Positions 1 through 64,000 of a stretch of DNA of 64,000 nt are shown here, piece by piece (within the stretch, counting starts at the first letter, position 1; the number at the start of each line of letters is the position of its first letter). The position numbers and the translations under genes were made by a program. The notes below the pieces were generated by a model, which saw only the letters and a list, made by a program, of their open reading frames with translations, ran no database searches and had not been told where the DNA came from. This stretch comes from a virus. Its lineage: Duplodnaviria; Heunggongvirae; Uroviricota; Caudoviricetes. The DNA lies in the IMG/VR virus record IMGVR_UViG_3300033993_001993. The stretch is one strand, 5' to 3'.

Positions 1-368
1 GTTAATATACTTAAACATATTTTTTTAGTCGAGTCTATCGATTCGTATAATCTTTTGGTTTCATCAAAAAAGTTATCTACTAAAGAAATATCGTCAGGTA
101 AATAAATAAAATACTTTGAATTTACGTTTTTAACAAAACTAAAGGTTGCGTTGTATGTAACGTAATATTTCTTCTTACCCATATTTGGAAACATACCTAT
201 TTTAATAACATCTCTTCCTGACAAATCTATTTTTTCAGTCGACCCATCATCAAAGACCGCAACTAATATTTTATAATCTTTTTTATTACGATCAATATCG
301 TCCAATAACTTATAAAGCATCTCCGATCTATTGTAGGTTGTAATTAAAACACAAAAATCATATTCCAT
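1..368 (-). CDS. Glycosyltransferase family 2 (truncated at window edge; start codon at 366-368)
   Basis: Reverse translation gives MEYDFCVLITTYNRSEMLYKLL...KILVAVFDDGS...LPDD, i.e. the GT2 N-terminal fold motif plus a DxD-like motif. Not in the ORF track because it runs off the window. Confidence 0.5.
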   Translation of the reverse strand, partial: MEYDFCVLITTYNRSEMLYKLLDDIDRNKKDYKILVAVFDDGSTEKIDLSGRDVIKIGMFPNMGKKKYYVTYNATFSFVKNVNSKYFIYLPDDISLVDNFFDETKRLYESIDSTKKICLSIL

Positions 369-370
369 AA

Positions 371-991
371 TCATACCCCTAATATTGAATTACATTTATT
401 AATAAAGAATACATCTTTTTTACCGAACCTAGATTCAAATGCGTGGTACGTATTGTTACCATATGTTGTTCCATACCCAAAACTATGATTCTCATCAAGT
501 TTAACATTTGGTATTTCAGCGTGATTAGGAAATAATAAATTAATTGACATCTCATTTTCCGTCGCAATGTGAGAAAGTTCTCCAGCACAATCCGATCTGT
601 TAGTCGTATTGAAGGATGGTCTCCCTAACTCATTATATGTTCTTATACTAAAAACTAAGAATGATGGTGCCGCAAAAATAAATTTGTTATGTGGTGGTTT
701 TAATTTAGAAGCCACTTGAGCATTACCAAATAATCCAACGTTATTTTTAGCCCATTCAACTGCAAGTGGTATTATTTTTTTATTTAATGGTATTGCATCA
801 ATGTCAAATAAAACAATTATCTCTTCAGGGTCATATATGTCTTTCAAATAATTGTCAACCGCATCTCCGTGTGTTGTCCAATTCTCAACCATAATTTGGT
901 TAATTGTGAAACCATATTTATTAAAAACTTTTTGTTGTAAATCAACAACTAATGGTTTTATCTTTTTATCGTAAAATGTTATAATGTGCAT
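371..991 (-). CDS. Hypothetical protein inside the glycosyltransferase cluster, possible sugar-modifying enzyme
   Basis: 206-aa ORF with a 2-nt gap to its neighbours; contains FDIDAIP (DxD-like). No confident family match. Confidence 0.3.
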   Translation of the reverse strand: MHIITFYDKKIKPLVVDLQQKVFNKYGFTINQIMVENWTTHGDAVDNYLKDIYDPEEIIVLFDIDAIPLNKKIIPLAVEWAKNNVGLFGNAQVASKLKPPHNKFIFAAPSFLVFSIRTYNELGRPSFNTTNRSDCAGELSHIATENEMSINLLFPNHAEIPNVKLDENHSFGYGTTYGNNTYHAFESRFGKKDVFFINKCNSILGV

Positions 992-1737
992 TAACTTAAG
1001 TATTCATTAATATCTTTTATCCAACTTTCTTTTTGGGAGTATCTTGTATTTTTACCGGGGTTTTGATTTTTTATAAATGGAGTATCTTTCCAAAGTATTA
1101 AGAGATCTTTATTCATTGCACCAGCACAATGTGCTAATCCAGTATCGTTAGAAATAATCTTTTTAGCATCTCTCACTAATGATAATGATTTTCGGATATC
1201 ACCAATTTCAATTCTATCACATATCTTTTCCATCCAAGGATTTTGTTTCATATCTGATTCCGATCCCGTGAAATAAATTGGTAAGTTACTATTTTCTTTT
1301 ATTAGGTCGTATATCTCTTCAGGTACTTCCTTCTTTCCGTACCATTTTGGTTTCGGATCATTATCGTTAAGTGATAACCCACCCAAACCATTTAATAACA
1401 ATAAATAATCTCCGTTATTCTTTGGTATTTCAATTGCGGGATCAACATATGTGTGGTATTTGTCAGTCCATTTTTCACCAACCATTAATTCAAATGTGTA
1501 TTCGTAATCTGGAACATTTAGATTAATCATTTTTGAGGAGAACGTTGGTTCTCTTCGTAATTTACCTACGTGATTCATAAAATCACAATCAATAAAACAA
1601 TCTTTAACGTAAGGTATTGTGAAAAAAACATCTATTTTATGACCTACCTTTTCCGATAACCTTTTTATCCCTGGTGTTAACATTATAAAATTACCTAAAG
1701 CATAACCAGCGTTTTGTTCAATTAAAGGCATTCCCAT
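991..1737 (-). CDS. Glycosyltransferase family 9 (heptosyltransferase-like)
   Basis: C-terminal ISNDTGLAHCAGAMNKDLLILW resembles the GT9 nucleotide-sugar binding motif (NDSGPMHLAAA). Confidence 0.5.
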   Translation of the reverse strand: MGMPLIEQNAGYALGNFIMLTPGIKRLSEKVGHKIDVFFTIPYVKDCFIDCDFMNHVGKLRREPTFSSKMINLNVPDYEYTFELMVGEKWTDKYHTYVDPAIEIPKNNGDYLLLLNGLGGLSLNDNDPKPKWYGKKEVPEEIYDLIKENSNLPIYFTGSESDMKQNPWMEKICDRIEIGDIRKSLSLVRDAKKIISNDTGLAHCAGAMNKDLLILWKDTPFIKNQNPGKNTRYSQKESWIKDINEYLS

Positions 1738-1787
1738 ATCTTTTTTTATTATAACTATAGGAAAAAATTAATTTTAATAAATTGTTT

Positions 1788-2345
1788 TTAGTGTCTAATG
1801 TTATAATAGATCTCAGGTGCAATTATAAAATTGTTCGTGGTATTTTGTAATTTATCGACAAACTCAAAATCTTCACCATCGTCATTAGTGTCGAATAACA
1901 TATTAGGTATTGTAGTCTTAAACGATATTGATATACCAACTCGGTTTCTAATAAGATTGTTTCTTGAAAGTTCGGGAAATATCTTACCGTCGGTTGTTTT
2001 CATTCTCCAAACAACAAAATCATATTGTAAGTATTTTTCTACAAGTGTTTTAACATAATCTTCGTGTATTGTATCATCATCATCTAAGAATCCAATCCAT
2101 TCTGTTTCACACATTTTAATCCCTTCATTTCTAACTAACCCAGCATTTCCGTGTCTTTCCCCCTTTACTCCTAACTTTTCTATGTTGAATGTTCGTATTC
2201 TTGGGTCATTAAATTCTTTCCCGACAACTCCGTCGTAAAGAACAAAACAACTCCAATTTGGGTTAGTTTGATTAAGTAAGGATTGGATTGTATTGTCTAT
2301 TGTGGGTCTATTAATCGATGGTATTATAAATGTAATTAAATTCAT
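1788..2345 (-). CDS. Glycosyltransferase family 2
   Basis: N-terminal FIIPSINRP...LLNQT and a DxD motif GFLDDDD. Confidence 0.65.
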   Translation of the reverse strand: MNLITFIIPSINRPTIDNTIQSLLNQTNPNWSCFVLYDGVVGKEFNDPRIRTFNIEKLGVKGERHGNAGLVRNEGIKMCETEWIGFLDDDDTIHEDYVKTLVEKYLQYDFVVWRMKTTDGKIFPELSRNNLIRNRVGISISFKTTIPNMLFDTNDDGEDFEFVDKLQNTTNNFIIAPEIYYNIRH

Positions 2346-2352
2346 AAATGAC

Positions 2353-2655
2353 TTATTTTTTTCTCCCTTGACAATGAGCCTTCTGACTAAAACCTTTTGG
2401 GTTTTTACAATTTATTGATTTTTTATATTTTTCAGACCATTTTTCCTCAATAGGATCTTTAGATAATTTCTTCTTCCAAAACTTATAAAGATTTTCTTTG
2501 TCATATTTTTGTTCCTTCAGGTCCCAACCACAATCGTGGCAAAGGTATGGATGTCTATCACCCTCCTCTTTATTCCAAGAGTGTTCACATTTCTCACAAA
2601 CAATCTCGTCTTTGAATATTCTATCCGCCTGCTTTTCTGTTAGTATTATTTTCAT
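2353..2655 (-). CDS. Small zinc-ribbon protein, N-terminal MKIILTEKQ family
   Basis: CEKCEH...CHDCGW gives two CxxC pairs; likely start at the internal Met, which yields MKIILTEKQADRIF and removes the overlap with the upstream gene. Confidence 0.4.
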   Translation of the reverse strand: MKIILTEKQADRIFKDEIVCEKCEHSWNKEEGDRHPYLCHDCGWDLKEQKYDKENLYKFWKKKLSKDPIEEKWSEKYKKSINCKNPKGFSQKAHCQGRKK

Positions 2656-2656
2656 A

Positions 2657-2992
2657 TTAATCACAATTTCCATCTTCTTCCCATAAATTAACTAAATAAT
2701 TATAGTACTTATTATTTAGGTATGTTTCAACTTCTTCTCTAACCTCAATCATTTCATCAGAAGGTTCTCTGTAATCCTCATCATCTTCATCACAATAATT
2801 TTCATCACAATAATAAAAACTAATTCCTTGGTTTATACAAAAATCCGCATATTCTTCACCATCATCAAAATTACAAGGATCTTGTATTTCAGTTTGATAC
2901 TCAATTATATCACTTATTTTATCAAGTTCCACACCTCTTCGTCTGAACCTTAAACTCATCATTTGATTTTCACTTATTATTATTTTCATCAC
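2657..2992 (-). CDS. Hypothetical acidic protein, N-terminal MKIIISENQ family
   Basis: ORF with MMKIIISENQMMSLRF N-terminus and an acidic Cys-containing C-terminal half; ATGA overlap with the upstream gene. Confidence 0.4.
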   Translation of the reverse strand: MMKIIISENQMMSLRFRRRGVELDKISDIIEYQTEIQDPCNFDDGEEYADFCINQGISFYYCDENYCDEDDEDYREPSDEMIEVREEVETYLNNKYYNYLVNLWEEDGNCD

Positions 2993-3360
2993 CAGTTAAA
3001 GTCCTCTCTTGTATTTATTGAATTAAGTAGTTTTAACTTAAAGTTCCCTTTCCCTAAATATTCTCTCAAATGATATTCTAACTCATAGAGGAATCCACCA
3101 ACATCTAACGATTGAAAAATAGTTTCGTAATAAACAATAATCGATATTTCAATCATATTGTTTGTTTTATACACATTTACAACTTCAACTTTTGAAATTG
3201 ACTCTATTTGATCACAAACATCAAAACTAATAATCTCAGGGGCATCGGCGCCAAGTTCGTTCATCTTATTACATTTTTTTTTGATATCGTCAAATGACAT
3301 ATCAACCGTATTTTGAAATGTTATAGTTTTTAATTGTGATTCTGTAATTATTATTTTCAT
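2989..3360 (-). CDS. Hypothetical protein, N-terminal MKIIITESQ family
   Basis: The internal Met yields MKIIITESQLKTITFQN and an ATGA overlap (3357-3360) with the upstream stop; the longer ORF-track start at 3423 is less likely. Confidence 0.4.
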   Translation of the reverse strand: MKIIITESQLKTITFQNTVDMSFDDIKKKCNKMNELGADAPEIISFDVCDQIESISKVEVVNVYKTNNMIEISIIVYYETIFQSLDVGGFLYELEYHLREYLGKGNFKLKLLNSINTREDFNW

Positions 3361-3908
3361 ATCTCCACGTAATACACTAAAACCTTTATTCCCGTTCTCG
3401 GATATATTAATGAGTTTAAACAATCTTGTATAACTCCACTTACTTCACCCTGTATCTCAAATCCAACCTCATCATCATTCAAAGCATCTTCTAAAGATAA
3501 GTGTCTACCATCCATAGTGGTAACAGATCCCCCTTCTGATACTTGACACTCTATTTTATAAACATCATCTTTTACGTAAACATTAGTGATTCTCCAATCA
3601 AAGTCATACCCACCAACAAACATTTCAGGAAAATCTTTTGTTGAGAAGTTATTAATTGATAAGTTATCAATTATTTCCATAGTTTTTTCTTCTCCGCCAA
3701 TGTAATCATTGAAGAACTCACCATAGTCCCTAATATCCGTCCATCTATCTATACCGAAATAACCTAAGATATCTTCATCAAAAGTCGGGTAACCTTTCTC
3801 TTTAGTTTGTTTATCCCACATTTTTTTAAGAATTTCGGATTTACGAGTGGGTTTGTTTGAACTCTCAATCACCATTCTCATTTGAGATTCCGTGATAACT
3901 ATTTTCAT
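3357..3908 (-). CDS. Hypothetical protein, N-terminal MKIVITESQ family
   Basis: 183-aa ORF starting MKIVITESQMRMVIESS; ATGA overlap with the upstream gene. Confidence 0.4.
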   Translation of the reverse strand: MKIVITESQMRMVIESSNKPTRKSEILKKMWDKQTKEKGYPTFDEDILGYFGIDRWTDIRDYGEFFNDYIGGEEKTMEIIDNLSINNFSTKDFPEMFVGGYDFDWRITNVYVKDDVYKIECQVSEGGSVTTMDGRHLSLEDALNDDEVGFEIQGEVSGVIQDCLNSLIYPRTGIKVLVYYVEI

Positions 3909-4636
3909 TTTCTTAATGAATTGATTATCTCTTCTTGAAAGAAGTTGGTTATTTCAGGTTCGAGTCCATTTTCTTTTAAAATATCCTGTAATCTAACTTC
4001 TTCATCGAACACACTATAAAAGTCATAATCGGTTAGATAACCTCTTTTGTCTGTTGAGATAACCCCAAGGAATTCATCGCCCATATATTTTATCTCACCG
4101 AAGTAATTTATTTCCCCATCTGATTCATATTCTTCGGAAAACTCATAAGTTAAAGGAGTTCCGTGTCTTTCCCATCTAAATCTTTCACCCTCTCTTTCAT
4201 CTGGCATCATCTCTTGATCAAGATCGTAAACAAACTCTTCTGCGTTACCACCTTTATCAACAAAATTTTTAAACGACCTCATCATAGATTGTTCGGATGG
4301 TTTTAACTTTTCGCCTTCCTTAACTTTTTTGTATAAATCAAGAATCTGATCAAAGTTTTCATTTAGGGTTTCTTCAGAATTACCGTAATAATCTTTCAAC
4401 TGATCATTAAAAATATCTTCCATTGAATCCATTATACTACTATATATGTCCCAAAAATTATCTAACTCGTGGTCAGTATGTGACATATAGATATCTAAAG
4501 CCGAATCATATACTTCAGTAGCATAGTCTTTGAAGTCTTTATGATCCTCAACATTTATGAGAGATGTTGCCTCTTCAACATCACTTATAAGATCCTTATA
4601 TCTTCTTTTAACCCACATTTGCCCTGGTGTCATCAT
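3905..4636 (-). CDS. Hypothetical acidic protein
   Basis: 243-aa ORF, continuous with the operon, no family recognised. Confidence 0.35.
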   Translation of the reverse strand: MMTPGQMWVKRRYKDLISDVEEATSLINVEDHKDFKDYATEVYDSALDIYMSHTDHELDNFWDIYSSIMDSMEDIFNDQLKDYYGNSEETLNENFDQILDLYKKVKEGEKLKPSEQSMMRSFKNFVDKGGNAEEFVYDLDQEMMPDEREGERFRWERHGTPLTYEFSEEYESDGEINYFGEIKYMGDEFLGVISTDKRGYLTDYDFYSVFDEEVRLQDILKENGLEPEITNFFQEEIINSLRK

Positions 4637-5496
4637 ATCTGAATAGGTTTTTTAGTTTTATTATCGTAGATAGTAAAAGGATTTGCAATAATAACCCAAT
4701 CAACATAAGAGTAAGCATCTTTTCTATCCCAAGCTCTTTCTGAATTTTTAACCTGAATTGTTTTTGTTCCGTGAGTTGGGTGTGTCATTATTAGATCGGT
4801 ACCAAAAGTCATATCAATTAGATCACCATTACCTCCACTATATTCGGATTCAAACCCCATATCCTCTAAGGTTTCTTTAATTCTATTCTCAGCACTCTCA
4901 CCGATCGCACTTGCTCTTTGAATGTTTTTAGTATAATCCAATAGTACGTTAGGATCTTCAAAATACTTATCAACCAATCTTCCAATGTATGGTTTGATTT
5001 TTTTTAATCCTTCGGTTGGGTTATTAATGATAGATTGTATTGTGGGTTTAGCATTTTCACCACCTTTATAAATTAAATCCGTAATCAACTCAGAAAGATC
5101 CGAATAGTTGGTATTCAACTTATTAATTGGTTGCCATTCGCCATTTATGTAAACTAACTTACTTGAATTAACTTTGTTATTTATAAAGTATTCTTTTTGT
5201 TTCTCACTTATCTTACCTAATGATTGGAGTAGTTCCGCCCCCTTAATGAATTGTTGTTTCAAGGAATCAGGAACGTCTGTTTTAAGTTCTTCGGTTTTAT
5301 TGTTAATAATCCTTTTAAGTCCAAGTCCATCGTCTTTATGTAACCAGCTTTTTAATGATGCGATTTTTTTGCAAAGCAACATTTTTTGTTTGTTGTCCGA
5401 AAATCTCCCACACTCCATATACTCTGATTCGTTTAGAGTTTGGATCCTCATCACTTCTGAGATTCTTAATATCTCTTCTTTTATTAACTTTTCCAT
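4633..5496 (-). CDS. Hypothetical protein
   Basis: 287-aa ORF with 4-nt overlap to its neighbour. Confidence 0.35.
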   Translation of the reverse strand: MEKLIKEEILRISEVMRIQTLNESEYMECGRFSDNKQKMLLCKKIASLKSWLHKDDGLGLKRIINNKTEELKTDVPDSLKQQFIKGAELLQSLGKISEKQKEYFINNKVNSSKLVYINGEWQPINKLNTNYSDLSELITDLIYKGGENAKPTIQSIINNPTEGLKKIKPYIGRLVDKYFEDPNVLLDYTKNIQRASAIGESAENRIKETLEDMGFESEYSGGNGDLIDMTFGTDLIMTHPTHGTKTIQVKNSERAWDRKDAYSYVDWVIIANPFTIYDNKTKKPIQI

Positions 5497-5513
5497 TAAT
5501 GATAAATATTCAG

Positions 5514-6251
5514 TTAGAAGTTTAATGTAAAATTATGTTTTAGGACTTCCTCAACATAATTGTTATTGTGTGTAATTGTAATATCTTCATCATCTAAATT
5601 AATTAGTATCGACCCATTAGACCCTTCATTATTTTCCCAACCACCGTGAAACAAATCAATGACGTTGTAAGATATATCTTCCAATAGTGAATCCATTCTA
5701 ACTTCCCCTTTGTCAGTTTCCATAAAATCATTTATCCATCCTTCATCACCACTACCTTCATATGTTAACAAAATTTCATTACCATATTTAGTTTTTAATT
5801 CATTAATGAATTCCTTATCTAAAAACCTTTCACGTTTATTTGGGTTATTTTGACTATACCAAGGGTTAGGTATATTAGCTAAATCAACAAAAGTTTTGGT
5901 TACACTTGTTTCCTCAGAATTTAGTTCTGGATACTCATATGTCACAACAACTTGTCTATCTTGAGCATTAATCTCAAAATACAAAGTTCCAGTTTCGTTA
6001 TCATACATTTCATCATAAAAATTACTAGTGTCAAATCCTTCCACAATGTTGTCGAATAATTCTTCTATTGATTTAGGTATGAAACTTGGTTCATCAGTAT
6101 ACTTACCATTATAAAATGGTCCTCCTAAGTCATCCTCCCATTCACCGTCGTAATAATTTCTACTCCAACTTATCCCATCTTCTTCATTTAATGAGTTAAG
6201 TAATAATGAATATTTTTGTAGGTCTTTTTTTTGTATTTCAGTTAATTCCAT
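5514..6251 (-). CDS. Hypothetical acidic protein
   Basis: 245-aa ORF; TATTTATAA motif 13 nt upstream of its ATG. Confidence 0.35.
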   Translation of the reverse strand: MELTEIQKKDLQKYSLLLNSLNEEDGISWSRNYYDGEWEDDLGGPFYNGKYTDEPSFIPKSIEELFDNIVEGFDTSNFYDEMYDNETGTLYFEINAQDRQVVVTYEYPELNSEETSVTKTFVDLANIPNPWYSQNNPNKRERFLDKEFINELKTKYGNEILLTYEGSGDEGWINDFMETDKGEVRMDSLLEDISYNVIDLFHGGWENNEGSNGSILINLDDEDITITHNNNYVEEVLKHNFTLNF

Positions 6252-6275
6252 TCTGCTTATTTATTTATAAATACA

Positions 6276-6629
6276 TTAATCTTCAAACTCCAACTTTTTA
6301 GTTCTTGTTACCCAAGTAGGTCTCTCACCTGATATTAATATTTTCATCCACTCTGATGCCGAAGGAATGTGTCCGTCACAATCTTCTTTTACGTGTTGTT
6401 CCCCAACATATCTTGTGTAAACAATCTTCCCATCACTATTTATAAACTCAGACCCAAACTTTTGTTCCATTTCAAATATCCCCTCTGAATGGTGTCTGAA
6501 GGCTCTATGTAAGGAATGTCCGTACCAACCCTTACTCTCATCTAACCAATTGTGTAGATGTATATAATCTTCCCATTTTCCGCCAAACTTTTTGGCTGAA
6601 CTTTTTGAATGTAGGTTTGGATGTGCCAT
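6276..6629 (-). CDS. Hypothetical His-rich protein
   Basis: 117-aa ORF. Confidence 0.3.
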   Translation of the reverse strand: MAHPNLHSKSSAKKFGGKWEDYIHLHNWLDESKGWYGHSLHRAFRHHSEGIFEMEQKFGSEFINSDGKIVYTRYVGEQHVKEDCDGHIPSASEWMKILISGERPTWVTRTKKLEFED

Positions 6630-6910
6630 TATTTTCTTATTTTTGATGCACTTTCTAAAAAGTGTTTTATTGTTTTATTTGTTGATCCGATGTTATCGTC
6701 ATTAATTAATTCAGGGTTACTAAATTCCACCTCTTCAAGTAGTTTATGTTTAAGATATTTCTTATTACCTTCAATCTTAAACGTCCTACCATCCTCTATA
6801 AATAAACTTGGTAATTCAGAATTATAAATCCCATCAGGTGGGAACACTATACTATGGTGTCTCGCCAAATGATAAAACAAATCTTTATTTATTTGTGGAT
6901 TTTTTTCCAT
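6629..6910 (-). CDS. Hypothetical protein
   Basis: First in-frame ATG is at 6908-6910 (MEKNPQ...); the ORF-track start at 6925 is TTG. Confidence 0.3.
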   Translation of the reverse strand: MEKNPQINKDLFYHLARHHSIVFPPDGIYNSELPSLFIEDGRTFKIEGNKKYLKHKLLEEVEFSNPELINDDNIGSTNKTIKHFLESASKIRK

Positions 6911-6946
6911 ATTATAATTATACAATATTTATAACTAAAAGGGAAG

Positions 6947-7696
6947 ATGGCTTTAGATCAAAAAAAATACAAGATTTTTACAAAACAAATATACAATCAT
7001 ATAATTGACGATCAAGGTGAAAACTATCTTTTTAATCCTTCAAAAATTTACAAAGAAATCACTGATGATGAATTTCTACAGATTTTAACCCAAAGAGTTA
7101 CAAACACAGATAAAATTAGATTATCATTTATGGTTTATCTATATGATTTGGAGGGTGATGTTGATCAATCGGTTAACGATGTTTTAAATCAATTTACTAT
7201 TATTGAAAGTATGATCTTTAGTGAATTGGGTAGTGGATATTTTACGTGTCCCGAATGTCAGGGTAATGGAGCGTTTGATTGCAATGAATGTGACACTAAT
7301 GGTGAATCCACTTGTGATCTTTGTGATGGATCGGGTGAAGATGAAACTGGTGATCCTTGTTATGGATGTAATGGTGATGGGGGAGTTACTTGCGGTAATT
7401 GTTCTGGAAGTGGGTTAGAAAATTGTGATGAATGTGGAGGTTCAGGTGAGGTTGAGAGTGAAGATTTGTTTTGGGAAAAGAAACTTCTAATAACGTACAC
7501 TTTAAATGATGAATTAAGAAATTTAAAGTTAGGGACTTCATTAAGTAGTGAAGAAAGTGACGAAATAGAGAGTCCACCATCAATTAATCAAATTAAAATA
7601 TTAGATTCTTACGTTCCTTACAACGATCCTTTTCAAGAATATGATATAGATGAAAAAAACCCAGATTCTATCTGGGTTGTTATTTCAGTTCGTTAA
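6947..7696 (+). CDS. DnaJ-type zinc-finger (CxxCxGxG repeat) protein
   Basis: Six consecutive CxxCxGxG units (CPECQGNG, CNECDTNG, CDLCDGSG, CYGCNGDG, CGNCSGSG, CDECGGSG) as in the DnaJ cysteine-rich domain. No J-domain HPD motif seen. Confidence 0.5.
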   Translation: MALDQKKYKIFTKQIYNHIIDDQGENYLFNPSKIYKEITDDEFLQILTQRVTNTDKIRLSFMVYLYDLEGDVDQSVNDVLNQFTIIESMIFSELGSGYFTCPECQGNGAFDCNECDTNGESTCDLCDGSGEDETGDPCYGCNGDGGVTCGNCSGSGLENCDECGGSGEVESEDLFWEKKLLITYTLNDELRNLKLGTSLSSEESDEIESPPSINQIKILDSYVPYNDPFQEYDIDEKNPDSIWVVISVR

Positions 7697-8175
7697 GATA
7701 AAAACTTTAATTTATACATTGTTGAATAAATCAGTTCTTGTACCGTATCAATTTGATTTTGGATATAACTATCTTCAACGTCGTTTCTATTTTTATCAAT
7801 AACACTTAATAATTGTGTAAAGTAACTTAATACTTGTTTACCGCTTTTATAACCACTCATCTTATATGATTTATAGTTAGTCATCAAACCATACTTTCCT
7901 TGGTAAGATTCAACCAAACCGTCAGTTAATGCGTCAATACCTTCATAGTATTTTTGAAGTGCCTTGTGTTCAGAATATGATTTTGTTCCTAAATGAAAAA
8001 CGTGTACTTGAGTTTGTGATTGCAATAAATGACATATCATTTCACAAAAACCTTCATTAGTGTTAGATTCTTTTGAATCCTCTTCTTTGTCCTCTGTTTT
8101 ATCTTCTTCTTGTTCTAAAAGATTTCTTCTTAACAATTCAACCTTTAACTGCTCACTTAAATCAAATTCACTCAT
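7693..8175 (-). CDS. Hypothetical protein, possibly ferritin-like/Dps fold
   Basis: HVFHLGTKSYSEHKALQKYYEGIDALTDGLVE loosely resembles the Dps di-iron helix pattern (H..H.G..F...H....Y......D.L.E). Weak. Confidence 0.25.
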   Translation of the reverse strand: MSEFDLSEQLKVELLRRNLLEQEEDKTEDKEEDSKESNTNEGFCEMICHLLQSQTQVHVFHLGTKSYSEHKALQKYYEGIDALTDGLVESYQGKYGLMTNYKSYKMSGYKSGKQVLSYFTQLLSVIDKNRNDVEDSYIQNQIDTVQELIYSTMYKLKFLS

Positions 8176-8205
8176 AATATTTTTATTATAAATATCATCG
8201 ACTTT

Positions 8206-8703
8206 CTATTTGTTAATTAAATCTTTATCGGCAATCAAAACAAGGTCATCATTAAAGGATGGGTAAATTTCTTTTATTTTACCATATATCTCAGGATAGT
8301 CAGACCAAACTTTCACCCCCTCGTTCTCAGGACTATAATCATTATCAACTAAGTACTGAACAATAGTATTGTCTTCTATAGTGATAAATCCGTGGGCGAA
8401 GTATCTTGGTACATATATCTCATCACCTTCGTTCATCTCAAAGAAAAATACTTTATTATAATCTTCAGATACCCATCTAAGATCCACCACAAAGTCCAAT
8501 ATCTTACCACCAATGACTTTTATTAGTTTGGCTTGAGCGTACTCGTCCTTTTGAAAGTGCAACCCCCTTAACGTAAATTTCTGGGGGTTGACACTTACAT
8601 TACTTTGAACCCAATTCTTATCTAACTTAGTAAGATCTAACGGACTAAAGGTTCCTCTTTTATCCATAAAAATTCTATTCTCAACTAAATGTGCCTTTTC
8701 CAT
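8206..8703 (-). CDS. rmlC: dTDP-4-dehydrorhamnose 3,5-epimerase-like cupin (RmlC family)
   Basis: RGLHFQ...YAQAKLIKVIGGKILDFVVDLR and YFAHGF match the RmlC signature blocks. Confidence 0.7.
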   Translation of the reverse strand: MEKAHLVENRIFMDKRGTFSPLDLTKLDKNWVQSNVSVNPQKFTLRGLHFQKDEYAQAKLIKVIGGKILDFVVDLRWVSEDYNKVFFFEMNEGDEIYVPRYFAHGFITIEDNTIVQYLVDNDYSPENEGVKVWSDYPEIYGKIKEIYPSFNDDLVLIADKDLINK

Positions 8704-9395
8704 TATAAAAATTTAATTTCATTTGTTATTGGATTCCAATCAATATTCCACGGCAAGTGAGAATAAAGGTATCGTTCGTCCAACACAGACGCATTGAAGT
8801 AGTGTGTGTGTCCGTCGTAATAATGTCCGTGACCACTATGGATGTGACCACAGATGTGAATCTTCGGTTTGATTTGTTTGATTCGTTCTGCAAGTAATTC
8901 GCAACCTAAGTGTTGTCCTCGACGACCTTCAACGTCATCCAAGAATCCCCAAGCTGGTCCGTGAGTAATTAAGATGTCTATCCCTTCAGGAATCATATCC
9001 CAAACCGCTTTCAACTCTTCACCATTTTTAGGTAAGTTAAACGCCCAATTATAGAACTCAGGTTGCCAAGGAGATCCCCAAATTTTAACTTCAGGTCCAT
9101 CACCATCTTGTATTGTAATTAACTCGTCTTGTACGTAATCAATGTGTTTGTATTCAGTGAGAATACCTTTGATTTTCTCTACGTTGTTTTGGAAACCCCA
9201 ATCGTGGTTACCAGCAATGAATACTTTGTGTCCGTAGTCGTCAAGTTTATTATACCAAGACGCAAACTCACGGATCTCGTGTTCGTAACCCATAGAACTT
9301 AAATCACCAGCGTGTAACAACAAATCACCACCAGGTAAATCACCTGTAATGTGTTTGTGTTTTCCGTGAGTATCCGATATAATTGTTAATTTCAT
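8703..9395 (-). CDS. Calcineurin-like metallophosphoesterase
   Basis: ISDTHGKHK, HAGDL, IAGNHD and HICGHIH metal-binding motifs. Confidence 0.8.
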   Translation of the reverse strand: MKLTIISDTHGKHKHITGDLPGGDLLLHAGDLSSMGYEHEIREFASWYNKLDDYGHKVFIAGNHDWGFQNNVEKIKGILTEYKHIDYVQDELITIQDGDGPEVKIWGSPWQPEFYNWAFNLPKNGEELKAVWDMIPEGIDILITHGPAWGFLDDVEGRRGQHLGCELLAERIKQIKPKIHICGHIHSGHGHYYDGHTHYFNASVLDERYLYSHLPWNIDWNPITNEIKFL

Positions 9396-9763
9396 ATTTT
9401 AATCCATTTATTGTCGTGATTATACTTAAAAGATCCAATGTGTTCTTTATCCCAAAAATTTGGTTCTATCAAAGATAGGAAATTTTTTTGGTTGTTACCA
9501 ACATAAAGGTGGTAAATTTTCCCAATTACTGGTTCAAAAGTAAATTTTGATTGATAAACCAAATCATTCCATTGGTATTCATCAACAAGTTTCTGATACT
9601 CTTTTTTTAATTCCTCAAATCTATCAATAAATTGTTTATTAAGATCCATTATTCTGGGTTCTTTCCAACTTTGGATGTCGGTCAGTTTAATAGATGGCGC
9701 CCCAACATTACTACCATATGGTAATAGTCCAGGATTATCTGCTACGTTGTCGGGTTTTTCCAT
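9392..9763 (-). CDS. Hypothetical protein
   Basis: 123-aa ORF overlapping its neighbour by 4 nt. Confidence 0.3.
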   Translation of the reverse strand: MEKPDNVADNPGLLPYGSNVGAPSIKLTDIQSWKEPRIMDLNKQFIDRFEELKKEYQKLVDEYQWNDLVYQSKFTFEPVIGKIYHLYVGNNQKNFLSLIEPNFWDKEHIGSFKYNHDNKWIKI

Positions 9764-9811
9764 CTTCTATAGTTTGTTATTAATGATACCACATTAACAC
9801 CACCAAATCAA

Positions 9812-10264
9812 CTATGGTTTTGTATAAAATTGTATTTTGTTTTTGGCGTTTTCAATCAACCATTTATCAACGTAAGGTATTTTTTTTAAAAACTCCAATT
9901 CGTGTTGGTACGCAATGACTTCCTCCACATTTGGGTTCAAATTAAGGTTAGTTTTTAGGAGGTATAAATGTAATGATTCGTGAACGAGGATTGCCGAAAT
10001 GTTATAGATATTACCATTATTCATTTCTTTGGATGGTATTGTGATAACACTATCTGATTCTGTGGTTGAGAATCCCCCATTCCAAAAAGCAACTACCTTA
10101 CACGTTTCCATAATAAGGTAGTACTTTTCTTTATCGTATTTTTGTATTGTATCTAACGCTTGTTCGACTTTCCCTTTCCATCCATCACCAACATCCGTTA
10201 TTTTTATTTGCCCAAATATTGGTGTGAAAGTGAACATAACCAGTAAGAGTGTCCATATTCTCAC
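9812..10264 (-). CDS. Secreted protein with an HExxH motif (putative zinc metallopeptidase)
   Basis: N-terminal signal peptide MRIWTLLLVMFTFTPIFGQ; ILVHESLHLYL contains HExxH. Confidence 0.3.
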   Translation of the reverse strand: MRIWTLLLVMFTFTPIFGQIKITDVGDGWKGKVEQALDTIQKYDKEKYYLIMETCKVVAFWNGGFSTTESDSVITIPSKEMNNGNIYNISAILVHESLHLYLLKTNLNLNPNVEEVIAYQHELEFLKKIPYVDKWLIENAKNKIQFYTKP

Positions 10265-10716
10265 GGTAATTTAATTGCTGCGTCGTGTATTGCTTTCTTC
10301 AATGCTGAAGACAATGTCATCTTCTCAAAAGGTATCGATCCCTCTTGAACTTCAATAATAATTGCTCTAATCTCTGTGTCTGACTCACCCATCCCTTGGT
10401 AACAATTACCTTTATAATGAAGTTTAATTCCAACTTGAGTTATTGTATTTGTTTTTTCAACACCAACAACTCTTATGGTTGTCTTAGGTAAACCAAAATA
10501 GTAAATTTCAACATCTATTTTATCCCCTTGTTCTGATAAACAATATTTTTCAGATAACTCATCCTCAACAATTTGTTTAACCCCAAAACGAATATCTCTA
10601 TTACCAAGTTCTCTTAATTTCGCAGTCGAGTATACAGAATCAACAAATACACATTGTTGAGCTTTAGCGATGTTACCAAGTAGTAACATACCAAGTAGTA
10701 AGATTATATTTTTCAT
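10261..10716 (-). CDS. Secreted hypothetical protein
   Basis: Signal peptide MKNIILLLGMLLLGNIAKAQ. Confidence 0.35.
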   Translation of the reverse strand: MKNIILLLGMLLLGNIAKAQQCVFVDSVYSTAKLRELGNRDIRFGVKQIVEDELSEKYCLSEQGDKIDVEIYYFGLPKTTIRVVGVEKTNTITQVGIKLHYKGNCYQGMGESDTEIRAIIIEVQEGSIPFEKMTLSSALKKAIHDAAIKLP

Positions 10717-11306
10717 AATTTAATTTGGTATTTAGTAAAGTCGGTTGTTGATGGTTTCTCGTTTTTGAAATAGTATTTCTCGATTTTGTTTCCGTATTTA
10801 ATTGTCTTATAATATCCGTCAGGTACCGTAGCTCCTGTTGGTAACACAATTGATTTGGTTGAATAAACACAACGAATTTCAACGATCACACTTTTATTTG
10901 TCTTCGCCAATTCTCTTTCTCTAACCTCTAACAATCTCCAAGTAGTTCTATTTAAGTTCTCTTGTTGTAGTGAACAATTTAAGTATGTGAATGTTTTGAA
11001 TAGTAATTCTTTAGTACAATTGAAATCTGCCGCGGGCGCTAAGTGCCCTTTATCATATGGGTTGTTCGCATAATCCTTATCGTCAGATGTCAGTATCGAA
11101 TCACAAGTATAGAAATCCATACCTTTTCTTGGTGCGGATCCATTGGGACATTGTACCGTATAACGAATGAACTTTGGTTGTTGTAATTTTTCAGAATAAA
11201 CAATCTCAAACATATCTGTTTTAATGTAGACGGAATCTCTTAACGCTTTCTGACTGAAAACAAATAATGGTAATGTTAATAATAATGTTAGTAATAAATT
11301 TTTCAT
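10713..11306 (-). CDS. Secreted DNA/RNA non-specific endonuclease (Serratia NucA / EndoG His-Me finger family)
   Basis: Signal peptide MKNLLLTLLLTLPLFVFSQ; the DKGHLAPAADF active-site block (DRGH motif) and downstream QQENLNRTTWRLLE match the Endonuclease_NS family. Confidence 0.65.
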   Translation of the reverse strand: MKNLLLTLLLTLPLFVFSQKALRDSVYIKTDMFEIVYSEKLQQPKFIRYTVQCPNGSAPRKGMDFYTCDSILTSDDKDYANNPYDKGHLAPAADFNCTKELLFKTFTYLNCSLQQENLNRTTWRLLEVRERELAKTNKSVIVEIRCVYSTKSIVLPTGATVPDGYYKTIKYGNKIEKYYFKNEKPSTTDFTKYQIKL

Positions 11307-11307
11307 T

Positions 11308-12276
11308 TTAATATGATACGGTTGTTTTATACCCAGGAGCGATCAGATAATAGTTTTGTGATCCCCCACTTACAGGTGAGTTTATTGTTATTGATGACAC
11401 ACCAGGTATTGTTGATCTTAGATCTGATGTATTTGTCGTTAATGTTGTGTATTGTGCGGTTGTATATAATCTGGATGGACTCATATTAATCCAACCCCCT
11501 AATAAACCATATCGTCTAAGATTAATATAATTTTGATCGGCAACGTTTATTCTCCCATCATAGTTCACATCATATCTGTGGTAATGAATACTTTTAATTG
11601 GTGTAACACCTAATATTAATTTAGAAACTTCTACCATATCCGTAGTTTGTAGTGTAGTTACCGGTGTTGGAGCATCATATTGTATGTACCACTCAACCGC
11701 AGGACTTGTCGGTTGTGAAAAGTTATAGTACCCCGATGAGTTAGTGTAAACCGTTTGATGTAACACCCAAGGGGTAAAAGTCACAATATATTCAAACTCC
11801 AAAACATATGGTAATGATGTGTTAGGTAAATCATTCCATCTACCTCCTCCGACGAATTGAATGTAGTCCTCGTTACCGGCATTGTTTGGTTCTCCACTAT
11901 TCCAATACGACCAAGAATAAGGTTCACCCGTAACCCATCTCCACACACCTTCATTGACCTCATCGGTTAATCCGATCCACCCATTTGGCCAAAGGCTGAA
12001 TAGGAAATTGTTTTCGGCTAATGATGTTGAGGTAACTAAATGTCCCCCCATATTAATACAGGCTTGTCTTGCGTCCGTCCAAGTCATTGACCCTGTTGAT
12101 CTATAATATGAGTGCCCATTAAAGTTTTGTTGATTGGTAAATCCATTCATTACCGGTGTTGTTCTTTTATACAACTTAACAGGTACATTAACCGCGCCTG
12201 TTCCATCCGCATTATAAATGTATCCCGAATATGTAAAGGTTTGAGTAAACCCCATAAACGGAATCACAAATAACAT
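11308..12276 (-). CDS. Secreted C-type lectin domain protein (EPN/WND carbohydrate-binding motifs)
   Basis: WIGLTDEVNEGVWRWVTGEPYSWSYWNSGEPNNAGNEDYIQFVGGGRWNDLPN is a canonical CTLD long-loop signature. Start moved to the internal Met, which gives signal peptide MLFVIPFMGFTQ and removes the overlap with the next gene. Confidence 0.65.
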   Translation of the reverse strand: MLFVIPFMGFTQTFTYSGYIYNADGTGAVNVPVKLYKRTTPVMNGFTNQQNFNGHSYYRSTGSMTWTDARQACINMGGHLVTSTSLAENNFLFSLWPNGWIGLTDEVNEGVWRWVTGEPYSWSYWNSGEPNNAGNEDYIQFVGGGRWNDLPNTSLPYVLEFEYIVTFTPWVLHQTVYTNSSGYYNFSQPTSPAVEWYIQYDAPTPVTTLQTTDMVEVSKLILGVTPIKSIHYHRYDVNYDGRINVADQNYINLRRYGLLGGWINMSPSRLYTTAQYTTLTTNTSDLRSTIPGVSSITINSPVSGGSQNYYLIAPGYKTTVSY

Positions 12277-12284
12277 TATTGTTA

Positions 12285-13901
12285 TTATTGTCCTACTAAC
12301 ATTCTTGCTCCACACGTTACCGTATAATTTAAAGCACTTGTTTTTAAATCCCAAGCACCACCTGCGTTTATGTTGAATTTGAACTTCTTTGTAATTTTAA
12401 TATTTGTACCAATACTTGGTAACATCACATAAGGAGATTTCAATACAACATCATTATAGTAACTAACATACGGAGCGTAAACAAATAAATTCATTAATTT
12501 AACATCTATTCGTTTACCTATCCTCATATCGTAAGTCCCCCCAACAATTAATGCAGTCCCCAAAAATGATTCTCTATAAACATTTCCATAAGATACCGTC
12601 CCCATATAAAGAAGTTTAAGAGATTTAGGTTTCTTAAACGTAAACATTTGTCCTATTGCTACCGTACCGTATAATGACTTATTACCTTCAAACCCAATGG
12701 TTAGTGTTCCAGAACCAATCACAATTGATTTAGGTCTAATAAAAGCATAGAACGCAGTTATATTAGGACCTCTAAGGGCTGAAGTATAGTCACCTAAAAC
12801 CCCCGAACTTCTTTTACCATCCCATCTCATTGCAGTATACCCACCTGTTACTTTTAACCCTGTATTCACTTCAGAATCTCTAAAGTTAAACCCAACAAAG
12901 TCACCACTAGCGACTATTGTGGGTTTACCACCTTCTTTACTAGTTGGGGTTGCCTTTACCGTTGTGGTTGCACCACCTGTTATATTTGTTTGTCCACCTT
13001 CTTCTTTTCCTGTTTCAGGAGTTTTATTTTCCTCAGGTTTATTACTTCCCGAACCAGTCCCGTTATTCCCTGCCCCACCATTAGACCCATTCCCAGGCTC
13101 ACTACTACTATTTCCATTTCCACTTGTTGTTTGATTGTTTATTGGTGTTTCAGTTGTTTGACCACCACCATTTGGTTCTGTTGTTTGAGTTCCCCCATTT
13201 ATAGTCGGGTTAGTCGATTGATTTCCAGTTTCATTTGATCCACCTTGAGTTGTAGTTCCTCCTGCTTGTGTTGGATTTTGAGTTCCAACATTTTGACTAG
13301 TGGTTCCATTTCCTCCGTTTGTACCTCCTTCATTTGTTCCAGAAGTGGTTGTACCTCCTTGAGTAGAGTTACCTGTTCCATTCGTTTGATTTTGAGTATT
13401 ATTGGTTGTGGTATTATTATTTGTAGTATTATTTCCACTTCCATTTTGGGATTTATTCCCCTTCTTATCGTTACCCTTTGAATTTCCATTCCCTGTATTA
13501 TTAATAGTAGTTACAGACCCACCTATTAAATTTGTGGATCCCCCCGCTAAATCTGAGATTGTGGATAATGAATTAAGAATTCCGATTACGTTTAATGCTG
13601 TTCCTTGGGTTATGTTAATTGCCGTACCCAAACCTATTATTTCAGAGCAAGGACTATTTGTTCCATATTGTGAAAATATGTTATTAGTCCAAGATTCAAA
13701 TGTCCCGTTTGTAAAATCGTTTTGACTAAACGATCCCGTTTCACCGTAGTATGAAACTATTACGTTTCCATTTATCGGTATGACTATAGTTTTAAGATTT
13801 CCCGTACAGGGATCAGAGTAACTATAATTGTAAGATTGCGCATTCAGGTTAAAGAACCCAAACACGCAATAAAACAATAATATGAATACATTTAGTTTCA
13901 A
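12285..13901 (-). CDS. Secreted protein with a roughly 230-aa N/T/G/S-rich low-complexity region and a C-terminal beta-barrel-like domain
   Basis: Signal peptide; GNGNSKGNDKKGNKSQNGSGNNTTNNNTTTNNTQNQTNGTGNSTQGG... tract; the C-terminal 200 aa have alternating hydrophobic beta-strand-like character. Confidence 0.4.
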   Translation of the reverse strand: MKLNVFILLFYCVFGFFNLNAQSYNYSYSDPCTGNLKTIVIPINGNVIVSYYGETGSFSQNDFTNGTFESWTNNIFSQYGTNSPCSEIIGLGTAINITQGTALNVIGILNSLSTISDLAGGSTNLIGGSVTTINNTGNGNSKGNDKKGNKSQNGSGNNTTNNNTTTNNTQNQTNGTGNSTQGGTTTSGTNEGGTNGGNGTTSQNVGTQNPTQAGGTTTQGGSNETGNQSTNPTINGGTQTTEPNGGGQTTETPINNQTTSGNGNSSSEPGNGSNGGAGNNGTGSGSNKPEENKTPETGKEEGGQTNITGGATTTVKATPTSKEGGKPTIVASGDFVGFNFRDSEVNTGLKVTGGYTAMRWDGKRSSGVLGDYTSALRGPNITAFYAFIRPKSIVIGSGTLTIGFEGNKSLYGTVAIGQMFTFKKPKSLKLLYMGTVSYGNVYRESFLGTALIVGGTYDMRIGKRIDVKLMNLFVYAPYVSYYNDVVLKSPYVMLPSIGTNIKITKKFKFNINAGGAWDLKTSALNYTVTCGARMLVGQ

Positions 13902-14641
13902 TTTTTAAATACTCCTTTTGTGATAAGTCGACTCACCACTCTTGAAGATGCTGTCTCTAACGCCTTCTTTGTTGTTATACCAATAGTTGATTGGTTAAAT
14001 TTAACATCATCTGAGATGTCCCCCAATATTGTTGAGGTCTTTACCGTACTTGCCTCACCCAATCCTGATCCAACGATCACTTGACTTGTCTCAGCATCTA
14101 CGAATTTAATTTGTAATCCTAATCGTGTTGTTTGTGTTGTTGTCTGTTGTCCGTTAACTTTAACAACCTCATCCTCCGATACACTGAAGTCATATACCTC
14201 AATGTATACAAAGTATTTTGCTAAGATTACATTTCCTTTTACATCAATCTTATTAACTGAAATTCCTTTATCAGAAGCTTTGTCCTGAGCAATCATTCGT
14301 TGTTTGATGTCTTCTTTTTCTTCGGTAAAAACAAATCTACCCGTATACTCTAAATACTCAATCACAATGTTTGTTACACCTAAACCAACTCGTTTGTCTT
14401 TAAGTTCAGGATATAACTCATACAACTCCTCATTAATACCAATCTTTAATAATTGGATGGGAACTTGTATTGTATCAGTATAATCTGACACATCATTGAT
14501 AGATTGCTTCTTCTCAAATTCAGCTTGATATTGTTCAGTTTTCACAGAACCAATACCCCCACTGGTTTGTGGGGGCTGAGCTTGTGTTGTTTTACAACTG
14601 AATAAACTAAATATTGATAGTATGAATACTACTTTTTTCAT
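13898..14641 (-). CDS. Lipoprotein (signal peptide plus Cys lipobox)
   Basis: MKKVVFILSIFSLFSCKTT N-terminus. Confidence 0.4.
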   Translation of the reverse strand: MKKVVFILSIFSLFSCKTTQAQPPQTSGGIGSVKTEQYQAEFEKKQSINDVSDYTDTIQVPIQLLKIGINEELYELYPELKDKRVGLGVTNIVIEYLEYTGRFVFTEEKEDIKQRMIAQDKASDKGISVNKIDVKGNVILAKYFVYIEVYDFSVSEDEVVKVNGQQTTTQTTRLGLQIKFVDAETSQVIVGSGLGEASTVKTSTILGDISDDVKFNQSTIGITTKKALETASSRVVSRLITKGVFKN

Positions 14642-14925
14642 TATCCGATTTCTTCCTCTTCTTCTTTAGTTGCAGTTTTACCCGATAAGTACTTATCAAC
14701 AGATGCAATACCAAAAGAACCTAAAGTAATCCACAAAAATCCGTCATAGATGAATTGGTTAATTGGCATTTCTTGTCCGTGAAAACCAGTCCAAATATCC
14801 ACACCAAGACACACCACCATCATTAAAAATGATCCAAATCCTACTATTGATTTTTCGTTTATATCATTTTGATCCATAAACATTCTTACTAAGAATGATT
14901 TCTTTTTTGTTTTCTTTTCTGCCAT
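14641..14925 (-). CDS. Small two-TM membrane protein (holin-like candidate)
   Basis: 94 aa with two hydrophobic segments (IVGFGSFLMMVVCLGV, FLWITLGSFGIASV) and a charged C-terminus. Confidence 0.3.
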   Translation of the reverse strand: MAEKKTKKKSFLVRMFMDQNDINEKSIVGFGSFLMMVVCLGVDIWTGFHGQEMPINQFIYDGFLWITLGSFGIASVDKYLSGKTATKEEEEEIG

Positions 14926-14952
14926 TTTTGTTTTATTTATTTGTTTATTAAT

Positions 14953-15285
14953 TTACCAAGATTCTTCTTCAACCTTTTTTGGTTTTTCAGGTTGTGCTTG
15001 TGTTGTTGACGGTTTTTCAACTACTCGTTCAATTACGTGAGTTCCTCCACCATTTTCAACTTTTTGTTTATTCTCTTGATTTTGTTGAACGTTTACAATA
15101 ACAGGTTGACTTGCCGGTGCTACTTGTTCAGTTTTAGTTTCCTCAGCGGATTCATCTCCACCTCCGAATAATAATGTACTCACCCATACTCCACCACCAG
15201 CAATTACGGTAGTTAAAGTCCCGATGATTGTTTTTTTCAACCCTGACCAAGTTCCGTCATTGGTCTCTTGCGCTTCTTCTGACAT
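14953..15285 (-). CDS. Small single-TM membrane protein
   Basis: TM segment IIGTLTTVIAGGGVWVSTLLFGG followed by a charged tail. Confidence 0.3.
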   Translation of the reverse strand: MSEEAQETNDGTWSGLKKTIIGTLTTVIAGGGVWVSTLLFGGGDESAEETKTEQVAPASQPVIVNVQQNQENKQKVENGGGTHVIERVVEKPSTTQAQPEKPKKVEEESW

Positions 15286-15309
15286 TTTTGTTTTTATTTG
15301 TTTGTTTAT

Positions 15310-17220
15310 TTATTGTTTAATTATTCTTTCGAATGATGGAACTCCGTTCTCAACACTAAGTTTAACTATGTAAACCCCTGGTTCTAACTCACCTAAGTTT
15401 TTAGTGTAGTTATAAATCCCATCAGGTATTTGTGTGTCTAATATTGTAACTAACTTTCTACCAACTAAATCATATACCGATAGTGTTGCGTTTGTTGTCT
15501 CCTCAACTTTGAATGTGATTGTAACTTCGTCTTGATATGGATTAGGATATACTTCCATATTGTTATCGTTCAAGATGTTTCCACCTTCCATTTTTAATAC
15601 CTGAAGGATTCCGTTAGTTGGTGTTAAAGACAAATCACTTGAGTATGTAGTTCCAGCAAATTTTCTATTAGTGTACAAAGGACTTGCATCCCATAAGTTC
15701 TGTGGTTGTAACGCCAAGAATTGTATTATAACAACTTGATTACCATCTTTTAATGTGTTGTCATTATTTGTAGGATCAAACCCTCCCCATTCAATCTCGT
15801 TGTCGTTAGGGTTAACGTATGAAATCCATTTCATTGCCTCGGCTGATGATGTAATACCTTTAAATTGTAATAAGGTGTCATTGTATTTCAAACCAAATTG
15901 TAATGAACTTAATTCAATTCCATTTGTTATAACACTCACAGGAAGTTCAACTAAGTTACCAGCCTGAACTGAGATATTAGGAACATTTATTTCAATAGAT
16001 TGTGTTGGGAAATCGTATTCCACTTTAGTGTCAATAACATTGTATATTTGATTTTCTAAACCAGGTATTGGACCAACCACTACCTCAATAGGGGTTATAC
16101 GAGCCATATTATATCCTGTCCCATTTGCATCACCCGGTACCATCACATAATAAACAACTGAATCAGGTTGACCCGGTAGGATATCAAATGTAAAGTTAGT
16201 TACACCAGCAATTGATGAGGTGTAGTTAGTTGACGAACCATTAATTGTCGTATATTCCGTTGACGTAAAGAATTTAACATCTTTTGTATTGTTAGGCCAA
16301 GATGTAAATCTTCCTGAAACTCTACCAAACACACCCCAAACGTCTGAGATTGTTGTGTTGTTAGATCCGTTAACATCTGCAGTATAGTAATCAAACCCTG
16401 TCATTGTTCCGTTACCCAAAACCCATTGGTTTATTAATTGAGCATCTGTTGTTGATACAACATTACCAACACCCATAGTATCTCCTTTAACAGCTAAACG
16501 AACGTCCCAATATGTCGTATCCAATGGAACCGAAATATTAAAGTCTCCGTTATTATCCGTAACATAAACAGAATGTTGTGTCCAAGTTGATCCACCTGAT
16601 GGTTTTTTCTCTAACGCTAAAGTTAATGTTTTAGCTCCTGTACCAGTTACGTTTGTAAATGTTCCGTGGTAATCAAAGTTTACAGGTGTAAACACACCAC
16701 CATAGTTATGAACACTCAAAGTTGTATCCATACCATCTTGTTTTGCGGCGTATGGTGTAAACGTTTGAACTCCTGTCCAAGTTAAGTTACTTATTGTTGA
16801 TAAGTTATTAAATGTTGATGCTGGAGCGTGAGTAAATGTGATTAAGAATTTTTCACCGTTTGGTATAGTGTACGTAGAACTTGGACCAGTGTAACTTAAT
16901 GTCATTGTAATGTAACCATTCGCAGTGTTAGTCACATATTGAAGATCTAAGTTTGTTGTTGATCCTATCAAAGATACCGTTGCATTTGTAAATGCTACCT
17001 TATCATAAAATACTCTAAGCTGAACCCCAGCGAATTTTGTTAGGGTTGTATTTTGTAGTGTAATTTTGGCGGTTGTTGACCCTTGTGCTGAAGTCCCAAT
17101 CTGATATTGAGACGCAATGATACCCCACAAACCATTAGATGGTGCTGAAGGTACTTGTGATAACCCTATAAAAGGTAGTGATAATAACATTGTAAGGATT
17201 AACCCCTTAATTAATTTCAT
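15310..17220 (-). CDS. Large secreted/cell-surface protein with a T9SS C-terminal sorting domain
   Basis: N-terminal signal peptide; C-terminal about 80 aa (VYPNPYQDEVTITFKV...SVYDLVGRKLVTILD...GVYIVKLSVENG) match the Por secretion system CTD (TIGR04183-like). Confidence 0.6.
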   Translation of the reverse strand: MKLIKGLILTMLLSLPFIGLSQVPSAPSNGLWGIIASQYQIGTSAQGSTTAKITLQNTTLTKFAGVQLRVFYDKVAFTNATVSLIGSTTNLDLQYVTNTANGYITMTLSYTGPSSTYTIPNGEKFLITFTHAPASTFNNLSTISNLTWTGVQTFTPYAAKQDGMDTTLSVHNYGGVFTPVNFDYHGTFTNVTGTGAKTLTLALEKKPSGGSTWTQHSVYVTDNNGDFNISVPLDTTYWDVRLAVKGDTMGVGNVVSTTDAQLINQWVLGNGTMTGFDYYTADVNGSNNTTISDVWGVFGRVSGRFTSWPNNTKDVKFFTSTEYTTINGSSTNYTSSIAGVTNFTFDILPGQPDSVVYYVMVPGDANGTGYNMARITPIEVVVGPIPGLENQIYNVIDTKVEYDFPTQSIEINVPNISVQAGNLVELPVSVITNGIELSSLQFGLKYNDTLLQFKGITSSAEAMKWISYVNPNDNEIEWGGFDPTNNDNTLKDGNQVVIIQFLALQPQNLWDASPLYTNRKFAGTTYSSDLSLTPTNGILQVLKMEGGNILNDNNMEVYPNPYQDEVTITFKVEETTNATLSVYDLVGRKLVTILDTQIPDGIYNYTKNLGELEPGVYIVKLSVENGVPSFERIIKQ

Positions 17221-17376
17221 TTTCGTAGTTTTTTAGTTTTAGTGTTTAAAATTTTATCTATTTGTGTTAAGACCATTTTACTAATAAGTATCTCAATACC
17301 ATTAAACCGACAACTTTTTTACTATTAAATCTTTACTTTATAAATCGATTCACTATTTATAGAAAAATCAAATATT

Positions 17377-18204
17377 ATGATACTAAAAAATGGATCCAAA
17401 GGAGAGGATGTAAAAAAACTCCAAGTAAAATTAGGTGTGGAAGCGATAGGAACGTTCGGTCCTAAAACTGAAGCCGCGGTTAAAGCTTGGCAAACAGCTA
17501 ACGGATTAAAAGCTGACGGAATTGTTGGTGACGCTACTTGGTCTAAAATGTTTGGATCAAAACCTGAAGTAATTAAGGAAGATGTTGTTATCCCAAGTGG
17601 TGGCTCATTGAATCTTGAGAAATTGAAGGGTCATATTCCTGAGTCAGTTATTGCACAGATCCCTGACACTGCAAAGAAATTTAACATCACAAACAACTTA
17701 AGATTGGCTCACTTCTTGGCACAATGTGGTCACGAATCAGCTGGTTTCAAAGCGGTTAGTGAGAACTTGAATTACTCTGCGGATGGATTAAAAAAGATTT
17801 TTGGTAAGTACTTCCCTGGTAACTTAAACGAATCTTACGCTCGTCAACCTGAAAAGATTGCTGCTCGTGTTTACGCATCGAGAATGGGTAATGGTGATGA
17901 ATCAACTAAAGAAGGTTTTAAATTCAGAGGTCGTGGTTACATTCAATTAACAGGTAAATCAAACTACACAAACTTTACTAAGTTCATTGGTGAGGATTGT
18001 GTTGCAAATCCTGATTTAGTTGCAACAAAATACCCTTTAGCTTCAGCCGCTTTCTTCTTTGACTCAAATAAACTTTGGTCAATCTGTGATAAAGGTGCTG
18101 ATGATGCTACGGTAACGGCAGTAACTAAAAGAGTGAATGGTGGGACAATCGGATTACCTGATCGTATCAAACACTTTAAAGAATATTACAACTTACTTAA
18201 GTAA
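17377..18204 (+). CDS. Endolysin: peptidoglycan-binding domain + glycoside hydrolase family 19
   Basis: N-terminal PG_binding_1-like repeat (DVKKLQVKLG...GPKTEAAVKAWQ); GH19 catalytic blocks HFLAQCGHESAGF and FRGRGYIQLTGKSNYTNF. Confidence 0.85.
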   Translation: MILKNGSKGEDVKKLQVKLGVEAIGTFGPKTEAAVKAWQTANGLKADGIVGDATWSKMFGSKPEVIKEDVVIPSGGSLNLEKLKGHIPESVIAQIPDTAKKFNITNNLRLAHFLAQCGHESAGFKAVSENLNYSADGLKKIFGKYFPGNLNESYARQPEKIAARVYASRMGNGDESTKEGFKFRGRGYIQLTGKSNYTNFTKFIGEDCVANPDLVATKYPLASAAFFFDSNKLWSICDKGADDATVTAVTKRVNGGTIGLPDRIKHFKEYYNLLK

Positions 18205-18213
18205 AACACAAAA

Positions 18214-18238
18214 CCCCTCTTAACGGAGGGGTTTTTTT
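18214..18238. terminator. Bidirectional rho-independent terminator (CCCCTC-loop-GAGGGG + T7)
   Basis: Perfect 6-bp GC stem followed by TTTTTTT on + and a T-rich tract on -; lies between the convergent endolysin and the 18237 gene. Confidence 0.6.
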
Positions 18239-18491
18239 ATGATATAATTTTTATCTCACTTGTTGTTTCAATAACGACTCTCGCCCCACAACTCAATATT
18301 GGTTTGGTATCACAACCAGAACCTCCATATATGACCTTACTTGGTCCGAGTATTTCCACCTCATTACAATAGGTATTAGTTTTACCTTCTTTAATGGTTA
18401 TGACAGGTAGATCAGTTCCTTTAGTTTTGTTGGACCTGACGTGGTGCTGATTAACGTGTATTCGTATTACTTTTGGTCGTGCCATTCCCAA
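18237..18491 (-). CDS. Hypothetical protein
   Basis: 84-aa ORF. Confidence 0.3.
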   Translation of the reverse strand: MGMARPKVIRIHVNQHHVRSNKTKGTDLPVITIKEGKTNTYCNEVEILGPSKVIYGGSGCDTKPILSCGARVVIETTSEIKIIS

Positions 18492-18766
18492 CCTAACAAT
18501 AATTTAGAAAAAAATCTGTGAATAGGATTTGGTTTCTTTTCAAAGTATATTTGGAAAGATCTTCCGATCTTATACGATCCAACTTCTTTTCTTCTTTTAA
18601 ATGAGTTTGGTAAATGGATTTCACCAGATCTCATAACCATATCATCAACAACTGATCCTTCTGTATTTTTATTTTCAGTTTTTTTCTTCCTTGGTTTGTA
18701 AGTTCTTTTTTTTGTGGGTGACGGCTTTTCTTTACTCACGGTTTCTTTTAATATTTCTTTTTCCAT
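18467..18766 (-). CDS. Hypothetical basic (Lys/Arg-rich) protein
   Basis: KKRTYKPRKKKTENKN tract. Confidence 0.3.
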   Translation of the reverse strand: MEKEILKETVSKEKPSPTKKRTYKPRKKKTENKNTEGSVVDDMVMRSGEIHLPNSFKRRKEVGSYKIGRSFQIYFEKKPNPIHRFFSKLLLGWEWHDQK

Positions 18767-18803
18767 ATTATAAATTTAATTAAGAAGTAATGTGTGTAAA
18801 TAT

Positions 18804-19529
18804 TTACTTTACACCCATTACTTCTTTTTTATAGTATTCTTCAAACCCATCTAAGTAGTTCGTAATACTTTTGCTGTTATCTACACCAATAACCTCATCA
18901 ATTAACCCAAAAGATAAAGCCTCATCTGAAGTATACCATCTATCTCTTGATGAGAAATCTAAAACTTCTTGGAATGTTTTCCCACAATTCTCAGCTAATA
19001 TCTTAAATAAGATGTAGTTGTATTTCTCACCTTCCATTTGGTCAATACGAGTGTCTTGGATATTTCCTCGTGTTCCGTGACTAACTTGGTGGGTCATTAC
19101 TTTTGAGTGGATAAGTGACGATCTTTTACCTTTTGTCCCTGATGATAATAGAACAGATCCCATTGACGCACACATACCCAAGTTTGTTGTAACGATATCT
19201 GAACTAACGTAGTTCATTAAGTCCACAATACCAAGTCCACACATAACAGATCCACCAGGACTATTAATGTAAAGGGTGATGTCTTTCTTTTCAACCGAAT
19301 CTAAAAACAATAATTGTGCTTGGACGATGTCTGACATATGTTGGTCTACCGGACCTGACAACCAAAGTATTCTATCTCTCATTAATCTTGAGAAGATGTC
19401 CATTTGAGTTACTCTCATTTCTCTCTCTTCCAAAATATATGGTGTTAATCCATTCTCAAACTGATCCAACGCCAGTGAACTAATTCCTTCGCTCTTTGCG
19501 AAACTTCTAAACTCTTTTCCGTAATCCAT
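18804..19529 (-). CDS. clpP: ClpP-family serine protease (probable prohead/scaffold protease)
   Basis: LYINSPGGSVMCGLGIVDLMNYV, CASMGSVLL and MTHQ blocks align with the ClpP catalytic Ser/His region. Confidence 0.75.
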   Translation of the reverse strand: MDYGKEFRSFAKSEGISSLALDQFENGLTPYILEEREMRVTQMDIFSRLMRDRILWLSGPVDQHMSDIVQAQLLFLDSVEKKDITLYINSPGGSVMCGLGIVDLMNYVSSDIVTTNLGMCASMGSVLLSSGTKGKRSSLIHSKVMTHQVSHGTRGNIQDTRIDQMEGEKYNYILFKILAENCGKTFQEVLDFSSRDRWYTSDEALSFGLIDEVIGVDNSKSITNYLDGFEEYYKKEVMGVK

Positions 19530-19532
19530 TTA

Positions 19533-19778
19533 TTATTGATTGTTTTTTATATATTCTAATGTTTCTTCATTTACAAGTTGTTTGAACTTTCTTTGGTTCT
19601 CCCAATCAAACATTCTGTAAAATACCATCGCGTTGTCTTGGATATTATTTAACCCATTAACGTAGTTTAACTTCTCATCCACATACCCATACTCATTATC
19701 GTATGTTTCCCATACTTGAGTTGCAGCTTGTTTCATATCATTGAAAATCTCTATACTTGGTGTTTCCATTTTAATCAA
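19533..19778 (-). CDS. Hypothetical protein
   Basis: 81-aa ORF. Confidence 0.3.
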   Translation of the reverse strand: MIKMETPSIEIFNDMKQAATQVWETYDNEYGYVDEKLNYVNGLNNIQDNAMVFYRMFDWENQRKFKQLVNEETLEYIKNNQ

Positions 19779-20208
19779 TTACATCAGCCAAATACTGACC
19801 CTTTTCTAATTTAACTTTGTATAATGTTTGACCTTTTGGTGCTTCCATCTGATCCATCTCGTCCATCCAATTATCCCAATTTTTTTCCAATAAGTCAACA
19901 AACGCATCGTTATTTCCTCTGTCTTTATATCGTTGGATGTATTCATCTTTGATGTCTCTGTTTGGATAAACCAATACAAATGGGATTCCTTTCTTAAGAA
20001 GTGCGTCTCTCACATCTTTATGTGATGAAACTAAAATCTTATCCACCTTTGGATCCTGAATGTTTCTTTCAATGTGTTCAATATAGTTATCAGGAAAATG
20101 TTTCTTATCGAACTTTGAACTATCGCTGTCCAACACATTTCTATCTGTAGTGTTGAAGTAGGTCGTCTTCCCTACACCGGGGAATGCTGAATATACTTTT
20201 GTCTTCAT
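19771..20208 (-). CDS. P-loop kinase (dNMP-kinase-like)
   Basis: Walker A SAFPGVGKTT near the N-terminus; small size as in phage dNMP kinases. Confidence 0.45.
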   Translation of the reverse strand: MKTKVYSAFPGVGKTTYFNTTDRNVLDSDSSKFDKKHFPDNYIEHIERNIQDPKVDKILVSSHKDVRDALLKKGIPFVLVYPNRDIKDEYIQRYKDRGNNDAFVDLLEKNWDNWMDEMDQMEAPKGQTLYKVKLEKGQYLADVID

Positions 20209-20211
20209 ATT

Positions 20212-20493
20212 TTAATAAATTTTTATTGTTGGGTGTTCTATAATTTCAACGTGTTTCTTACATACTTGGTAATGTTTATCTAAAACTTCTTTGAGTAACT
20301 CTTCTTTTGTTTTACCATTATAATATGCGTAAAAACCACCATATCCCATATCAACCGAGTACCCAAGATACTTCCATCTGAACCATCCCTTTCTTTGGAT
20401 ATTATAAGATTCATCACTATTTTTTACAAATCTAATCTTAATTGTTTTCATATTTTTTAAAATTTTCTTTCCTTCATCATCCTTTTGAGACAT
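20212..20493 (-). CDS. Hypothetical protein
   Basis: 93-aa ORF. Confidence 0.3.
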   Translation of the reverse strand: MSQKDDEGKKILKNMKTIKIRFVKNSDESYNIQRKGWFRWKYLGYSVDMGYGGFYAYYNGKTKEELLKEVLDKHYQVCKKHVEIIEHPTIKIY

Positions 20494-21149
20494 TGTTTAA
20501 TTGTCTCACCTTTTTTAATGTTGTGTCCTGTACCATAAACGCCTCCTTTATATGAAGTAACACCTTTACCAATAGGTTTACTGAACTCAACATCAATACT
20601 TCGTTTTACTTTTCTAAAAAGTCGTGTCCACTTAAACATTAATGGTCTCCATTCTCTTTCCTCTAACTCACAAGTTGCTTCTGTCTCTTGGAACTCATCG
20701 TGAATGTAATAGTACTTATGGGTTTCTTTATGAATCTTTTCTTTCCATTCTTCACTATAAAAATCAATTTTGTTTTTTTTAGTGTGGTTGGCCCAAGTCC
20801 CATCTTTTAGGTATTTGGAGGTTCTTATCCAATCATATTGCCAAGGTAAATCAATACATTTTATTTTTTTAGTTCCCCTATAAATCCATAATGAATCAGG
20901 AAACCAACTACCTACCGAATAAAAATAAAAACCATATGTAGGTGTTTCATCCTTATATTTTGGCGGACGGTTTGTTTTAAATTTTAAATAAAACTGACCC
21001 CAAATAAAAGAAAAATCCAATTTCCAATCCAAACCATTACTTGGTAGGTATCTTACATTCCACTTACGGAACCCGGGATAAAACTCCATCCAATCATTTT
21101 TCCAACTAACATCTCTCGTGCCACCATCAACCTTTCTTAACCCTAACAT
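20457..21149 (-). CDS. Hypothetical Trp/Lys-rich protein
   Basis: 230-aa ORF. Confidence 0.3.
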   Translation of the reverse strand: MLGLRKVDGGTRDVSWKNDWMEFYPGFRKWNVRYLPSNGLDWKLDFSFIWGQFYLKFKTNRPPKYKDETPTYGFYFYSVGSWFPDSLWIYRGTKKIKCIDLPWQYDWIRTSKYLKDGTWANHTKKNKIDFYSEEWKEKIHKETHKYYYIHDEFQETEATCELEEREWRPLMFKWTRLFRKVKRSIDVEFSKPIGKGVTSYKGGVYGTGHNIKKGETIKQCLKRMMKERKF

Positions 21150-21281
21150 AACTTTTTATATTTTCTGATCCCATAACCAATGACTTCATTGTCCATTATT
21201 ATAGAACATATTTCTACTTTGAATATTTTTCTAAGTGTCGGATTAAACCATCGTTTAAACCAAACATTGTGATTTTCCATA

Positions 21282-22529
21282 TTAATTTGATAAGGGTGCT
21301 TTAATACTTGGGTGTGATTGGTAGTTTTCCACCATAAAATCTGTTGGATTTAGGTGGTGGAATAGTGAATGATCCTCACTTAAAGATTTGTAGAACTCAT
21401 ACGTTTTCATGTGTTTTAAAAAGGGTAGTGGATATGGTTCTCTTGTTCTATTTGGAATATTATATTTAATGTAATCCTCATCTGTAATAGCCCGTAATTT
21501 ACTCATCTGTTGAGTTACTAATTCATATCTTTCATCTTCAGTCAAATCTCTACCAATCTGTTCTTTTGCTTGTTCGATATGGTTTGAATACAAATGAACA
21601 TCACCTAAATTACCAACCAATTCATCAGGAACCATATTCACTTCTTTCGCAATTATTTCCAATAACAAACCATAAGATGCAATGTTGAATGGTAATCCTA
21701 AGAATGTATCTACTGAACGTTGATTCCACATTAGAGAGATTGTTCGTTTAGGAATATTTGAATCATTTAATACAGATTCATCCTCAACAATTAATCTTCC
21801 ATTCCTATCATAGAAATCTTTCTTATTATCACTTTTATTTACAAGAAGTTTTGTTCTTTCTTCCAAACTCAACTCTCTTGTATAAACTTGAAATCCATAA
21901 TGACAAGGTGGAAGAACCATTTGGTCTAATTCTCCAACATTCCAAGCATTGACCATCAATCGTCTTGAGTCTGGGTTTGTTTTAAGGTCGTTGATTAGGT
22001 TTTGGATTTGGTCATTAACTCTAACATCTTCGTATTTAATAGGTACAAATGTATCCTCATCAAACTCAACAGCCTTTGTCGAAGTCCAACCTCTCCACTG
22101 CTTACCATAAATTGGGCCTAACTCACCCCACTTCTTAGCAAACTCATCATCTGTTTTAATTTTGTTGATGAATTCTTCTTGTGTCAATAACTGACCATCT
22201 TCATTGATGTAATCTTTTGGTGGATTAGATTTTTTTATAGGAAAACTATTCTTAAAGAACTTATAAGCGTCACCATCCCAAATATGACAACCGTTATCAA
22301 CAAGATATTTGATATTTGTATCACCACGAAGGAACCATAATAACTCGGTCACCATAGTTTTCCAAGCCATTTTCTTGGTTGTAAGTAAAGGAAACCCCTC
22401 ACTCATTTTATGACGGATCTGTCTACCGAATACTGAAATGGTACCAGTACCAGTACGATCACTTTTAGTACTCCCATTGTCCAAAATGTCTTGAAGTAAC
22501 TCTTGGTATTTTATGTCTAAATTATTCAT
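21282..22529 (-). CDS. thyA: Thymidylate synthase family (ThyA homolog with three insertions; Asn retained, so dUMP-specific)
   Basis: DRTGTGT, ELLWFLRGDTN, GPIYGKQWRGW, RRLMVNAWN, LPPCHYGFQVY (Cys nucleophile), RSVDTFLGLPFNIASYGLL, GDVHLYSNHIEQ and HPSIKAPL blocks are present. Insertions of about 55, 45 and 30 aa bring it to 415 aa. Confidence 0.85.
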   Translation of the reverse strand: MNNLDIKYQELLQDILDNGSTKSDRTGTGTISVFGRQIRHKMSEGFPLLTTKKMAWKTMVTELLWFLRGDTNIKYLVDNGCHIWDGDAYKFFKNSFPIKKSNPPKDYINEDGQLLTQEEFINKIKTDDEFAKKWGELGPIYGKQWRGWTSTKAVEFDEDTFVPIKYEDVRVNDQIQNLINDLKTNPDSRRLMVNAWNVGELDQMVLPPCHYGFQVYTRELSLEERTKLLVNKSDNKKDFYDRNGRLIVEDESVLNDSNIPKRTISLMWNQRSVDTFLGLPFNIASYGLLLEIIAKEVNMVPDELVGNLGDVHLYSNHIEQAKEQIGRDLTEDERYELVTQQMSKLRAITDEDYIKYNIPNRTREPYPLPFLKHMKTYEFYKSLSEDHSLFHHLNPTDFMVENYQSHPSIKAPLSN

Positions 22530-22962
22530 CTATGTTCTGTGTTTTTAAGATTTTATTTATTTTATTGTTGTTTACCTTTGTAGGTAATTTACTCAAATAC
22601 TTAATGAATTGTTCTCGGTTCATTCTTGGGAATGTCGATTTTGGCCACTCTCCTGAAGTTGAGTCCCAGTTCTCGTTATCAATGTTTTCCCAAAATAAAC
22701 TTTGTAAAATATTATCCACAATACTATGTTCATCACTTTCACCCCAATAATCGGTGGTTCCATAATGAACTTCAGGCATATACACAGGATATCTGTATTT
22801 ACTGTGTTTTGATCTATACTTCTTTTTATTTGACCAATGATATTCAGCCCAATAAAAATCAGATACCTTAAAATCTGAAAGTAATCCTTTTCTATACAGA
22901 AGACGAACAATTCGCTTCTCCTGTTTAATCCATAATCTTTTTTGTTTTGGGTTTGTTGCCAT
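22522..22962 (-). CDS. Hypothetical protein
   Basis: 146-aa ORF. Confidence 0.3.
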   Translation of the reverse strand: MATNPKQKRLWIKQEKRIVRLLYRKGLLSDFKVSDFYWAEYHWSNKKKYRSKHSKYRYPVYMPEVHYGTTDYWGESDEHSIVDNILQSLFWENIDNENWDSTSGEWPKSTFPRMNREQFIKYLSKLPTKVNNNKINKILKTQNIDE

Positions 22963-22986
22963 AATTTATGTATTTCCCTAAATTGA

Positions 22987-23226
22987 TTATCGTTTTTTAA
23001 CCCTTAATTCTTTAAATCTTTCTTCGTCACCAGGTTTATCGTAACCTTGGGTTAGAACATACTCAAGTGTTATCAATTCTCGGTATTCTTCATTAGTTAA
23101 ATTACCTCTCAAATCCTCAACTATCTCATCATAAATCCCCTCAAATGTACTACTTTGTTGTTCCATCTTGTTTTTTAATTTTGAAATTAACCACGAACCA
23201 CAATGCCGCCATTGTTGGTATTCCAA
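22987..23226 (-). CDS. Hypothetical small protein
   Basis: 79-aa ORF. Confidence 0.25.
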   Translation of the reverse strand: MEYQQWRHCGSWLISKLKNKMEQQSSTFEGIYDEIVEDLRGNLTNEEYRELITLEYVLTQGYDKPGDEERFKELRVKKR

Positions 23227-23356
23227 CCCACCATATCCACTCTCTATTAGGGTTAACTATACCCATTAAACTTTGGATAAAGTATGTCATTGCGGGAATC
23301 ACGAATATTGACATTGTTTGTATGGGACTTGCCGATTTTCTTTTAATTATTTTCAT
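23150..23356 (-). CDS. Small membrane protein
   Basis: 68 aa with a hydrophobic core (IWWVGIPTMAALWFVVNF); start uncertain, overlaps its neighbour. Confidence 0.2.
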   Translation of the reverse strand: MKIIKRKSASPIQTMSIFVIPAMTYFIQSLMGIVNPNREWIWWVGIPTMAALWFVVNFKIKKQDGTTK

Positions 23357-23528
23357 TGTCTTCTATTTTATTTTTACTAATTCTTCTTTTCACAATCCCA
23401 ACAAGATCTTTTTCAATTTGATCTTCAACACTAATGTCTAAACTATCGTACCATTCTTGGAATCCCTCGTGTTCGTATAGTTTATCAATCATTTCAATCA
23501 CCATCTTATAATAGTCAAAATTTTTCAT
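23343..23528 (-). CDS. Hypothetical small protein
   Basis: 61-aa ORF. Confidence 0.25.
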   Translation of the reverse strand: MKNFDYYKMVIEMIDKLYEHEGFQEWYDSLDISVEDQIEKDLVGIVKRRISKNKIEDNENN

Positions 23529-23737
23529 TATATCAAATCTTTTGATTTATTTTTCCATTCCTTCCAAGTGTTAAAATCTTTAAGGGACTCCATCTGATCT
23601 TCCATCCATAACATACCATCAATTATTCCTTGGTAATAACCAACTCTTTTTAACCTACCTTCTTCCCACACATCATCACGATAAGCGTTTTCAGTTAATC
23701 TTTCAGCAACTTCTTTAATTGTTTCCTTATTTTCCAT
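23528..23737 (-). CDS. Hypothetical small protein
   Basis: 69-aa ORF. Confidence 0.25.
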   Translation of the reverse strand: MENKETIKEVAERLTENAYRDDVWEEGRLKRVGYYQGIIDGMLWMEDQMESLKDFNTWKEWKNKSKDLI

Positions 23738-24044
23738 CTTTAATAATCCCTAATTCTTTTCTAAATTTTTTAATCTTAATCCTTGTTGCTTGGAATTCAT
23801 CTCCATCGTTTGCGCTATGACCATTCATAACCGCTTCAGTTATTTTCAATTCGTTATCAAGTATGAATGTCATTTTTTCCTGATTTGTTAATTCATACGG
23901 AACCACTTCCATTCTAATAAACTCTCGGATCATCGATCTAATTTTATCAATCTGTTCGTCTGGGTTTTTTTTGGACCCGTGAGACATAACAGATGTTTGG
24001 TAGATCGTCCTACTCAATTCCAATATTTTCTTATCAAATCCCAT
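23727..24044 (-). CDS. Hypothetical protein
   Basis: 105-aa ORF. Confidence 0.3.
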   Translation of the reverse strand: MGFDKKILELSRTIYQTSVMSHGSKKNPDEQIDKIRSMIREFIRMEVVPYELTNQEKMTFILDNELKITEAVMNGHSANDGDEFQATRIKIKKFRKELGIIKDGK

Positions 24045-25227
24045 CTTTATCCGTATTTCTAATTATACCTTCAACTCTACCCATATGATGGTAATGATCT
24101 TCAATCACTTCCTTAACATAATCTGTATGTGGTTTTGTCCAATTTTCTTGTCTATGATAGTAATCACCATAACCTTTAAGTTCTCCGCTTTTATCAGGTA
24201 ACTCTTTTATTTCTTTAACCCCATCTTTTACGACTTCATCAACAATACGTTCGGTATTGACCCATTCCTCCATTGGTTTAGCTACTTTAACGCCATTTTC
24301 AATAATGTCATCAACTCCGAGCTTAGTTCGTCGTAATGTACTATAAATTTCCTTTACCCCATTTTGGGTAGTATCTTCAACCGTTTTAAAGTGGTCAAAT
24401 TCAACCACTTTGGTGTCTTTCACACCATTTTGAATGGTATTTTCAACCGACCAGTTTATTTCCCAATCTATCTGACGGGTGTCTTTAACACCATTTTTAA
24501 TTGCGTTATCAATATTTTCAGTATTGTCCCATTGTCGTGGACCTATGTGTTTCACCCCATTTTCAATGGTATCTTTAACATATTCCTTCGCATTACACAC
24601 TCGACCGCTGGTTTCTCTCACCCCATTTTGAATTGTGTCTTCAACAATCCTTTCTTGTTTGAACCAATTCAGTTTGGTTTCTTTAACTCCATTTTGTATG
24701 GTGTCCTCAACACTATCTGTTCTTCCTGATTCCAATATATCGGTGTGTCTCACCCCATTTTGAATGGTATCTTCAACGACACGTATCATATCTAAGTCGA
24801 ACGACTCGGTGTGTTTCACCCCATTTTGAATGGTATCTTCAACTAACCTGCCATAACTCCCAAATGCTTCAAAGGTGTCTTTCACCCCATTTTGAATGGT
24901 ATCTTCAACTCTTTTTGTTACTCGGTGTTTGTAAGGTGAGGTATGTCCAATAGTTGGTTTATTCAAAAATCTTAACTCAAACCATTTGGATATTGTTTTG
25001 GTTTCATCCGCACATTTTTTTCCAATTAATTCTAATTCTGATTGGAAAGAGTTATAATTAAACCATAAAGTCCCTGACTCCGTAAATTCGGTTATCCATT
25101 TTTTTTCTTCGGTGAATATCAACCAAGTTGACCCTTGTTTTGTTATATACTTGTCAGATCCTTCAACCATTTGGTCAAACAACCTAAACATAAGTTTCTC
25201 TAATTTATTTCCTGATGGGTTTTTCAT
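24034..25227 (-). CDS. Tandem-repeat protein A: about 95-aa N-terminal domain + about 11 copies of a 22-aa repeat (core VEDTIQNGVKxT)
   Basis: Repeats read directly from the translation; paralog of the next gene (conserved N-terminus MKNPSGNKLEK...WLIFTEEKKW...). Confidence 0.6.
   Translation of the reverse strand: MKNPSGNKLEKLMFRLFDQMVEGSDKYITKQGSTWLIFTEEKKWITEFTESGTLWFNYNSFQSELELIGKKCADETKTISKWFELRFLNKPTIGHTSPYKHRVTKRVEDTIQNGVKDTFEAFGSYGRLVEDTIQNGVKHTESFDLDMIRVVEDTIQNGVRHTDILESGRTDSVEDTIQNGVKETKLNWFKQERIVEDTIQNGVRETSGRVCNAKEYVKDTIENGVKHIGPRQWDNTENIDNAIKNGVKDTRQIDWEINWSVENTIQNGVKDTKVVEFDHFKTVEDTTQNGVKEIYSTLRRTKLGVDDIIENGVKVAKPMEEWVNTERIVDEVVKDGVKEIKELPDKSGELKGYGDYYHRQENWTKPHTDYVKEVIEDHYHHMGRVEGIIRNTDKDGI
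24370..24915 (-). repeat. In-frame tandem 66-bp coding repeat array (about 36-bp conserved core + about 30-bp variable spacer)
   Basis: Near-identical units such as ttcaccccattttgaatggtatcttcaac recur with a 66-bp period (e.g. at 24746, 24812, 24878). Confidence 0.7.
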
Positions 25228-25230
25228 CTT

Positions 25231-26493
25231 CTATATTTTTTCACCATTTTCAATAATATCCTCAACCGTAGTATCACCATAATAACCAAGATCAAAAGCA
25301 AAATCAACGTACTTCACCCCATTTTCAATAATATCCTCAACACTATTATCGCCACAATTATAAGCAAAACAGACGGACTTCACTCCATTTTGGATAATGT
25401 CGTTAATGCACTCAAGTTCTATCCCCAAAGGTCTATCTGAAGTTTTTTTCACCCCATTTTCAATGGTATCTTCAACTTCCTTACGACGATGGTATCTGTT
25501 GGTTGTGGTCTCCTTCACCCCATTTTGAATTACCCTTTTACTATTAACCTTAAATATTTCACTTACTAAACTAAGTTCACTTACTTCTTTCACTTCTTTA
25601 ACACCATTTTTAATGGCGTCTTCAACACGATACGATGGATCTAAACGCTTTAATGATGTGTGCTTTACCCCATTTTGAATGGTGTCTTCAACTTGTAATT
25701 TGTTTTCACCAAAAGCACGTTGGGTGTCTTTCACCCCATTTTTAATGGTGTCTTTAACCAGTCCGATATCACGGTTCCAATCAATTTCTTGCGTATGTAT
25801 AACTCCATTTTGAACCGCATCTTCAACGAATGCCGGATGTCGTAGAGTACCTTTAGTTTGTTTCACACCATTTTGAATGGTATCTTCAACCAACAAAAGG
25901 ACATCTTGATCGTGTTGTATGGTGTGTTTCACCCCATTTTGAATAGTGTCTTCAATTATTGTGTTGACCTTTTTGAAAGAAAAATGGGTGTGTTTCACCC
26001 CATTTTGAATGGTATCTTCAACTGTTCTCGTATAGTGATAATTTCTTCCGGTGTTCTTCACCCCATTTTTAATGGCGTCTTCAACACGATACGATGGGTC
26101 TAATAGGTTTAAAGAAAAATGGGTGTGTTTCACCCAATTTTGAATAGTGTCTTCAACACCTTCCCATTGACCACGATTTGGATAAAAGGTGTGTTTTACC
26201 CCATCCTGGATGGTTTTTTCAACCTTAGGTTTAAGGAATCTTGTTTCAAACCACTTTTGGATAAGGTCTTTGTTTGTAACACAATCTAAACCAACAAGTT
26301 CCATTTCATTCTTAAAGAATTGGTAGTTATACCACAGAGTTTGTGTGTCCGTGTATTCAACAACCCACTTCATATCATTGGTAAAGATTAACCATAAACT
26401 TTTGTTATGGTTATATATATCGGCGTTTTCGATAGATTTATCGAAGATCTCGAATAAAATTTTTTCTAATTTATTTCCTGTTGGGTTAATCAT
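25231..26493 (-). CDS. Tandem-repeat protein B: same N-terminal domain + about 15 copies of the 22-aa repeat
   Basis: MINPTGNKLEK...WLIFTNDMKW N-terminus followed by VEDTIQNGVKHT-type repeats. Separated from its paralog by 3 nt. Confidence 0.6.
   Translation of the reverse strand: MINPTGNKLEKILFEIFDKSIENADIYNHNKSLWLIFTNDMKWVVEYTDTQTLWYNYQFFKNEMELVGLDCVTNKDLIQKWFETRFLKPKVEKTIQDGVKHTFYPNRGQWEGVEDTIQNWVKHTHFSLNLLDPSYRVEDAIKNGVKNTGRNYHYTRTVEDTIQNGVKHTHFSFKKVNTIIEDTIQNGVKHTIQHDQDVLLLVEDTIQNGVKQTKGTLRHPAFVEDAVQNGVIHTQEIDWNRDIGLVKDTIKNGVKDTQRAFGENKLQVEDTIQNGVKHTSLKRLDPSYRVEDAIKNGVKEVKEVSELSLVSEIFKVNSKRVIQNGVKETTTNRYHRRKEVEDTIENGVKKTSDRPLGIELECINDIIQNGVKSVCFAYNCGDNSVEDIIENGVKYVDFAFDLGYYGDTTVEDIIENGEKI
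25240..26235 (-). repeat. Second in-frame tandem 66-bp coding repeat array (about 15 units)
   Basis: Same core DNA motif (caccccattttgaatggt...tcttcaac) recurring throughout the paralog. Confidence 0.7.
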
Positions 26494-26514
26494 TTTAATA
26501 TTCTTCTATAGGTT

Positions 26515-26946
26515 TCATAAACTTATTGGTAATAATTTTTCGGGTAGATATTTCTCAGGACATACAATAACGAATGAGGTAACTAAATACCACTCACTAC
26601 CAAGTAATTGGTTTGTACTACGATTATAATAATCTCGATAAGTTATATAAAGGTATGGTTTATTAATTGTGTTATCAATTTTAATTCTCGCATCTTTAAA
26701 ATCAAACTCAATAAGACGATAGAACCCATTCACTTTACCCATCAATTTAATTTTAGTGGTAACTTCCTCACTATAAGACGCCGATCCCATCACTAAAAAA
26801 TAACTAGCGGAACCCTCTTTCGTTACCTCATCCGTTTTAACTAATTGTCGTAAATAGATATTTTCCGTTCTACCTCTTTTTTTGACAGGCATATCACAAG
26901 AAAACAATCCAAATACCATTAAGGTAATAAATAATAAATTTTTCAT
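26515..26946 (-). CDS. Lipoprotein
   Basis: The internal Met gives MKNLLFITLMVFGLFSCD (signal peptide + lipobox) and removes the overlap with the upstream gene. Confidence 0.35.
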   Translation of the reverse strand: MKNLLFITLMVFGLFSCDMPVKKRGRTENIYLRQLVKTDEVTKEGSASYFLVMGSASYSEEVTTKIKLMGKVNGFYRLIEFDFKDARIKIDNTINKPYLYITYRDYYNRSTNQLLGSEWYLVTSFVIVCPEKYLPEKLLPISL

Positions 26947-26947
26947 A

Positions 26948-27235
26948 TTAATATTCTTCTTTTTCATTAACCTCAATTACCCTTTGTTTGTTTCGTTCCA
27001 AACAATATTTACAATTCCCTTTGTGTGTTAATGCCGGTTCACGATTATCCATTCCATTAACTAAAATGTATTCACACCCATCAATTTCTTGAATGTGGTA
27101 CACATCCATATCGGTATATTCAAACTCAAGACCACCAATATCTTCCACCTCAGTTGTTTTTTCGACGGTTACTTCAATTTCTCTTTCACAAGACACCAAT
27201 AGGAATAATCCCATTAAAAATACTAACTTTCTCAT
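26948..27235 (-). CDS. Lipoprotein
   Basis: The internal Met gives MRKLVFLMGLFLLVSCERE. Confidence 0.35.
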   Translation of the reverse strand: MRKLVFLMGLFLLVSCEREIEVTVEKTTEVEDIGGLEFEYTDMDVYHIQEIDGCEYILVNGMDNREPALTHKGNCKYCLERNKQRVIEVNEKEEY

Positions 27236-27236
27236 T

Positions 27237-27554
27237 TTAATAACCCTCTCCTGTTTCATTTATAAATTCAATACCATTTTCATTTGCAAACTCTGATACC
27301 AGTTGTTCAACAACATCTTTATCCATACGACCGTAGTCAACCGAATAACCGTAAACTCTAATACCAAGATCAGACCATCTAACTCTACCACCACCACGAA
27401 TTCTCCATTCCTTTAGTTCTGGATCAATTCCTCTGAATCTATTTGCAACATCTTCGTGGAACTCTCCTGGCCCTGAACGAAATACAAACTCACCGTCTTT
27501 TTCCAAGATTACGCATTTGCGAACCGCATCTTTTTCTATAATAACTTTTTCCAT
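27237..27554 (-). CDS. Hypothetical protein
   Basis: 105-aa ORF. Confidence 0.3.
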   Translation of the reverse strand: MEKVIIEKDAVRKCVILEKDGEFVFRSGPGEFHEDVANRFRGIDPELKEWRIRGGGRVRWSDLGIRVYGYSVDYGRMDKDVVEQLVSEFANENGIEFINETGEGY

Positions 27555-27601
27555 AATACAAATATATTAATAAATTTAAAATCAGACAACCGGTATTTAT
27601 T

Positions 27602-27967
27602 CTAATTCTTTCGTTCAAAGTAAAAAACCACAGGATTTTGTTTGACTTCAATAAGTCCGTAATCACGAGCTAATCTGAAATTAGGAGTATCTCTCTCCAT
27701 TCTATCGATAGAGTTTTCGACTATGGTTCTAAACATCTCTAAACTGAATGTTGATTTCCATTTATTACAACGAGAACAGGATGGATTTAAATTGTCCATC
27801 TCATCTGTTCCTCGTTCAACACCCCAAGCCTCAAGTGTCTCAACTTTATCATTACGATATAATGGTTTTATGTGATCCACTTGCATCTGTTTGAATGTTA
27901 TTTCAATTCCACAATAAGCGCAATGACCTGAACACTTATCATAAACTTCTTGTCTGTTGATTTTCAT
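27602..27967 (-). CDS. HNH homing endonuclease
   Basis: CSGHCAYCG...VDHIKP...NLNPSCSRCNKWK gives the HNH core with both Cys pairs. Confidence 0.8.
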   Translation of the reverse strand: MKINRQEVYDKCSGHCAYCGIEITFKQMQVDHIKPLYRNDKVETLEAWGVERGTDEMDNLNPSCSRCNKWKSTFSLEMFRTIVENSIDRMERDTPNFRLARDYGLIEVKQNPVVFYFERKN

Positions 27968-27974
27968 TATATTA

Positions 27975-28703
27975 TTAATTTAGATATTTCCAAATAAAAC
28001 CTCCAGATGTTTTTTGTCTATTTGATAGGCAATCTTTAATTCCTTTTATATTTGTTTTTCTCATTGCCTCGCTTATACTTGGAAAAATTTGGATAATCTC
28101 ATTAGTTAATTTGTCAATTTGTATAATTTCCTTTTTTGGTGTTCCAGCATTTGCGGGTCTATTTTTGTAAAAAAAACTTTTTTCACCAGAAATATCTGGA
28201 CGTTTTTTACCTTTTTTAGATTCAGAAATTTTAGGTTGTTTTTTTCCTGTTTTATTCTTTATTATTTTTTCCCTAACCCCCTCAATATTGTTTGGGTTGT
28301 TTGTTAACATTCTTTGTCTTAACTTTTCCTTGTACTCATCACTATGTATTTTTTTACCTAACATGGATGTTTTTATTTTATTTTTAGTTTCTTCAGATAA
28401 ATAACCACTTTTAGTGTCTGTTTTGGTTTTTATTAAATTCAACCCTTCCTCTAAAACGTTATAGTAATCTTGCCAATACCTCTCTCGATCATTCAAGTTT
28501 TCCAACAAACATTCTTCAATAATTTCAAATTTGTGACTATCAATACCATATTTTTTTAGTGAATTCAGTAATTTTGTTTGAGATGGGCAATTTAATTTAA
28601 TATATTTTTTAAACCTTTCTTCAATATTAACACTTTGTCCAATATAGACTTTATTTTTTGGGTTGGTAATTTTGTATATTCCTATCATACCCATAAATAT
28701 CAC
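27975..28703 (-). CDS. GIY-YIG homing endonuclease with a C-terminal NUMOD-like DNA-binding motif
   Basis: GIYKITNPKNKVYIGQSVNIEERFKKY (GIY...YIG...R...E...N); C-terminal SISEAMRKTNIKGIKDCLSNRQKTSGGFIWKY resembles Seg/I-TevI-type DNA-binding modules. Confidence 0.85.
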   Translation of the reverse strand: MIFMGMIGIYKITNPKNKVYIGQSVNIEERFKKYIKLNCPSQTKLLNSLKKYGIDSHKFEIIEECLLENLNDRERYWQDYYNVLEEGLNLIKTKTDTKSGYLSEETKNKIKTSMLGKKIHSDEYKEKLRQRMLTNNPNNIEGVREKIIKNKTGKKQPKISESKKGKKRPDISGEKSFFYKNRPANAGTPKKEIIQIDKLTNEIIQIFPSISEAMRKTNIKGIKDCLSNRQKTSGGFIWKYLN

Positions 28704-29308
28704 GAAAGAACGTTTGGTAAATAAAGTAGTGTCGGATTCTTTTTTTGAATACTAATTTCCGGATATTTTTCAGAAAAGGTTTTAACATCAAATCTAGCAG
28801 TTATTAAATGGTATCCATTTTTAGTTGGGATTACCATTTCAACCTTTGGACCTTCAGGTCTGAGGCTGGTTATAAATTGTGTCACTTCAGTAACAGCGTG
28901 ATAATCGGTCGTATCGATATCGACAATCCAGCGTTTCTCTTGTGTTTTAACTTGTCCCACAACAGAATCAAATAAACCTTGTTGTTTATGATTACCGTCT
29001 TGTATTCTTTTAGCAAGATCAACCATCATATTCAATGACACGTCCGTATGATTTTGTTTTTGGACGTGGATATAAGCACGAGCCTTAAACATCTCACAAA
29101 GTTGTTTAATCTCATCGTATCTACGATCCAAATGTTCAATGGACTCAATACAATATGATTTAATTGTTCTAACTGACTGGTGATTATCTCTTTCCCCCTC
29201 AGGTTGGTCCTTCTTACGTTTAAGAACGTAAAGCATATAAAAGTCACCCTTATTTTCGAAGTTGAGTAATTTTTTTATTTGTTCTATATTATCAATCTTG
29301 TTCGTCAT
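28700..29308 (-). CDS. Hypothetical protein
   Basis: 202-aa ORF. Confidence 0.3.
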   Translation of the reverse strand: MTNKIDNIEQIKKLLNFENKGDFYMLYVLKRKKDQPEGERDNHQSVRTIKSYCIESIEHLDRRYDEIKQLCEMFKARAYIHVQKQNHTDVSLNMMVDLAKRIQDGNHKQQGLFDSVVGQVKTQEKRWIVDIDTTDYHAVTEVTQFITSLRPEGPKVEMVIPTKNGYHLITARFDVKTFSEKYPEISIQKKNPTLLYLPNVLS

Positions 29309-29732
29309 CTTTGTGTTTATCTAAAAAGTATCTCTCAAAGGTTGTTATGTTAGGAAGTCCAACTTCCGATATTCTATCCAACACATCGTCAATACTTAAA
29401 TTTTCAACTAAATATTTATCTAACTTTTCAATCAGCGTAATAGGTAATAAATCAATATTTTCTAAAAGTAAGTGAGTTTCATCTTCCACCTCAAACGGAA
29501 CATTGTATTTAACTAATACCTCATCGATTTTATTTTTTAACTTATCATCAAGAAAAAAACAATCCCAAGAATCAGTGTCTGTTCCACCAGTGTCATTAAC
29601 ACCTTTCAAGGTTAACTGAATCGCCCATTTGGATTCTTGATCATTCATTTTATCCCATATCATTACTCCTAATTCATCTGAAGAAAAGGGGTATGCGTAT
29701 TTTATAATCTTGTATTTTGATAAATCAATCAT
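29292..29732 (-). CDS. Hypothetical acidic protein
   Basis: 146-aa ORF. Confidence 0.3.
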   Translation of the reverse strand: MIDLSKYKIIKYAYPFSSDELGVMIWDKMNDQESKWAIQLTLKGVNDTGGTDTDSWDCFFLDDKLKNKIDEVLVKYNVPFEVEDETHLLLENIDLLPITLIEKLDKYLVENLSIDDVLDRISEVGLPNITTFERYFLDKHKDDEQD

Positions 29733-29735
29733 TCT

Positions 29736-29987
29736 TTATATTGTTTCGTGATCAACGGAGGTGATTTTTGCCTGATAGTTTTTTAACAACATTTCTTTTG
29801 TTTCACAATACTCACCCTTAACTATTAAAGAAAAAACCACCTCAATGTCTTCTTTTATAAACTTTTGGGTCAATGGATTATTCGCCCACACTAAAGTTTG
29901 TGGGCACAATGGGTAAAGTACAATATGTCCGTCATTATCATACTTAACAAACCATTCACCAAGTGATTTTACTAGTTTACCATTCAT
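29736..29987 (-). CDS. Hypothetical small protein
   Basis: 83-aa ORF. Confidence 0.25.
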   Translation of the reverse strand: MNGKLVKSLGEWFVKYDNDGHIVLYPLCPQTLVWANNPLTQKFIKEDIEVVFSLIVKGEYCETKEMLLKNYQAKITSVDHETI

Positions 29988-30000
29988 TCCGCAAGTTTTA

Positions 30001-30225
30001 TCAATTTATCAATTTATCACGTTTAATAGTTAATGTAAGATCCAATGAAGATCTTATACCCCACATTAATCTAGTATCAACTTTGTTACGAGACATTTGT
30101 TTACCAAAATTAACTATTAACATTTTAGCTGCTAATGTTTGTTGATATGTCTCACAAGAATCAATTACCTTTTCAATCCATTTTACAACGTCTCCGTAAT
30201 GTCTACTTCTATTTTCCATAATCAA
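30001..30225 (-). CDS. Hypothetical small protein
   Basis: 74-aa ORF. Confidence 0.25.
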   Translation of the reverse strand: MIMENRSRHYGDVVKWIEKVIDSCETYQQTLAAKMLIVNFGKQMSRNKVDTRLMWGIRSSLDLTLTIKRDKLIN

Positions 30226-30776
30226 TCATTAAATAAGTTTTCTAAATAATTACACATTTCACCAAGGGGATGTGCTTGCCCTTCAACAAAACCTAAGCTA
30301 GTCAAGAAGTTATCACTTTCTTTCTTATACATCTCAAACATACGACTACCTGTCATCTTTGAGTATTGTACGTTCGCAATACGATCACACAACTTAACGA
30401 ACACCGCACCTGGCGTATTTCTAATACCTTCGTAGTATTTGTCGTTTGCTCGTTCTTTACGGTTCTTACCTTTCTCGTTGGTAACTGCGTAAATGATGTC
30501 GGCAGCATCTTGACCCAAATGATTCTTCACATCATTGTATGAAACACGAGTGTCCTCAATTAGGTCGTGACCCCAAGTTGCAATAAGTACTGATCCTCTA
30601 AATGAAGTTTCCCCATCATTTCTATCCGGCACAAAATTAATAAATTCCTGTGCAACATTTGAAACCATTCTCAAGTGAAATTCATACGGAAGATACGTAT
30701 CATATTGATGATTCGTACTTTTGTGTTGTTCTAAAATCCAATCTATCTTACTCATATCACAAATATAATAAAACAT
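30222..30776 (-). CDS. HD-domain phosphohydrolase (small alarmone hydrolase / YfbR-like)
   Basis: ATWGHDLIEDT...D block equals the HD motif as in (p)ppGpp hydrolase HD domains (HDVVEDT). Confidence 0.5.
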   Translation of the reverse strand: MFYYICDMSKIDWILEQHKSTNHQYDTYLPYEFHLRMVSNVAQEFINFVPDRNDGETSFRGSVLIATWGHDLIEDTRVSYNDVKNHLGQDAADIIYAVTNEKGKNRKERANDKYYEGIRNTPGAVFVKLCDRIANVQYSKMTGSRMFEMYKKESDNFLTSLGFVEGQAHPLGEMCNYLENLFND

Positions 30777-30783
30777 TTTTAAA

Positions 30784-30810
30784 TAAAAAACCCACCTTAT
30801 TGGGGTGGGT
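30784..30810 (-). terminator. Rho-independent terminator (ACCCACC-ttattgg-GGTGGGT + T-run on the minus strand)
   Basis: 7-bp stem followed by a T6 tract downstream of gene 30865..31200; same hairpin sequence as at 31262. Confidence 0.6.
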
Positions 30811-30864
30811 ATTAATATTATATAATATTGGTTAAATCAGATTCGGTTAGTTTGATAATTTTCA

Positions 30865-31200
30865 TTAGATCAATCCTTTTATTTCACTTTTTACTTTACC
30901 AAGTTCATTAAATTTAAATTCTTTACCAAATTTACTACCAACCTTTTTAACGGTTATTCCATCTTTTCGGAACATAACTTGTCCAACGTGTTTTCCATCA
31001 CAATGAATTTCAAAATCGTTACCAACTTGTTTTACTTTACAATCGTGTGATTTAATAAAGTTTTTAATTGTTTCTTGAAATCTATCGAGTTTAACGTCAA
31101 CATCCTTTTCCTTAACTCCTTTATCTGTTTTACCTTCTTGGATAACTCTTTGTACGATTCTAATTAAATCGGATTCTGTAAGTTTTACAATCTTTTTCAT
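30865..31200 (-). CDS. Hypothetical Lys-rich protein, N-terminal MKKIVKLTESDL family
   Basis: 111-aa ORF flanked by two copies of the same terminator hairpin. Confidence 0.35.
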   Translation of the reverse strand: MKKIVKLTESDLIRIVQRVIQEGKTDKGVKEKDVDVKLDRFQETIKNFIKSHDCKVKQVGNDFEIHCDGKHVGQVMFRKDGITVKKVGSKFGKEFKFNELGKVKSEIKGLI

Positions 31201-31255
31201 AATGATAAATATATGTTAACTACCATATATTCTCCATTATATGAGAATTAACATA

Positions 31256-31288
31256 TAAAAAAACCCCACCTTATTGGGGTGGGGTTGG
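31256..31288 (-). terminator. Rho-independent terminator, second copy of the CCCACCTTATTGGGGTGGG hairpin
   Basis: AACCCCACC-ttattg-GGTGGGGTT stem with a T6 run on the minus strand after gene 31294..31515. Confidence 0.6.
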
Positions 31289-31293
31289 TTTAA

Positions 31294-31515
31294 TTATTTA
31301 ACAATAATCATATTTGTATTTGAGATTGGTAATCTCATCACGGGGATTACACCTAAGGATTCTGTATCCATTTTCTGCATTACCTCGTAAAAACCTAACT
31401 CAGAACATTTAACGGTTGGGACATTATCAAAAGATTCCACAACATCTCCTGTGTGTCTATAATTACTTAGTACTTTAACCGTTTTTAAGGTTGTATTAAA
31501 AATTAATGTTTGCAT
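31294..31515 (-). CDS. Hypothetical small protein
   Basis: 73-aa ORF. Confidence 0.25.
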   Translation of the reverse strand: MQTLIFNTTLKTVKVLSNYRHTGDVVESFDNVPTVKCSELGFYEVMQKMDTESLGVIPVMRLPISNTNMIIVK

Positions 31516-31516
31516 A

Positions 31517-32470
31517 TTATTTTTTATTTAAGTTTAAAAACATTCCACTATTACCTGCCATTGTTGTTGGCAATTTCCCGTCCCAAGCTTGTGCTTTCAA
31601 ATACTCAATATACATTGGTGTAATTTGATTTTGTTTAATCTTAATTGCTTGTGCCGCGGCGTAAGCGTTAATGATTAATTCCGCAGAGTCAGCTCTAGCT
31701 ACAGCAACTTTACGTTTACCTTCAGCAATCGCAGTTAATGCTTGTTGTTCCGATGCTTCCGCTTGTTGGATCGCCTTTGTTTTAGCGATAATTGATTCTT
31801 GTAATGCTTCAGGTGGTGTGATGTTTGTACGTAATTGTGATACGTTGAACCATTTAGATAATCGAACGTTACATTCAGCGACGATAGATGCTTCAAATGC
31901 TTGTCTGTGTCCAAAGATACTATCAACCTCCCAAGTGTTTGCCACGTCATTCACCGCTCCGATAATTGCGTTTTTCAACCATCCTTGCTCTACTTGTTTC
32001 ACATCCAATCGTAAATTCACGAACATATCCCCAATATTTGCCTCTTTCAAAGAGTAGTTAAATGTTGGTTTAATGGTTGCAGGGAATCCACCTTTTGTGA
32101 TTACTTGTTGGTCATCATACTCAATGTGTTGTTGGAACGTTGGGAACTCTAACATCTGTTCTGTCCAAGTATTATAAACTACCCACCCTGTTTTGTATTG
32201 GTAATTTGTAACACCACGTTGAGATCCTACCAAACTAACTTTTAAACCTTTGTATCCACTATCTACTTTTTCAAGGGCAAATGGTTGAACCATCGATAAA
32301 ATTAAACCTAAAACGAAAACACCAATAGGCTTGATTAACCAACTCGCTTGAAATGTCTCTCTGGTATCATTCCATCGATCTGTTTCAACTTTAAACATAC
32401 TTCCTCGTGTTTTTAATGCGATGAGGATTGCCGCAATTAAACCTGTAATAAAAATTAATGTACTAATCAT
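31517..32470 (-). CDS. Membrane-anchored SPFH/band-7 (prohibitin-like) domain protein
   Basis: Two N-terminal TM segments, then a domain with Ala/Gln/Glu-rich helices (AIQQAEASEQQALTAIAEGKRKVAVARADSAE) typical of HflK/C and stomatin. Confidence 0.45.
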   Translation of the reverse strand: MISTLIFITGLIAAILIALKTRGSMFKVETDRWNDTRETFQASWLIKPIGVFVLGLILSMVQPFALEKVDSGYKGLKVSLVGSQRGVTNYQYKTGWVVYNTWTEQMLEFPTFQQHIEYDDQQVITKGGFPATIKPTFNYSLKEANIGDMFVNLRLDVKQVEQGWLKNAIIGAVNDVANTWEVDSIFGHRQAFEASIVAECNVRLSKWFNVSQLRTNITPPEALQESIIAKTKAIQQAEASEQQALTAIAEGKRKVAVARADSAELIINAYAAAQAIKIKQNQITPMYIEYLKAQAWDGKLPTTMAGNSGMFLNLNKK

Positions 32471-32681
32471 CTTTTTTTTCTTTTAAATTGTTATAAATAA
32501 ATTTGTAAATGAGTTTAAACATATAATATGTGCTAACCAAAACTCCTAATGTCGACACAATTTGTAATTCGATCGATACTTCCCTACTTAAGATAAACTC
32601 AGTGTATAAGTTTACAACGTAAAGATGTATTATAACTAGTATGGTGACTCCCCACCCTCCTAATTTAATTTTATTAAACAT
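32463..32681 (-). CDS. Small membrane protein
   Basis: 72 aa with two hydrophobic segments. Confidence 0.3.
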   Translation of the reverse strand: MFNKIKLGGWGVTILVIIHLYVVNLYTEFILSREVSIELQIVSTLGVLVSTYYMFKLIYKFIYNNLKEKKDD

Positions 32682-32771
32682 ACTACTTCATATTTTATTT
32701 ATTGGTTATTACTTGTGAGATACAAATTTAATCATTTTTTCAATTACTATCAAATGGAATTTGTTCTAATT

Positions 32772-33353
32772 TTAATCCCACCATTGAGCCAGCCTTTCCT
32801 CCAAAACTCGGAAAAGAAGTTTATTTGCTTTATTATGGTTATGGTAAGACACCAATAAACATAAACGTTTTTTATCAACTTGTTCTCCATTCTTTTTGAT
32901 AACATCACGAACTGAAGAAGGATACTTATTTAAGTATTCATCAAATCTTTCACCCGTTATTTCAATCTCAATAGATTTTAGATCTGGTTTATTTGGTACA
33001 TCTTCAAAACTAATATTAGTGTCCCAATAATCCATACATTCTAATTGATAATGTTCTTCCATAACTCTTTCAAGTAAGTTAAGAGCCAAAGTCATATAAC
33101 GATTATCTCTATCAATATCCATATGTCTATTGGCATTGACAAGTTCCTTTCTTTGGAACTCGATTTTCTTTTGTAATATTTTTAGGATAAAGTTACCGTC
33201 CCAATCTCTATCGTGGTAAATAGTTGGCATCCATTTAAAAATGTTTTTTACACCGGTAAGAAAGTATTTTATTCTCCAATGTAATCTACTAAATAAAGTA
33301 TTTCTACTCCAAGCAGAATCTTCAGGTATCGGTAATTGTTTATATGTTTTCAT
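32772..33353 (-). CDS. Hypothetical protein
   Basis: 193-aa ORF. Confidence 0.3.
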   Translation of the reverse strand: MKTYKQLPIPEDSAWSRNTLFSRLHWRIKYFLTGVKNIFKWMPTIYHDRDWDGNFILKILQKKIEFQRKELVNANRHMDIDRDNRYMTLALNLLERVMEEHYQLECMDYWDTNISFEDVPNKPDLKSIEIEITGERFDEYLNKYPSSVRDVIKKNGEQVDKKRLCLLVSYHNHNKANKLLFRVLEERLAQWWD

Positions 33354-33583
33354 TTATTTAATTTAAAAATTTTAAATGGAGGTTTAATTCTTACTTCACT
33401 CCCATCACTATTAAAATAATATGCAGTGTCCCCATCAAACGATATGGTATCGGTATACCAAATGGCATCGTGCATTGGGTTTATACCTGAGGTTGGGACA
33501 TAGACCTTTCCTCTGATTTCGTATTTGTATTTTTTACCAGCACAAGATACCAATAAAAGAGAAATAAAAAGTAATTTTTTCAT
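33350..33583 (-). CDS. Small lipoprotein
   Basis: MKKLLFISLLLVSCAGKK. Confidence 0.35.
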   Translation of the reverse strand: MKKLLFISLLLVSCAGKKYKYEIRGKVYVPTSGINPMHDAIWYTDTISFDGDTAYYFNSDGSEVRIKPPFKIFKLNK

Positions 33584-33597
33584 ATTATGTTTTTTTA

Positions 33598-35445
33598 TTA
33601 TGGTAATAGATCGTCACCGGCTAACCAATCATCGTATCTTACAGGTTCAATTTCATTATATTCCGGCAACGGATATTCAAAAAGGGGGTCATAATAGGGT
33701 GAAAATTCAGTAGTGGTAACGTCCCAACTTGGTGTCATTCTAATCAGTCTACCCCTTTCACCAACTAAATTGGCTTCATTAAACACCGCCTGTTGTTCAA
33801 TCTCTTTACCATTACGATATTTTTTAATCATTTTTGGTAATTTAAGAGTTCCCAATTTATACAATAAATTAATATTCACCAATTGGATTCTTGCGACGTG
33901 TGAGAATGTTAAAGAAGGTTCATTATTAAATCTTGCTCGTTCTTGGACGTTTATTAATTCATTATTTCTGTATTGATATTCCACCGTAATTCTATCATCA
34001 CCATCGACGGATCCCTTTCTTATTGAGAATATTAAACATTCAGGTCTTTCAGTGTAAGTTCTCACGCAGTTTCTTTGGTGTTGGGACTCTTTTTCGTAAT
34101 CATTTGTTTTACGGAGTAACACCGGATAATATGTTTCATTTTCATACTCAATTGGGGTTTCTAACGAATCAACATCACCATAGAATCTTTCAACCTCACC
34201 TTTTTTATATGAATCAATTAATCGACTGAATTCCTCGTGTTCCTCATTAAATTCCGCTTCAGAGTTAAATTTAAATCTTACTTTTTCACCCAATTTCTCA
34301 AGTTCACTCTTAAATGCTATGTGTTCATATAGGGTATCAAAATGTCTATCATCCCACAGAAAACCTATTTTAACAATTCTCTCTTTTTCTTTTTTTGTTA
34401 AAACATTTCCCAATACATTAATAAGATTTTTTTGTTGTTCCTTTGAGGTTGAGTACCAATATCTACCACATCTTTCTTCATCATAGTGAACAGAAACCGG
34501 CACCTCTTCATCGTAATTAGGAACCGGAATTAGATCTTCTATGTTTTGATTTGGGTATGATCTACCCACTCTATATCGTTCATCAAATAATTCATCCGGA
34601 AGTTGGTTAAAACTATCGATCCCTAACATAGTATACATCATAAACATTCTATCGAAAGCAACCCATTCAATCTCGTTGAGGATCTTTTTAACTTTGGATC
34701 CTTTGAGATTCATCTTACTCATCATCGCATCAACAAGATTCATATTGTGTTTACGCAATTCAACCCTTGAGAAAAATGTTCCTCCGAACTTCTTCCAATT
34801 ATTAGGTACTTTAACACCATTTACCAAATAGGTGGTTAGGGTATAGAAATTTCTAATATTATCAGTTTTAAAGTCTTGGGCATTAGTTATACCCAATCTA
34901 TCCCAAATTTTTTCAAAAAAACTAAAGAAGTAAAAGTCAGGTTTAATATCTTTATCAATACCTAAACTACTATACAATCCATAAATTGCCTCATTAGTAG
35001 GGTTTATTTTCATAGTTCTACTAATAATTTTTTTCTGTTTGGTAGAAAAGACCCCCGAATAAAATAATTTTGTTTTGAAGTTGAATGTGAGGTACCTTGT
35101 TGTTTTTCTTACCCTAAAGTATTTTTTCCCAACTCTTCTGTCTCTAGTTTGGTATTGATACTTAATAGAGATTTTATTTTCACACTCCTCAATAAAAACT
35201 CTTTGTCTTTCAAAATGAACCGCAGAAAGTACATTACCATAATGTTTAATAAAGTCCTCCTCAGTTAACAATAATGAGTCAGAATAAAACCTTTCTTTAT
35301 TATCAGATAAGGCGTAATCGTCAGTGTTATATGTTCTAACGCCCGATAAATTTTTATTAACAGGACAATAGTTGAGGAAAGTCTTTATTCTATACGACTT
35401 CTTCTCAACAAACTTACTGAATGTTTTACCTTCAACTACTAACAT
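33598..35445 (-). CDS. Large hypothetical protein (615 aa)
   Basis: Long uninterrupted ORF; no family recognised by eye. Confidence 0.4.
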   Translation of the reverse strand: MLVVEGKTFSKFVEKKSYRIKTFLNYCPVNKNLSGVRTYNTDDYALSDNKERFYSDSLLLTEEDFIKHYGNVLSAVHFERQRVFIEECENKISIKYQYQTRDRRVGKKYFRVRKTTRYLTFNFKTKLFYSGVFSTKQKKIISRTMKINPTNEAIYGLYSSLGIDKDIKPDFYFFSFFEKIWDRLGITNAQDFKTDNIRNFYTLTTYLVNGVKVPNNWKKFGGTFFSRVELRKHNMNLVDAMMSKMNLKGSKVKKILNEIEWVAFDRMFMMYTMLGIDSFNQLPDELFDERYRVGRSYPNQNIEDLIPVPNYDEEVPVSVHYDEERCGRYWYSTSKEQQKNLINVLGNVLTKKEKERIVKIGFLWDDRHFDTLYEHIAFKSELEKLGEKVRFKFNSEAEFNEEHEEFSRLIDSYKKGEVERFYGDVDSLETPIEYENETYYPVLLRKTNDYEKESQHQRNCVRTYTERPECLIFSIRKGSVDGDDRITVEYQYRNNELINVQERARFNNEPSLTFSHVARIQLVNINLLYKLGTLKLPKMIKKYRNGKEIEQQAVFNEANLVGERGRLIRMTPSWDVTTTEFSPYYDPLFEYPLPEYNEIEPVRYDDWLAGDDLLP

Positions 35446-35462
35446 ACCACAAAAATAAAAAA

Positions 35463-35489
35463 ATCCCCCAACTTAATCAAATCGGGGGA
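35463..35489 (-). terminator. Stem-loop (ATCCCCC...GGGGGAT) with a T-run on the minus strand
   Basis: 7-bp stem with a large loop; a T7 run follows on the minus strand. Confidence 0.35.
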
Positions 35490-35576
35490 TACATTTTTTC
35501 TAAAATCTTATTCATTTTGTTTTAATACTAAGACACCTTGTCTATGTAAGTGTCCTAGTATAATCCAATAAATTAT

Positions 35577-35870
35577 TTAAAGTGGTAAATCTTTGTCTTC
35601 CTTATTCTTATCTCTGAGATCTTGGATGTATTGGATCGTTATCCCATTTGCAATTAATTCTTGTCTGTTATTCCAAATCTTGAATAACGCAAACATCAAA
35701 GGACCATAAACCATAAACACAAATGAAATGTAATCTAACATTAATAAAATAACCTCAACAATAACAAACAAACTCATTATTAAGTTTAGATTTAGAAGGA
35801 CAATATTCTTTTCCAATATTTCAATAATCATTTGATTATATTCGTATTCGGTTATATTTTCATCATTCAT
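35577..35870 (-). CDS. Membrane protein
   Basis: Hydrophobic segments (IMSLFVIVEVILLMLDYISFVFMVYGPLMFALF); start placed at an internal Met to limit overlap. Confidence 0.3.
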   Translation of the reverse strand: MNDENITEYEYNQMIIEILEKNIVLLNLNLIMSLFVIVEVILLMLDYISFVFMVYGPLMFALFKIWNNRQELIANGITIQYIQDLRDKNKEDKDLPL

Positions 35871-36501
35871 TTTCTGTATCATAGAACATCCTATCGCTAT
35901 CCTCAGTATGCCACTTATCAAACCCCTCACAATTATAATAATCCTTGTTTACCAAATAGTCAGGTTTTTCGGGGAATGGTTTGGTTACAAAACTTGGTTC
36001 AGACCATTTTATTCTATTATTTGGTTGTAACGCAATTTGTCCGTTATCAAGTAAAATAATATGATGACTCTTATGTTCTAATGGATCTTCAGCCAATGAT
36101 AGGTCCGTATTCATATCGTTTGAACCCCAGTTGATTGTACCATAATAACTTCCTGAATAAAACTTCTTATCTTTCATAAAGACCTCAACTTTTGTATCGT
36201 ATAGGTACGATAAATGTAACAAGGTGAAGTTATATGAGAAACAATTCCAAATCTGTAAGTAGTGGAATGGTAAATCATCTTTAGGGATCTCAGGTTCGTG
36301 TAATAGAGCGTGACTTGGTAATTTATCCCTTAGTACCCCATTTTCTAACAACACTTGGAATAAAGCCGCTTGACCTGGCATACACCTAACAGATATAATA
36401 ACACCTGGTGTTAGATCACCCTGACCTTTCTTATGTTGATACATATATTCGTTTCGAACCCACACCTTAAGTGGGAAAAAATTGTGCTCTATATAAGCCA
36501 T
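35863..36501 (-). CDS. Hypothetical protein
   Basis: 212-aa ORF. Confidence 0.3.
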   Translation of the reverse strand: MAYIEHNFFPLKVWVRNEYMYQHKKGQGDLTPGVIISVRCMPGQAALFQVLLENGVLRDKLPSHALLHEPEIPKDDLPFHYLQIWNCFSYNFTLLHLSYLYDTKVEVFMKDKKFYSGSYYGTINWGSNDMNTDLSLAEDPLEHKSHHIILLDNGQIALQPNNRIKWSEPSFVTKPFPEKPDYLVNKDYYNCEGFDKWHTEDSDRMFYDTENE

Positions 36502-36806
36502 TATAAACTATATTTATAAACTCCATCTTCTAAAGTCACATCCATCAAACCTTCGTTTTCAAGAATTTTTTCAATTTGTTCTGAAGTAAATTTTATGTGT
36601 TCAGGTTCCATAAAGATCTTAAACGATTTTGTTGAAGATAATTTAGACTGCGTTAATAAATTTAAGACCGTCTCATTCTCGCATTCAACAATTGATGGGT
36701 ATTGCCCATTTACCGTAACAATTGCTTTATCCCCTATCTCAATATCATTTAATGATACGACATATGGTTTTTCTTCAATCATTATTAATTTAACTTTCTG
36801 TGTCAT
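36501..36806 (-). CDS. Hypothetical protein
   Basis: 101-aa ORF. Confidence 0.3.
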   Translation of the reverse strand: MTQKVKLIMIEEKPYVVSLNDIEIGDKAIVTVNGQYPSIVECENETVLNLLTQSKLSSTKSFKIFMEPEHIKFTSEQIEKILENEGLMDVTLEDGVYKYSL

Positions 36807-37110
36807 TTTCTTTTTTTATATAAGTATGATTATGATTCCAATTTCCGCACTGATCACAAGGTTCGTAGTCCCTTGAATTTTCAGTATCGTATTCGAACTC
36901 ATCCCCTTTATCGATAATTATGTTGGCAATATCAGTCCAATCATTCATACCTAGTTTATGTTTTAAGGATTTTAATTTATCCAATAATTTGTCTTGTAGG
37001 TCACTAATCATTTCAGGATTTCTATTGTCATATTCGTGGATGAATAAAGATTCATCATCCACATATACATCAACACCAAAACAATTTTCACTTAATGTTA
37101 TTTTTTTCAC
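36790..37110 (-). CDS. Hypothetical protein with a C-terminal CxxC
   Basis: 106-aa ORF; the MKKITLSEN N-terminus is weakly family-like. Confidence 0.3.
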   Translation of the reverse strand: MKKITLSENCFGVDVYVDDESLFIHEYDNRNPEMISDLQDKLLDKLKSLKHKLGMNDWTDIANIIIDKGDEFEYDTENSRDYEPCDQCGNWNHNHTYIKKENDTES

Positions 37111-37430
37111 AACCCAAATTTATACGTTACATTTATATCTTCGATATACCTCTTAAGGTTAACTATAGATTTCTCAAAATCAACTCTTGGTGTCTCACCA
37201 AATCTTACGGATTCTTCTTCATCTTTAATTAACTGACGACAACTAGAATATATTTCTTTTACAATATTATGTAAGATCTCTTCCTTATCGTATTGTTTAT
37301 TTATTTTAACATCCAAAACATCACCTTCCAATTCTCGACAATACTCTATTAACTCCATTACTTCTGGTTCGTCCATCAGATGTTTATTATTCTTGAATAT
37401 TTGATTTATGTTCTTCATAGTGTTTATCAC
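37107..37430 (-). CDS. Hypothetical protein
   Basis: 107-aa ORF. Confidence 0.3.
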   Translation of the reverse strand: MINTMKNINQIFKNNKHLMDEPEVMELIEYCRELEGDVLDVKINKQYDKEEILHNIVKEIYSSCRQLIKDEEESVRFGETPRVDFEKSIVNLKRYIEDINVTYKFGL

Positions 37431-37773
37431 ATAATGTTGTATGCCAACCTATATTTGTTCTTAATTCTCCCTTTTCTCCACAGGTCTCACAAGTTTCATA
37501 ACTTAGTTTCTCCGCAACCCATATTCTTTTATGAACATCATTTGATGCCGAATTAATATAAAATCTTAATCCACCAAACTTTTCCTTCACCTGACAAGTT
37601 TGTTTATCCCACCCTAATTCTATTAGATCGGTTATAAGGTCCTTAATTAAAGGATACCATCCATCACCAACACTAAAGAATCTGGAGTCCTTAATTGGTT
37701 CCCTATCAGTATAATATCCGTTTTCCAACCCCCCAATGGATTCCAAAAACTCATTCATTTCTTTATCTGTCAT
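37387..37773 (-). CDS. Hypothetical protein with a CxxC...C...H zinc-binding-like C-terminus
   Basis: CETCGEKGELRTNIGWHTTLCDKH. Confidence 0.3.
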   Translation of the reverse strand: MTDKEMNEFLESIGGLENGYYTDREPIKDSRFFSVGDGWYPLIKDLITDLIELGWDKQTCQVKEKFGGLRFYINSASNDVHKRIWVAEKLSYETCETCGEKGELRTNIGWHTTLCDKHYEEHKSNIQE

Positions 37774-37863
37774 ATAATTTTAATTTAAAGCTCCCAAATT
37801 GATTTTCGTTTCTTCTTTGGGAACTTAAGTGATAACCATAAAGTGACCTTTTGGATCATTCTT

Positions 37864-38451
37864 TTAATCCCCATTAGTTAAAAAATTAATAATCTTTTCT
37901 TTAACGCCACATTGTTTAATACCTTCACTTGATTTTGGGGTTAAAACGAAATTACTAATTGCCCAAGCATCTTTCCAAGGTTCACCATTCTTACCCATAT
38001 TAAGATCGTCAACTGAAACCCAGTGTGTAACCTTAGGATGATCGTGTAGGTATTGTTGAATCTCAACGGTTCGTGTTTGTTCTAACTCCCATTGTGGTGA
38101 CCATATAAATAAATCACTATGAACAGTACAATTCTGAATGTTTGGAGTTAATGCGATTGGTCGTTTGATGATACCTTGACTTTCGTAGTAGTCACCAAGT
38201 TCTTCAAGTGTTGCGTGTAGTTTCCAATCTGAACTTACAACAATTTCACATCCTGTTTCTTCGATAATCTCATTCAATAACTTAATTGCCTTCTTATCGA
38301 AATCATCAAAACGATACTCAACAGGAGCTTCCTTTAAATTTGGTGATGAATCAGGATTCGCTGAACGATATTTCGCCCATTTTTTCTTTCGTCCACCCCA
38401 ATTATTAGAGAGACAAATTACACCATCGTTATCTAAGAAGAGTACTTTCAT
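37864..38451 (-). CDS. HAD-superfamily phosphatase-like protein
   Basis: N-terminal FLDNDGVI (DxDG motif I of HAD hydrolases). Confidence 0.4.
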   Translation of the reverse strand: MKVLFLDNDGVICLSNNWGGRKKKWAKYRSANPDSSPNLKEAPVEYRFDDFDKKAIKLLNEIIEETGCEIVVSSDWKLHATLEELGDYYESQGIIKRPIALTPNIQNCTVHSDLFIWSPQWELEQTRTVEIQQYLHDHPKVTHWVSVDDLNMGKNGEPWKDAWAISNFVLTPKSSEGIKQCGVKEKIINFLTNGD

Positions 38452-38557
38452 TTTCTTATGTGTTTGCCGTGTTTTCCAATTAATCCTATTACCATTATAA
38501 GTAATATGAATCCTACAAAATTAATCATAATTTAAATGTATTCAAAATTTTATTAAT

Positions 38558-38637
38558 AAAAAAGGGGAAGTAGCGAATTTCCCCTTTAATTGTTGCCATA
38601 ACGACAACGGTCCTAAAAGCCCACCCTCAAGGAGTGG
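38558..38637 (-). terminator. Two tandem stem-loops downstream of the SprB-repeat gene (GGGGAA...TTCCCC with T7; CCCAC...GTGGG)
   Basis: Perfect 6-bp and 5-bp GC stems; the distal one is followed by TTTTTTT on the minus strand. Confidence 0.5.
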
Positions 38638-38644
38638 GGTATTT

Positions 38645-39640
38645 TTAGTTTCTTATAACTTTTTCAGTTGATCCGTCACTATATCGGATGATATGTAATT
38701 CACCTGATTCAGGTTTACATTCTCTACCTAACATATCTGTGATTTTAACGATTGTCTTCCCATATTGAGTTAACTCTTCAATTTCTGCAAATCCTATACT
38801 CTCAGTTTGATTGATAACAATAGTTTTATAATCCATTGATTTAGTATAACAATACACAACTAATTGGAAGTTATAACATCCTGTTGAGTCGATCATTGGG
38901 TAGTTCACCATATATGTTTGGTATGTACCTGTTGTATCAATAACATACCACACACATAAAATACTGTCTAAACCACTATTAATAAGACCATTTATTGTCA
39001 TATATGCTGTGTCGATTGTGTTAAAATTTATATTACAATCTTCTATGGTTGTGGTGAAATTACCAATTGGACTATTACAAGTACCTGTTGAATTTAACAC
39101 TAAAGTATCTCCGAAATTGGTTGATTGTGTTACGATTGAATCACATAATGTTGTATTACATCCGTTAGCATCCATTACATAACAACAATACCCCCCTACA
39201 GATAAATTATTGATCGTCTGAAGCATATTACCATTACTCCACTGATATGTGTATGGTGCCGTTCCGTTAATAACATTTGCTGTCATTGATCCATCATTAA
39301 TTGTAGAATCAATTGTTGTGATATATCCACCGAAGTTAAAACACGGATTGAATGTACCTGATGTTATGTTGAACGTAAGTGTTGTTGGGGTATTATTAAC
39401 AACGAATGAAACTGTGTAAGTTCCAGGACAAAGACTATCAACATAGTATCCTCCTGATTGGATCACCGCGCCAAATCCATTCCAATTAATCACCGATAAG
39501 TTAACACTCGTATCTAATACTGCAGTACCATCACAGATGTTAGGACCACTAGTAGGTGAGGTATAAACCATTGTTTGGGACATTACCCCAAAAGAAATAA
39601 CACTAATAAGTGTCAGTAATAATAATTTTAATTTTTTCAT
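38645..39640 (-). CDS. Secreted SprB-repeat protein with a T9SS-type C-terminal domain
   Basis: Signal peptide; INDGSMTANVINGTAPYTYQWSNGN matches the SprB repeat consensus (DGS...GG..PYTY.W); C-terminal KITDMLGRE...IIRYSDGSTEKV is CTD-like. Confidence 0.5.
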   Translation of the reverse strand: MKKLKLLLLTLISVISFGVMSQTMVYTSPTSGPNICDGTAVLDTSVNLSVINWNGFGAVIQSGGYYVDSLCPGTYTVSFVVNNTPTTLTFNITSGTFNPCFNFGGYITTIDSTINDGSMTANVINGTAPYTYQWSNGNMLQTINNLSVGGYCCYVMDANGCNTTLCDSIVTQSTNFGDTLVLNSTGTCNSPIGNFTTTIEDCNINFNTIDTAYMTINGLINSGLDSILCVWYVIDTTGTYQTYMVNYPMIDSTGCYNFQLVVYCYTKSMDYKTIVINQTESIGFAEIEELTQYGKTIVKITDMLGRECKPESGELHIIRYSDGSTEKVIRN

Positions 39641-39688
39641 AAATTTGTTTTTTAGTTAACTATAAACAAATATAAATAATATATCAAT

Positions 39689-39711
39689 AAAAAACCCTCC
39701 TTTTGGGAGGG
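39689..39711 (-). terminator. Rho-independent terminator (CCCTCC-tttt-GGAGGG + T6)
   Basis: Immediately downstream of the TonB-dependent receptor stop. Confidence 0.6.
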
Positions 39712-39718
39712 TAACTAA

Positions 39719-42280
39719 TTAAAACTTATATTTAACCGATAGTGAAACCGTTTGACCAAAAGTAATCTCTTGCCACCTATTATCTTCTGTGTCATATCTA
39801 TGATTACCATTTAGGTCTTGGAAATATATAAGTTTTTGTGCTAATATATCTTTTAAGTTTAATTTTAATTCAACCTTTTTAAATGTTTTTGACAATTGGA
39901 AATCGATCACATTTCTTCCGTTTTCCCAAACGCTAGGTTCCTGTTGATTACCAACAATATAGATTCTAGGTCCGATAACATTATAGGATAATGTAACATT
40001 AAAATCTTCTTTTTTGTTCGTGTAAAATAACCCTGAATTAATGATGTATGGTGATTGTCCTTGTAGTGGTCTGTTACCACCAGCACCTATAACCTCATCC
40101 ATATTTACCACTGACTTAATAATTGAAATATTACTATAGATTGTAAGTTGGTTCCATAATTTATGGTTTTCAACTTTAGATAAAAACCCTAATTTAAATC
40201 TGAATTCTAACTCACCACCAAAACTTTGTGATCTTTCAATGTTTGAGAAGTATAACTCAGGTGCTCCTGACGTTCCGGTCCTATTTATAGTTTCAATAGG
40301 GTTATTAAAGTTTTTGTAAAACCCTGACAAACTTATAATCTGACCACTACCAGGGTAAATCTCATATCTAATATCACAATTAGTTATCTTAGTTCTTTTT
40401 AAATATGGATTACCTGATGTGATATTATCCAATACGAAGTTATAGAAGTTAAATGGCGCTAATTCTCTAAACTCAGGTCTAGATACCGTTTGACTAATAC
40501 TTCCTCTTAACTTCATTTTTTTATTGAAGTTATAAATTACATTAACAGAAGGTAATAAATCAATTACCGTTGTGTCAATGTTTCTATTTAAGTTACTCCC
40601 AAACTCAATGTAGTTAAAGTTTTGATTGTAAGATTCTAATCTAACTCCACCCGCAAATCTCCACTTGTTCAATTTGTAATCAACCATAGTGTAGAAAGAA
40701 TTTAAGAATGAATTTGCATCATAACTATCATCAACTTTGGTTGCCTCATCTAATTTAAAACCACCCTGACCATTACTTAAAAGACCCATATTCTCAGTGG
40801 AGAATATTTGATCCATAGGTAATAAAAGTAAGTCACTATTAAAGGTACTACCGTTTGGTTTATATTGTGAAAACCCAAAATTTCTTGATTGAAAGTCTTT
40901 CATTCTAAATTGATTCCACCCACCGATCTTGACTGAATTAACATCTTTAAATGGAATTGTTAGATCATATCTTGCACTTATAATTTTTTCATCTGATTCA
41001 GACCAAAACATATTACCAGCAGCAGTTGGTATTGTACCGTTCTGTTGAATAACTGCAACATATTGTTCTGTTGGGTCATCCTCATTTAAAGAGTATTTTC
41101 TATACACTACTCTCCTTAGGTTCGGAATGTCTCTTTTAACATTACTATAACCAACACTCCAATTAAATTTATTTTCTTTTATCGTGTGAATCCCAAGTAA
41201 TTGATTAGTTAAAAAGTTATTTTGAGTATACCAAAAATTCGTAGATTTCTCCCATTGTCTTGGATCACTATCTAACTCTCTAACACCCTTTCTAACATTA
41301 ACCTTATCTTCAGAATTTACAGAATAAATATTCTTAAACTTGATGGTGTTGTTTTCATTAATCTTATAAACCAAATTTAACATACCACTATTTAAAACAC
41401 TCTGAGTAAATACAGAATCATTTAGTTCCATTTTCTTAACCACACCCGTTGCTTGTTCCTCAAACTCTCTTCTAACAATATTATTATAGTTGAAGTTGTT
41501 TTGGTAGTTATACGTTAAAATGAAACTTAACGTTTGTTTCTTTTTAAATTTAATGTTTCTACTTAAGGTATATTGAATAGATGGGTTAGGTAACGCGAGC
41601 CTATCTTTAGTTGACCAAGTAAAGTCCATTAGTTTTGCAACCTCAGACCTTTCTTGTTTTGATAAGTTTTGGAAATCAATAGTTCCATTAATATTTGGTA
41701 ACCCTCTAGATTCAACACTATATGTTTTAAAATCCCTAAATGTTGCAATTGTATTATGTGATCCACCAATCTGTATTGTATGAGTATTCTCATTTTTAGG
41801 TTCGGAAGTGTTAATATCAATTACGCCTCCAGCAAACTCACCAGGTAAATCAGGACTAGCAGTCTTCATCACCATTAGATTGTCAATCATATTTGATGGG
41901 AATATATCAAACGAAAAAGATCGCTTATCGGATTCCGAACTTGGTAAAGGTAGCCCGTTCAATAATGCGAAGTTGTATCTATCATTAAGACCCCTCACAA
42001 CCACGAACTTATTATCCACAACACTTATCCCACTAACACGTTTAAAAACATCAGAGACCTTAGAGTCTGGTGTTCTCTTAAAGGTCTCTGCGTTAATTCC
42101 GTCTACAGATGTAATACTATTTCTTTGTAGTTTTACAAGTTCTGTTGTTGATTCTTTATTAATTTTAAAGGTAACCGTAACCCCCTCAACATTTCTAATT
42201 GTATCTTTTTTAAATGTCTCAGATGGTTGAGCCAATAATTGTATTGGTAGTACCAATAATAACGTCAATAAAAATTTCAT
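39719..42280 (-). CDS. TonB-dependent outer-membrane receptor (plug + 22-strand barrel)
   Basis: Signal peptide; plug-domain blocks (VVVRGLNDRYNFALLNGLPLPSSE, EFAGGVIDINT); 853 aa; C-terminal ...LSVKYKF ending in an aromatic residue. Confidence 0.75.
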   Translation of the reverse strand: MKFLLTLLLVLPIQLLAQPSETFKKDTIRNVEGVTVTFKINKESTTELVKLQRNSITSVDGINAETFKRTPDSKVSDVFKRVSGISVVDNKFVVVRGLNDRYNFALLNGLPLPSSESDKRSFSFDIFPSNMIDNLMVMKTASPDLPGEFAGGVIDINTSEPKNENTHTIQIGGSHNTIATFRDFKTYSVESRGLPNINGTIDFQNLSKQERSEVAKLMDFTWSTKDRLALPNPSIQYTLSRNIKFKKKQTLSFILTYNYQNNFNYNNIVRREFEEQATGVVKKMELNDSVFTQSVLNSGMLNLVYKINENNTIKFKNIYSVNSEDKVNVRKGVRELDSDPRQWEKSTNFWYTQNNFLTNQLLGIHTIKENKFNWSVGYSNVKRDIPNLRRVVYRKYSLNEDDPTEQYVAVIQQNGTIPTAAGNMFWSESDEKIISARYDLTIPFKDVNSVKIGGWNQFRMKDFQSRNFGFSQYKPNGSTFNSDLLLLPMDQIFSTENMGLLSNGQGGFKLDEATKVDDSYDANSFLNSFYTMVDYKLNKWRFAGGVRLESYNQNFNYIEFGSNLNRNIDTTVIDLLPSVNVIYNFNKKMKLRGSISQTVSRPEFRELAPFNFYNFVLDNITSGNPYLKRTKITNCDIRYEIYPGSGQIISLSGFYKNFNNPIETINRTGTSGAPELYFSNIERSQSFGGELEFRFKLGFLSKVENHKLWNQLTIYSNISIIKSVVNMDEVIGAGGNRPLQGQSPYIINSGLFYTNKKEDFNVTLSYNVIGPRIYIVGNQQEPSVWENGRNVIDFQLSKTFKKVELKLNLKDILAQKLIYFQDLNGNHRYDTEDNRWQEITFGQTVSLSVKYKF

Positions 42281-42285
42281 TCCTA

Positions 42286-43848
42286 TTATTTTTTAACTAT
42301 AACTTTTTCTGTATGACCTTCAGCGTTGATAATATAAATACCATTTTCCAAATCTGATAAGTCCGTATTGTTTTGTTTTACAACTTTACCCAATGAATTG
42401 TAGATTACAAAATTTAAAGATTTTTTATCAGAATCAATACTGATTAAACCTTCTGTTGGGTTAGGAAATACTTTAAACGATGTTTTGATTGTTTCAGTAA
42501 TACTATTAGTTAAATCACCAAATTTAGAATTTGTAAAGTCAGCACCTGTTGCAACAACTGATGTGCTATCTAATCTACAATCAGGTACAACACCACTTGG
42601 TACAAATATGTTTACCCAATTGATTTGATTGATTGTTGTTAACGTATCGTTATTGTGACTCGAAAAGTATGTTGTTAAAATTCCTGGTGTTGTAACTAAA
42701 CAATTTGTTGGTATTTCACAAAGAACATTACTTTCGAAAGCCAATGTGTCCCCTAACAAATTATCCTCAACTGATGTACCTTCTAATGATAATCCCTTTT
42801 CCCATCCAACAACAAGAGTATTGAACACTGATGTTGCGGAGTTTCTTCTAATTCTAAAAGCTTTCTCAAACTTCTCACCTGTTGGTAGAGTAACCGTACC
42901 ATTACCTTTCGCACCTACAATAGTGAAATTAGAGAATATCGGAGCGGTTTGTGGTAAAGACGAACTACCTTGTGCGTCATTATCTGATTCGAAACAATTT
43001 GAGTCACCTGCGGCGTCTGATAAATTTTCATTTCTAATTGATAACCCAAACTGAACGTTACCTCTGTATCCAAAATCAGTGTCGAAATCATCGTCTGTTG
43101 TTGAATAAGCTATTAAATGTTTACAATTAACCGTTCCTCCAAACCATTCAAAAGCATCGTCACCTGAATAACTTACCTGAATAAAATCAACTTGAGTTCC
43201 CGAACCAACTGATCCAAAAGTAATACCATTTATTTCTTTATTTGGTGCTAATGGTATTCCCGCGAATTCAATTCTAATATATTTTAATATTCCTGAATTA
43301 TCATTATCGTTATTACCACCAAATTCGGTATCAGATGTTGGAGCAATACCCTCAATGTTTGCAACACCACCAGGTTGGTTATTAACACCGTTACCTAAAA
43401 GTACAACTCCACCCCAATCACCTTCAGATCTATTTCCAATAGAATTGTTTGATGTAAAAACAATTGGTAATTGTTGTGTTCCTTCAGCGATTAATTTAGA
43501 ACCTCTTGTTATAATCAAAGTCCCTTGTGTTGCATTATCACCTCTGATGATTGTTCCTGGTTGAATCGTTAGTGTTGATCCGTTTTTAACATAAATTTTG
43601 TTTTCTAACAAGATAACACCTGACCAAATTGTATTTGTTGTGATGTCCGAACTAACGGTTGTTTGTGTCGATGGGTAATTTGTATTTTCGGGATTAAAAT
43701 TAGACCACCCATAAGTCCAATCTGTTTGTGGTGTATTGTCCGTCACAGGAAAAGCTCCCTTATAATTGGTAACGGTCCAAAACTGACTTTGTGCGCTTGT
43801 TAAGAAAACAAACATTAACATTACGATACTTGCGTAAATCTTTTTCAT
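42286..43848 (-). CDS. Secreted protein with a T9SS C-terminal sorting domain
   Basis: Signal peptide MKKIYASIVMLMFVFLTSAQS; the C-terminus FKVFPNPTEGLISIDS...NGIYIINAEGHTEKVIVKK matches the T9SS CTD. Confidence 0.6.
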   Translation of the reverse strand: MKKIYASIVMLMFVFLTSAQSQFWTVTNYKGAFPVTDNTPQTDWTYGWSNFNPENTNYPSTQTTVSSDITTNTIWSGVILLENKIYVKNGSTLTIQPGTIIRGDNATQGTLIITRGSKLIAEGTQQLPIVFTSNNSIGNRSEGDWGGVVLLGNGVNNQPGGVANIEGIAPTSDTEFGGNNDNDNSGILKYIRIEFAGIPLAPNKEINGITFGSVGSGTQVDFIQVSYSGDDAFEWFGGTVNCKHLIAYSTTDDDFDTDFGYRGNVQFGLSIRNENLSDAAGDSNCFESDNDAQGSSSLPQTAPIFSNFTIVGAKGNGTVTLPTGEKFEKAFRIRRNSATSVFNTLVVGWEKGLSLEGTSVEDNLLGDTLAFESNVLCEIPTNCLVTTPGILTTYFSSHNNDTLTTINQINWVNIFVPSGVVPDCRLDSTSVVATGADFTNSKFGDLTNSITETIKTSFKVFPNPTEGLISIDSDKKSLNFVIYNSLGKVVKQNNTDLSDLENGIYIINAEGHTEKVIVKK

Positions 43849-43959
43849 ACTCTATTTTTATAATTTTATTACACCAATAGATAGTCCAACAAATAGGTTA
43901 AATCAACTTGGTCGCTATGATTTAGCGATAACCTAATACTCTTAACGTTTAGGTAGCAC

Positions 43960-43986
43960 AAAAAAACCCCCACATTTCTGTGAGGG
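43960..43986 (-). terminator. Strong rho-independent terminator (CCCUCACA-gaaa-UGUGGGGG + U7) about 180 nt downstream of gene 44172..44606
   Basis: 8-bp stem including one G-U pair, a GNRA-like tetraloop and a T7 run on the minus strand. Confidence 0.55.
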
Positions 43987-44171
43987 TTTCATATGATTTG
44001 TCTCAAAGAGTCAAAAATAGGTCAAAAAGAGAGTTTTAAGTTTTAATCAAATGACTTTTGAGTATTTGAAATTTCGTTTTAATGTCAGTTCGTTACCTTT
44101 ATCAATTATCTATCCAATCGGATCCATAATGTAGAACAACCATCACTTTTTAACCCTATCCACAAACCATA

Positions 44172-44606
44172 TTAAATTTCTGTGGTTGCGTTGAAGGTAT
44201 CCAACTTATCTTGAATTTCTTCAATTTTTGATTCCAACAATTTAATCTCTTGATTTCTATTTACCAAAGAGATTTCAGAAGTTAAAACCACTTCGTGTTC
44301 CATTCGGTAACGATCACGATTTGATTTCCCTTCAGTACAGTCCATTTTCTTTAGGGCTGCAATTGTTGATTTCATTTCTGACATCCAAAAAATGGATTGC
44401 ATCACCGGTGTGTTTGCGATGTGGATTTTCGCCTTTAAAGACGCCAACTCCTGTGTGTCTTTTTGGATTTCTTCATACAACATCTGTGTGCTGTATGGTC
44501 TTTGGTTTCCAACCTCAACCGAGTTGTGTTGTTGCATCAACTTCGTGTTCTCCGAAATGTTTTTAACCAACTTATTTTTTTGTTTAAGAGCTTGTTTAAT
44601 TGTCAT
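44172..44606 (-). CDS. Hypothetical protein
   Basis: 144-aa ORF. Confidence 0.3.
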   Translation of the reverse strand: MTIKQALKQKNKLVKNISENTKLMQQHNSVEVGNQRPYSTQMLYEEIQKDTQELASLKAKIHIANTPVMQSIFWMSEMKSTIAALKKMDCTEGKSNRDRYRMEHEVVLTSEISLVNRNQEIKLLESKIEEIQDKLDTFNATTEI

Positions 44607-44664
44607 AATAAATGTTTTGTGTATGAAAGTATAATTAATCTTTATTTATTTGTCAAGTTCGTTT

Positions 44665-44955
44665 TTACCATTTATCAACATCAGTAAGATCTATGGTGGT
44701 TTTAGTTAATTGACTATAAACCTCAACCATTTGACCTATACCTGAACTTGAAAATCTGTATTCGTATTGACCATAACTTCCATAAATAGCCTTTATGTGT
44801 TCTTGCCATTCCTCCAACTTCTTTACCTGATCTTCATCAAGCGTAAATGTTTTAGTTTTACCTTTTTTTGGTGGAGGAGGTGGTATTTCACGGTCAGTCA
44901 TCTCACCATTGATTCTCAAATACATTTTTTTAATAGGTTCTTGATACTCATCCAT
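44665..44955 (-). CDS. Hypothetical protein
   Basis: 96-aa ORF. Confidence 0.3.
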   Translation of the reverse strand: MDEYQEPIKKMYLRINGEMTDREIPPPPPKKGKTKTFTLDEDQVKKLEEWQEHIKAIYGSYGQYEYRFSSSGIGQMVEVYSQLTKTTIDLTDVDKW

Positions 44956-44962
44956 AATTCAT

Positions 44963-45115
44963 TATTTTAAAAATCTTAAGTAATAAACTTCTGAAAGTAA
45001 TAATAATGATGTTGCCCACCCTAAACCTCCAAGTGCATTACCAATGTAAAAACTTAATATAGTGTTAGATATCACTATTAAAAACAACGGTATATAATAT
45101 CTTCCTTTTTTCATA
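44963..45115 (-). CDS. Small membrane protein (50 aa, below the ORF-track cutoff)
   Basis: Manual translation gives MKKGRYYIPLFLIVISNTILSFYIGNALGGLGWATSLLLLSEVYYLRFLK; it fills the gap between annotated genes. Confidence 0.25.
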
Positions 45116-45117
45116 AT

Positions 45118-46089
45118 CTATCTTCCAAACCCTACGGTTCCTGACCCTTTTATATTCGGAGCTTTTTTCATTCCCTCCAAATTATCCATTGTTTCTTCAA
45201 ATGTTCTTCCCATAACTATAACGGAAATAACAACTTCTTTCAAGTGTGAAAGAGACATTCCTTTAGTTCTTTCGACCCACATATTAACATCAACACCTTT
45301 AAGATCCTCATCATTTAATTTGTGGTTAATATACGCCTCTCTAATTTCATCGTTAGGTAATTCAACTTTATATCGTCTATCAAAACGAGATGGTCTGTTG
45401 GTAATACGATCTTGTAACTTCTCAGGGTAGTTTGTTGTTGCAATATATACCACACCTTCAATTTGTTTTACACCGTCCAAAATATTCAACAACTTACTAG
45501 TTGAGTGATTATTCTCTCCCGCAATAGAATCAATATCTTCCAATAACACAATTAAAGGTCTGTTTGGTTCGATCTTTCTAAAAGTTGTGATGAAATCAAT
45601 GAAGTATTCAACATCTTCACCATCTTTAATATTTAAGATAATACCATCCTGTTCTATTAAGTCTTTCGCAATTAGTTGAATAATACCTGACTTACCACAT
45701 CCTGGTTCACCGTACATTAATATCCCTCGTTTATGGATAAAATTATACTCCTTATACTTTTCTTTACGATCCCAAAAGTTTTTAATGTCTCTTAGAATGT
45801 CCATTATCTCATATGATGGTAACTGGTACAATTCATCAGTTTTAAATGGTTGTTTTTTCAACGTATGTTTTTGAGCGTCTCTATTCCAAGTCATCTCATA
45901 AACCCCTGATGGTACCTTTTCAATTGATTGGAATGATGGTACAAACTCTTCATCAGGTAATGATCCCCAACAAGTTGGCGATGGTGATGTTTTATTTTCA
46001 ACATATTCATTTTTTAAAGTCGTCAAAGTTTCCATTGCTTCAATTTCTTTTAACTCTTCAATGTAATCATCTATTTGATATTCTCTCAT
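45118..46089 (-). CDS. AAA+ ATPase
   Basis: Walker A GEPGCGKSG and Walker B IVLLEDIDS. Confidence 0.8.
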   Translation of the reverse strand: MREYQIDDYIEELKEIEAMETLTTLKNEYVENKTSPSPTCWGSLPDEEFVPSFQSIEKVPSGVYEMTWNRDAQKHTLKKQPFKTDELYQLPSYEIMDILRDIKNFWDRKEKYKEYNFIHKRGILMYGEPGCGKSGIIQLIAKDLIEQDGIILNIKDGEDVEYFIDFITTFRKIEPNRPLIVLLEDIDSIAGENNHSTSKLLNILDGVKQIEGVVYIATTNYPEKLQDRITNRPSRFDRRYKVELPNDEIREAYINHKLNDEDLKGVDVNMWVERTKGMSLSHLKEVVISVIVMGRTFEETMDNLEGMKKAPNIKGSGTVGFGR

Positions 46090-46331
46090 CTTACTAATAT
46101 TGGGTGTATAATTATTAATATTTCTTCTGTTTTATCTTTTATTCTCACAACTCTATCTTTGTGAATTTTTAAAGTTTCTTTTGAGTTTTTTGTTTTCAAG
46201 TGTTCGAACTGAGTTTTCATTTCTGTTCTCGCATCTGATTCTTTTTTGAAGTATCCGAAGTAGTCATCACAACCACCAACTCCTCTTGTTCTATCGTAAA
46301 CCCCATATATCAGGTCGTTGTCTTTTGCCAT
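46086..46331 (-). CDS. Small conserved protein, paralog of 48845..49066
   Basis: Shares IYGV.D.T..CD.YFG.F....A..E......LK......I.KDR.V......I.IH....R with the second copy. Confidence 0.35.
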   Translation of the reverse strand: MAKDNDLIYGVYDRTRGVGGCDDYFGYFKKESDARTEMKTQFEHLKTKNSKETLKIHKDRVVRIKDKTEEILIIIHPILVR

Positions 46332-46597
46332 TATAATTTATTAGCAATTTGTTTAATAATCTCTTGATCTTCTATTGTTAATTGGTAATGACCGTTCCAA
46401 AGTTTTGTTAAGTCGTTTCTAAAGTCATATTCACCCAGTGATTCATCATCTCCTCTTACAAGTTTCCTAATTTCAGAATTTGGGTGTGATTGTAAAATAC
46501 CATCCTCGTATAACCATTCCGCTATAGTTCTTTTGTCCCCACGATCCATTTCATTATAGATATTATCTAAATCAACATCAATTCTAATCCAACTCAT
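46331..46597 (-). CDS. Hypothetical protein
   Basis: 88-aa ORF. Confidence 0.3.
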   Translation of the reverse strand: MSWIRIDVDLDNIYNEMDRGDKRTIAEWLYEDGILQSHPNSEIRKLVRGDDESLGEYDFRNDLTKLWNGHYQLTIEDQEIIKQIANKL

Positions 46598-46642
46598 TTG
46601 TTATTTTTTTTAATGTTAAGTAAAAAAAGTGACCCCATCAAG

Positions 46643-47764
46643 TTAATGGGAGTCACCTACGTTATTTTTTTCACCATAGATCAAATAATCCGGATTAATA
46701 ATCTTAGCAATTTTGTGTCTACTACCATCCAAAGATTTAACAACAACACCTTCGTGAGGAACTTTAGTTCCGTGAATGTTGTTATTGAACACGTATTTAT
46801 CTTGTTCTTCTTTTGACCAAAGTCCTGAATACAATGTTTCAACTTCTTCCAACCCCATACATTTGAAGTGAGTTGATTGATAAATGTTATCCTCATATAC
46901 ACCGTCAACCTCAACATCAAATCCGGCAAAACGAATATCAGTCAAACCATAGTCGTAATTCTTTTGTATTCCGTGTCCGTAGATCTCACCATAGATGATA
47001 AAACCAGACCCTATACCATCAGGTAAATATGTGTCTTTAACGTGATCCCAAAGTTTTTTACGAATATTGTATTTTTCCTCAATCGTTTTCCACACATCAC
47101 TATTGTAGAACCCTTGAGAGTCAGATCCTTTCTCTACGTTATGTGATCCGTACACATATTCATAACCAACCCATTGATTACCAAACCATCCACGGATTTT
47201 ATCCAAGAATGAAAGTTTTTTCTTTTTTACAATCCCGTAACGAGCATTTGTCCCGTGTAATTTACGAGTGATCACAACGTCATCGTCCTCGTTAAACATA
47301 TCAGGCACGTTCTTCATATTTGGGAATTTGTAGTAAACGTGGAAGTTAGGGTTTTGGTGGTACTTGAATTTTCTACCCCCAACACTCATCTCAACCATCT
47401 TAACTGGTGGTTCGTACTTAAAGATTTCCAACAACTCCATACAATCAGATCCTTCGTAACGCCATTTTTCAGGAATAAATGAAATTGGGATAATTAAACA
47501 TTCCGAATAAACACCTCTCAACTTAACAGTACGAACACGACCACCTTTACGCAAGTAATTGGTTACGTTCATTGCATCTGATAATTTAACAGGGATAACT
47601 GCATCCGTAGTTGCTACAACTACCGAATCACCCGTTTTATATTCGCCTTTTTTGATGATAGCATTCCATCCACCGATAACACCTAATTCTATGTTGTCTG
47701 CTCCTTCTATTGGTTTAACCTCTCCGATTACACCAACATAACATACGCTATTATTATTTTCCAT
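46643..47764 (-). CDS. ATP-dependent RNA ligase (Rnl2/Rnl5-type nucleotidyltransferase with an N-terminal extension)
   Basis: Motif I RKLHGTNARYG (KxHGxN); IYGEIYGHGIQKNYDY aligns with T4 Rnl2 VFGEFAGPGIQKNVDY; HEGVVVK and RHKIAKI match motifs IV/V. About 110-aa N-terminal OB-like extension. Confidence 0.8.
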   Translation of the reverse strand: MENNNSVCYVGVIGEVKPIEGADNIELGVIGGWNAIIKKGEYKTGDSVVVATTDAVIPVKLSDAMNVTNYLRKGGRVRTVKLRGVYSECLIIPISFIPEKWRYEGSDCMELLEIFKYEPPVKMVEMSVGGRKFKYHQNPNFHVYYKFPNMKNVPDMFNEDDDVVITRKLHGTNARYGIVKKKKLSFLDKIRGWFGNQWVGYEYVYGSHNVEKGSDSQGFYNSDVWKTIEEKYNIRKKLWDHVKDTYLPDGIGSGFIIYGEIYGHGIQKNYDYGLTDIRFAGFDVEVDGVYEDNIYQSTHFKCMGLEEVETLYSGLWSKEEQDKYVFNNNIHGTKVPHEGVVVKSLDGSRHKIAKIINPDYLIYGEKNNVGDSH

Positions 47765-47766
47765 TT

Positions 47767-48027
47767 TTATACGTTTTTAAATTCTTCTTTCACTAACTCT
47801 ATTTCTTCTTCCAACCTTCTGAGTTCTCTAGCAATCATTTCTTTAATAACCTCTTTGTTATAGAAACTCACCTCACTTGGTGTTCGAAAATGTCCTCCCG
47901 ATGTATAGTTAATTGTTACGTTCAAACCACAACTTTTAAGTGCGGTTTCTAGTTTGTATTTTTGTCTTTCCAACTTTTCAAGGTTTTCTTTAACTTTTTT
48001 TGCCTGTTCAAATTTTTCTAATTCCAT
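47767..48027 (-). CDS. Hypothetical coiled-coil protein
   Basis: 86 aa, Glu/Lys-rich heptads. Confidence 0.3.
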   Translation of the reverse strand: MELEKFEQAKKVKENLEKLERQKYKLETALKSCGLNVTINYTSGGHFRTPSEVSFYNKEVIKEMIARELRRLEEEIELVKEEFKNV

Positions 48028-48036
48028 ATCTTAATT

Positions 48037-48459
48037 TTATACGGTATGTTCAATTTGTACTCTTACACAATTTTGTGGCATTCTATTTAAGTGTCGATAA
48101 TTGTTGATGTATCCCATCATATTACCACTTCCAACAGCGTTTGCCGAATGAACCACAACCTCAACTACAGGTTTACCGTCTAGCCATTGATTAACCAACC
48201 ACTTTGTACAGTCCATACCAGTTTTTTCTGTAATATTATCATAATTGATTGTATAATTTTTCACAACACCATAGTGCCATTCTGCCATCGCACTATCACC
48301 TAAGTCGTGATCCAATGATATTAATTCAATGTTCTCCATTCCGATTGAGTTTACCTTTTGAACGAACTCATCATAAGAACGTACAACGATCCAACTTGGA
48401 TCTACCGGTGTACGAACATCATCTAGGTAAATGCGATAACCTTTTAAATTTTCTCCCAT
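48037..48459 (-). CDS. Hypothetical protein linked to the RNA ligase (possible receiver-like RNA-repair accessory domain)
   Basis: IYLDDVRTP...ISLDHDLG pattern; assignment tentative. Confidence 0.25.
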   Translation of the reverse strand: MGENLKGYRIYLDDVRTPVDPSWIVVRSYDEFVQKVNSIGMENIELISLDHDLGDSAMAEWHYGVVKNYTINYDNITEKTGMDCTKWLVNQWLDGKPVVEVVVHSANAVGSGNMMGYINNYRHLNRMPQNCVRVQIEHTV

Positions 48460-48485
48460 ATTAAATTTTTATAATTTTTTAATTG

Positions 48486-48848
48486 TTATTCAACATCATA
48501 TAAACCATCTTTTTGATCTTCCTCCATCATTTTCACCAAAAGAGCTTTCCTACTATACTTTCTTATTAATTTGAATGTCTCACCGATATCTGTGAAATTG
48601 GATGGTGGGGAATCGTTTCTCACAGGAAGAAATATTAATGTAAACCCGTGATTACCTGCCAACTTTTCTTTTACTCTGATACCACATATTTCATCGATAT
48701 AAACCCAAGGGTAATTCCCGACAAGTTTAACTTCAATTCCAATTTTTTTCAATCTTTCTACAAATACTTTGATCTTATCGCCAGTCAATTTTGTGGGATC
48801 ATTTTCTCTTTCCATATAGGTTCCAAATTTTGTTTCTATTTTTTTCAT
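48486..48848 (-). CDS. Hypothetical protein
   Basis: 120-aa ORF. Confidence 0.3.
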   Translation of the reverse strand: MKKIETKFGTYMERENDPTKLTGDKIKVFVERLKKIGIEVKLVGNYPWVYIDEICGIRVKEKLAGNHGFTLIFLPVRNDSPPSNFTDIGETFKLIRKYSRKALLVKMMEEDQKDGLYDVE

Positions 48849-49066
48849 CTTAATACGTATGAATGAATTACTATTACCAATTCACCATTAACTATTGACC
48901 TATCCTTTTGAATATCGATGTGAGTCATACCGAAATCCTCCTTTAATCGGTTTGATTGGATTTCAACCTCGTGTTCTGCATCTTCTATGTTTTCAAAAAA
49001 CCCAAAATAGGAGTCACAATCCCCTGTCTTATCACACACTCCGTAAATTATCTCTCTTTGACCCAT
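48845..49066 (-). CDS. Small conserved protein, paralog of 46086..46331
   Basis: MGQREIIYGVCDKTGDCDSYFGFF...KDRSIVNGELVIVIHSYVLR. Confidence 0.35.
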   Translation of the reverse strand: MGQREIIYGVCDKTGDCDSYFGFFENIEDAEHEVEIQSNRLKEDFGMTHIDIQKDRSIVNGELVIVIHSYVLR

Positions 49067-49223
49067 AACATTCTAATTTTTTATCTGTAACATTCCACAA
49101 ATCTTTTTTACCGTCAGTCATATGGCAATTGTGTTTCTTACCGGTTTTTTCAGCAAAATTAACAATCATATCGTTATGATGATTTTTAATAAAGTGTGGA
49201 CATTCTTTGCAAGGTTTTTTCAT
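49032..49223 (-). CDS. Small Cys/His-rich protein
   Basis: CKECPHF...CHM. Confidence 0.2.
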   Translation of the reverse strand: MKKPCKECPHFIKNHHNDMIVNFAEKTGKKHNCHMTDGKKDLWNVTDKKLECYGSKRDNLRSV

Positions 49224-49260
49224 AATACAAAGATATGAAAACTATTTTAATAAAACAAAA

Positions 49261-49626
49261 TTATTTTTTAATCGGAGAAGTTCCAACAATTTCAATGGAT
49301 ACCGGAGCAATCCCTCTTTTAATGAAGTCCAATTGTTTTGCGGTGCCGTAAGATAAATCGATTATGTGTTTGGATGACTTTGGTAATCTATCATTAATTT
49401 TAACAAACCTAACCGAATCATTGAGGAGATTGGTAACTTTCACTAAGGTTCCAAACTTAAGAGTTTTATGAGCCCCAAATAAACTATCCTTATGAAACTT
49501 TTCTCCCGACGCGGTTAACCTTCCTGTGTAGTTTTGACCGTAGTAAGAAGCGGTACCTTTGCGTACGTCATTAGGTGTTGTGAACGATAAAGTTATAAGT
49601 AATATGGGTATCAAAAATTTTCTCAT
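49261..49626 (-). CDS. Secreted RlpA-like double-psi beta-barrel protein
   Basis: Signal peptide; GTASYYGQNYTGRLTASGEKF...HKTLKFGTLVKVTNL...VRFVKINDRLP...IIDLSYGTAKQL matches RlpA/expansin-like DPBB blocks. Confidence 0.7.
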   Translation of the reverse strand: MRKFLIPILLITLSFTTPNDVRKGTASYYGQNYTGRLTASGEKFHKDSLFGAHKTLKFGTLVKVTNLLNDSVRFVKINDRLPKSSKHIIDLSYGTAKQLDFIKRGIAPVSIEIVGTSPIKK

Positions 49627-49670
49627 AGTGTAAAAGTATGAAAAAATTGTCGATAAATAAAGGTTTTAGG

Positions 49671-50909
49671 TTATCTCTTAAACTTAAACTCAGTTTCTAA
49701 TTTTGACTTACCGTGTTTTTTATCCATAAGTTTTTGATGTAATTCCCAATTAATTATAGATTCACTAACAGGTTGATCATCTTTAGCCATTGCATAAAGT
49801 TTACCTATTTTCTTCAACATTTTTGTTGCAATATAATTGAAGTTTTCAATTTCATCTTTGAAAAATTGTGTTGTATTACCTTTGTATTTTGAAATGTGGT
49901 TTGCAAACTTGTTTTTCAATTTGTCCATCTTTTTTTCTTCTTCATCGTCAACTAATGATGACCCCATTAAACCCCTAAATAACGATCTAAGTTCGTCTCT
50001 AGAATTACTAGTCATATCAATAAATGTTGACATTTTAGTATTAACTAAATTAATATACACTATTTCCAAAATTCTACGGATTTTTTGTTCCTCAGTAAGT
50101 TCAGACGGGTCCTCATCTATGTGAATAAGAACTTTATCCACCTTATCCATATCGTTACGTAAACCTTCAATAAGTTTCTCAAAAGTGAAATTCTTAATTT
50201 CAAGTAATTCTCTATACACCCTGTTATTACTTAGAAAGTCTTTAAACTGTGATTTTGTAATATTATCAGATTTAAGTTGTGATGCAACTTCAGTTGTTCT
50301 AACTAAATTTTCCGCAATAGTTGTATAATACAAATACCTCATAAAAGTACCGTCAATTATTGGAATACCAAAGCTACCGTAATTATGGGTTGCTCTGTAT
50401 TCAGCGTCTCTACCAATCAAATCAAGTTCTTTTGACTGTTTGTCATATTTGTGTTTTAATTCGTGAGCGATTGATCCCAAATGTTCTGATCTGTCCTCAA
50501 CATACACATCGTAAAGATCACTAGGTTCCCAATTTTCACCAACACCATATGTAATTTCAATTTCCGCGGTCTCTGATTTCTGAATTCTTTTCATCATTAC
50601 TTTTCTATCAAAATGAAAAGATTGACCCATACCCATAGATATAATAACAGGTTTACCTTTTATTTGTTTTGGGTATTCCTCAATATTAACAACAAGTTCA
50701 AAATCTTCGATATTTATTTTCTTTTTATCACCTAATTCAATATCAACCTCATTAGAAAATTCATATTTTTCGTCCTTAGTTGTGATACTTTTTAGATCTT
50801 GTCCGATTAAATCGTATATCTTTTCTGCAGCATCTAAAATAGAATCAGGAACCCCCAAGGCTTCCGTTATAAGTCGTAATTGATTTTCGGTAATGATAAT
50901 GTTTTTCAT
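49671..50909 (-). CDS. Hypothetical protein, N-terminal MKNIIITENQ family
   Basis: 412-aa ORF. Confidence 0.35.
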   Translation of the reverse strand: MKNIIITENQLRLITEALGVPDSILDAAEKIYDLIGQDLKSITTKDEKYEFSNEVDIELGDKKKINIEDFELVVNIEEYPKQIKGKPVIISMGMGQSFHFDRKVMMKRIQKSETAEIEITYGVGENWEPSDLYDVYVEDRSEHLGSIAHELKHKYDKQSKELDLIGRDAEYRATHNYGSFGIPIIDGTFMRYLYYTTIAENLVRTTEVASQLKSDNITKSQFKDFLSNNRVYRELLEIKNFTFEKLIEGLRNDMDKVDKVLIHIDEDPSELTEEQKIRRILEIVYINLVNTKMSTFIDMTSNSRDELRSLFRGLMGSSLVDDEEEKKMDKLKNKFANHISKYKGNTTQFFKDEIENFNYIATKMLKKIGKLYAMAKDDQPVSESIINWELHQKLMDKKHGKSKLETEFKFKR

Positions 50910-50935
50910 ACTAATAAATATATTGGAGTTGTAGT

Positions 50936-51592
50936 TTATCCTACAACCCCAATGATATCATCTAGGTGGTGATCATTCTCTATTTCAGACACTATAGTTC
51001 TTTTGTCCATCATATGAACAATCTCAGTAAGACTATATGGTTGGAGGTTATTTCCGTCCACCCCAACATCTAATCTTTTACCGTTACCCCATTTTCTACT
51101 TGCCGGTAAGTGTACGTGTCCGTGAAGGTGAATAACACCTTTATTTAAACCATTCCAACTCGCAAATGGATAGTGAGTCATCACAAAATTTGCACCATTT
51201 ATACTTACCTGAAGGTAGTCACTAACAGATAAGAACATATCTTTTATGTTCTCTCTGTTATTTCTAATGTGGTGATCGTGATTTCCCAATACTAAGTGGA
51301 TATTTTTACATATCAATCGGTCCAAGAATATTTTAATAAATTCAAACCCACCAAATGCAATATCACCTAACATTATTAATGTATCATCCTGACCTACATT
51401 GGAGTTAATGTTGTCAACTAACGTGTTGTTCATCTGATCCAGAGTGTTGAAGTCTCTCGTACTATCCACAGGAACTTTCCCGTCCGTCGTTCTCCATTCC
51501 GTCACACCTCTACAGATATTTTTATGGTTATAGTGGGGATCTGATGTAATCCATACTCTACCTGTTGTTAATATTTTATCAAATTTCATCAT
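50936..51592 (-). CDS. Calcineurin-type metallophosphoesterase (RNA end-healing phosphatase candidate)
   Basis: ITSDPHYNH, LGDIAFGG, VLGNHDHH and HLHGHVH motifs; ATGA overlap with the upstream kinase gene. Confidence 0.7.
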   Translation of the reverse strand: MMKFDKILTTGRVWITSDPHYNHKNICRGVTEWRTTDGKVPVDSTRDFNTLDQMNNTLVDNINSNVGQDDTLIMLGDIAFGGFEFIKIFLDRLICKNIHLVLGNHDHHIRNNRENIKDMFLSVSDYLQVSINGANFVMTHYPFASWNGLNKGVIHLHGHVHLPASRKWGNGKRLDVGVDGNNLQPYSLTEIVHMMDKRTIVSEIENDHHLDDIIGVVG

Positions 51593-52032
51593 ATCTTAAT
51601 TTCAAAACGATCTCTCATTTTAGTTAATACTTCTTCAGGAACATCGTGTTGATTAATTCCTCCGTGTCTGTTTTCAACGACTATTGAGAATACTTTATAC
51701 CCGTATGTCTTCGCTAATTCAAAATAAGGTTCCATCTCCCACTCTTGTGTAAATGTGTTAGAAACTACAACAGGAGAATGTTCCAATCTCATTAAGAAAT
51801 CCATTTCTTCTTGACACCATTGATGAGCATCCTTTATTTTTGATGGTTCAAAATTGTAATTACCATCACTATCAACAAAAAACATATCCGCCTCTTTATG
51901 ACAATAATCTTTCTTCACTAATGATTTTGCAAATGTTGATTTACCTGAACCAGGAATTCCACGAACGATGTATAATATTTTTTCCATAGGACAAAGATAA
52001 TAAAAAAAATTGCATAAAAAAAGGGAGATCAC
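51589..52032 (-). CDS. Polynucleotide 5'-kinase-like P-loop protein (T4 Pnk kinase-domain type)
   Basis: IVRGIPGSGKSTFAKSL Walker A; VVVSNTFTQEW...GYKVFSIVVEN parallels T4 Pnk VIISDTNLNPE...GWKVEHKVFDV. Confidence 0.7.
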   Translation of the reverse strand: MISLFLCNFFYYLCPMEKILYIVRGIPGSGKSTFAKSLVKKDYCHKEADMFFVDSDGNYNFEPSKIKDAHQWCQEEMDFLMRLEHSPVVVSNTFTQEWEMEPYFELAKTYGYKVFSIVVENRHGGINQHDVPEEVLTKMRDRFEIKI

Positions 52033-52038
52033 TCTCCC
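52016..52038 (-). terminator. Rho-independent terminator (GGGAGA-tcac-TCTCCC + T7)
   Basis: Downstream of the 52059..52277 stop on the minus strand. Confidence 0.55.
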
Positions 52039-52058
52039 TTTGTAAATTACTTTTAAAG

Positions 52059-52277
52059 TTATATTCTAAATGTTCTAATACCTAAGTGTTTTTCAATAGC
52101 ATTTTTAGTATTATTACCACATATACCATCTTCGGATAAACCAGCATTAAAACATTTATTTAATGATGCTTGAATAGCCCTAACCTCATCATTTGTTTGT
52201 TCCATAATAAGTGCTGATTCAACAAGATTTTGTCTTAATTTACTATATTGTTCTTTAGTTAATTTAATTTTGCTCAT
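52059..52277 (-). CDS. Small peptidoglycan-binding-domain-like protein
   Basis: IQASLNKCFNAGLSEDGICGNNTKNAIEKHLG resembles the PG_binding_1 repeat. Confidence 0.3.
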   Translation of the reverse strand: MSKIKLTKEQYSKLRQNLVESALIMEQTNDEVRAIQASLNKCFNAGLSEDGICGNNTKNAIEKHLGIRTFRI

Positions 52278-52301
52278 TTTATATTTTTTTTAAATGTTTT
52301 A

Positions 52302-53237
52302 TTAGTTAGCCCAATTTTTAATATTGTCTTGAGATATTTTTGTATCAACTTTTTGATCTTGAGTGGCTCTCCAATCATCCGCAAATTGTTCTTCATCTTG
52401 TGATCCACCACCACCAACAACTGAACAACCTTTAGATTTTAACGCTTTTAATGCCTCTTGGTAGTCAAATCCATATCTATCACCTCTTCCACCTCCTCCA
52501 CCAGGAATAACAGGTGGGTTTGTATTGTCAACAGGTGGTTTTGTACCATCAGATGTCTTTTTATTACATTTCCATCCGGATTTTTTCCATGCCTCAACAC
52601 TACTAAAACCACATTTTTTAGCTTTATCTAAGTAAAAATTTTTATTTGCCTTTTTAGTGTTACTTATAAGGGTAGTGATTGGTAACCAAACGTGACTTCT
52701 CCAATCGTCATCACCATCAATGTCACCGTCTAAAGCGTCATATAATGTTTCTCCACGTCTCCTATAATATAATGAAGCCATCTTACATAAATCAGGTATT
52801 GTCAATAATTTATTTAAATTTCTTTCTATCCCTTCAAGATTTGTATTTCCAAGTCCAGCAACCGCAGAATATATATTATCAGCAATGTCCGTTAATGCCC
52901 CGTCAGAATTTTTTGTTTTCCCCAAATTACCTTTTTGAGTTCTACATTTTTTTAGAACTCCAAGTACGTTATCCGCAGCACCTCCACCAGTTGTGAACCA
53001 ACCAGCAACACCACCAACAACGGTACCTACTACAGCACCAATAGCCGTTCCAACAACAGGAACAATACTACCTACCGCAGCACCTGTTGCGGCTCCAGCT
53101 CCCGCACCAGCAGCAACTCTACCAATATCTTGGCCGGTATCTTCACTTATATTTTCTCTTTCTTCTTGAATTTTTTTCTTATGTAGAGTAAGAATACGTT
53201 TAGATTCTTCCTCCGTTAATACAAATTTCTTCTCCAT
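52302..53237 (-). CDS. Gly/Ala-rich glycine-zipper membrane protein
   Basis: GAGAGAATGAAVGSIVPVVGTAIGAVVGTVVGGVAGW segment and polyglycine stretches. Confidence 0.3.
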   Translation of the reverse strand: MEKKFVLTEEESKRILTLHKKKIQEERENISEDTGQDIGRVAAGAGAGAATGAAVGSIVPVVGTAIGAVVGTVVGGVAGWFTTGGGAADNVLGVLKKCRTQKGNLGKTKNSDGALTDIADNIYSAVAGLGNTNLEGIERNLNKLLTIPDLCKMASLYYRRRGETLYDALDGDIDGDDDWRSHVWLPITTLISNTKKANKNFYLDKAKKCGFSSVEAWKKSGWKCNKKTSDGTKPPVDNTNPPVIPGGGGGRGDRYGFDYQEALKALKSKGCSVVGGGGSQDEEQFADDWRATQDQKVDTKISQDNIKNWAN

Positions 53238-53283
53238 AGTGTATTTTTTTTATTATATAAATATACGGCAAATAAAAAAAGGT

Positions 53284-53308
53284 GAGATTTCTCTCACCTT
53301 AATTTTGG
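53284..53308 (-). terminator. Rho-independent terminator (GGTGAGA-tttc-TCTCACC + T7)
   Basis: Downstream of the 53363..53800 stop. Confidence 0.55.
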
Positions 53309-53362
53309 GTCAACAAGGATTTGTTGACGACTCCACCACCTTATTTTTATAGTATAAGGAAA

Positions 53363-53800
53363 CTATTGTTTGTACATCCAAATTTTAATAACAGATTCAC
53401 TTGTAAAAATATCATTAAATTGTTTATTCAAAATATTACCACTTGTTAAGTTATACTCAACCAAATTACAACTTATATGTCCCCAAGGTGTGTTATTTAA
53501 ATTCAACTTATATCCTGTTGGTGTTGAATAAATCCCGTATGTTGACTGAACCCCGTTGAACGAGTACGTTGTGTTAGTAATAAACTTTAATGTATCAGAT
53601 CTCATTTCTTCACTAAGGTCTGTGTTTAACACTTTACCAATCACCCAAGTTGTATTCTTTATAGTTACCGTAGAATCGACCAAAGTTGGGTTCGTAATAA
53701 TTGGTTGTGGTGCAATTGGTTGTTGAGGTCTTATTTCTTGTTTGACACAAGAACTCATCACCAACATAATACCGATAAAATAAATCAAACTCTTCATCAT
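53363..53800 (-). CDS. Lipoprotein
   Basis: MMKSLIYFIGIMLVMSSCVKQ. Confidence 0.35.
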   Translation of the reverse strand: MMKSLIYFIGIMLVMSSCVKQEIRPQQPIAPQPIITNPTLVDSTVTIKNTTWVIGKVLNTDLSEEMRSDTLKFITNTTYSFNGVQSTYGIYSTPTGYKLNLNNTPWGHISCNLVEYNLTSGNILNKQFNDIFTSESVIKIWMYKQ

Positions 53801-54072
53801 ACTAAACTTTCAATTTTGTTTCTAACTTGCTCACTCAAACTTATTTCAGACACATTTGTGATTACCACAGAATCTTTTAAAATCTTATGTGGTATGTGAA
53901 CCAAAAATGTGTTACCATCAAAGTAAGATAAATCTTCTTTTAAGTTCAACGCCCCATCCACCATCTTTAAGAAGATCTTAAACTGAATTGGGTCAACAAA
54001 AGATTCAGAAAGTAATGTTCCGAATTTTTCGTTCATAATTCTAATGTTGTGATTGAATGTTAATTTTACCAT
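53797..54072 (-). CDS. Hypothetical protein
   Basis: 91-aa ORF. Confidence 0.3.
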   Translation of the reverse strand: MVKLTFNHNIRIMNEKFGTLLSESFVDPIQFKIFLKMVDGALNLKEDLSYFDGNTFLVHIPHKILKDSVVITNVSEISLSEQVRNKIESLV

Positions 54073-54497
54073 CTGTGATTTATTTCTACAAATATAGTGA
54101 ATCTTTTCTAATGAAAAAAATATTTAGAACTTTTTTTATGATATTTATCAATATGAAAGTTAAAATAAATGATAATCTTTTTAATGTTAAAACCGTAATA
54201 ACGTCAAAGGACACTCAGAATGGTATGATGAATCGTAAATTTAATGATTCCTATGATGGTATGTTATTCTTTATGGAAAACGGACCACACTCTTTCTGGA
54301 TGAAAAATTGTGTGGTTCATTTAGATATCATTTTTATTAACGATGATGTTATCACAAAAATACATCACAACTGCAAACCTTGCCTATCTGACGATTGTAA
54401 CCACTACGAAGGTAATGGTGAAATGGTTTTAGAGTTACAAGGAGGTGATTGTAAAAAATATGGTATTAAAGAAGGTGATACAATATCGTTACTTTAA
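54057..54497 (+). CDS. DUF192 (COG1430) family protein; true start probably 54111 or 54153
   Basis: DGMLFFMENGPHSFWMKNCVVHLDIIFIND...VLELQGGDCKKYGIKEGDTI matches the DUF192 core. Confidence 0.5.
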   Translation: MLILPSVIYFYKYSESFLMKKIFRTFFMIFINMKVKINDNLFNVKTVITSKDTQNGMMNRKFNDSYDGMLFFMENGPHSFWMKNCVVHLDIIFINDDVITKIHHNCKPCLSDDCNHYEGNGEMVLELQGGDCKKYGIKEGDTISLL

Positions 54498-54692
54498 CGA
54501 ATCAAAGAATTGTTGTACCGGATCACCACCAGATAATTCATCATCTTCCGAATCCATTTCTACTTCTTTACCACCTAACAAATTACCAAAAATGCTTGAC
54601 GAATCTTTAGTTGGTTTTTTAGTGTCTTCGCCATCCTCAACCTGTTCTACAATCTTTTTAAATTGTTTTTCTGTTATTAAATAATTTTTCAT
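54489..54692 (-). CDS. Small acidic protein, N-terminal MKNYLITEKQ family
   Basis: 67-aa ORF. Confidence 0.3.
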   Translation of the reverse strand: MKNYLITEKQFKKIVEQVEDGEDTKKPTKDSSSIFGNLLGGKEVEMDSEDDELSGGDPVQQFFDSLK

Positions 54693-54704
54693 CTACTATA
54701 AATA

Positions 54705-55556
54705 TCACTCACTTTCGATTTTAACTTTTGTTTTTTCATCAACAAAAACCTGAACCCTTCCTCGAGCAACTTCGGCATAGTTTGGACTTAACTCTATACC
54801 CAACCATCTACGATCTAAAATTTCAGCCGCCACCAAACTTGTACCTGACCCAGCAAATGGATCCAAAACTACATCGTTCTTGTATGATAATATCTTGATC
54901 GCTTTTGTTGGGATGTCCATTGAGAAGGTTGCCTTGGTGAGTGACTTTGTATCTGCAAAGTAATTCCACTGGCCAAAAACAAGCTCCATAAACTCTTTCT
55001 TATCAGTTTCTTCATAGACCTTTTTATTCCTTTTTGTTCCATCTTCATTTTCAATTTCAGTTAATTCACCCATCCATTGTGGTTGACCTTTAATCTTTTT
55101 AATGTGTTGTTTCTTATATGCCAATATCACACACTCCTTAGGGTTATAAATATACGGACTTGATGGACTCATCCAAGATCCCCAAGCTGTTGTCTTGCTT
55201 CTATGTGGAGATTGTTCCTCAAGGTCAACGATCCCAAAGAACCCATAACCAATCTCTTTCATAATTTGCCACATTTCAGAAACAAAGAAAATTCTTCCAC
55301 CCTTTTTCTGTCTATTAATCTCGTAAGGGATGTTCAACGCAATACGACCATCATCTTTTAACAATCTATACGCTTCACTTAACCAATTTTTGGCAAACTT
55401 TACATACTCTTCAAACTCAACATCATCTTCGTGTACGTCGTAAGCAATCCCCACACCATAAGGTGGTGATGTTACGATTAGATCCACAGATCCTTCCGGT
55501 AATGTTTTCATTACTTCGGTACAATCTCCATTTATTATTTTTCCTGTTTCTATCAT
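54705..55556 (-). CDS. DNA methyltransferase (beta-class N6A/N4C; motif order IV then I)
   Basis: DLIVTSPPYGV (motif IV DPPY type) precedes VLDPFAGSGTSLVAA (motif I). Confidence 0.8.
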   Translation of the reverse strand: MIETGKIINGDCTEVMKTLPEGSVDLIVTSPPYGVGIAYDVHEDDVEFEEYVKFAKNWLSEAYRLLKDDGRIALNIPYEINRQKKGGRIFFVSEMWQIMKEIGYGFFGIVDLEEQSPHRSKTTAWGSWMSPSSPYIYNPKECVILAYKKQHIKKIKGQPQWMGELTEIENEDGTKRNKKVYEETDKKEFMELVFGQWNYFADTKSLTKATFSMDIPTKAIKILSYKNDVVLDPFAGSGTSLVAAEILDRRWLGIELSPNYAEVARGRVQVFVDEKTKVKIESE

Positions 55557-55567
55557 TCCCTAATTAA

Positions 55568-55774
55568 TTACGCTATTGTTTCTAAATAATCCCACACTTC
55601 ATTTGAGAACTCCTCAAAAAGGTCTCCATCCTCATCATTTGATAAATCAACAATGAATTCATCGACACAAAAGTCTACAATTATTTCGTGAACTTCTCCT
55701 AATGTTTGTTCGTCATTTTTTAATCCCTCATATTGATTAAGGATCTGATTTTTTTGTTCTTCCGTTAATTTCAT
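55568..55774 (-). CDS. Hypothetical small acidic protein
   Basis: 68-aa ORF. Confidence 0.25.
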   Translation of the reverse strand: MKLTEEQKNQILNQYEGLKNDEQTLGEVHEIIVDFCVDEFIVDLSNDEDGDLFEEFSNEVWDYLETIA

Positions 55775-55779
55775 TTTAC

Positions 55780-56001
55780 TTAAATTATTGATGTTATTGC
55801 TTGAGCTAATTTATAACCTGTGAATGCACCTATTGCTGCCGATCCCGGTAAAACAATAAACTTACCCAACATAGTTTCATATTTCTTCCTATTAACAATA
55901 TAAGAAATTAATATGTAATAGACAATGTAGTTAATTAAAACCAAAAAGTCCAGTTCTTTCGCCACAAACACAACGATTGAGTTTCCAAGGAATCCCCACA
56001 T
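55780..56001 (-). CDS. Small membrane protein
   Basis: Internal start MWGFLGNSIVVFV chosen to avoid the 100-nt overlap with the DUF3310 gene. Confidence 0.25.
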   Translation of the reverse strand: MWGFLGNSIVVFVAKELDFLVLINYIVYYILISYIVNRKKYETMLGKFIVLPGSAAIGAFTGYKLAQAITSII

Positions 56002-56071
56002 AAAATTAATGAGAGTTTCACGGATTAACTCACCCGGAGTTGTGATGGCGTCTAATATACTAATCTCTCTA

Positions 56072-56305
56072 TCAAGACCTGTCTTTTTCGAGTGTCTCGA
56101 TGTGGTGTTGAAGGTACCATTGGGCTTTCCTGAGGTCCTCGAGTTCTTTATCTTTTCCTTTTTTTCCTGCACGTGATATATATTTTACCGTATTTCCTAA
56201 TGAGAATCCTAATTCCCAAGCATCAATAACTTTGATTGACTCATAAGGGTTATTTTCACCACCATAATGATTTGGGTGATTTACTTGTTCGTTATTATTT
56301 TCCAT
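56072..56305 (-). CDS. DUF3310 family phage protein
   Basis: NHPNHYGG...ESIKVIDAW...FSLGNTVKYISRAG.K.......EDLRKAQWYL is the DUF3310 signature. Confidence 0.6.
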   Translation of the reverse strand: MENNNEQVNHPNHYGGENNPYESIKVIDAWELGFSLGNTVKYISRAGKKGKDKELEDLRKAQWYLQHHIETLEKDRS

Positions 56306-56310
56306 TTTAA

Positions 56311-57456
56311 TTAATTATTTTTTTCAGTTGTAAGTTCGTGATCGTCATCATTTTGATATTCACTTAATAATTCGTCATTAGACATAGTTCCATATTTCTC
56401 ACTAAGACCATTCATATCAACATTATTGTTCATTATAGATTTCATCTCGTAAATTTGTTCCGCTAAACTAAGTGATGTAACGATCTCTTGGATGATTTTA
56501 TATGGGTCGGCGTTTGATCCTGGTCTACGATCTTCAACATATCCCCTCCATTCCTTTGCGGTATCTTGGGGAACTCTAATTGACGCTCCACGATCAGATA
56601 CCCCCCAACTGAATTTGTCAATTGACTGAGTTTCAAAATTACCCGTTAAACGTAACTCATTATCAGACCCATACGCCTTGATGTGATCATTATGTCTTGT
56701 TTCAAAAGCCCCAAATAATGACATAAAATATTTTTCATTACTTTCGTTTCTCATCATATCAGTTGAGAAATTTGTATGTAATCCAGATCCATTCCATTCA
56801 CCAGATCTTAATGGTTTTGGGTGTATGGTAATCTCATACCCGTATTTTTCCGAAATCTTTTCCAAAAAATATCTACTCATCCATAGATCATCCCCACCTT
56901 TTAACTTACCTTTTGATAGGACCTGATATTCCCATTGACCTAACGCCACTTCAGCATTTGTGCCAGTAATGTCGATACCATATTCTAAACACATATTGGT
57001 ATGTTCTTCAACAAAGTCACGACCAACTACGTTTGATCCAACACCACAATAGTATTTACCTTGTCCTTCTAGGGATCTTCTGTCGTGACCCAAAATTGGC
57101 CCATTAGGTTCTTTCATAATGAAGTATTCTTGTTCAAAACCAAACCATAAATCAGAAAATTGATTTCCAATTTTTGATCTCTCATTTGTTTTATGTGGTG
57201 TACCATCAGGATTTAAAACCTCACATAGAACATATATGGTGGAAATTTCTTCCGGTACATACCATCTAACTGGTTTTAATAGACAATCTGAATTATCAGT
57301 TTCTGCCTGATTTGTTGACGATCCATCGAAGTTCCACATTGGGAGGTTTTCTATTGATCCTGTTATAGTATCCTCATCAACAATCTTAACCTTACTTCTA
57401 AGGTTTGGTTCTGGGTTATATCCATCAACCCATACATATTCTAACTTAATTTTCAT
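56311..57456 (-). CDS. glnII: Glutamine synthetase type II (eukaryote-like)
   Basis: YVWVDG, NLPMWNFDGSSTNQAE, WFGFEQEYF, YYCGVG, GTNAEVALGQWEYQV, HPKPLRSGEWNGSGLHTNFST, RLTG.FETQSIDKFSWGVSDRGASIRVP and YVEDRRPGSNADPY match GSII blocks along the full length. Confidence 0.85.
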   Translation of the reverse strand: MKIKLEYVWVDGYNPEPNLRSKVKIVDEDTITGSIENLPMWNFDGSSTNQAETDNSDCLLKPVRWYVPEEISTIYVLCEVLNPDGTPHKTNERSKIGNQFSDLWFGFEQEYFIMKEPNGPILGHDRRSLEGQGKYYCGVGSNVVGRDFVEEHTNMCLEYGIDITGTNAEVALGQWEYQVLSKGKLKGGDDLWMSRYFLEKISEKYGYEITIHPKPLRSGEWNGSGLHTNFSTDMMRNESNEKYFMSLFGAFETRHNDHIKAYGSDNELRLTGNFETQSIDKFSWGVSDRGASIRVPQDTAKEWRGYVEDRRPGSNADPYKIIQEIVTSLSLAEQIYEMKSIMNNNVDMNGLSEKYGTMSNDELLSEYQNDDDHELTTEKNN

Positions 57457-57635
57457 TTATTTTCGTTTATGTAATTTATTATTTCTTCTTTTGTTTTTCC
57501 TTCATTATATAGATCACAAACTTCGCGTGAAAAATTGTCGGTGCAGAATACCGCATCGACATTTAAGTAAGTCATTATATCATTAATGTGAATTAAAATA
57601 TTTTCTTTCTTTAATACTCTCTTATTAAAACCCAT
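57453..57635 (-). CDS. Hypothetical small protein
   Basis: 60-aa ORF with a 4-nt overlap. Confidence 0.25.
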   Translation of the reverse strand: MGFNKRVLKKENILIHINDIMTYLNVDAVFCTDNFSREVCDLYNEGKTKEEIINYINENK

Positions 57636-58404
57636 CTTGTTCCGTTTCTTGATTTCTTTGAATCACTTTTGTTTGAGAGATCAGTCCAGCGATTCTTCGT
57701 TTAAACAACGGAAGTAAGGTTTCATTTACAGGAAATATACCACTTGACATCATATGGAACACCGGACTCATTCTTTTATCTTTTGATTCGAATGAAGAAA
57801 AAGTAGTGATAATTTTTGGGATCGTCAATTCGCCCATCTCATCAAAATAGATTAAATTGATGTTTGTCATACTCTGTGGGTTATTTTTTGTTTCTTTTTT
57901 GATTGTATATTCCCAAACGTATGTCTTTTTGGATTCATTTTCAGTATAAAAGAAGTACCCCTTTGGGTGTAGTATATTCTTTTTATTTCTTTTGATTTTC
58001 ATATCTAACGAATCAAACACGATAGACCACACCGATTTTGCAATACTAAAGTATTCCATTATTCGTGGTGCCGAAAATGTAAGGATATCTCTAAACTCAA
58101 TCATCTCGTCTTGCGAAAGTTCAGGTAGAGCTCTTACTTTTAGATCTTTAACTAAGATCTCGTCATCAATATTATTTAATTTTTTGTCCGTATAAACGAT
58201 TTTCTTATCTTTAATAAGTGCTTGGACATTCATTAGATGTAACGACAATTCAATAAACCCAGGATATAGTTCCAATCTATCTAATTTTTCGCCCATTTTT
58301 TGAAAATACGAAAGGAGTTTGTATTCCTTATATTCTCTATCTATTGGTTTTTCGAACATCCAATCGGTGTTCATTAAAAACTCTATTTTCTTTTTCTTTG
58401 CCAT
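57625..58404 (-). CDS. Hypothetical protein
   Basis: 259-aa ORF. Confidence 0.3.
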   Translation of the reverse strand: MAKKKKIEFLMNTDWMFEKPIDREYKEYKLLSYFQKMGEKLDRLELYPGFIELSLHLMNVQALIKDKKIVYTDKKLNNIDDEILVKDLKVRALPELSQDEMIEFRDILTFSAPRIMEYFSIAKSVWSIVFDSLDMKIKRNKKNILHPKGYFFYTENESKKTYVWEYTIKKETKNNPQSMTNINLIYFDEMGELTIPKIITTFSSFESKDKRMSPVFHMMSSGIFPVNETLLPLFKRRIAGLISQTKVIQRNQETEQDGF

Positions 58405-58447
58405 CCTATAATAAAAAAATAACGCAAAGATATAAACAAATAAATAC

Positions 58448-59662
58448 CTAATCTGTTGGTATCACATAATACCAAGTACCATTTATTCTGTCTTCATAAA
58501 TATCACTTCCATTATTTGATAGTATTCCATAACCATCGGAACTAACTATTGTGTTAGTAAGTTCACTAATGTCAATAAAATCCATAATAAATTTTTTATC
58601 AAACCCATAATCATCAATAAATGATTTAATATCGTCCGCATAATCATCAACCCTACTATTAATCTCCTGAACTATCTGATCTTCATCGTAGTCACCTTCA
58701 GGGTCTTCCATAATATTGTTAATTGTGTTCTGAAGTCCTTCAATCTTTTTTTGAATTGTTTTATTTTCTTCGTCGGTTAAACCCCCACTAATAAATTTAT
58801 TATTTAATTTCTTAATGGTATTTTCCAACGTACTTACCTGAGATTTTTGATAATCCGATAAAGCTAAACCTATATCGTAAGTTCCACCCGGGCTAGATCT
58901 TATATCGTCCTCATAGAATTCATATAACCATCTACGCCAATGTTGGACATCAATTGCGTCATTCCATACCCATTCTCTAAAAGCATCATATCCAACGTCA
59001 TCAACCAAATTTTCAATATATGCTTCTGCAGCCTTATCCATTTCATCCTGAGTATAAACGTCGTATGTGTTTGGAACTAGCGCCGATCCTCCTACCCATT
59101 CATATTTTTTTCCGTAACCATAACTACCCACCCCATCAGGGTAAATAAAGTATTTGTCTTCAGTAACTTCATTTCCTTCTTCATCTTCAACTTCCTCAGG
59201 AATTCCCTCTTCAATTAAAAAGTTGTATAACGCCTCCGTTCTTTCCGCATCATCATCACCACCAGTTGCAATATTCCATTCGTTGTCAGATCTTAACTCT
59301 TCTAACTCATCAAGTTTTTTTGCCAATTCTTGTTGTTTTATTATACTCCACATTGTGGATCCATAATTGTTAACATAACCATCAACCTCAATTCCGTTAA
59401 TATTTGGGACGTTTGAATCACTTATGTCCAATCTACCCATTACTCTAACAATACCTGTTAATTGTCCGATTTTTTTATTATTACTAACATCTAAAGGTCC
59501 AGTAATAACAATCCCTTTACCTCTATACGGTTTTAGTTTTGCAACTCTATCGGCAACACCACCAACATCCTCTAACACTTCTTTATATTGTTCGGGGGTG
59601 AGTTGAATAAGATTTTCATCTTGTTCTATAATAAAGTTCTTTATGAATTTTTTAATTGACAT
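58448..59662 (-). CDS. Hypothetical acidic protein
   Basis: 404-aa ORF. Confidence 0.35.
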   Translation of the reverse strand: MSIKKFIKNFIIEQDENLIQLTPEQYKEVLEDVGGVADRVAKLKPYRGKGIVITGPLDVSNNKKIGQLTGIVRVMGRLDISDSNVPNINGIEVDGYVNNYGSTMWSIIKQQELAKKLDELEELRSDNEWNIATGGDDDAERTEALYNFLIEEGIPEEVEDEEGNEVTEDKYFIYPDGVGSYGYGKKYEWVGGSALVPNTYDVYTQDEMDKAAEAYIENLVDDVGYDAFREWVWNDAIDVQHWRRWLYEFYEDDIRSSPGGTYDIGLALSDYQKSQVSTLENTIKKLNNKFISGGLTDEENKTIQKKIEGLQNTINNIMEDPEGDYDEDQIVQEINSRVDDYADDIKSFIDDYGFDKKFIMDFIDISELTNTIVSSDGYGILSNNGSDIYEDRINGTWYYVIPTD

Positions 59663-59749
59663 ATATTATAAATATCAAATAATTTTAATTTATTACATCA
59701 CATCCATTACGATTCGCATGACTTGTAATATTTATAGAATATAGTTATT

Positions 59750-60337
59750 ATGACTTCAGGAATATATAAAATTACAAATTTAAACGATAATAAGGTATAT
59801 ATAGGTAGCTCTATAAATGTCACTAAAAGGCAATATAAACATTTTTGGATGTTACGGAACAACAAACACGACAATCTCCATCTACAAAATTCATTTAATA
59901 AATTTGGCGAAAGTTCTTTTTTATTTGAGGTCATTCAATTTTGTGGTGTTAATAATTTAGTTTCATTAGAAAATAATTATATTATAGAATATAAGTCGAA
60001 CGATTCTAATTATGGATATAATTTGGCGAAAGTTAATGAATTTAGAAGAAATACCTATAACGACGAAGTTAAACTAAAGTTGTCGTTATATAATAAAAAC
60101 AAAAACGGTAATATAAATAAGTTCACTTTAACTGAAATTAATGGTTGTGTTTCGAATACTTTTGATAATTTATTCGAAGCGGCAAGATATTTAATAAATG
60201 GAGGATTCACAACAGGTTCTGAAAGAAATGTTAGACAAAAACTTTCAAACGCGTTAAGAGGAAAAATAATAAAAAATGATTATAATGGTACGATAAGAAA
60301 AACCATTTATAAACATAAATTTGAAACAATAAACTAA
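59750..60337 (+). CDS. GIY-YIG homing endonuclease (free-standing, opposite strand to its neighbours)
   Basis: GIYKITNLNDNKVYIGSSINVTKRQYKH...LQNSFNKFGESSF.FEVI...E..YI...NYGYN. Confidence 0.85.
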   Translation: MTSGIYKITNLNDNKVYIGSSINVTKRQYKHFWMLRNNKHDNLHLQNSFNKFGESSFLFEVIQFCGVNNLVSLENNYIIEYKSNDSNYGYNLAKVNEFRRNTYNDEVKLKLSLYNKNKNGNINKFTLTEINGCVSNTFDNLFEAARYLINGGFTTGSERNVRQKLSNALRGKIIKNDYNGTIRKTIYKHKFETIN

Positions 60338-60351
60338 TAAAACTATTAATT

Positions 60352-60498
60352 ATGTCATGCGGGTGTAAAAACAAACAACAAGCACAACAACCTCAAACAC
60401 AAACTCAAACACAACAAGGGGGGAGTAATACCGCCCAAAATAATACTAATGTTCAAGAGTCTGTCAAGAAAGTTATACAAAAATATTACAGAAGATAA
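60352..60498 (+). CDS. Possible small Gln/Thr-rich peptide (48 aa)
   Basis: Manual translation gives MSCGCKNKQQAQQPQTQTQTQQGGSN...; it sits between the endonuclease stop and a terminator. Speculative. Confidence 0.15.
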   Translation: MSCGCKNKQQAQQPQTQTQTQQGGSNTAQNNTNVQESVKKVIQKYYRR

Positions 60499-60521
60499 TA
60501 TTCGCGTATCATCTATGTAAA

Positions 60522-60548
60522 GGTGTTCCATTATGGAACACCTTTTTT
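60522..60548 (+). terminator. Rho-independent terminator (GGTGTTCCA-tta-TGGAACACC + T6)
   Basis: Perfect 9-bp stem followed by TTTTTT. Confidence 0.65.
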
Positions 60549-60570
60549 ATTAACCTAATATTTATAACAT

Positions 60571-61686
60571 ATGAGTTTAGAAAGAGCAAGAAATTTAGTT
60601 CAGTTATTTAATGATGGTGACTACGACGAGGATATTGAACCGTACTTCAATACCCTAATTAACTTCTTTAAGTTTTTAAAAAAATACGAAGTACTTGACG
60701 AAATCAATATAAATGATATACCTTCATCTGAATTAGATAAAGATGTTTTTGATTTTTTAATGGAAAATAATTTAATAACATCTTCAGATTATGATAATTT
60801 ACCTAACGAGTTTAAAAATTATTATCTATCATACGGGTTAGAACACGATTACGAATCGACTGTTATTTATATTACCTCAAATTTATTAACTGATGTCGAA
60901 ATAAGACCTGATGGTTTTTATCTACATTTAAGAGATCGTGAAGAACTTGCGGATTTTTTCTGTTCTAGTTCACGAAATACTAGTGCTTCAGATATCGCTA
61001 AAATTATTTTTGGTGAGGATTCCCACGAATGGTATTATGATGGCTACACAAAACCAAGTGAGGTAATTGGTGTTTTAGATGATTCAAACATCACTAGACT
61101 TAAAGATGTTATTTATAAACAGATTGGTTATAAGGAACTATCGTTGGAGGATTTAAATTCGGACTTTTTTGAGTTCTTATCTGAAGACCAGGGTACCGAA
61201 GGTTACTTCAGAATTAGACCTGAAGACCTTAATGGGTTACTTAACGATAGTGATTCAATGAACCAATTATTTAACGATGAATTATCCGATTTAGGTAGTG
61301 AGTTATCAAGTCTTTATAATATGTCAGAAAATACGTCTTACGAGGATGAGATTTCTTCATTAGTGTATGATGGTTTAAGTGAGTATTTCGATGGTAACGT
61401 CACTGAAACACCAAGAGAAGTTACTTTAAGAGATGGTACTAAAAAAACAAGATATCGAGTTAGATACATTAAAATTAGAGATTTTGTTGGTGATGTTAAA
61501 ACGTTTTTAAGTGATACCGCCGGTTCAGGTTATAACGATTCCATTCTAGAGTACCATGGTAGTTACACTAGCCTAATAAAAGATAACGATAGTTTGTTTG
61601 AATGTATTGATTTTAGAATCCCTGATTACCCTGACTATACACAAATCACTAAAAATGTTAACGAATATTTCACAGATTACATATAA
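60571..61686 (+). CDS. Hypothetical acidic protein
   Basis: 371-aa ORF preceded by the ATATTTATAA motif. Confidence 0.35.
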   Translation: MSLERARNLVQLFNDGDYDEDIEPYFNTLINFFKFLKKYEVLDEININDIPSSELDKDVFDFLMENNLITSSDYDNLPNEFKNYYLSYGLEHDYESTVIYITSNLLTDVEIRPDGFYLHLRDREELADFFCSSSRNTSASDIAKIIFGEDSHEWYYDGYTKPSEVIGVLDDSNITRLKDVIYKQIGYKELSLEDLNSDFFEFLSEDQGTEGYFRIRPEDLNGLLNDSDSMNQLFNDELSDLGSELSSLYNMSENTSYEDEISSLVYDGLSEYFDGNVTETPREVTLRDGTKKTRYRVRYIKIRDFVGDVKTFLSDTAGSGYNDSILEYHGSYTSLIKDNDSLFECIDFRIPDYPDYTQITKNVNEYFTDYI

Positions 61687-61734
61687 CTATTTATAGTTTC
61701 ATTTAATTCTCATATTAATTGTAAAAAACAAAAT

Positions 61735-62430
61735 ATGAGAAAATTAGAAAAGAACACAAGACGTTATTTTGTAAATCTATTTAGCGACTATATCCTTTCA
61801 AAGTTTGAGAAACAAGAGAACACAATCATTCAGGTAACCGATTGTGAAACATTTGTCGTTGTTAATGGTGTGACAACAAGTAGTAAAGAAATTAACTTTA
61901 ACGAACTTAAATACGAATTTATTGAATCATTTAAAGATCTATTTGAATCTCTTGAAATTAAAGACATTAATGTTATCGATATCATCAAATACGAACAAAA
62001 ACTCGAAGAATTTAAAAAGGGATGGATTTCAGTTAATAAATCACTTTATGTATCAGAGGAAGATCCTATTTCCGATATCAGTGTTAGTTCCGAATTCCCA
62101 TATGGACATAGTTTAGGTTGTGGTAGAGGAATGTATTACTACTCACACTATATCTTTAACCATATGTATTATTTGTTGGGGGTAAATGACCTATACTTCT
62201 TTTATACAACGGAGATGAATGATGATGAGGACTATAAAATTAAAATCACTTCGGACTCAAAATTACAAAAGAAAACAATTAGAGATTTAGTTTTAGATGT
62301 GTTTGATATGGATCTCACTGAGTTCAACCAAAGATTACAATCTTATGAATTTATGAATGACATATTGAACCCTGATTCACCAAAACCATATTTGGTTCAA
62401 GATAGGTTAGAAGACATAATGTTACTATAA
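61735..62430 (+). CDS. Hypothetical protein
   Basis: 231-aa ORF; CTATTTATAG lies about 38 nt upstream. Confidence 0.35.
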   Translation: MRKLEKNTRRYFVNLFSDYILSKFEKQENTIIQVTDCETFVVVNGVTTSSKEINFNELKYEFIESFKDLFESLEIKDINVIDIIKYEQKLEEFKKGWISVNKSLYVSEEDPISDISVSSEFPYGHSLGCGRGMYYYSHYIFNHMYYLLGVNDLYFFYTTEMNDDEDYKIKITSDSKLQKKTIRDLVLDVFDMDLTEFNQRLQSYEFMNDILNPDSPKPYLVQDRLEDIMLL

Positions 62431-62437
62431 AACAAAA

Positions 62438-62463
62438 CCCCATCCTTAGGATGGGGTTTTTTT
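62438..62463. terminator. Bidirectional rho-independent terminator (CCCCATCC-tta-GGATGGGG + T7)
   Basis: 8-bp stem with T-runs on both strands, between convergent genes. Confidence 0.65.
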
Positions 62464-62464
62464 A

Positions 62465-62752
62465 TTATCTTTCAAAAAATTCTTTAATTATTTCTAATCC
62501 TTTATCCACGTCTTCAAAATCTCTATCAGGAGCGTAAAGACCTGTATTTGGGGATTCACTTTCCGGATTCTCAATTAACATAAATGCCGGTACAAAATCA
62601 TTCCCCGTTGCTTCAACAAACAGATCGTATTCTTCTTCGTGATCGTCTATGTCTCTATCAATGAAATCGATTCCCTCCTCAGTCAACATTCTTTTAAAAT
62701 CGTGACAATGGGGACAACTTTTCATTGTGAAGATCACCGCTATCTTATCCAT
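62465..62752 (-). CDS. Glutaredoxin/NrdH-like redoxin
   Basis: VIFTMKSCPHCHDFKRML, i.e. a CxxC active site in a thioredoxin-fold context. Confidence 0.6.
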   Translation of the reverse strand: MDKIAVIFTMKSCPHCHDFKRMLTEEGIDFIDRDIDDHEEEYDLFVEATGNDFVPAFMLIENPESESPNTGLYAPDRDFEDVDKGLEIIKEFFER

Positions 62753-63059
62753 TGATTAGTTCAGTTACCATATCATTTATTTGACTTTCATTCATCACAC
62801 CAACTTGTGTGTGAATTACTTCACCTGTGTTAAACACTTTTACCGTAGGGATACTTCTAATTCCAAGGCTTGCCGCCGATTCTCTATTCATATCCACATT
62901 CATTGTATACATTTGAACGTCGCTTTGATTTGAATTCGCAACTCTTTCAAAAATAGGTTTCATCATTTTACACGGTCCACACCATTCAGCCCAAAACTCA
63001 ACAATTACTTTTTCACCGTTATTGATTTTTTGTTGTAAATCTACACTACTAATTTCCAT
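62745..63059 (-). CDS. trxA: Thioredoxin
   Basis: VEFWAEWCGPCKMMKPIFE, the canonical WCGPC motif. Confidence 0.85.
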   Translation of the reverse strand: MEISSVDLQQKINNGEKVIVEFWAEWCGPCKMMKPIFERVANSNQSDVQMYTMNVDMNRESAASLGIRSIPTVKVFNTGEVIHTQVGVMNESQINDMVTELING

Positions 63060-63393
63060 TTTTTTTTAATTTTTTTAAGTTTAATATAAAGAACTCAACG
63101 TCTTTTTTCTTTCTAATAGGATAGTAAATCTTACAAGAAAACGAAGAGATCGTTGCATCACTTTTAGATAAATATATGTAAATGTCTTCGTCAAACACAA
63201 AAATTGAATCTAAATAAACCACCCCATTAGAATATTCAATACCGTCCAACAAGTACTCATTAAATTTTGGTCTACCAAACAATTCGTAGGGTGATAATCC
63301 GTGTCCCTCTGATAATTCATTTATTGAGAACAACTCACCGGTCTTTTCTGTTAAGTTCCCTAAAAATCTTTCTTCGTGTTTAAAATTTTTCAT
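63049..63393 (-). CDS. Hypothetical protein
   Basis: 114-aa ORF. Confidence 0.3.
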   Translation of the reverse strand: MKNFKHEERFLGNLTEKTGELFSINELSEGHGLSPYELFGRPKFNEYLLDGIEYSNGVVYLDSIFVFDEDIYIYLSKSDATISSFSCKIYYPIRKKKDVEFFILNLKKLKKNGN

Positions 63394-63427
63394 AATTTAA
63401 GAAGGGGACTTTCGTCCCCGTGTTTCT

Positions 63428-64000
63428 TTATACTAATAATAACTCCGCCGCTTCCCAAAGTTTAGTGTTTAATCGATTTGATGCTTGAATACTTTGGATT
63501 CCTCTCAACTTTGTTGTTCTTCCTCGTTGTGACTTGTATGAGAATCCACCTCTCATCATCTTCTCTTGGATTACGTTGAAGGTCGTCCACAAGTCGTTTC
63601 CTTCATCTTCAGGTCTGAAAGGTGTTAGGATGTCACTCATATCTAATGATACGGGAGCACTTCCCACTGCCCATCTGATCTTAACCGCATCACTCACCAA
63701 ACGAAGTTTTTCTTTTTCTGTTAATTCACGTTCCATCATTCGGTTAACAGATGCTTCAATTTTTGGTAGTTTCTTTGAGAATGAGTCGGCCAATTCCTTC
63801 ACATCATCATAAGAGAAGTGGTTGTGTCTGATTGTGAATCTCTCGGCAACTGATGTCGGAACCGTAAGCCCGTTAGAACATACCAATCGGAATAAACCTG
63901 CTCCCATTGAGAACGCTGCTGTCCCGTCGTGAGAGTTACGGATTACCGCTTCAACTACGGTATCTCCAACTTTCGGTAATTGTCCGTTACGATATTTCAA
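63428..64000 (-). CDS. DUF932-like (phage/plasmid-related) protein, N-terminus beyond the window
   Basis: RNSHDGTAAFSMGAGLFRLVCSNGL resembles the DUF932/TIGR03299 conserved block; the ORF runs to the window edge and shows no in-window ATG. Confidence 0.35.
   Translation of the reverse strand: MKYRNGQLPKVGDTVVEAVIRNSHDGTAAFSMGAGLFRLVCSNGLTVPTSVAERFTIRHNHFSYDDVKELADSFSKKLPKIEASVNRMMERELTEKEKLRLVSDAVKIRWAVGSAPVSLDMSDILTPFRPEDEGNDLWTTFNVIQEKMMRGGFSYKSQRGRTTKLRGIQSIQASNRLNTKLWEAAELLLV

Follow-up and report, generated by a model that had tools for sequence, protein, structure and literature searches.

Introduction

In Flavobacterium johnsoniae, the genes Fjoh_0543-0546 encode PhoR, PhoB, a TonB-dependent transporter (TBDT; pf07715, pf13715, pf14905) and FII, a protein of the pectin-lyase fold, and log2 fold changes of 8.0 and 9.9 upon Pi depletion have been reported within this cluster (Lidbury et al. 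2021, PMC8115612). The same investigation described FI and FII as structurally similar to polygalacturonase. For the pairs BT4055/BT4056 and CCNA_00170/ElpS, the pectin-lyase-fold surface protein has been proposed to be a substrate-binding lid of the transporter, and the BT4055/BT4056 lid pair, which is homologous to ElpS, is conserved in 621 genera (Price & Arkin 2023, bioRxiv 10.1101/2023.03.17.533168). Furthermore, ElpS is induced by Pi starvation (Le Blastier 2010, PMC2996285).

In cyanophages, the phosphate AMGs pstS and phoA were acquired from hosts and respond to P stress (PMC10976474). [quoted passage not shown] 2021, bioRxiv 10.1101/2021.07.26.453748), and glycoside hydrolases and a PA14 protein encoded in hypervariable islands have been described as T9SS cargo of 'Cryophage' (Bellas et al. 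2020, PMC7468147).

In the present study, a window of 64,000 nucleotides (the whole stretch of viral DNA that was analysed, from IMG/VR record IMGVR_UViG_3300033993_001993) was found to carry a gene for a beta-helix protein with a T9SS C-terminal sorting domain (CTD) next to a TBDT gene. The structure, origin, pairing and boundaries of these two genes establish them as a self-contained, host-derived bicistronic cassette. On balance, we favour the view that it is an auxiliary cassette for the uptake of a nutrient, probably phosphorus, that relies on the Sec, BAM, TonB and T9SS machineries of the host.

Results

Organization of the cassette

The cassette occupies positions 39694-43990 on the minus strand and consists, in the order of transcription, of a terminator, a leader, the 520-aa gene, a gap of 5 nt, the 853-aa TBDT gene and a second terminator, as follows:

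43963..43990, minus strand, intrinsic-terminator-like hairpin (GAAACCCTCACAGAAATGTGGGGGTTTT followed by a T-run), left boundary of the cassette
43849..43962, minus strand, conserved 5' leader of about 115 nt, presumed promoter or regulatory region
42286..43848, minus strand, secreted right-handed beta-helix protein of 520 aa with a type-A T9SS CTD
42289..42483, minus strand, type-A T9SS C-terminal sorting domain of the 520-aa protein (residues ~456-520)
39719..42280, minus strand, TBDT of 853 aa (Pfam/NCBIfam matches)
39694..39712, minus strand, intrinsic-terminator-like hairpin (ACCCTCCCAAAAGGAGGGT followed by a T-run), right boundary of the cassette

The TBDT start codon lies 5 nt past the stop codon of the beta-helix gene, and the right-boundary hairpin begins 7 nt past the TBDT stop. 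Similarity among the window and the related loci L004 and L019 begins at the left hairpin, upstream of which the sequences are unrelated. A different hairpin was found at this position in L013, and at the right boundary other inverted repeats, each with a T-run behind it, were read by eye in L013 and L025. The leader is kept in the window, L004, L013 (96%), L019 (83%) and L179 (70%, at a different genome position), its motif occurs only once in the window, and it showed no similarity to host DNA. Moreover, the cassette as a whole is located elsewhere in the genome in L179 and has another neighbour in L004, and it is absent from the cultured Flavobacterium myovirus immuto. The initial annotation had treated three adjacent genes, the third encoding a 331-aa protein, as one unit. 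Its open reading frames proved exact in position, but the grouping did not hold, because the 331-aa gene was present only in the 100%-identical strain and missing from the 96% variants, in which the TBDT is directly followed by HAD_SAK.

The TonB-dependent transporter

The profile search confirmed the 853-aa protein as a TBDT, with plug and barrel matches above the Pfam cut-offs. The plug matched PF07715 at 44.5 bits (cut-off 23.9; residues 53-152), and the barrel (about residues 394-853, the last residue being Phe) matched TonB_dep_Rec_b-barrel PF00593 at 92 bits and OMP_b-brl_3 PF14905 at 92.9 bits, each against a cut-off of 27. The protein has a Sec signal peptide (MKFLLTLLLVLPIQLLA followed by QPS, with cleavage between LLA and QPS) and a candidate TonB box, EGVTVTF, which aligns with the (I/V)TVxA/K of host homologs. 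The best-scoring subfamily was TIGR01782 TonB-Xanth-Caul, to which the TBDT aligned end to end (residues 34-853 on positions 4-868 of 868) with 217.5 bits against a cut-off of 310, which leaves it outside that family. A SusC/RagA label found no support: the NCBIfam matches at E<=0.01 included no SusC/RagA family, and the TBDT is flanked by the beta-helix CTD protein and by an Ig-repeat protein, with no SusD adjacent. The N-terminal CarboxypepD_reg domain (PF13715/PF13620) is missing in the window TBDT and in the phage variants of 853-864 aa, and is kept in host homologs and in the phage copies L025, L191-L198 and LR745206. In addition, 10 residues, including an otherwise nearly invariant LGFG, are missing in the subclade of the 853-aa TBDT. 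These two losses could have altered the function of the phage TBDT.

The beta-helix protein

The 520-aa protein carries a signal peptide at residues 1-19 (MKKIYASIVMLMFVFLTSA followed by QSQ, with cleavage between TSA and QSQ), and its AF2 model consists of a right-handed beta-helix and a CTD beta-sandwich. The CTD scored 40.9 bits with Por_Secre_tail PF18962 (cut-off 27) and 34.6 bits with TIGR04183 (cut-off 23). A search of the PDB with the family profile matched four chains, over the C-terminal part only, one of which is 8glj, a Por secretion system C-terminal sorting domain-containing protein. The protein therefore has the pectin-lyase (right-handed beta-helix) fold and the extracytoplasmic character of the ElpS/FII/BT4056 family, with an SPI-type signal (TSA before Q) and a T9SS CTD in place of the N-terminal lipoprotein anchor, and it is a candidate surface partner ('lid', ElpS/FII/BT4056-like) of the TBDT.

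A beta-helix protein encoded by a phage might instead be a virion tailspike or depolymerase whose adjacency to the TBDT is coincidental. This is highly improbable, since its cleavable Sec signal peptide and its T9SS CTD would send the protein out of the cytoplasm, where virions are assembled. Furthermore, the protein has no N-terminal virion-attachment domain, shares 52-74% identity with chromosomal host proteins that are invariably paired with the TBDT, and is encoded in a non-structural region.

Origin from a conserved host locus

Almost all of the closest cellular homologs of the TBDT (up to 65% identity) belong to freshwater Crocinitomicaceae/Flavobacteriales MAGs, which narrows the Bacteroidota host proposed by the initial annotation. 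The host locus has the order TBDT, beta-helix-Ig/PKD-CTD protein, PhoB-like response regulator and PhoR-like kinase. Clustering of the host ORFs recovered these at 75, 63, 53 and 42 loci, respectively, and one such locus sits among RbfA, MsrA and FtsX genes. At about 65 of 80 loci the TBDT is directly followed by a homolog of the 520-aa protein, and the cassette genes are 56-70% identical to the host copies over their full length, including the plug, TonB-box region and barrel. Comparison with host homologs thus traced both cassette genes to a single conserved Crocinitomicaceae chromosomal locus, relative to which the order of the pair is inverted in phages. PF18962 is present both in the chromosomal homologs and in the genes beside them, so that a T9SS is implied for the lineage of the host. 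The host regulator is of the OmpR type. The best NCBIfam matches of this regulator and of the kinase were PhoB (205 bits) and PnpS/PhoR (250/236 bits), all below the curated cut-offs, and the kinase has 356 aa, far fewer than the 583 positions of the NCBIfam Bacteroidota PhoR profile. The host upstream regions contain 66 TTAA pairs phased at 11 nt, versus 1.1 in shuffles. This phased pair is absent from the leader in the window, and some viral copies of the cassette have a CTTAAC repeat pair, 11 nt apart, resembling the putative regulator-binding array of the host.

On the basis of fold, domain content, synteny and the literature, the host locus appears to correspond to Fjoh_0545/Fjoh_0546, BT4055/BT4056 and CCNA_00170/ElpS. 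In all of these, a non-SusC TBDT with Plug, OMP_b-brl_3 and, in some, CarbopepD_reg domains stands beside a pectin-lyase-fold surface protein, and the Crocinitomicaceae pair adjoins a PhoB/PhoR-type two-component system as in F. johnsoniae. However, the pair in the window is phage-borne, inverted in order and without the regulator genes, its TBDT has no N-terminal CarboxypepD_reg, unlike Fjoh_0545, and its beta-helix protein, like the Crocinitomicaceae host copies, has a type-A T9SS CTD instead of the lipid anchor of FII, BT4056 and ElpS. Because the TBDT and the 520-aa protein are two halves of one conserved host system, nutrient uptake is the best supported of the roles that the initial annotation had suggested.

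The nutrient could also be carbon and energy rather than phosphorus, with the 520-aa protein acting as a secreted polysaccharide lyase or hydrolase and the TBDT importing the oligosaccharides. Members of TIGR01782, the best subfamily match, are often tied to carbohydrate use. The invariant Asp/Glu/Arg clusters of the 520-aa family (DDDFDTD, GDSNxFESDND and RxRRN) are compatible with a Ca-dependent lyase site; carbohydrate uptake was proposed for the megaphage 'SusC' by Michniewski et al., and the polygalacturonase likeness of FI/FII noted by Lidbury et al. (PMC8115612) points the same way. We nevertheless consider this reading unlikely. The identity of the 520-aa protein to characterised enzymes is only 8-15%, no SusC/RagA model matches the TBDT, and no CAZyme, SusD or sugar-catabolism genes adjoin the pair in hosts or phages, the conserved host neighbours being the PhoB/PhoR-like two-component system. 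Moreover, almost every member of the host family has the pair, in a highly conserved form, which contrasts with the variability typical of PULs.

Phage context of the window

About 17 genes of the window have homologs in immuto (29-66% identity), including a syntenic block. The identical TBDT with identical junctions was found in 42 index blocks of assemblies, on contigs of up to 91-120 kb, and the same junctions recur in JGI, ENA, NCBI and Logan assemblies from many samples. The TBDT locus is flanked on both sides by phage-type genes for more than 40 kb, among them genes for ThyA, Acb3, ClpP, a GH19 endolysin, RNA ligase/PNK, DUF3310, methyltransferases and DUF932, and these flanks contain no housekeeping genes. 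Just past the window end lies a gene whose product weakly matches a virion protein of PA5oct; it is conserved in 62 IMG/VR contigs (the longest of 291,867 bp), and lengths of 216-292 kb are reached by relatives in IMG/VR. Classical P genes such as phoH or pstS were not seen in the window.

The abundance of phage hallmarks asserted by the initial annotation calls for a qualification: among the approximately 115 kb examined with PHROGs and Pfam (the window and about 50 kb of flanks), neither capsid nor portal, terminase or tail genes turned up. This result would fit host chromosomal DNA adjoining a prophage, a chimera created during assembly, or an origin from a plasmid or conjugative element, as would the PcfJ-like and DUF932 domains, which are also known on conjugative elements, and the fact that viral records can hold bacterial fragments (e.g., MT838075.1 and MT837092.1). 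Such an origin is nonetheless barely credible. A host flank is rejected because dozens of contigs, assembled independently and up to 120 kb long, have the identical junctions and carry phage-type content to either side, and the block in common with a cultured myovirus, the size of the IMG/VR relatives, and the systematic differences of the phage copies from the host copies in order, length and lack of regulator and kinase genes also argue against it. The phage identity of the window is therefore well supported by evidence other than virion hallmark genes, and we read the window as part of a large, probably jumbo, lytic-type phage of freshwater Crocinitomicaceae (Flavobacteriales).

Recurrence and selection

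A relative was found at 26 IMG/VR loci, all of them compatible with the phage arrangement, and the host regulator and kinase had no match at any of these. At every locus that includes the upstream side (19 of the 26), the TBDT gene comes after a beta-helix homolog, which is full-length with the CTD region at 15. In the megaphage LR745206 (634,780 bp), a beta-helix lipoprotein (lipobox VTSC) with 34% identity to the 520-aa protein (E 2e-49) is encoded upstream of a TBDT, and it shares its lipoprotein nature with FII, BT4056 and ElpS. At about 65 of the 80 host loci, at the 19 IMG/VR loci that include the upstream side and in LR745206, the beta-helix gene adjoins the non-SusC TBDT on the same strand. 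Among phage variants, the TBDT gene had dN/dS values of 0.05-0.10 and the beta-helix gene values of 0.06-0.17, at dS of 0.27-1.1; the cassette is under purifying selection, with dN/dS of about 0.06. The phage TBDTs form one clade nested among host sequences (NJ bootstrap 65/100, rising to 80/100 without L025), and the beta-helix tree resolved no single phage clade (21/100 for all five).

Other exported proteins

Further exported proteins are encoded in the window:

38645..39640, minus strand, Cys-rich secreted protein of 331 aa with a signal peptide and three Ig-like beta-sandwich domains (AF2 model)
15310..17220, minus strand, secreted protein of 636 aa with Cohesin and a type-A T9SS CTD (Pfam/NCBIfam)
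15313-15552, minus strand, CTD of the 636-aa protein (residues 557-636)
9812..14641, minus strand, run of genes for Sec-signal proteins of 150, 151, 197 (Endonuclease_NS), 348 (C-type lectin), 538 and 247 aa, syntenic with immuto 9977-14806

At least 12 proteins in the window, two of them with a CTD, have Sec signals according to a heuristic hydrophobicity scan combined with the Q-rule. The signal peptides of the 331-, 520-, 636- and 853-aa proteins all end in A or S directly before Q, the cleavage of the Bacteroidetes Q-rule (PMC5837995). A custom CTD HMM found type-A CTDs only in the 520-aa and 636-aa proteins, for both of which the earlier CTD assignment was borne out by PF18962 and TIGR04183 scores above the curated cut-offs.

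The 636-aa protein (signal peptide ending LPFIGLS before QVP) scored 42.3 bits with PF18962, 50.3 bits with TIGR04183 and 30.1 bits with Cohesin. It lies within a block of exported proteins common to the window and immuto, whose gp015 also has Cohesin and Por_Secre_tail (34.6 bits). It is an exported protein of the phage family, separate from the cassette. The 331-aa protein had been described as an SprB-repeat protein. A single repeat at residues 115-138 was indeed detected (PF13573, 31.8 bits against a cut-off of 28), but it is marginal, and several homologs have no SprB match at all. Its fold of tandem Ig-like domains resembles GhpA and SGBP-type proteins; no NCBIfam model and no type-A or type-B CTD model, including TIGR04131, matched it, and a short C-terminal unit that resembles the last CTD strands likewise gave no HMM match. 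An SprB adhesin normally has many PF13573 copies, a very large size and a type-B CTD, and this small protein with one marginal repeat was rejected as such. Its family is phage-borne, with members elsewhere in other large phage-like contigs, and the protein, a separate, strain-variable Ig-repeat protein, lies outside the cassette.

The number of exported proteins, including two CTD proteins and an Ig-repeat protein, would also suit a remodelling of the cell surface, in which the phage pair displaces or dilutes a TBDT/lid complex of the host that serves this phage or its competitors as a receptor, or the T9SS cargo (520, 636 and 331 aa) blocks adsorption. A TBDT without NTE and with a deletion might be expected of a non-transporting decoy, the 331-aa gene is strain-variable, and roles in competition between strains or in superinfection have been suggested for phage T9SS cargo (Bellas et al., PMC7468147). 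However, strong purifying selection and 56-70% full-length host identity fit a working transporter better than an arms-race decoy, and an extra receptor copy would attract phages, not repel them, so that we regard surface remodelling as improbable. No sign that this TBDT serves as a phage receptor was found in this analysis, nor did anything in it support the superinfection exclusion and receptor masking put forward in the initial annotation.

Discussion

Returning to the favoured nutrient-uptake cassette, we infer expression, export and complex formation of its proteins, as well as their substrate, along the following lines. During infection, the leader of the cassette would drive the synthesis of the 520-aa and 853-aa proteins, which Sec would export. 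The host BAM would insert the TBDT barrel, which the host TonB-ExbBD would energise, and the host T9SS would carry the beta-helix protein to the cell surface by means of its CTD. It is plausible that an outer-membrane barrel and T9SS cargo are made and inserted within a lytic cycle. The pair would then add uptake capacity, most likely for a phosphorus-containing compound, and the extra uptake may supply the replication of the very large phage genome in lake water in which P is limiting. That phage proteins with a CTD would use the host T9SS, as the initial annotation had proposed, is a natural reading of their sequences, with a precedent in 'Cryophage' (PMC7468147) and a CTD in gp015 of immuto.

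Like cyanophage pstS and phoA, the cassette represents host-derived nutrient genes kept in a lytic phage, presumably easing the P limitation of phage DNA synthesis. It differs from them in that its products are an outer-membrane transporter and a surface protein instead of a phosphatase or periplasmic binding protein, in that its phages infect heterotrophic Bacteroidota, and in that three host machineries (BAM, TonB and T9SS) would be needed; its P specificity is putative. As with Mar_Mega_1 and LR745206, a TBDR of a huge phage is read here as an uptake AMG, and the LR745206 gene of Michniewski et al. is probably the one found here beside the beta-helix lipoprotein; their study listed only the gene, without the partner protein, source host locus, Pho link or cassette structure. 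As in 'Cryophage', type-A T9SS sorting domains are encoded by phage genes, some of them strain-variable, and the host T9SS is presumably hijacked. In the present case, however, one cargo protein is encoded together with a transporter whose conserved partner it is, and is under purifying selection, and the CTD is also found in a cultured phage (immuto gp015).

Being host-derived, missing in relatives, bracketed as a transcription unit and under purifying selection, the cassette has the properties of an auxiliary or moron cassette. It resembles phage morons such as lambda lom and bor as a terminator-bracketed unit for envelope proteins with its own upstream region, missing from the related cultured phage and varied in position in related genomes, but differs from them as a two-gene functional pair in huge phages that are apparently lytic, not temperate. 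A beta-helix gene beside a TBDT was also found on the human-gut fragment MT838075.1, with 49% identity to the 520-aa protein; this record and MT837092.1 have the host gene order, and virome records can thus contain bacterial fragments.

Results

Exported proteins of the window

The genes examined here were found exactly where the initial annotation had placed them. The exported proteins, and the hairpins that bracket two of their genes, are listed below; all lie on the minus strand.

39719-42280, minus: TonB-dependent transporter (TBDT), 853 aa, with Plug, TonB-dependent-receptor barrel and OMP_b-brl_3 domains
42286-43848, minus: beta-helix protein, 520 aa (PF18962 40.9 bits, TIGR04183 34.6 bits)
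15310-17220, minus: cohesin-CTD protein, 636 aa (PF18962 42.3 bits, TIGR04183 50.3 bits)
38645-39640, minus: 331-aa protein with a single SprB repeat
43990-43963, minus: terminator-like hairpin, 5' of the 520-aa gene
39712-39694, minus: terminator-like hairpin, 7 nt 3' of the TBDT stop
9812-17220, minus: block of Sec-signal proteins (Endonuclease_NS, C-type lectin, 538 aa, 247 aa and the 636-aa cohesin-CTD protein), syntenic with NC_055915.1 9977-14806 of the cultured Flavobacterium myovirus vB_FspM_immuto_2-6A (immuto)

The identification of the 853-aa protein as a TBDT was confirmed by matches to Plug (44.5 bits), the TonB-dependent-receptor barrel (92 bits) and OMP_b-brl_3 (92.9 bits), and its alignment with TIGR01782 ran from end to end with a score of 217 bits, which is under the 310-bit subfamily cut-off. 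The T9SS C-terminal sorting domains (CTDs) proposed for the 520-aa and 636-aa proteins were of type A and exceeded the curated cut-offs of both PF18962 and TIGR04183, and a custom HMM made from the CTDs detected no additional type-A CTD in the window. The SprB-repeat label of the 331-aa protein held for one repeat, which scored barely above threshold (31.8 against 28) and was the only match of this protein; neither the custom HMM nor the curated models detected a CTD in it, and the resemblance was confined to a short motif. Sec signal peptides were predicted on all four proteins, with cleavage before Gln (LLA/QPS, TSA/QSQ, VMS/QTM and GLS/QVP), and cleavage ahead of glutamine is the Q-rule signature of Bacteroidetes (PMC5837995). 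It is unlikely that the beta-helix protein, which carries both a Sec signal and a CTD, is a virion depolymerase. Sequence searches of the PDB with the beta-helix and TBDT profiles yielded only matches to the CTD and to the N-terminal CarboxypepD_reg domain (NTE).

Ten residues (DGSxxDFLGFG in relatives) are missing from the 853-aa TBDT subclade at protein residues ~188-190 (window ~41.7 kb; columns 269-278 of the TBDT alignment). The missing stretch includes LGFG, which is nearly invariant across all other phage and host homologs, and purifying selection persists in the gene with this deletion. Antisense ORFs at 41808-42230(+) and 42746-43054(+), seemingly conserved in related loci, were rejected as an artefact of their overlap with the conserved TBDT and beta-helix genes, and the same artefact appeared in the ORF clustering of host loci (clusters 4-6).

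Phage identity of the window

The exact TBDT sequence was found in 42 index blocks (JGI, ENA, NCBI and Logan assemblies) on contigs of up to 91.5 kb, and the 636-aa protein was found on a 120.5-kb contig. Gene order around the pair was identical in almost all assemblies carrying the exact TBDT, and a host flank or a misassembly is thus an unlikely source of these genes. The window and ~10 kb on each side encoded thymidylate synthase, Acb3, ClpP, a GH19/PG-binding endolysin, a second lysozyme, RNA ligase, a polynucleotide-kinase-like protein, HAD_SAK_2, DUF3310, GIY-YIG, DNA methyltransferases, DUF932, thioredoxin/glutaredoxin and a GlnII-like glutamine synthetase; almost every gene was small and on a single strand, and no housekeeping operon was present over this span. 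No capsid, portal, terminase or tail gene was found in the window or the ~50 kb of walked flanks, which were reached via assemblies, IMG/VR and one metagenome scan and searched with PHROGs and Pfam on ~40 proteins. The same DNA contained no tRNAs, and an 'integrase' match of a 404-aa protein (21 bits) was too weak for a temperate call. GenBank phages gave no match at the DNA level (megablast, 20 kb) or in tblastn with the 615-aa and 420-aa proteins.

Immuto (160 kb) was reached through the 636-aa protein. Homologs of ~17 window genes (29-66% identity) lay within its first 72 kb, and in the shared block of exported proteins, to which the 636-aa protein belongs, the nuclease, C-type lectin and 247-aa protein were 58%, 55% and 66% identical, respectively. 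Moreover, immuto gp015 (YP_010114427.1) combined a cohesin domain with a T9SS CTD (34.6 bits, above threshold), which provides a cultivable system in which the use of T9SS by a phage is directly testable. A 458-aa protein encoded ~5-6 kb past the window end (760-2136 of the viral contig L008) occurred in 62 IMG/VR contigs at 45-86% identity, the largest being 291,867, 272,576, 229,188, 219,553 and 216,575 bp. This protein, a useful marker for this group of jumbo phages, weakly matched EST35_0205 of jumbo phage PA5oct (29% over 170 aa, E 1e-5), a virion protein confirmed by mass spectrometry. The immuto homologs, the 458-aa gene on large IMG/VR contigs and the presence of the transporter pair itself on IMG/VR contigs settle that the window is phage DNA; the genes therefore lie, as the initial annotation had presumed, inside a phage rather than in host chromosome beside a prophage.

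A two-gene cassette bounded by hairpins

The stop of the 520-aa gene and the start of the TBDT gene were separated by 5 nt, and the leader between hairpin and start codon (~115-130 nt) was conserved among the window, the otherwise identical strain L004, the variants of 96% and 83% identity and the more distant locus L179, with unrelated sequence beyond the upstream hairpin. In L004 (1-1357, compared with window 43849-44606) the left neighbor was a DUF932 gene instead of the 144-aa DIP1984/DUF6847-like gene of the window, and the breakpoint was the terminator hairpin. In L179, whose TBDT was 70% identical, the pair was placed ~50 kb away on the shared genome map, with a lysozyme/221-aa/UvrC-like group on one side and GT2/Metallophos/YceI on the other. 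In the viral locus L025 its neighbors were DUF2589, CoaE, 2H-SAK and CCA-adding-enzyme-like genes, with the N-terminal domain retained in the TBDT. Downstream of the pair, L013 (a 96% variant) and L025 each carried an inverted repeat distinct from that of the window, with a T-run behind it, as judged by eye. The L013 hairpins at ~8.3 kb and 12.58 kb were alike (CCCCATCTTTAACAGGTGGGG and CCCCATTTTCAACAGATGGGG), and they could belong to one terminator family present in repeated copies or be short direct repeats on either side of the cassette. No copy of the cassette was found in immuto.

The initial annotation had also listed the 331-aa protein with the TBDT and CTD proteins as host-type cell-envelope machinery. 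Its gene occurred in no strain other than the one identical to the window; in the 96% variants the TBDT was immediately followed by HAD_SAK_2. Its homologs (49-98% identity, ~330 aa) were carried by other large phage-like contigs full of small ORFs, one of them again adjoining HAD_SAK_2. The modeled structure comprised three Ig-like sandwiches, with the Aureispira grappling-hook protein GhpA and a Bacteroides surface glycan-binding protein as the best structural matches. The 331-aa protein is a separate, strain-variable exported protein of the phage family, outside the cassette.

A TBDT relative was present in 26 IMG/VR loci. Sequence upstream of it was retained in 19, and all 19 had a beta-helix homolog there, which was full-length (~520 aa including the CTD region) in 15; the CTD exceeded the Pfam cut-off in each of the four viral copies scanned. 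Among phage copies, dN/dS of the TBDT was 0.05-0.06 at dS 0.28-0.37 and 0.08-0.10 at dS 0.87-1.12, and that of the beta-helix gene was 0.06-0.07 at dS 0.27-0.68 and 0.12-0.17 against the 83% variant. Both genes are under purifying selection in the phages. Superinfection exclusion or receptor remodeling fits such strong selection and full-length conservation less well and is distinctly improbable.

Directly 3' of the cassette in L179 (10664-12096) were a GT2 glycosyltransferase and an LpxH-like metallophosphoesterase, which resemble the PlcP/Agt lipid-remodeling pair used under P starvation; this is a lead only. The 230-aa Metallophos protein of the window was not homologous to the LpxH-like gene.

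Host origin of the gene pair

The TBDT relatives fell into two classes, one of 853-864 aa (67-100% identity) without the N-terminal CarboxypepD_reg domain and one of 929-949 aa (64-68% identity) with it. A long-form TBDT, P0117, was found in true chromosome, adjoining genes for RbfA, MsrA, FtsX and an ABC transporter, and the gene on its 3' side coded for an 856-aa protein that combined Beta_helix_4, Ig/PKD and Por_Secre_tail domains. When one genome per species was scanned, 80 host loci were obtained, nearly all from freshwater Crocinitomicaceae/Flavobacteriales MAGs (Fluviicola, Lishizhenia and many Lake Mendota bins), with a best TBDT match of 65% identity. In ~65 of the 80, the gene directly after the TBDT encoded a protein homologous to residues 1-443 of the 520-aa protein (52-74% identity). 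ORF clustering recovered the TBDT in 75 loci, a beta-helix CTD protein (median 842 aa) in 63, an OmpR-type regulator in 53 and a histidine kinase in 42, and these constitute a conserved four-gene host locus. The best NCBIfam matches were Bacteroidota PhoB for the regulator (205 bits) and PnpS (250 bits) and PhoR (236 bits) for the kinase, all below curated cut-offs. Every host locus had the TBDT first, opposite to the phage order of beta-helix then TBDT, and no match to the regulator or kinase was found in the 26 IMG/VR loci.

In a neighbor-joining tree, the phage TBDTs formed a clade nested among Crocinitomicaceae (bootstrap 65/100, or 80/100 without L025), and the beta-helix tree supported only an inner four-member phage clade (70/100). 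GC and GC3 of the cassette equaled those of both phage and hosts and are therefore uninformative on the age of the transfer. The picture is one of an old capture from Crocinitomicaceae, then rearrangement, followed by spread and maintenance in a group of large phages.

At about 160 nt upstream of the TBDT genes of the host loci (L027-L106) lay TTAA-containing direct repeats phased at 11 nt and followed by a TTTG box. Distance-11 TTAA pairs numbered 66 in 37 distinct host regions, against 1.1 in shuffles, with further spacing peaks at 21/22 and 32/33, and the array looks like a putative binding array for an OmpR/PhoB-type regulator. Three viral copies more distant than the window's (L194, L196 and L198) had CTTAAC-N5-CTTAAC and then TTTG upstream of the beta-helix gene, much like the hosts, and some viral copies may thus still carry putative PhoB-like sites of host type. 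The window's own leader (43849-43962, minus) contained no phased TTAA pair, and its interpretation either as a repeated phage promoter or as host-derived sequence was rejected.

Discussion

Relation to lid-type uptake systems

In Flavobacterium johnsoniae, the phoBR cluster encodes PhoR (Fjoh_0543), PhoB (Fjoh_0544), a TBDT (Fjoh_0545; pf07715, pf13715 and pf14905) and FII (Fjoh_0546), a pectin-lyase-fold surface lipoprotein, and Pi depletion induces the last two 2^8-fold and 2^9.9-fold, respectively (Lidbury et al., PMC8115612). FI, FII and FIII are related to Caulobacter ElpS (PMC8115612), a surface lipoprotein induced by Pi starvation and associated with phosphatase activity (PMC2996285). 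BT4055/BT4056 are homologs of the Fjoh_0545/Fjoh_0546 pair; BT4056 shares 40% identity with Fjoh_0546 and is a distant relative of ElpS, genes of this type are neighbors in 621 genera, and the beta-helix protein has been proposed to act as the transporter's lid (Price and Arkin, bioRxiv 10.1101/2023.03.17.533168). The domain set found here is the same as that of Fjoh_0545. Fold, domain content, pairing and the PhoBR-type neighborhood, rather than direct alignment, provide a strong lead that the 520-aa/TBDT pair belongs to the ElpS/FII/BT4056 family.

In the 634,780-bp megaphage LR745206, a TBDT with CarbopepD_reg and Plug domains is immediately preceded by the gene for a 431-aa beta-helix lipoprotein (lipobox VTSC), which shares 34% identity with the window's 520-aa protein (E 2e-49). 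This copy shows an independent occurrence, and its lipoprotein version is an internal bridge from the CTD protein of the window to the lipoproteins of the proposed lid type. Two short virome records from human faeces labeled 'Bacteriophage sp.' had the host order, TBDT then beta-helix, with identities of 29%/49% (MT838075.1) and 26%/36% (MT837092.1), and they may derive from bacterial instead of phage DNA.

Proposed function and significance

The cassette is very probably functional, as a host-derived TBDT with its partner. The phage would make its own copy of the host transporter and surface partner, unaccompanied by the host regulator genes, and installation would proceed via host Sec, BAM, TonB-ExbBD and T9SS. 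An auxiliary nutrient-uptake cassette is the most likely role. Phosphorus is the best guess for the nutrient, with close to an even chance, because the host genes have a PhoBR-type neighborhood and because of the evidence from F. johnsoniae and Caulobacter; a carbohydrate role, with the beta-helix protein acting as a lyase, is rather unlikely. It is tentatively proposed that huge phages of Bacteroidota repeatedly carry a complete, phage-adapted outer membrane nutrient-uptake complex (TBDT plus lid) from a host Pho-type regulon, exported by three host machineries including T9SS, which would be an outer membrane-level phosphorus AMG outside cyanophages.

The cassette resembles known auxiliary/moron genes and Pho-type AMGs. 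Phosphorus-acquisition auxiliary genes are a textbook feature of cyanophages and, to our knowledge, accounts of them in phages of heterotrophic freshwater bacteria are very scarce. For T9SS cargo encoded by phages there is one earlier report, on Cryophage (PMC7468147), and the AMGs listed for megaphages include a 'TonB-dependent receptor SusC' (Michniewski et al. 2021, bioRxiv 10.1101/2021.07.26.453748). The literature searched held no report of a transporter and T9SS cargo as two parts of one ElpS/FII-type host system, of their capture as a mobile cassette, of their phage-specific rearrangement or of selection on them in many huge-phage lineages, and no description of a whole outer membrane uptake complex of this kind in a phage. 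The cassette links three threads, namely phage T9SS cargo, megaphage 'SusC' AMGs and the ElpS/FII lid-TBDT system (>600 genera), and it suggests that phages can rely on host T9SS, BAM and TonB together. If the proposal is true, infected Crocinitomicaceae would change their uptake from lake water, which bears on P cycling during blooms, and the cassette would offer a natural genetic handle on the substrate of the widespread ElpS/BT4056-TBDT system.

Other genes of the window and its relatives

An RNA-repair set was scattered around the cassette on the minus strand (37864-38451, 46643-47764 and 50936-52032), consisting of HAD_SAK_2, an RNA ligase (PHA02142 OB domain plus RNA_ligase) and an AAA_33 kinase-like gene with Metallophos. 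L025 (11719-14235) adds 2H-SAK and a PolyA_pol/CCA-adding-like gene to this set, and near its TBDT pair LR745206 encodes an RNA ligase of the same architecture. The gene at 56311-57456(-) encodes a homolog of GlnII-type glutamine synthetase (NF041605, 336 bits, below the cut-off of 500) and may be a nitrogen-assimilation auxiliary gene. The 230-aa protein at 20457-21149(-) had a Pfam match to Acb3 (PF25187), which we take to be an anti-CBASS family. The thymidylate synthase at 21282-22529(-) is 415 aa long and the matching PHROG profile spans only ~280 positions, which points to a large insertion; the immuto enzyme (423 aa, 62% identity) shares this long form.

Follow-up and report, generated by a model that had tools for sequence, protein, structure and literature searches.

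A candidate RNA end-healing and sealing cluster with an Rnl5-type ligase in a large uncultured phage of Bacteroidota

Described healing and sealing systems and the studied locus

Gene neighbourhoods combining cREC, a kinase, a calcineurin-like phosphoesterase and an RNA ligase have already been predicted to be RNA repair systems (PMC7824862, PMC9503650). In the rV5-like phage PVP-SE1, the gp102-gp112 region (PMC7824862, PMC9503650) carries orthologues of the kinase (46% identity), the metallophosphoesterase (34%) and the cREC protein considered here, located by an ATP-dependent RNA ligase. The ligase belongs to the Rnl1 family (PF09511) in PVP-SE1, whereas it has the Rnl5 architecture in the window, i.e., the whole 64-kb stretch analysed, which derives from a large uncultured phage with a host of the phylum Bacteroidota. 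Moreover, the Sir2, MazG and NAD+ salvage genes of the rV5-type cluster were not found in the window, which instead has a HAD_SAK_2 gene nearby and unrelated genes interspersed.

The locus also resembles the Pnkp and Rnl1 pair of T4, a pathway of tRNA restriction and repair in which a phage-encoded 3'-end phosphoesterase and an ATP-dependent ligase act against RNA breakage; the kinases are of the same P-loop clade, and the general-base Asp is kept (PMC3592404). In T4, however, kinase and DxDxT (HAD) phosphatase form one fusion protein, accompanied by an Rnl1 ligase, while the window encodes a stand-alone kinase, a binuclear metalloenzyme and an Rnl5-type ligase. A Pnk-type kinase, a calcineurin-superfamily 2',3'-phosphoesterase and an ATP-dependent ligase are likewise combined in Clostridium thermocellum Pnkp-Hen1 (PMC2190708, PMC3675462). 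In the HD-Pnk and ligase cluster of Runella slithyformis, a 5'-OH kinase with a 2',3'-phosphoesterase adjoins an ATP-dependent ligase (PMC6097658), as in the window, although the phosphoesterase is an HD domain there and a separate metallophosphoesterase here. The window kinase has close relatives that are joined, in either order, to a domain carrying the motif H..HD..GK, read as HD by eye only, with no Pfam match. In mycobacteriophages of cluster E (e.g., phage Henry), the second gene upstream of an OB-NTase 'RNA ligase' is a Pnk gene; this ligase, Rnl5-like and 27% identical to the window ligase, neighbours an enzyme for end healing in a phage that has been cultured. Judged from its length (~313 aa) and annotation, this enzyme is a single bifunctional Pnk; unlike the window, Henry has no cREC and no separate metallophosphoesterase.

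The window ligase shares with the Rnl5 enzymes DraRnl and NgrRnl an N-terminal OB domain followed by an NTase domain with the motif I Lys, without a C-terminal domain (PMC4408790). The Rnl5 enzymes characterised so far close nicks within duplexes, not loop breaks, their physiological substrates are unestablished, and the sole known phenotype of DraRnl is radiation resistance (PMC4408790, PMC5397189). The operon partner of DraRnl is a DEDDh-like protein (PMC5397189), in contrast to the healing enzymes near the window ligase. No characterised phage Rnl5 was found in the literature searched.

All open reading frames listed in the original prediction are present on the minus strand, with matching coordinates except for the kinase start. 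The features are as follows.

51589..51987, minus: KIN, P-loop kinase encoded on its own, polynucleotide 5'-kinase clade, 132 aa (PF13671, phrog_2071, phrog_505, PDB profile, Foldseek)
50936..51592, minus: MPE, binuclear metallophosphoesterase, aq_1665-like subfamily, 218 aa (PF00149, phrog_547)
48037..48459, minus: cREC, predicted cyclic-phosphate-processing receiver domain protein, 140 aa (PF20274, phrog_1479)
46643..47764, minus: LIG, ATP-dependent RNA ligase of Rnl5 (DraRnl/NgrRnl) architecture, 373 aa (PF21189, PF09414, TIGR02306)
37864..38451, minus: HAD_SAK_2, 'Swiss-army-knife' HAD phosphatase, 195 aa (PF18143)
45118..46089, minus: classical AAA ATPase, 323 aa (PF00004)
46086..46331, minus: parA81, small protein, 81 aa (paralogue of 48845-49066 by BLASTP)
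48845..49066, minus: parB73, small protein, 73 aa (paralogue of 46086-46331 by BLASTP)
49671..50909, minus: p412, lineage-specific protein, 412 aa (conserved HExxH)
49261..49626, minus: RlpA-like DPBB lytic-transglycosylase-type protein (PF03330, TIGR00413)
52020..52041, minus: terminator-like hairpin upstream of KIN (pattern match)
51992-51999, minus: Bacteroidetes-type -7 box TATCTTTG upstream of KIN (pattern match)
50922..50953, minus: terminator-like hairpin with a 13-bp stem, overlapping the MPE 3' end (pattern match)
46633..46651, minus: terminator-like hairpin directly past the LIG stop codon, before s88-parA81-AAA (pattern match)

Domain assignments and catalytic residues

The Rnl5-type ligase with an N-terminal OB extension that had been predicted is borne out by Pfam HMMs, which assign residues 13-94 of LIG to the OB domain PF21189 (E=2.7e-13) and residues 162-356 to RNA_ligase PF09414 (E=1.8e-12). 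In addition, TIGR02306 (RNA_lig_DRB0094) spans the whole protein (E=5.6e-33), aligning residues 14-361 with positions 9-339 of the 341 in the model, at 114 bits, under the NCBIfam equivalog cut-off of 151 bits. The closest solved relative is NgrRnl (5cot; E=3.7e-15 with the single sequence and 4e-20 with a profile), from which the NTase domain is highly divergent, scoring just 9 bits in the profile alignment. The catalytic Lys, singled out beforehand as a check on the ligase, is present as Lys168 in KLHG, the corresponding motif I of NgrRnl being 170-KLDG (PMC4408790); K168, E260, E338, K351 and K354 are all invariant in LIG homologues.

For the kinase, membership of the Pnk clade is supported by PF13671 (Pfam HMM, E=1.1e-12), phrog_2071 (E=1.6e-46) and phrog_505 'polynucleotide kinase' (E=6.7e-9), as well as by profile matches in the PDB to the Mucorales RNA 5'-OH kinase 9d8a (E=3.8e-5), T4 Pnk (E=3e-4) and CthPnk (E=1.3e-3). 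The resemblance to solved Pnk enzymes is weak both in sequence (E 4e-5 to 1e-3) and by Foldseek (E ~2e-3 for a KIN model of pLDDT 66); 9d8a, the solved structure with the best sequence match, has been verified by experiment as an RNA 5'-OH kinase (PMC11571804). The top Foldseek matches were T4 Pnk, mammalian PNKP and CthPnk. The P-loop G10-T18 is conserved, and D34, aligned to T4 Asp35, is invariant in homologues; T4 Arg38 has no Arg counterpart in KIN, and Asn77 replaces Asp85 of T4 Pnk. In PADLOC, the KIN N-terminus is similar to the P-loop domain of a model that contains CARF (E=1.5e-14).

The GTG at 52032, originally taken as the kinase start, over-extends the gene. The start of KIN is most likely the ATG at 51987: its 42 distinct homologues all measure 125-141 aa, most of them opening with MEK/MK at this ATG, and the 45-nt extension region contains a terminator-like hairpin (52041-52020) and, 12 nt ahead of the ATG, the -7 box TATCTTTG. 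This succession of hairpin and -7 box suggests that KIN-MPE is a separate transcription unit, the terminator-like sites (8 found against 4.2 +/- 2.2 expected) and the -7 box being pattern matches only.

The 4-nt overlap of the KIN stop and the MPE start reported earlier is real (ATGA). The calcineurin-type assignment of MPE also stands, as PF00149 passes its cut-off (E=7.4e-7) and every metal ligand is intact and invariant among homologues; phrog_547 matches with E=8.9e-47. The nearest structure is aq_1665, a protein without assigned function, and MPE itself was modelled poorly (pLDDT 60). The description of the pair, encoded as two proteins, as a split Pnkp is an analogy only, since MPE falls in the aq_1665 subfamily rather than in that of Pnkp and lambda phosphatase.

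The receiver-like protein previously listed as uncharacterised is indeed receiver-like; however, it belongs to a named family, cREC (PF20274, E=2e-21; phrog_1479, E=4.2e-26), with a published RNA-repair prediction. Its D13-D14 and D50-H-D52-L-G-D55 residues are kept in 28 sequences, including PVP-SE1 gp106, and in most loci having cREC the gene lies upstream of the ligase, 412-684 nt from its start. Proteins of this family are predicted to open cyclic phosphates beside phage RNA ligases (PMC7824862, PMC9503650). The HAD_SAK_2 gene (PF18143, E=1.2e-21; DxD motif D7/D9) lies outside the interval first considered (45118-52032) and was missed there. Full-length copies occur in ~40 related loci, downstream of the ligase start by 3.8-11 kb, a distance that is typically 3.8-7.4 kb in loci lacking the outer-membrane cassette, and in contig L089, which is 99.9% identical to the window over 43984-50764, it lies 1.3 kb past the AAA gene. 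HAD_SAK_2 is probably an accessory end-healing phosphatase. No solved structure related by sequence to cREC or HAD_SAK_2 was found.

Gene linkage and alternative readings

A key question is whether kinase, phosphoesterase and ligase are functionally tied, as originally proposed. Among 56 related loci whose sequence extends 8 kb or more upstream of the ligase, KIN was present in 51 and MPE in 48, in several gene orders. Only a few kb separate the three genes in ~50 related viral contigs, where at least six orders occur, and this clustering exceeds chance. The order KIN-MPE-...-LIG is found in the window and 48 loci; the others are MPE-KIN-LIG (L080, L081), LIG-MPE-KIN (L078), KIN immediately upstream of LIG with zero genes between (L073, L079), MPE...LIG-KIN (L083) and KIN...MPE...LIG (L084). 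Orthologues also surround Rnl1 ligases: in Salmonella phage PVP-SE1, KIN (46% identity, E=7e-37), MPE (34%, E=8e-20) and cREC (E=2e-14) orthologues share one Rnl1 region; Pseudomonas phages Amme-3 and PseuGesM_254 have the order MPE - x - Rnl1 - KIN; and a 172-kb contig carries Rnl1, KIN and MPE inside 6 kb. Furthermore, five of the best 150 representatives of the KIN family are single ORFs fused to an Rnl1 ligase domain, in either order, and several such fusions recur on independent contigs. The permuted yet conserved neighbourhoods, the Rnl1-flanking orthologues and the fusions bear out the functional tie and lend good support to a cluster for healing and sealing RNA ends; we consider it reasonably probable that the locus is a phage-encoded cluster of this kind. 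Counting against it are the weak kinase similarity, the affinity of MPE to aq_1665, the action of characterised Rnl5 ligases on duplex nicks, the 2.5-kb gap between KIN-MPE and cREC-LIG in the window and the lack of tRNA genes there.

Another possibility, which we regard as unlikely, is that KIN, MPE, cREC and LIG mend DNA or RNA-DNA hybrid breaks of the phage genome. Pnk-type kinases and 3'-phosphoesterases heal DNA ends too, and an Rnl5 ligase could close nicks with a short ribonucleotide patch at the 3'-OH side; DraRnl, which shields Deinococcus from ionising radiation, needs RNA only at this side of the nick and accepts DNA elsewhere (PMC5397189), and the unestablished physiological substrates of Rnl5 (PMC4408790) leave room for such a role. 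An ATP-dependent DNA ligase is also encoded in the same neighbourhood of PVP-SE1, Amme-3 and PseuGesM_254. However, the KIN/MPE/cREC set pairs with, or is fused to, ligases of the Rnl1 type, and Rnl1 is the tRNA-repair ligase of T4. Moreover, no DNA-repair gene was found inside the window cluster, and the cREC and HAD_SAK_2 families were defined from RNA-repair contexts (PMC7824862).

Slightly less likely still is that KIN, MPE and cREC target small molecules (cyclic nucleotide or ADP-ribose-derived immune signals, NAD+ metabolites), with the ligase acting separately and having only the accessory-gene region in common with them. The rV5-type KIN homologue is termed a 'nucleotide kinase', and cREC may process ADP-ribose cyclic phosphate (PMC9503650). 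The resemblance of KIN to the CARF-containing model, the presence of an Acb3-type CBASS inhibitor in the window and the NAD+ salvage genes (PRPP synthetase, NAMPT) that follow the ligase/kinase in L070, Amme-3 and PseuGesM_254 would fit this reading. Against it, KIN is directly fused to RNA ligase domains and in many loci adjoins the ligase gene, the solved structures nearest to KIN are polynucleotide/tRNA kinases rather than nucleoside/nucleotide kinases, and Sir2, KptA, Nudix, Macro and NAMPT genes are absent among the window ORFs scanned.

Finally, a gathering of independent accessory genes at an insertion hotspot without a functional module, as the plasticity of the region (gene gain and loss in the KIN-MPE and MPE-LIG intervals as well as downstream of LIG), the splitting of the two gene pairs in the window by unrelated genes and terminator-like hairpins and the ~50 kb between an Rnl5-like ligase and a KIN homologue in Pakpunavirus phages might suggest, is highly improbable given an adjacency that survives at least six gene orders, different host phyla, two ligase families and even gene fusions.

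Variable neighbours and the proposed role

In the window, the gap between KIN-MPE and cREC-LIG is 2.5 kb, with unrelated genes and terminator-like hairpins. The AAA ATPase, parA81/parB73, p412, p120 and the RlpA-like gene are variable lineage-specific neighbours rather than core parts of the module. The AAA+ ATPase gene, originally counted as a member, is real (PF00004, E=4.7e-17), but it was found in 23 of 80 related loci, is missing from all compact loci (L069-L081) and is separated from LIG by a terminator-like hairpin; no tie between it and the module was found. The suggested paralogy of parA81 and parB73 was confirmed (BLASTP, 37% identity, E=1e-14); they overlap the starts of the AAA and p120 genes, respectively, by 4 nt each, and neither had a match in Pfam, PHROG or PADLOC searches. 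p412, between MPE and the cREC-LIG block, keeps H151-E-x-K-H155 in 28 sequences; it matched no Pfam or PHROG family, its 1169 homologues are all annotated 'hypothetical', and it is missing from compact loci. The RlpA-like gene (PF03330, E=2.8e-16; TIGR00413 rlpA, E=1.4e-32), found in 18 of 80 related loci, is intervening and has no relation to RNA repair. The window also encodes an Acb3-type CBASS inhibitor; neither tRNA genes nor any other recognisable RNA was found within its 64 kb.

In the proposed RNA end-healing and sealing pathway, KIN would phosphorylate the 5'-OH end of a broken RNA, possibly a tRNA; MPE, cREC and HAD_SAK_2, in some combination, would open the cyclic phosphate and remove the remaining 2'/3'-phosphate; and LIG, adenylylated on Lys168, would seal the 3'-OH to the 5'-phosphate. 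Computation shows the domain identities, the intact catalytic residues and the gene linkage across lineages, whereas the enzymatic activities, the way the three phosphoesterases share the work, RNA or tRNA as the substrate and the anti-defence role put forward originally are inferences. The mending of RNA is a familiar phage counter-measure against host RNA-cutting defences, and because this type of counter-measure is already known, the find is real but fairly ordinary. For the phage, the gain would be that translation is kept going while RNA-cleaving defence systems act.

Layout of the locus and its source phage

Nearly every long open reading frame (ORF) across 44-56 kb of the window lies on the minus strand, and the ligase, kinase, phosphoesterase and ATPase domains named in the original prediction of an RNA repair module are backed by Pfam, PHROGs and NCBIfam. 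The genes are listed below.

Table. Genes of the locus in the direction of transcription, followed by the HAD_SAK_2 gene
51589-51987, minus: predicted polynucleotide 5'-kinase (KIN), first in order; PF13671
50936-51592, minus: metallophosphoesterase (MPE), second, after KIN; PF00149, phrog_547
49671-50909, minus: p412, third, after MPE; conserved HExxH, no known family
49261-49626, minus: RlpA-like DPBB protein, fourth, after p412
between the RlpA-like gene and parB73, minus: 63-aa ORF
48845-49066, minus: parB73, small protein, after the 63-aa ORF
48486-48848, minus: p120, after parB73
48037-48459, minus: predicted cyclic-phosphate-processing receiver domain (cREC), after p120; PF20274
between cREC and LIG, minus: 86-aa ORF
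46643-47764, minus: Rnl5-type RNA ligase (LIG), after the 86-aa ORF; PF21189, PF09414 and TIGR02306
between LIG and parA81, minus: 88-aa ORF
46086-46331, minus: parA81, small protein, after the 88-aa ORF
45118-46089, minus: AAA ATPase, last in this order; PF00004
37864-38451, minus: HAD_SAK_2, "Swiss-army-knife" HAD phosphatase; PF18143

The 4-nt overlap between the kinase stop and the phosphoesterase start is real, and the two small proteins are indeed paralogues (37% identity, E=1e-14). The kinase start, previously placed at GTG 52032, has to be corrected. Each of the 42 distinct homologues taken from related contigs has a length of 125-141 aa, and most start with MEK or MK at the position of ATG 51987. 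Between this ATG and the GTG, the 45 nt contain a Bacteroidetes-type -7 box (TATCTTTG), 12 nt ahead of the ATG, as well as a terminator-like hairpin (52041-52020). Thus, the kinase is a protein of 132 aa. Pattern scans weakly suggest three transcription units, namely KIN-MPE, the 63-aa ORF through LIG, and the 88-aa ORF with parA81 and the AAA ATPase, the terminator-like scan having returned 8 sites against 4.2 +/- 2.2 expected. The second of these units opens at the 63-aa ORF with the same -7 box as KIN and closes after LIG.

A ligase 64-84% identical to LIG is carried by 80 IMG/VR contigs of up to 304 kb, and the index of a public assembly collection has the identical ligase sequence in 71 blocks. 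The closest cultured relative is Flavobacterium phage immuto, for cREC and MPE only. The source of the window is a large, uncultured and widespread phage of Bacteroidota. A scan of genome contigs for the ligase clade returned four MAG contigs only, probably binned phage, and hence no bacterial context. The window also encodes a thymidylate synthase, a GH19 endolysin, a GIY-YIG endonuclease and several proteins with type-9-secretion sorting domains, and an Rfam scan of it at the gathering threshold gave no match. Elsewhere on the minus strand are a glutamine-synthetase-like protein (56311-57456; PF00120/PF03951), a ClpP protease (18804-19529) and an anti-defence gene, a 230-aa match to the CBASS inhibitor Acb3 (20457-21149; PF25187, E=1.6e-30).

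Not all of the neighbouring genes belong to the module. The AAA ATPase, which had been counted among its parts, occurs in 23 of 80 loci, is missing from every compact version and lies behind a terminator-like hairpin that directly follows the ligase stop codon. Its possible identity as an IetA/IteA anti-phage ATPase was considered (PADLOC 6.9e-16, NCBIfam 6.9e-14), but FtsH and proteasomal AAA proteins match at least as well, and the likeness is treated as generic AAA similarity. Nor are p412, p120, the RlpA-like gene, the small ORFs or either of the two paralogues part of the module; all are limited to the window's own sub-lineage. A homologue search with p412 returned only "hypothetical" proteins without domains, and no family match was found for parA81 or parB73. 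Each paralogue overlaps the next gene start by 4 nt (parA81 the AAA ATPase, parB73 p120), which suggests that each is translationally coupled to a different partner. Several unrelated window ORFs share the N-terminal motif MK(I/N)I(I/V)ITE(S/N)Q(L/M): p412 (49671-50909), 2657-2989, 2989-3360 and 3357-3908, all on the minus strand, and, in a weaker form, 54489-54692, 52059-52277 and 52302-53237. Such N-termini may be comparable with the short peptides that act in T4 internal proteins as capsid-targeting signals or propeptides.

Predicted end-healing and sealing enzymes

The P-loop of KIN is intact (G10-I-P-G-S-G-K16-S-T18), with G10, G13, G15 and K16 invariant in 23 homologues. D34 is also invariant and is placed by profile alignment at the T4 general base Asp35. 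KIN has no Arg where T4 has Arg38, and an invariant Asn77 stands in place of T4 Asp85. The profile of the 23 homologues matched PDB entry 9d8a best (3.8e-5), followed by T4 Pnk (3e-4), CthPnk (1.3e-3) and PSTK (2.5e-3). Entry 9d8a is the stand-alone RNA 5'-OH kinase of Mucorales, which was identified by experiment as a tRNA-splicing kinase (PMC11571804). Foldseek with the AlphaFold model of KIN likewise ranked T4 Pnk, mammalian PNKP and CthPnk at the top (TM about 0.6), the models of KIN (pLDDT 66) and MPE (pLDDT 60) both being of moderate confidence and serving for family ranking rather than for residue-level claims. KIN lies within the polynucleotide-kinase clade as a minimal subfamily of its own and is a predicted 5'-OH kinase. 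The proposed T4-Pnk-like kinase is thus borne out by the P-loop, D34 and the nearest relatives, which are polynucleotide and tRNA kinases, with the equivalents of Arg38 and Asp85 missing. At E<=1e-3 the subfamily comprises 9620 clusters at 50% identity; it also occurs in 626 records of cultured phages, labelled variously as "ATPase" or "polynucleotide kinase".

In LIG, an N-terminal OB domain (PF21189, E=2.7e-13, residues 13-94) precedes a nucleotidyltransferase (NTase) domain (PF09414, E=1.8e-12), and TIGR02306, the DraRnl family model, spans the full length (E=5.6e-33). The N domain of Naegleria NgrRnl matches residues 10-122 with E=3.7e-15, or 4e-20 with the profile of 23 homologues. Invariant among these homologues are K168 (within KLHG), E260, E338, K351 and K354; K168 is the expected catalytic Lys, and E260 and E338 line up with the Glu residues of motifs III and IV in NgrRnl. 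Residues 125-260 alone gave only spurious PDB matches, so that motif I is not directly aligned to NgrRnl (170-KLDG, adenylylated at Lys170; PMC4408790) and its assignment rests on the Pfam and TIGRFAM matches and on invariance among homologues. The NTase/TIGR02306 alignment extends to roughly residue 361 of the 373, leaving no C-terminal appendage. An OB domain, NTase motifs and no C-terminal domain define the Rnl5 family (PMC4408790, PMC5397189), and all three features are found here, in agreement with the Rnl5/DraRnl-type ligase with an N-terminal OB extension originally proposed. LIG scores below the NCBIfam equivalog cut-off (114.2 vs 151.15 bits) and is a divergent clade member rather than an equivalog; cultured phage ligases reach at most about 36% identity to it, over short stretches only. 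Two ideas were rejected. An apparent 1.6-kb ligase match in the related loci L040 and L041, suspected to reflect an intron or intein, is a normal 372-aa ORF with joined alignment pieces; and DraRnl does not lie beside an HD-Pnk, its operon partner being DR_B0095, while the kinase DR_B0098 accompanies LigB.

The calcineurin-type motifs DxH, GD, GNH(D/E), H and GHxH are all present in MPE, as predicted, and are invariant in 20 homologues (D18-P-H20, G76-D77, G103-N-H-D106, H140 and G158-H-V-H161). By a wide margin, the closest structure is Aquifex aq_1665 (profile E=7.4e-9; Foldseek 1.2e-8), a protein of unknown function. A second, unrelated metallophosphoesterase is encoded at 8703-9395 on the minus strand (PF00149, E=1.8e-12).

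The protein described as receiver-like does have a receiver-type domain, of the named family cREC (PF20274, E=2e-21; 76.9 bits, with a gathering score of 27), with D13, D14, D50, D52 and D55 conserved. A distance of 270 nt separates its gene from that of the ligase downstream, and a cREC gene was found in 35 of 80 related loci within the flank examined; no histidine kinase is present among the scanned window ORFs. Cyclic-phosphate hydrolysis is a prediction for all cREC members (PMC9503650).

The original parts list was incomplete, since it missed HAD_SAK_2 (78 bits, with a gathering score of 27.5; E=1.2e-21; DxD motif L-D7-N-D9-G), whose family, PF18143, is named "HAD domain in Swiss Army Knife RNA repair proteins". 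By family assignment, it is likely a fourth end-processing enzyme. A sequence search for solved relatives found none for cREC or HAD_SAK_2. L089, a contig with 99.9% identity to window 43984-50764, runs straight into a HAD_SAK_2 gene, whose orthologue in the window lies ~5.4 kb further from the ligase block, past three extra genes for a T9SS-sorted protein, a TonB-dependent receptor and an SprB-repeat protein. The full-length HAD gene occurs in about 40 related loci, 3.8-11 kb downstream of the ligase start, and this conserved position may be plain synteny. The extra genes form a phage-borne cassette of host-like outer-membrane genes (38645-43848, minus):

38645-39640, minus: SprB-repeat protein
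39719-42280, minus: TonB-dependent receptor, 853 aa
42286-43848, minus: type-9-secretion C-terminal-sorting protein, 520 aa

Parts of the cassette also occur in loci L004, L018, L021, L022, L024, L026, L028 and L067; the cassette is missing from L089.

Linkage across phages and comparison with known systems

Is the association of KIN, MPE and LIG kept in other phages? Of the 56 related loci that extend 8 kb or more beyond the ligase on its upstream side, 51 have KIN, 48 MPE and 28 cREC. MPE-KIN-LIG lie within 2.3 kb in L080 and L081, the order is LIG-MPE-KIN in L078, KIN is directly upstream of LIG in L073 and L079, and a Sediminibacterium MAG contig shows MPE...LIG-KIN. Gene order varies, and proximity is kept. 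Orthologues also flank Rnl1-type ligases: KIN (46% identity), MPE (34%) and cREC in the rV5-like Salmonella phage PVP-SE1, exactly the neighbourhood of Iyer et al. 2022 (PMC9503650); MPE - x - Rnl1 - KIN in Pseudomonas phages Amme-3 and PseuGesM_254; and Rnl1, KIN and MPE inside 6 kb of a 172-kb metagenomic contig. Among the best 150 kinase-family representatives, five are single-ORF fusions to an Rnl1 domain, in both orders and some recurring on independent contigs (P0388, P0402, P0409, P0444, P0453). Seven further KIN relatives (P0380, P0383, P0405, P0440, P0461, P0474, P0495) carry, on either side of the kinase, a fused domain of 170-200 aa with an H..HD..GK..H motif; this putative HD-like domain has no Pfam match on record, and its PDB matches are weak (class II poly(A) polymerase, HD region, E about 0.14).

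Three further observations concern the surroundings of these genes. The KIN-MPE junction is an insertion hotspot: many relatives have there a gene for 288-304 aa (MSRLDKLKEQHP...; L002 5593-6507, L024 4582-5454, L052 2971-3837), and L058 has an opposite-strand secreted protein (2048-2707, minus) whose DKGH motif resembles the DRGH of non-specific nuclease. In the related viral contig L070 and in Amme-3 and PseuGesM_254, the gene for the ligase or kinase is immediately followed by NAD+ salvage genes, for PRPP synthetase and nicotinamide phosphoribosyltransferase (L070 11158-12922; L090 5405-8118; L091 5413-8224). RNA repair may thus be tied to NAD+ supply in these phages; the window has no such arrangement. 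Finally, a 193-aa protein of unknown family is encoded 13 kb from the ligase (32772-33353, minus), while in L073 a homologue is the gene next to the ligase on its downstream side, in L081 one separates the ligase from cREC, and another lies in the 20-kb immuto cREC locus; much DNA was therefore inserted downstream of the ligase in the window lineage.

The designation "split Pnkp" holds as an analogy only. In bacterial Pnkp-Hen1, kinase, phosphatase and ligase form one polypeptide, whereas the window has three separate genes, with LIG 3.2 kb from MPE; the Pnkp phosphatase is of the lambda-phosphatase-like subfamily, to which MPE does not belong. No Hen1 2'-O-methyltransferase was found by Pfam among ~60 window ORFs (small ORFs partly covered), the sole methyltransferase being an N6/N4 DNA methylase. 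Sir2 and MazG likewise had no Pfam family match in any scanned window ORF, unlike the sirtuin-linked type 2 neighbourhood (PMC9503650), which has both, as does PVP-SE1. A Pnk gene near an OB-NTase ligase has a precedent in mycobacteriophage Henry, and the combination of cREC, kinase, calcineurin-like phosphoesterase and RNA ligase has already been described (PMC7824862, PMC9503650). What sets the window apart is the pairing of the set of KIN, aq_1665-type MPE and cREC with an Rnl5 rather than an Rnl1 ligase, in a Bacteroidota phage and without Sir2 or MazG.

Proposed function and significance

Taken from predicted activities throughout, the locus is probably a phage RNA end-healing and sealing cluster. 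KIN would put a phosphate on the RNA 5' end, MPE, cREC and HAD_SAK_2 would jointly open and remove the cyclic phosphate, and LIG would seal the ends via Lys168-AMP. The weakest step is tRNA as the target, because characterised Rnl5 enzymes seal duplex nicks, their natural substrates being unknown (PMC4408790), the sole phenotype for DraRnl is radiation sensitivity (PMC5397189), and a tRNA scan of the window found zero tRNA genes. Repair of nicks in DNA or RNA-DNA hybrids is the first alternative. The second is that the healing enzymes act on small-molecule immune signals or NAD-derived metabolites. Mere co-location of the genes is the last. Shared neighbourhoods, proximity kept through rearrangement, and gene fusions all argue for a single pathway that includes an RNA ligase.

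A further, doubtful extension of the end-healing and sealing reading is that KIN, aq_1665-type MPE and cREC form a portable healing cassette with interchangeable ligases, Rnl1 in Proteobacteria phages and Rnl5 here. As a find, the locus is incremental: modules of this type have been described by computation, and annotated relatives are common in phage genomes. If the portable cassette exists, Rnl5, whose biological role has been termed "uncharted" in the literature, would gain its first physiological context, the mending of 2',3'-cyclic-phosphate/5'-OH RNA breaks during infection, and the aq_1665 phosphoesterase family would gain a function. If healing and sealing is the role of the cluster, a widespread freshwater phage lineage would hold a full kit of candidate enzymes (a minimal Pnk-like kinase of 132 aa, a phage ligase of the Rnl5 type, an aq_1665-type MPE, cREC and HAD_SAK_2), a tractable set for studying the in vivo role of Rnl5 and which of the three phosphoesterase folds takes which RNA end chemistry, and Bacteroidota hosts would use RNA-cleaving defences that the phage must reverse.

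Follow-up and report, generated by a model that had tools for sequence, protein, structure and literature searches.

Here we report that a stretch of tailed-phage DNA of 64,000 nucleotides (the window) carries a gene for a full-length type II glutamine synthetase (GSII). The reading that we favor, with a probability of roughly 0.8, is that this gene encodes a predicted active GSII on the genome of a large tailed phage of Bacteroidota, that it is an old resident of the phage lineage, and that the enzyme gained a conserved tail at its C terminus within that lineage. The features on which the argument draws are the following, with positions counted from the first letter of the window.

17377..18204, plus strand: endolysin (phrog_181, 1.1e-65)
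18804..19529, minus strand: prohead (head maturation) protease (phrog_94, 3.1e-35)
56072..56305, minus strand: DUF3310 protein, 77 aa (Pfam PF11753, 4.3e-15)
56311..57456, minus strand: coding sequence of the type II glutamine synthetase (381 aa plus stop, ATG-to-TAA open reading frame)
56311..56472, minus strand: clade-specific C-terminal tail of the enzyme (aa 329-381 plus stop)
56473..57162, minus strand: catalytic domain (aa 99-328, PF00120)
57208..57456, minus strand: N-terminal beta-grasp domain (aa 1-83, PF03951)
57453..57635, minus strand: 60-aa open reading frame (ORF), function unassigned, directly upstream of the glutamine synthetase (GS) gene
57625..58404, minus strand: 259-aa protein, function unassigned, conserved upstream neighbor of the GS gene
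58448..59662, minus strand: 404-aa protein, function unassigned, second conserved upstream neighbor

The enzyme and its active site

Both Pfam domains of glutamine synthetase were detected above their gathering scores, Gln-synt_N (PF03951) over residues 5 to 83 (1.4e-10) and Gln-synt_C (PF00120) at 6.4e-20. They stand together on a single chain, as is usual for GSII, whose chains have ~330 to 370 aa. Residues 1 to 328, the core of the protein, aligned with positions 1 to 327 of the 333 positions of the NCBIfam GlnII model (NF041605; 2.3e-100), and a 53-aa tail (residues 329 to 381) followed. The NCBIfam profile scores were 336 bits for GlnII, 58 for GlnA and 45 for a model named type III. Solved GSII structures gave collinear sequence matches (yeast 3fky, 6e-88; Streptomyces coelicolor 4bax, 9e-83), those from plants, human and fly matched at 1e-75 to 1e-79, and GSI chains reached only ~1e-12. 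Because these domain, full-length and structure matches lie far beyond chance, we conclude that the ORF is a full-length GSII, nearer to GSII than to GSI or GSIII in sequence and fold. Its 336 bits lie below the 500-bit GlnII equivalog cut-off, and the protein is thus a divergent member of the class and no equivalog of the curated GlnII set.

We mapped functional residues from the human GS sequence, which is identical to 8dnu_A. The predicted metal ligands are E108, E110, E169, E176, H227 and E308, and the predicted substrate and ATP residues are Y136, N222, G223, N229, S231, R269, E275, R289, R294, Y306, R310 and R311. D44 and S47 are the counterparts of D63 and S66 in the ammonium pocket of the human enzyme, whose N-terminal residues are, in solved GSII, contributed to the active site of the neighboring subunit; both were unchanged in the 32 members of the phage clade described below that were compared. 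Counting metal, glutamate, ATP and ammonium positions of the human enzyme together, 20 of 20 were kept in the query and in each of those 32 proteins. An AlphaFold monomer model built from 122 diverse sequences had a pLDDT of 93.3 and found its best fold match in the Streptomyces GSII (4bax_A; TM 0.82/0.91, rmsd 1.9 Å). The human, maize and fly enzymes matched at a TM of ~0.8, as did the top 50 fold matches, every one of them a GSII. The BFVD library of viral structures held no close GSII, only distant amidoligases (TM ~0.3). With its active site intact, the phage GS is apparently catalytically competent; by homology, it would probably assemble as two pentameric rings into a decamer and would convert glutamate, NH4+ and ATP to glutamine, ADP and Pi.

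Phage context and neighboring genes

The window is tailed-phage DNA, as we judge from its prohead protease, a hallmark protein. The nearest relatives of this protease were found in the 635-kb uncultured phage LR745206 (63% identity), in LR756502 and LR756504 and in Prevotella Lak phages (44%). Besides the endolysin, the window encodes an Acb3 homologue, GIY-YIG homing endonucleases, a DUF3310 protein, an RNA ligase, a thymidylate synthase and a DNA methylase, and all of these except the endolysin and the thymidylate synthase belong to the phage genes that stand on the two sides of the GS gene. Almost every gene lies on one strand and the composition is uniform, the GS gene (GC 0.353, GC3 0.262) being the same in this respect as the other phage genes. 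An earlier note, made from the sequence alone, had described the 381-aa ORF as a GSII over its full length in a phage-like genome and had singled out the active-site residues for an alignment; the matches, the phage genes and the 20 retained positions bear it out on each of these points.

No capsid, portal, terminase or PolB gene was identified in the 64-kb window and no tRNA was found there; a PHROGs search returned nothing for most of its large ORFs, and a near-identity DNA search of its 45- to 64-kb part against GenBank phages gave no match. Bacteroidota-type domains were present (two T9SS sorting domains, an SprB repeat and a TonB-dependent receptor), and the host is therefore probably a member of the Bacteroidota. 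The TonB-receptor homologue also occurs in megaphage LR745206, and glycosyltransferases of families 2 and 9 were found in the window. The phage probably has a genome of ~300 kb and is probably related to moraphages and megaphages.

The GS gene is closely packed with its neighbors. Its start codon overlaps the TGA stop of the 60-aa ORF (ATGA), and the DUF3310 gene begins 5 nt downstream of the GS stop codon. In a scan for sigma-70 promoters and terminators around the gene, sites were no commoner than in shuffled sequence. Three related loci (L001, L002 and L138) have an ORF of 60 to 62 aa and counterparts of the 259-aa and 404-aa proteins in equivalent, syntenic positions, and in two of them (L001 and L002) the DUF3310 gene is placed as in the window. 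Gene order is kept between the window and L138 although identity is 59% for GS and falls to 40% (1e-60) for the 259-aa neighbor and 23% (5e-14) for the 404-aa neighbor. In a related phage group, two small ORFs separate GS from a thymidylate-synthase (ThyA) homologue downstream of it, an adjacency that is not kept in the window's own lineage; the ThyA homologue of the window has an insertion of ~100 aa.

The phage clade and its C-terminal tail

The exact 381-aa protein occurs on 40 contigs, which reach 122 kb, and more than 120 clusters have an identity of at least 73%. Relatives are found on contigs of 251 to 318 kb, in phage-like contexts on those of 291 to 318 kb, and also on 50 IMG/VR contigs. 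Among representatives (50% identity) of 1.84 billion proteins, the sole full-length match above 56% was P0141 (59%), which also bears the tail and whose contig has the gene order of the window. In neighbor-joining trees made with two distance measures, these proteins formed a separate, long-stemmed clade (clade A) that was monophyletic at 100% bootstrap with both and that has to date turned up on phage-like contigs only; the placement of its sister groups was supported at only 55 to 79%. The sister viral clades include L049, in which T4-like head and tail genes adjoin GS, and L030, where a phage DNA polymerase is encoded along with a single-strand DNA-binding protein; on T4-like phage contigs, tail-less GSII stands beside genes for the phage head and tail. 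Across six divergent pairs, the dN/dS of the core was 0.05 to 0.14. Given this low dN/dS, synteny that persists down to 59% GS identity and the phage-like composition, selection keeps the gene in the phage lineage, where it is no transient cargo. It appears to be an old resident of that lineage, held under strong purifying selection and inherited together with its neighbors.

The tail sets the clade apart. A median of 15 aa follows the DPY motif in 80 cellular GSII, as against a median of 54 aa (range, 51 to 106) in the 137 proteins of the clade A match set; tail size in the clade is ~40 to 90 aa, and neither the cellular GSII examined nor the characterised GSII have a counterpart. In the model, the last core helix continues into the tail (residues 318 to 345) and is followed by short helices at residues 348 to 355 and 360 to 368 and by an acidic end, with pLDDT going from 96 down to 71 across residues 330 to 370. 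Six residues (L329, K354, Y355, L363, L364 and Y367) were unchanged across 47 sequences, and the dN/dS of the tail was 0.15 to 0.42 (six divergent pairs). In clade members L024 and L025, the core is intact although most of the tail has been lost.

The tail could alter the regulation, the assembly or the partners of the phage enzyme. One possibility, drawn by analogy with the C-terminal "helical thong" of GSI dodecamers, is that it would stabilise ring-to-ring contacts; another is that it may dock to a phage or host partner. That the tail-bearing GSII are a phage-only enzyme lineage to which the conserved helical extension gives a new property is a tentative idea that we consider rather unlikely. 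If it were true, such a property could free glutamine synthesis in the infected cell from host nitrogen control, and, taken with the tail-less GSII of T4-like contigs, it would mean that tailed phages have long kept and exchanged a GSII lineage of their own. Among the features described here, the tail alone is unexplored, and it poses a concrete and cheap biochemical question.

Origin, role and published phage enzymes

The core is 50 to 58% identical to chromosomal GSII of Bacteroidota, Planctomycetota, Verrucomicrobia, marine Gammaproteobacteria and MGII archaea and 43 to 49% identical to eukaryotic GSII; the best cellular GSII, among the matches listed, is 56 to 58% identical to the phage protein, and the exhaustive search of representatives speaks against a closer cellular homologue. 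GSII is chromosomal in many Bacteroidota, Flavobacteriales included. It adjoins GSIII in Flavobacteriaceae, and at 11 Bacteroidota loci it adjoins a GS-like ORF of ~730 aa that was confirmed as GSIII in 1 of the 11 (Eudoraea adriatica). Bacteroidetes were already among the holders of GSII in an earlier survey (Ghoshroy et al. 2010, PMC2978018). The earlier note had reasoned that Bacteroidota normally use GSIII, so that the gene was unlikely to be a straightforward host copy; the premise was wrong, and the conclusion that it is no near-identical host copy stands on the identity of the best cellular match. "Eukaryote-like," as the note had put it, survives only as a historical class label: in the trees, five eukaryotic sequences (yeast, human and three plant, with algal GSIIb and giant-virus GS left out) were split from all prokaryotic and phage GSII at 100% bootstrap with both distance methods, and the query lay inside the prokaryote and phage radiation, nested beyond Streptomyces at 93 to 96%. 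On this placement, the phage GS appears to be a class II enzyme of bacterial type and not derived from eukaryotes. Bacterial GSII (GlnII, NF041605, 4bax and the "GSIIb" of Ghoshroy et al. 2010) share its two-domain architecture and active-site residues, whereas they lack the conserved tail, fall outside clade A and are the set whose cut-off it does not reach. Eukaryotic GSII (human GLUL, yeast Gln1 and plant GS1/GS2) likewise share its fold and active-site residues and have no equivalent of the tail.

Two other origins were weighed against long residence in the phage lineage. An entry by way of a protist or a nucleocytoplasmic large DNA virus would agree with yeast GS as the best single PDB sequence match, with marine metagenomic GSII that have been classed as Mimivirus-like (Allen et al. 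2012, PMC3379637) and with the bacterial-type GSIIb of green algae, which is related to gamma-proteobacterial sequences (PMC2978018). It is contradicted by the tree split and the nested position of the query, by its higher identity to bacteria than to eukaryotes, by a best structural match that is bacterial (4bax) and by sister viral clades that are those of tailed phages (L049 and L030). On the tree and the phage nature of these clades we reject this origin as highly improbable. Nor do we give more than a very slight chance to recent capture from the host, or to a bacterial chromosome or misassembled contig, in which case the gene would be the host's own GSII. GSII is indeed native to the likely host phylum, and the window has host-like genes (the TonB-dependent receptor and T9SS cargo proteins), but the receptor itself has a homologue in a megaphage, the gene block is found again on phage-like contigs as long as 318 kb, and the phage protease, endolysin, Acb3 and homing endonucleases sit in DNA of uniform composition and strand bias. 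With the modest identity of the best cellular match among those listed and a tail that the cellular GSII examined lack, this explanation is close to refuted and was rejected on identity, tail and context.

A change of function was weighed as well. The GS fold and its ATP-dependent gamma-glutamyl-phosphate chemistry might serve an amine other than ammonium (for example, a polyamine, an alkylamine or a compound from which modifications of DNA or of the virion are made), or the tail might make the protein a regulator or docking partner. Tea offers a precedent, its GSII-like theanine synthetase using ethylamine as substrate after few sequence changes. The clade-specific tail conserved under purifying selection, the score below the GlnII cut-off, the nearness of GS to a ThyA homologue in a related phage group, the insertion in the window's ThyA homologue and the finding that BFVD phage proteins with a GS fold are only distant "amidoligases" all speak for such a change. 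Nevertheless, the ammonium pocket (D44, S47, Y136, E169 and E275) and the glutamate site do not vary within the clade and match those of bona fide GSII, the core retains its 50 to 58% identity to chromosomal bacterial GSII, the ThyA adjacency is absent from the window's own lineage, and L024 and L025 keep the core without most of the tail. We consider a changed function improbable and retain the reading of a predicted glutamine-forming enzyme.

It is through glutamine synthetase that ammonium enters biomass, and glutamine in turn serves as amide donor when purines, pyrimidines, amino sugars and NAD are made. The phage GS would keep ammonium assimilation and glutamine supply going in the infected cell, and an auxiliary metabolic gene, as the earlier note had proposed, is the best reading of a gene that is flanked by phage genes and maintained by selection. 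Because the likely host phylum has GSII of its own, the phage copy would duplicate a host function and not supply a missing one; it may evade the control that the host exerts on its own GSII and GSIII. Phage-borne GS could in this way sustain nitrogen assimilation and nucleotide precursors in infected aquatic Bacteroidota, which gives it a bearing on viral effects on nitrogen cycling. As no glutamine-consuming amidotransferase was found within the 64-kb window, the link to nucleotide synthesis is one that we infer, as we infer enzyme activity, oligomeric state, the role of the tail and a benefit to the phage.

The earlier note saw such genes as unusual for phages, a view that has been overtaken, phage-borne GS having been published in 2025-26. 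In their passages on the enzyme, recent papers report GS in moraphages (PMC12619734), 248 GS genes in 247 huge phages (bioRxiv 10.1101/2025.02.27.640493) and GS in large phages of mudflats (PMC13172472), and they and a further paper (PMC13037316) treat it as an auxiliary metabolic gene of huge or jumbo phages, with nitrogen and glutamine supply in infection as the published reading. The bearing on nitrogen cycling has likewise been published for large phages, and the phage GSII described here is a well-supported but fairly ordinary example of a reported kind of gene. GS class, a separate phage clade and a C-terminal tail are not mentioned in the GS passages of the moraphage and huge-phage papers. 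What is added here, besides the bacterial-type class of the enzyme and its duplication of a function of the likely host phylum, is that the GSII of these phages make up an old clade, kept by selection and marked by a C-terminal tail of its own, and that the same GSII radiation also takes in genes on T4-like phage contigs.

Moraphages are described as having genomes of 200 to 307 kb, a clade of their own in capsid, terminase and PolB trees, predicted Bacteroidota/Flavobacteriia hosts, multiple glycosyltransferases and, in a subset, GS (Perez-Hernandez et al. 2025). As in these and other aquatic, GS-encoding jumbo phages with predicted Flavobacteriia/Bacteroidota hosts, the window has GS, host domains and glycosyltransferases, which are consistent with a moraphage but not diagnostic, none of the capsid, terminase and PolB markers being present in the window. 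The megaphages LR756501/LR756503, LR756502 and LR745206 (635 to 735 kb) have GSII that are 44 to 54% identical to the query, lack the tail and lie elsewhere in the tree: that of LR756501 falls among Bacteroidota sequences, and those of LR756502 and LR745206 form a basal pair whose grouping with clade A had 0% bootstrap. This placement of tail-less enzymes points to either separate acquisitions or a very old divergence. GS matches of near 25% identity in Listeria, Enterococcus and Staphylococcus "phage" records were GSI-like and unrelated.

The glutamine synthetase core and its C-terminal tail

The ORF lies exactly where the earlier note had placed it, and the observation of a type II glutamine synthetase (GSII) was confirmed.

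56311-57456, minus strand: glutamine synthetase (GS) ORF, ATG to TAA, 381 aa

The protein matched both Pfam glutamine synthetase domains, Gln-synt_N (residues 5-83) and Gln-synt_C, and its residues 1-328 matched the NCBIfam GlnII model at 2.3e-100, with a score of 336 bits, short of the 500 bits that the model requires of an equivalog. Its top matches among solved structures were all GSII (yeast 3fky, 6e-88; Streptomyces coelicolor 4bax, 9e-83; plant, fly and mammalian enzymes, 1e-75 to 1e-79), and GSI chains reached about 1e-12 at best. An AlphaFold model built from a diverse alignment of 122 sequences was confident (mean pLDDT 93.3, pTM 0.89); the closest fold to this predicted structure was that of the bacterial GSII 4bax (TM 0.82/0.91, rmsd 1.9 Å), with the fly, maize, human and yeast enzymes next.

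We located the counterparts of 20 human GS positions in the query, using a human sequence identical to PDB 8dnu_A at 373/373 residues. These positions comprise the six residues that bind metal, those in contact with glutamate and ATP, the Glu flap and the ammonium pocket, the last including the Asp given to the adjacent subunit's site. All 20 are kept in the query (D44, S47, E108, E110, Y136, E169, E176, N222, G223, H227, N229, S231, R269, E275, R289, R294, Y306, E308, R310 and R311), so the loss of essential active-site residues that the earlier note had considered has not taken place, and the same 20 are kept in 32 of 32 close relatives. Among divergent relatives, core dN/dS was 0.05-0.14 (Nei-Gojobori), and the GC and GC3 contents of the gene are those of other genes in the window.

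Beyond the core, the query carries a tail (aa 329-381) shared by its own GSII clade, clade A, which so far is found on phage-like contigs only. Cellular GSII has a median of 15 residues from the conserved DPY motif to the end; in the clade A hit set (137 proteins) the median is 54, with a range of 51-106. The tail consensus is ...QIYEMK..M...VDMDGL.GKYGTMSN(D/E)ELLKEY..., with L329, K354, Y355, L363, L364 and Y367 invariant, and its dN/dS of 0.15-0.42 indicates purifying selection weaker than that in the core. In the model, the last core helix is predicted to be prolonged (318-345) and followed by two short helices, with confidence dropping from 96 to about 71 and low beyond residue 370. A Pfam search of the query gave no match in the tail. 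Of the features of this GS, the clade-specific tail alone does not appear in the passages on GS considered from published accounts. Two clade members of 346 aa (L024 and L025) have lost most of the tail through a clean deletion inside it, with ...SLDTTE joined directly to ELLKEYKEEKN and the core intact.

Gene neighbourhood and phage relatives

The stop codon of an upstream 60-aa ORF overlaps the GS start codon (ATGA) and a DUF3310 gene begins 5 nt past the GS stop; GS therefore sits inside a compact run of genes read in the same direction. Around GS, sites resembling promoters or terminators were no commoner than in shuffled sequence.

The exact query protein occurs on 40 public contigs, the longest of 122 kb, and more than 120 clusters at 90% identity are at least 73% identical to it over 97% of its length, some of them on contigs of 251-318 kb; 50 further loci are in IMG/VR. 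Wherever inspected, the context of these relatives was phage-like, with numerous short, unannotated ORFs along a single strand. Two contigs, L001 and L002, share the order 404-aa gene, about 255-aa gene, 60-aa gene, GS, DUF3310 and methylase. When 1.84 billion representatives at 50% identity were searched, the top match, P0141 on contig L138, was 59% identical to the query and had the same tail and the same neighbours, the neighbour genes having diverged to 40% and 23% identity with those of the window; other full-length representatives were at most 56% identical. GS has therefore been passed down vertically within this phage lineage over a long period.

In a second arrangement, GS lies near a thymidylate synthase (ThyA) homologue, which possibly reflects a link to nucleotide metabolism or modification.

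L003 11405-12523: ThyA homologue in a related phage group, GS two small ORFs upstream
L004 1888-3060: ThyA homologue in a related phage group, GS two small ORFs upstream
59750-60337, plus strand: GIY-YIG homing endonuclease, first of two in the window

Both in the window and in L001, this GIY-YIG gene stands on the opposite strand between the 371-aa and 404-aa genes; L002 (6353-9010), a syntenic contig of 318 kb, lacks it at that junction. The site thus shows an insertion polymorphism for a mobile endonuclease gene.

Phylogenetic placement and cellular GSII

Neighbour-joining trees were made from 328 core columns of 101 de-replicated sequences, with Kimura distances (200 bootstraps) and with BLOSUM62 score distances (100 bootstraps). 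Neighbour-joining was the sole method. Eukaryotes were represented by five sequences, and neither chlorophyte GSIIb nor giant-virus sequences were in the trees.

Bootstrap support for groupings in the GSII trees (Kimura; score distance)
Eukaryotic GSII versus all others: 100%; 100%
All prokaryotic and phage sequences other than Streptomyces together, Streptomyces outside them: 96%; 93%
Monophyly of the long-stemmed clade A, the query's clade (core identity of 76% or more): 100%; 100%
Clade A with the IMG/VR pair L027/L029: 73%; 55%
Clade A with L027/L029, three MAGs of marine Gammaproteobacteria and the 319-aa IMG/VR clade: 79%; 64%

The viral clades sister to clade A are tailed phages: in L049, GS has T4-like genes for the head scaffold, the major head protein (phrog_138, 1.6e-145) and the tail tube on one side and a helicase gene on the other, and in L030 it is flanked by DNA polymerase and SSB genes. 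L049 (132-6786), L040 and L048 are marine IMG/VR contigs with these T4-like head and tail genes; each encodes a short GSII (319-320 aa), its gene directly following that for the tail tube and preceding the helicase gene, and this GSII is without about 10 beta-grasp domain residues. Megaphage GSII proteins (LR756501, LR756502 and LR745206) are 44-54% identical to the query and are placed elsewhere in the tree, which suggests separate acquisitions or a very deep divergence.

We scanned for cellular GSII in one genome per GTDB species. Among the matches listed, GSII was found in Bacteroidota (Saprospiraceae, Chitinophagales, Cytophagales and Flavobacteriales, the last including Robertkochia, Muricauda, Aquimarina, Tenacibaculum and Eudoraea), Planctomycetota, Verrucomicrobia, marine Gammaproteobacteria and MGII archaea. 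These are genuine chromosomal genes: the gammaproteobacterial ones neighbour gyrB, tRNA synthetase, and dihydroorotate and glycerol-3-phosphate dehydrogenase genes, and one Flavobacteriales GSII is flanked by ftsH, a biotin-ligase-family gene and T9SS cargo genes. In Flavobacteriaceae and other Bacteroidota, 11 loci (L119, 1601-3787 minus and 4001-4996 plus; also L067, L071, L080, L083, L086, L093, L099, L103, L127 and L130) have GSII adjoined by a GS-like ORF of about 730 aa and look like paired GSII-GSIII loci. In Eudoraea adriatica this ORF, divergently oriented from GSII, is GSIII (3o6x_A, 5.9e-277), so Flavobacteriaceae have the two classes side by side. Bacteroidetes were already among the bacterial GSII holders of Ghoshroy et al. 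2010 (PMC2978018).

The analysis establishes the fold, the catalytic residues, the phage setting, the phylogenetic position, the selection and the synteny of the gene. We give a probability of about 80% to the reading that it encodes a working GSII of bacterial type, which has long been part of a lineage of large phages of Bacteroidota and by which ammonium assimilation and glutamine supply would be kept up in the infected cell; the protein would then be an active enzyme, presumably decameric, of benefit to the phage. An altered function, or a regulatory role through the conserved tail, we regard as unlikely for a protein with every mapped catalytic position in place.

A recent capture from a host is very improbable. 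The earlier note had argued against it from the premise that Bacteroidota normally use GSIII; as an argument for GSIII alone this does not hold, GSII being chromosomal in many of them and lying beside GSIII in Flavobacteriaceae. Its conclusion that the gene is no straightforward host copy stands, but on grounds of identity and phylogeny, the best cellular GSII among the matches listed having an identity of 56% in tblastn and of 58% across the trimmed core. We give just as little credence to a eukaryotic origin, even with yeast GSII as the top sequence match among solved structures: the five eukaryotic GSII split off at full support with both distances and the query falls among prokaryotic and phage sequences. 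The description "eukaryote-like" is therefore a class label only, and by its sequence the gene is of the bacterial GSII type.

Phage genes and Bacteroidota host signals

The window is phage DNA that bears signals of a Bacteroidota host. Nearly all of its ORFs are on the minus strand and GC is uniform (0.29-0.37). Its hallmark or typical phage genes are those for the prohead protease, endolysin, Acb3 homologue, GIY-YIG endonucleases and thymidylate synthase given below, together with DUF3310, an N6/N4 DNA methylase and an RNA ligase of the PHA02142 type.

18804-19529: prohead protease (phrog_94, 3e-35)
17377-18204: endolysin (1e-65)
20457-21149, minus: Acb3 CBASS-inhibitor homologue, an anti-defence gene (PF25187, 1.6e-30)
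27975-28703: GIY-YIG endonuclease, second of two
21282-22529, minus: thymidylate synthase homologue, 415 aa
15310-17220, 42286-43848, 38645-39640, 11308-12354, all minus: T9SS sorting-domain, SprB-repeat and C-type lectin-domain proteins
39719-42280, minus: full-length TonB-dependent receptor-like protein, Plug and beta-barrel, 853 aa
991-2345, 8206-8703, minus: sugar-modification set, glycosyltransferases and epimerase homologue
37864-38451, 46643-47764, 50936-51592, all minus: RNA-repair-like set
31517-32470, 10713-11306, 33598-35445, all minus: SPFH/Band 7 protein, non-specific DNA/RNA endonuclease, PcfJ-like protein

Type IX sorting domains, SprB repeats and TonB-dependent receptors are typical of Bacteroidota. 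The window has a type IX secretion sorting domain at the end of two proteins (one of them with a cohesin-like region), one SprB-repeat protein and one full TonB-dependent receptor; the T9SS, SprB-repeat and C-type lectin-domain genes are Bacteroidota cell-surface features borne by the phage. The closest relatives of the prohead protease are in the 635-kb uncultured phage LR745206 (63%), LR756502, LR756504 and Prevotella Lak megaphages (44%). Because LR745206 carries a TonB-receptor homologue (29% identity, 92% coverage) about 2 kb from its own protease, the receptor looks like a conserved megaphage gene, not host contamination.

Phage GS has been reported before. Moraphages, aquatic jumbo phages of 200-307 kb with predicted Flavobacteriia hosts, carry it as an auxiliary metabolic gene in 9 of 25 cases (Perez-Hernandez et al. 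2025, PMC12619734). Two 2026 studies describe phage glnA clustering with prokaryotic homologues in large DNA viruses of mudflats (PMC13172472) and glnA in a jumbo-phage survey (PMC13037316); viral, Mimivirus-like GSII was reported from marine metagenomes (Allen et al. 2012, PMC3379637). The relatives' contig sizes, the host signals and the glycosyltransferases of the window's phage agree with the moraphage description but are not diagnostic of it, and its sugar-modification set is consistent with their reported glycosyltransferase-rich core; the three moraphage marker genes (capsid, terminase and PolB) lie outside the window.

The sugar set includes a family 2 glycosyltransferase, a dTDP-4-dehydrorhamnose 3,5-epimerase homologue and a weak family 9 glycosyltransferase match (E 1.5e-4, just under the Pfam cut-off). 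The RNA-repair-like set comprises a HAD domain of "Swiss army knife" RNA repair proteins, the PHA02142-type ligase and a metallophosphoesterase, which an AAA_33 kinase-like gene adjoins in the identical locus L001. The SPFH/Band 7 protein matched phrog_200 (1e-46), and the thymidylate synthase homologue has about 100 residues more than the 266-position Pfam profile.
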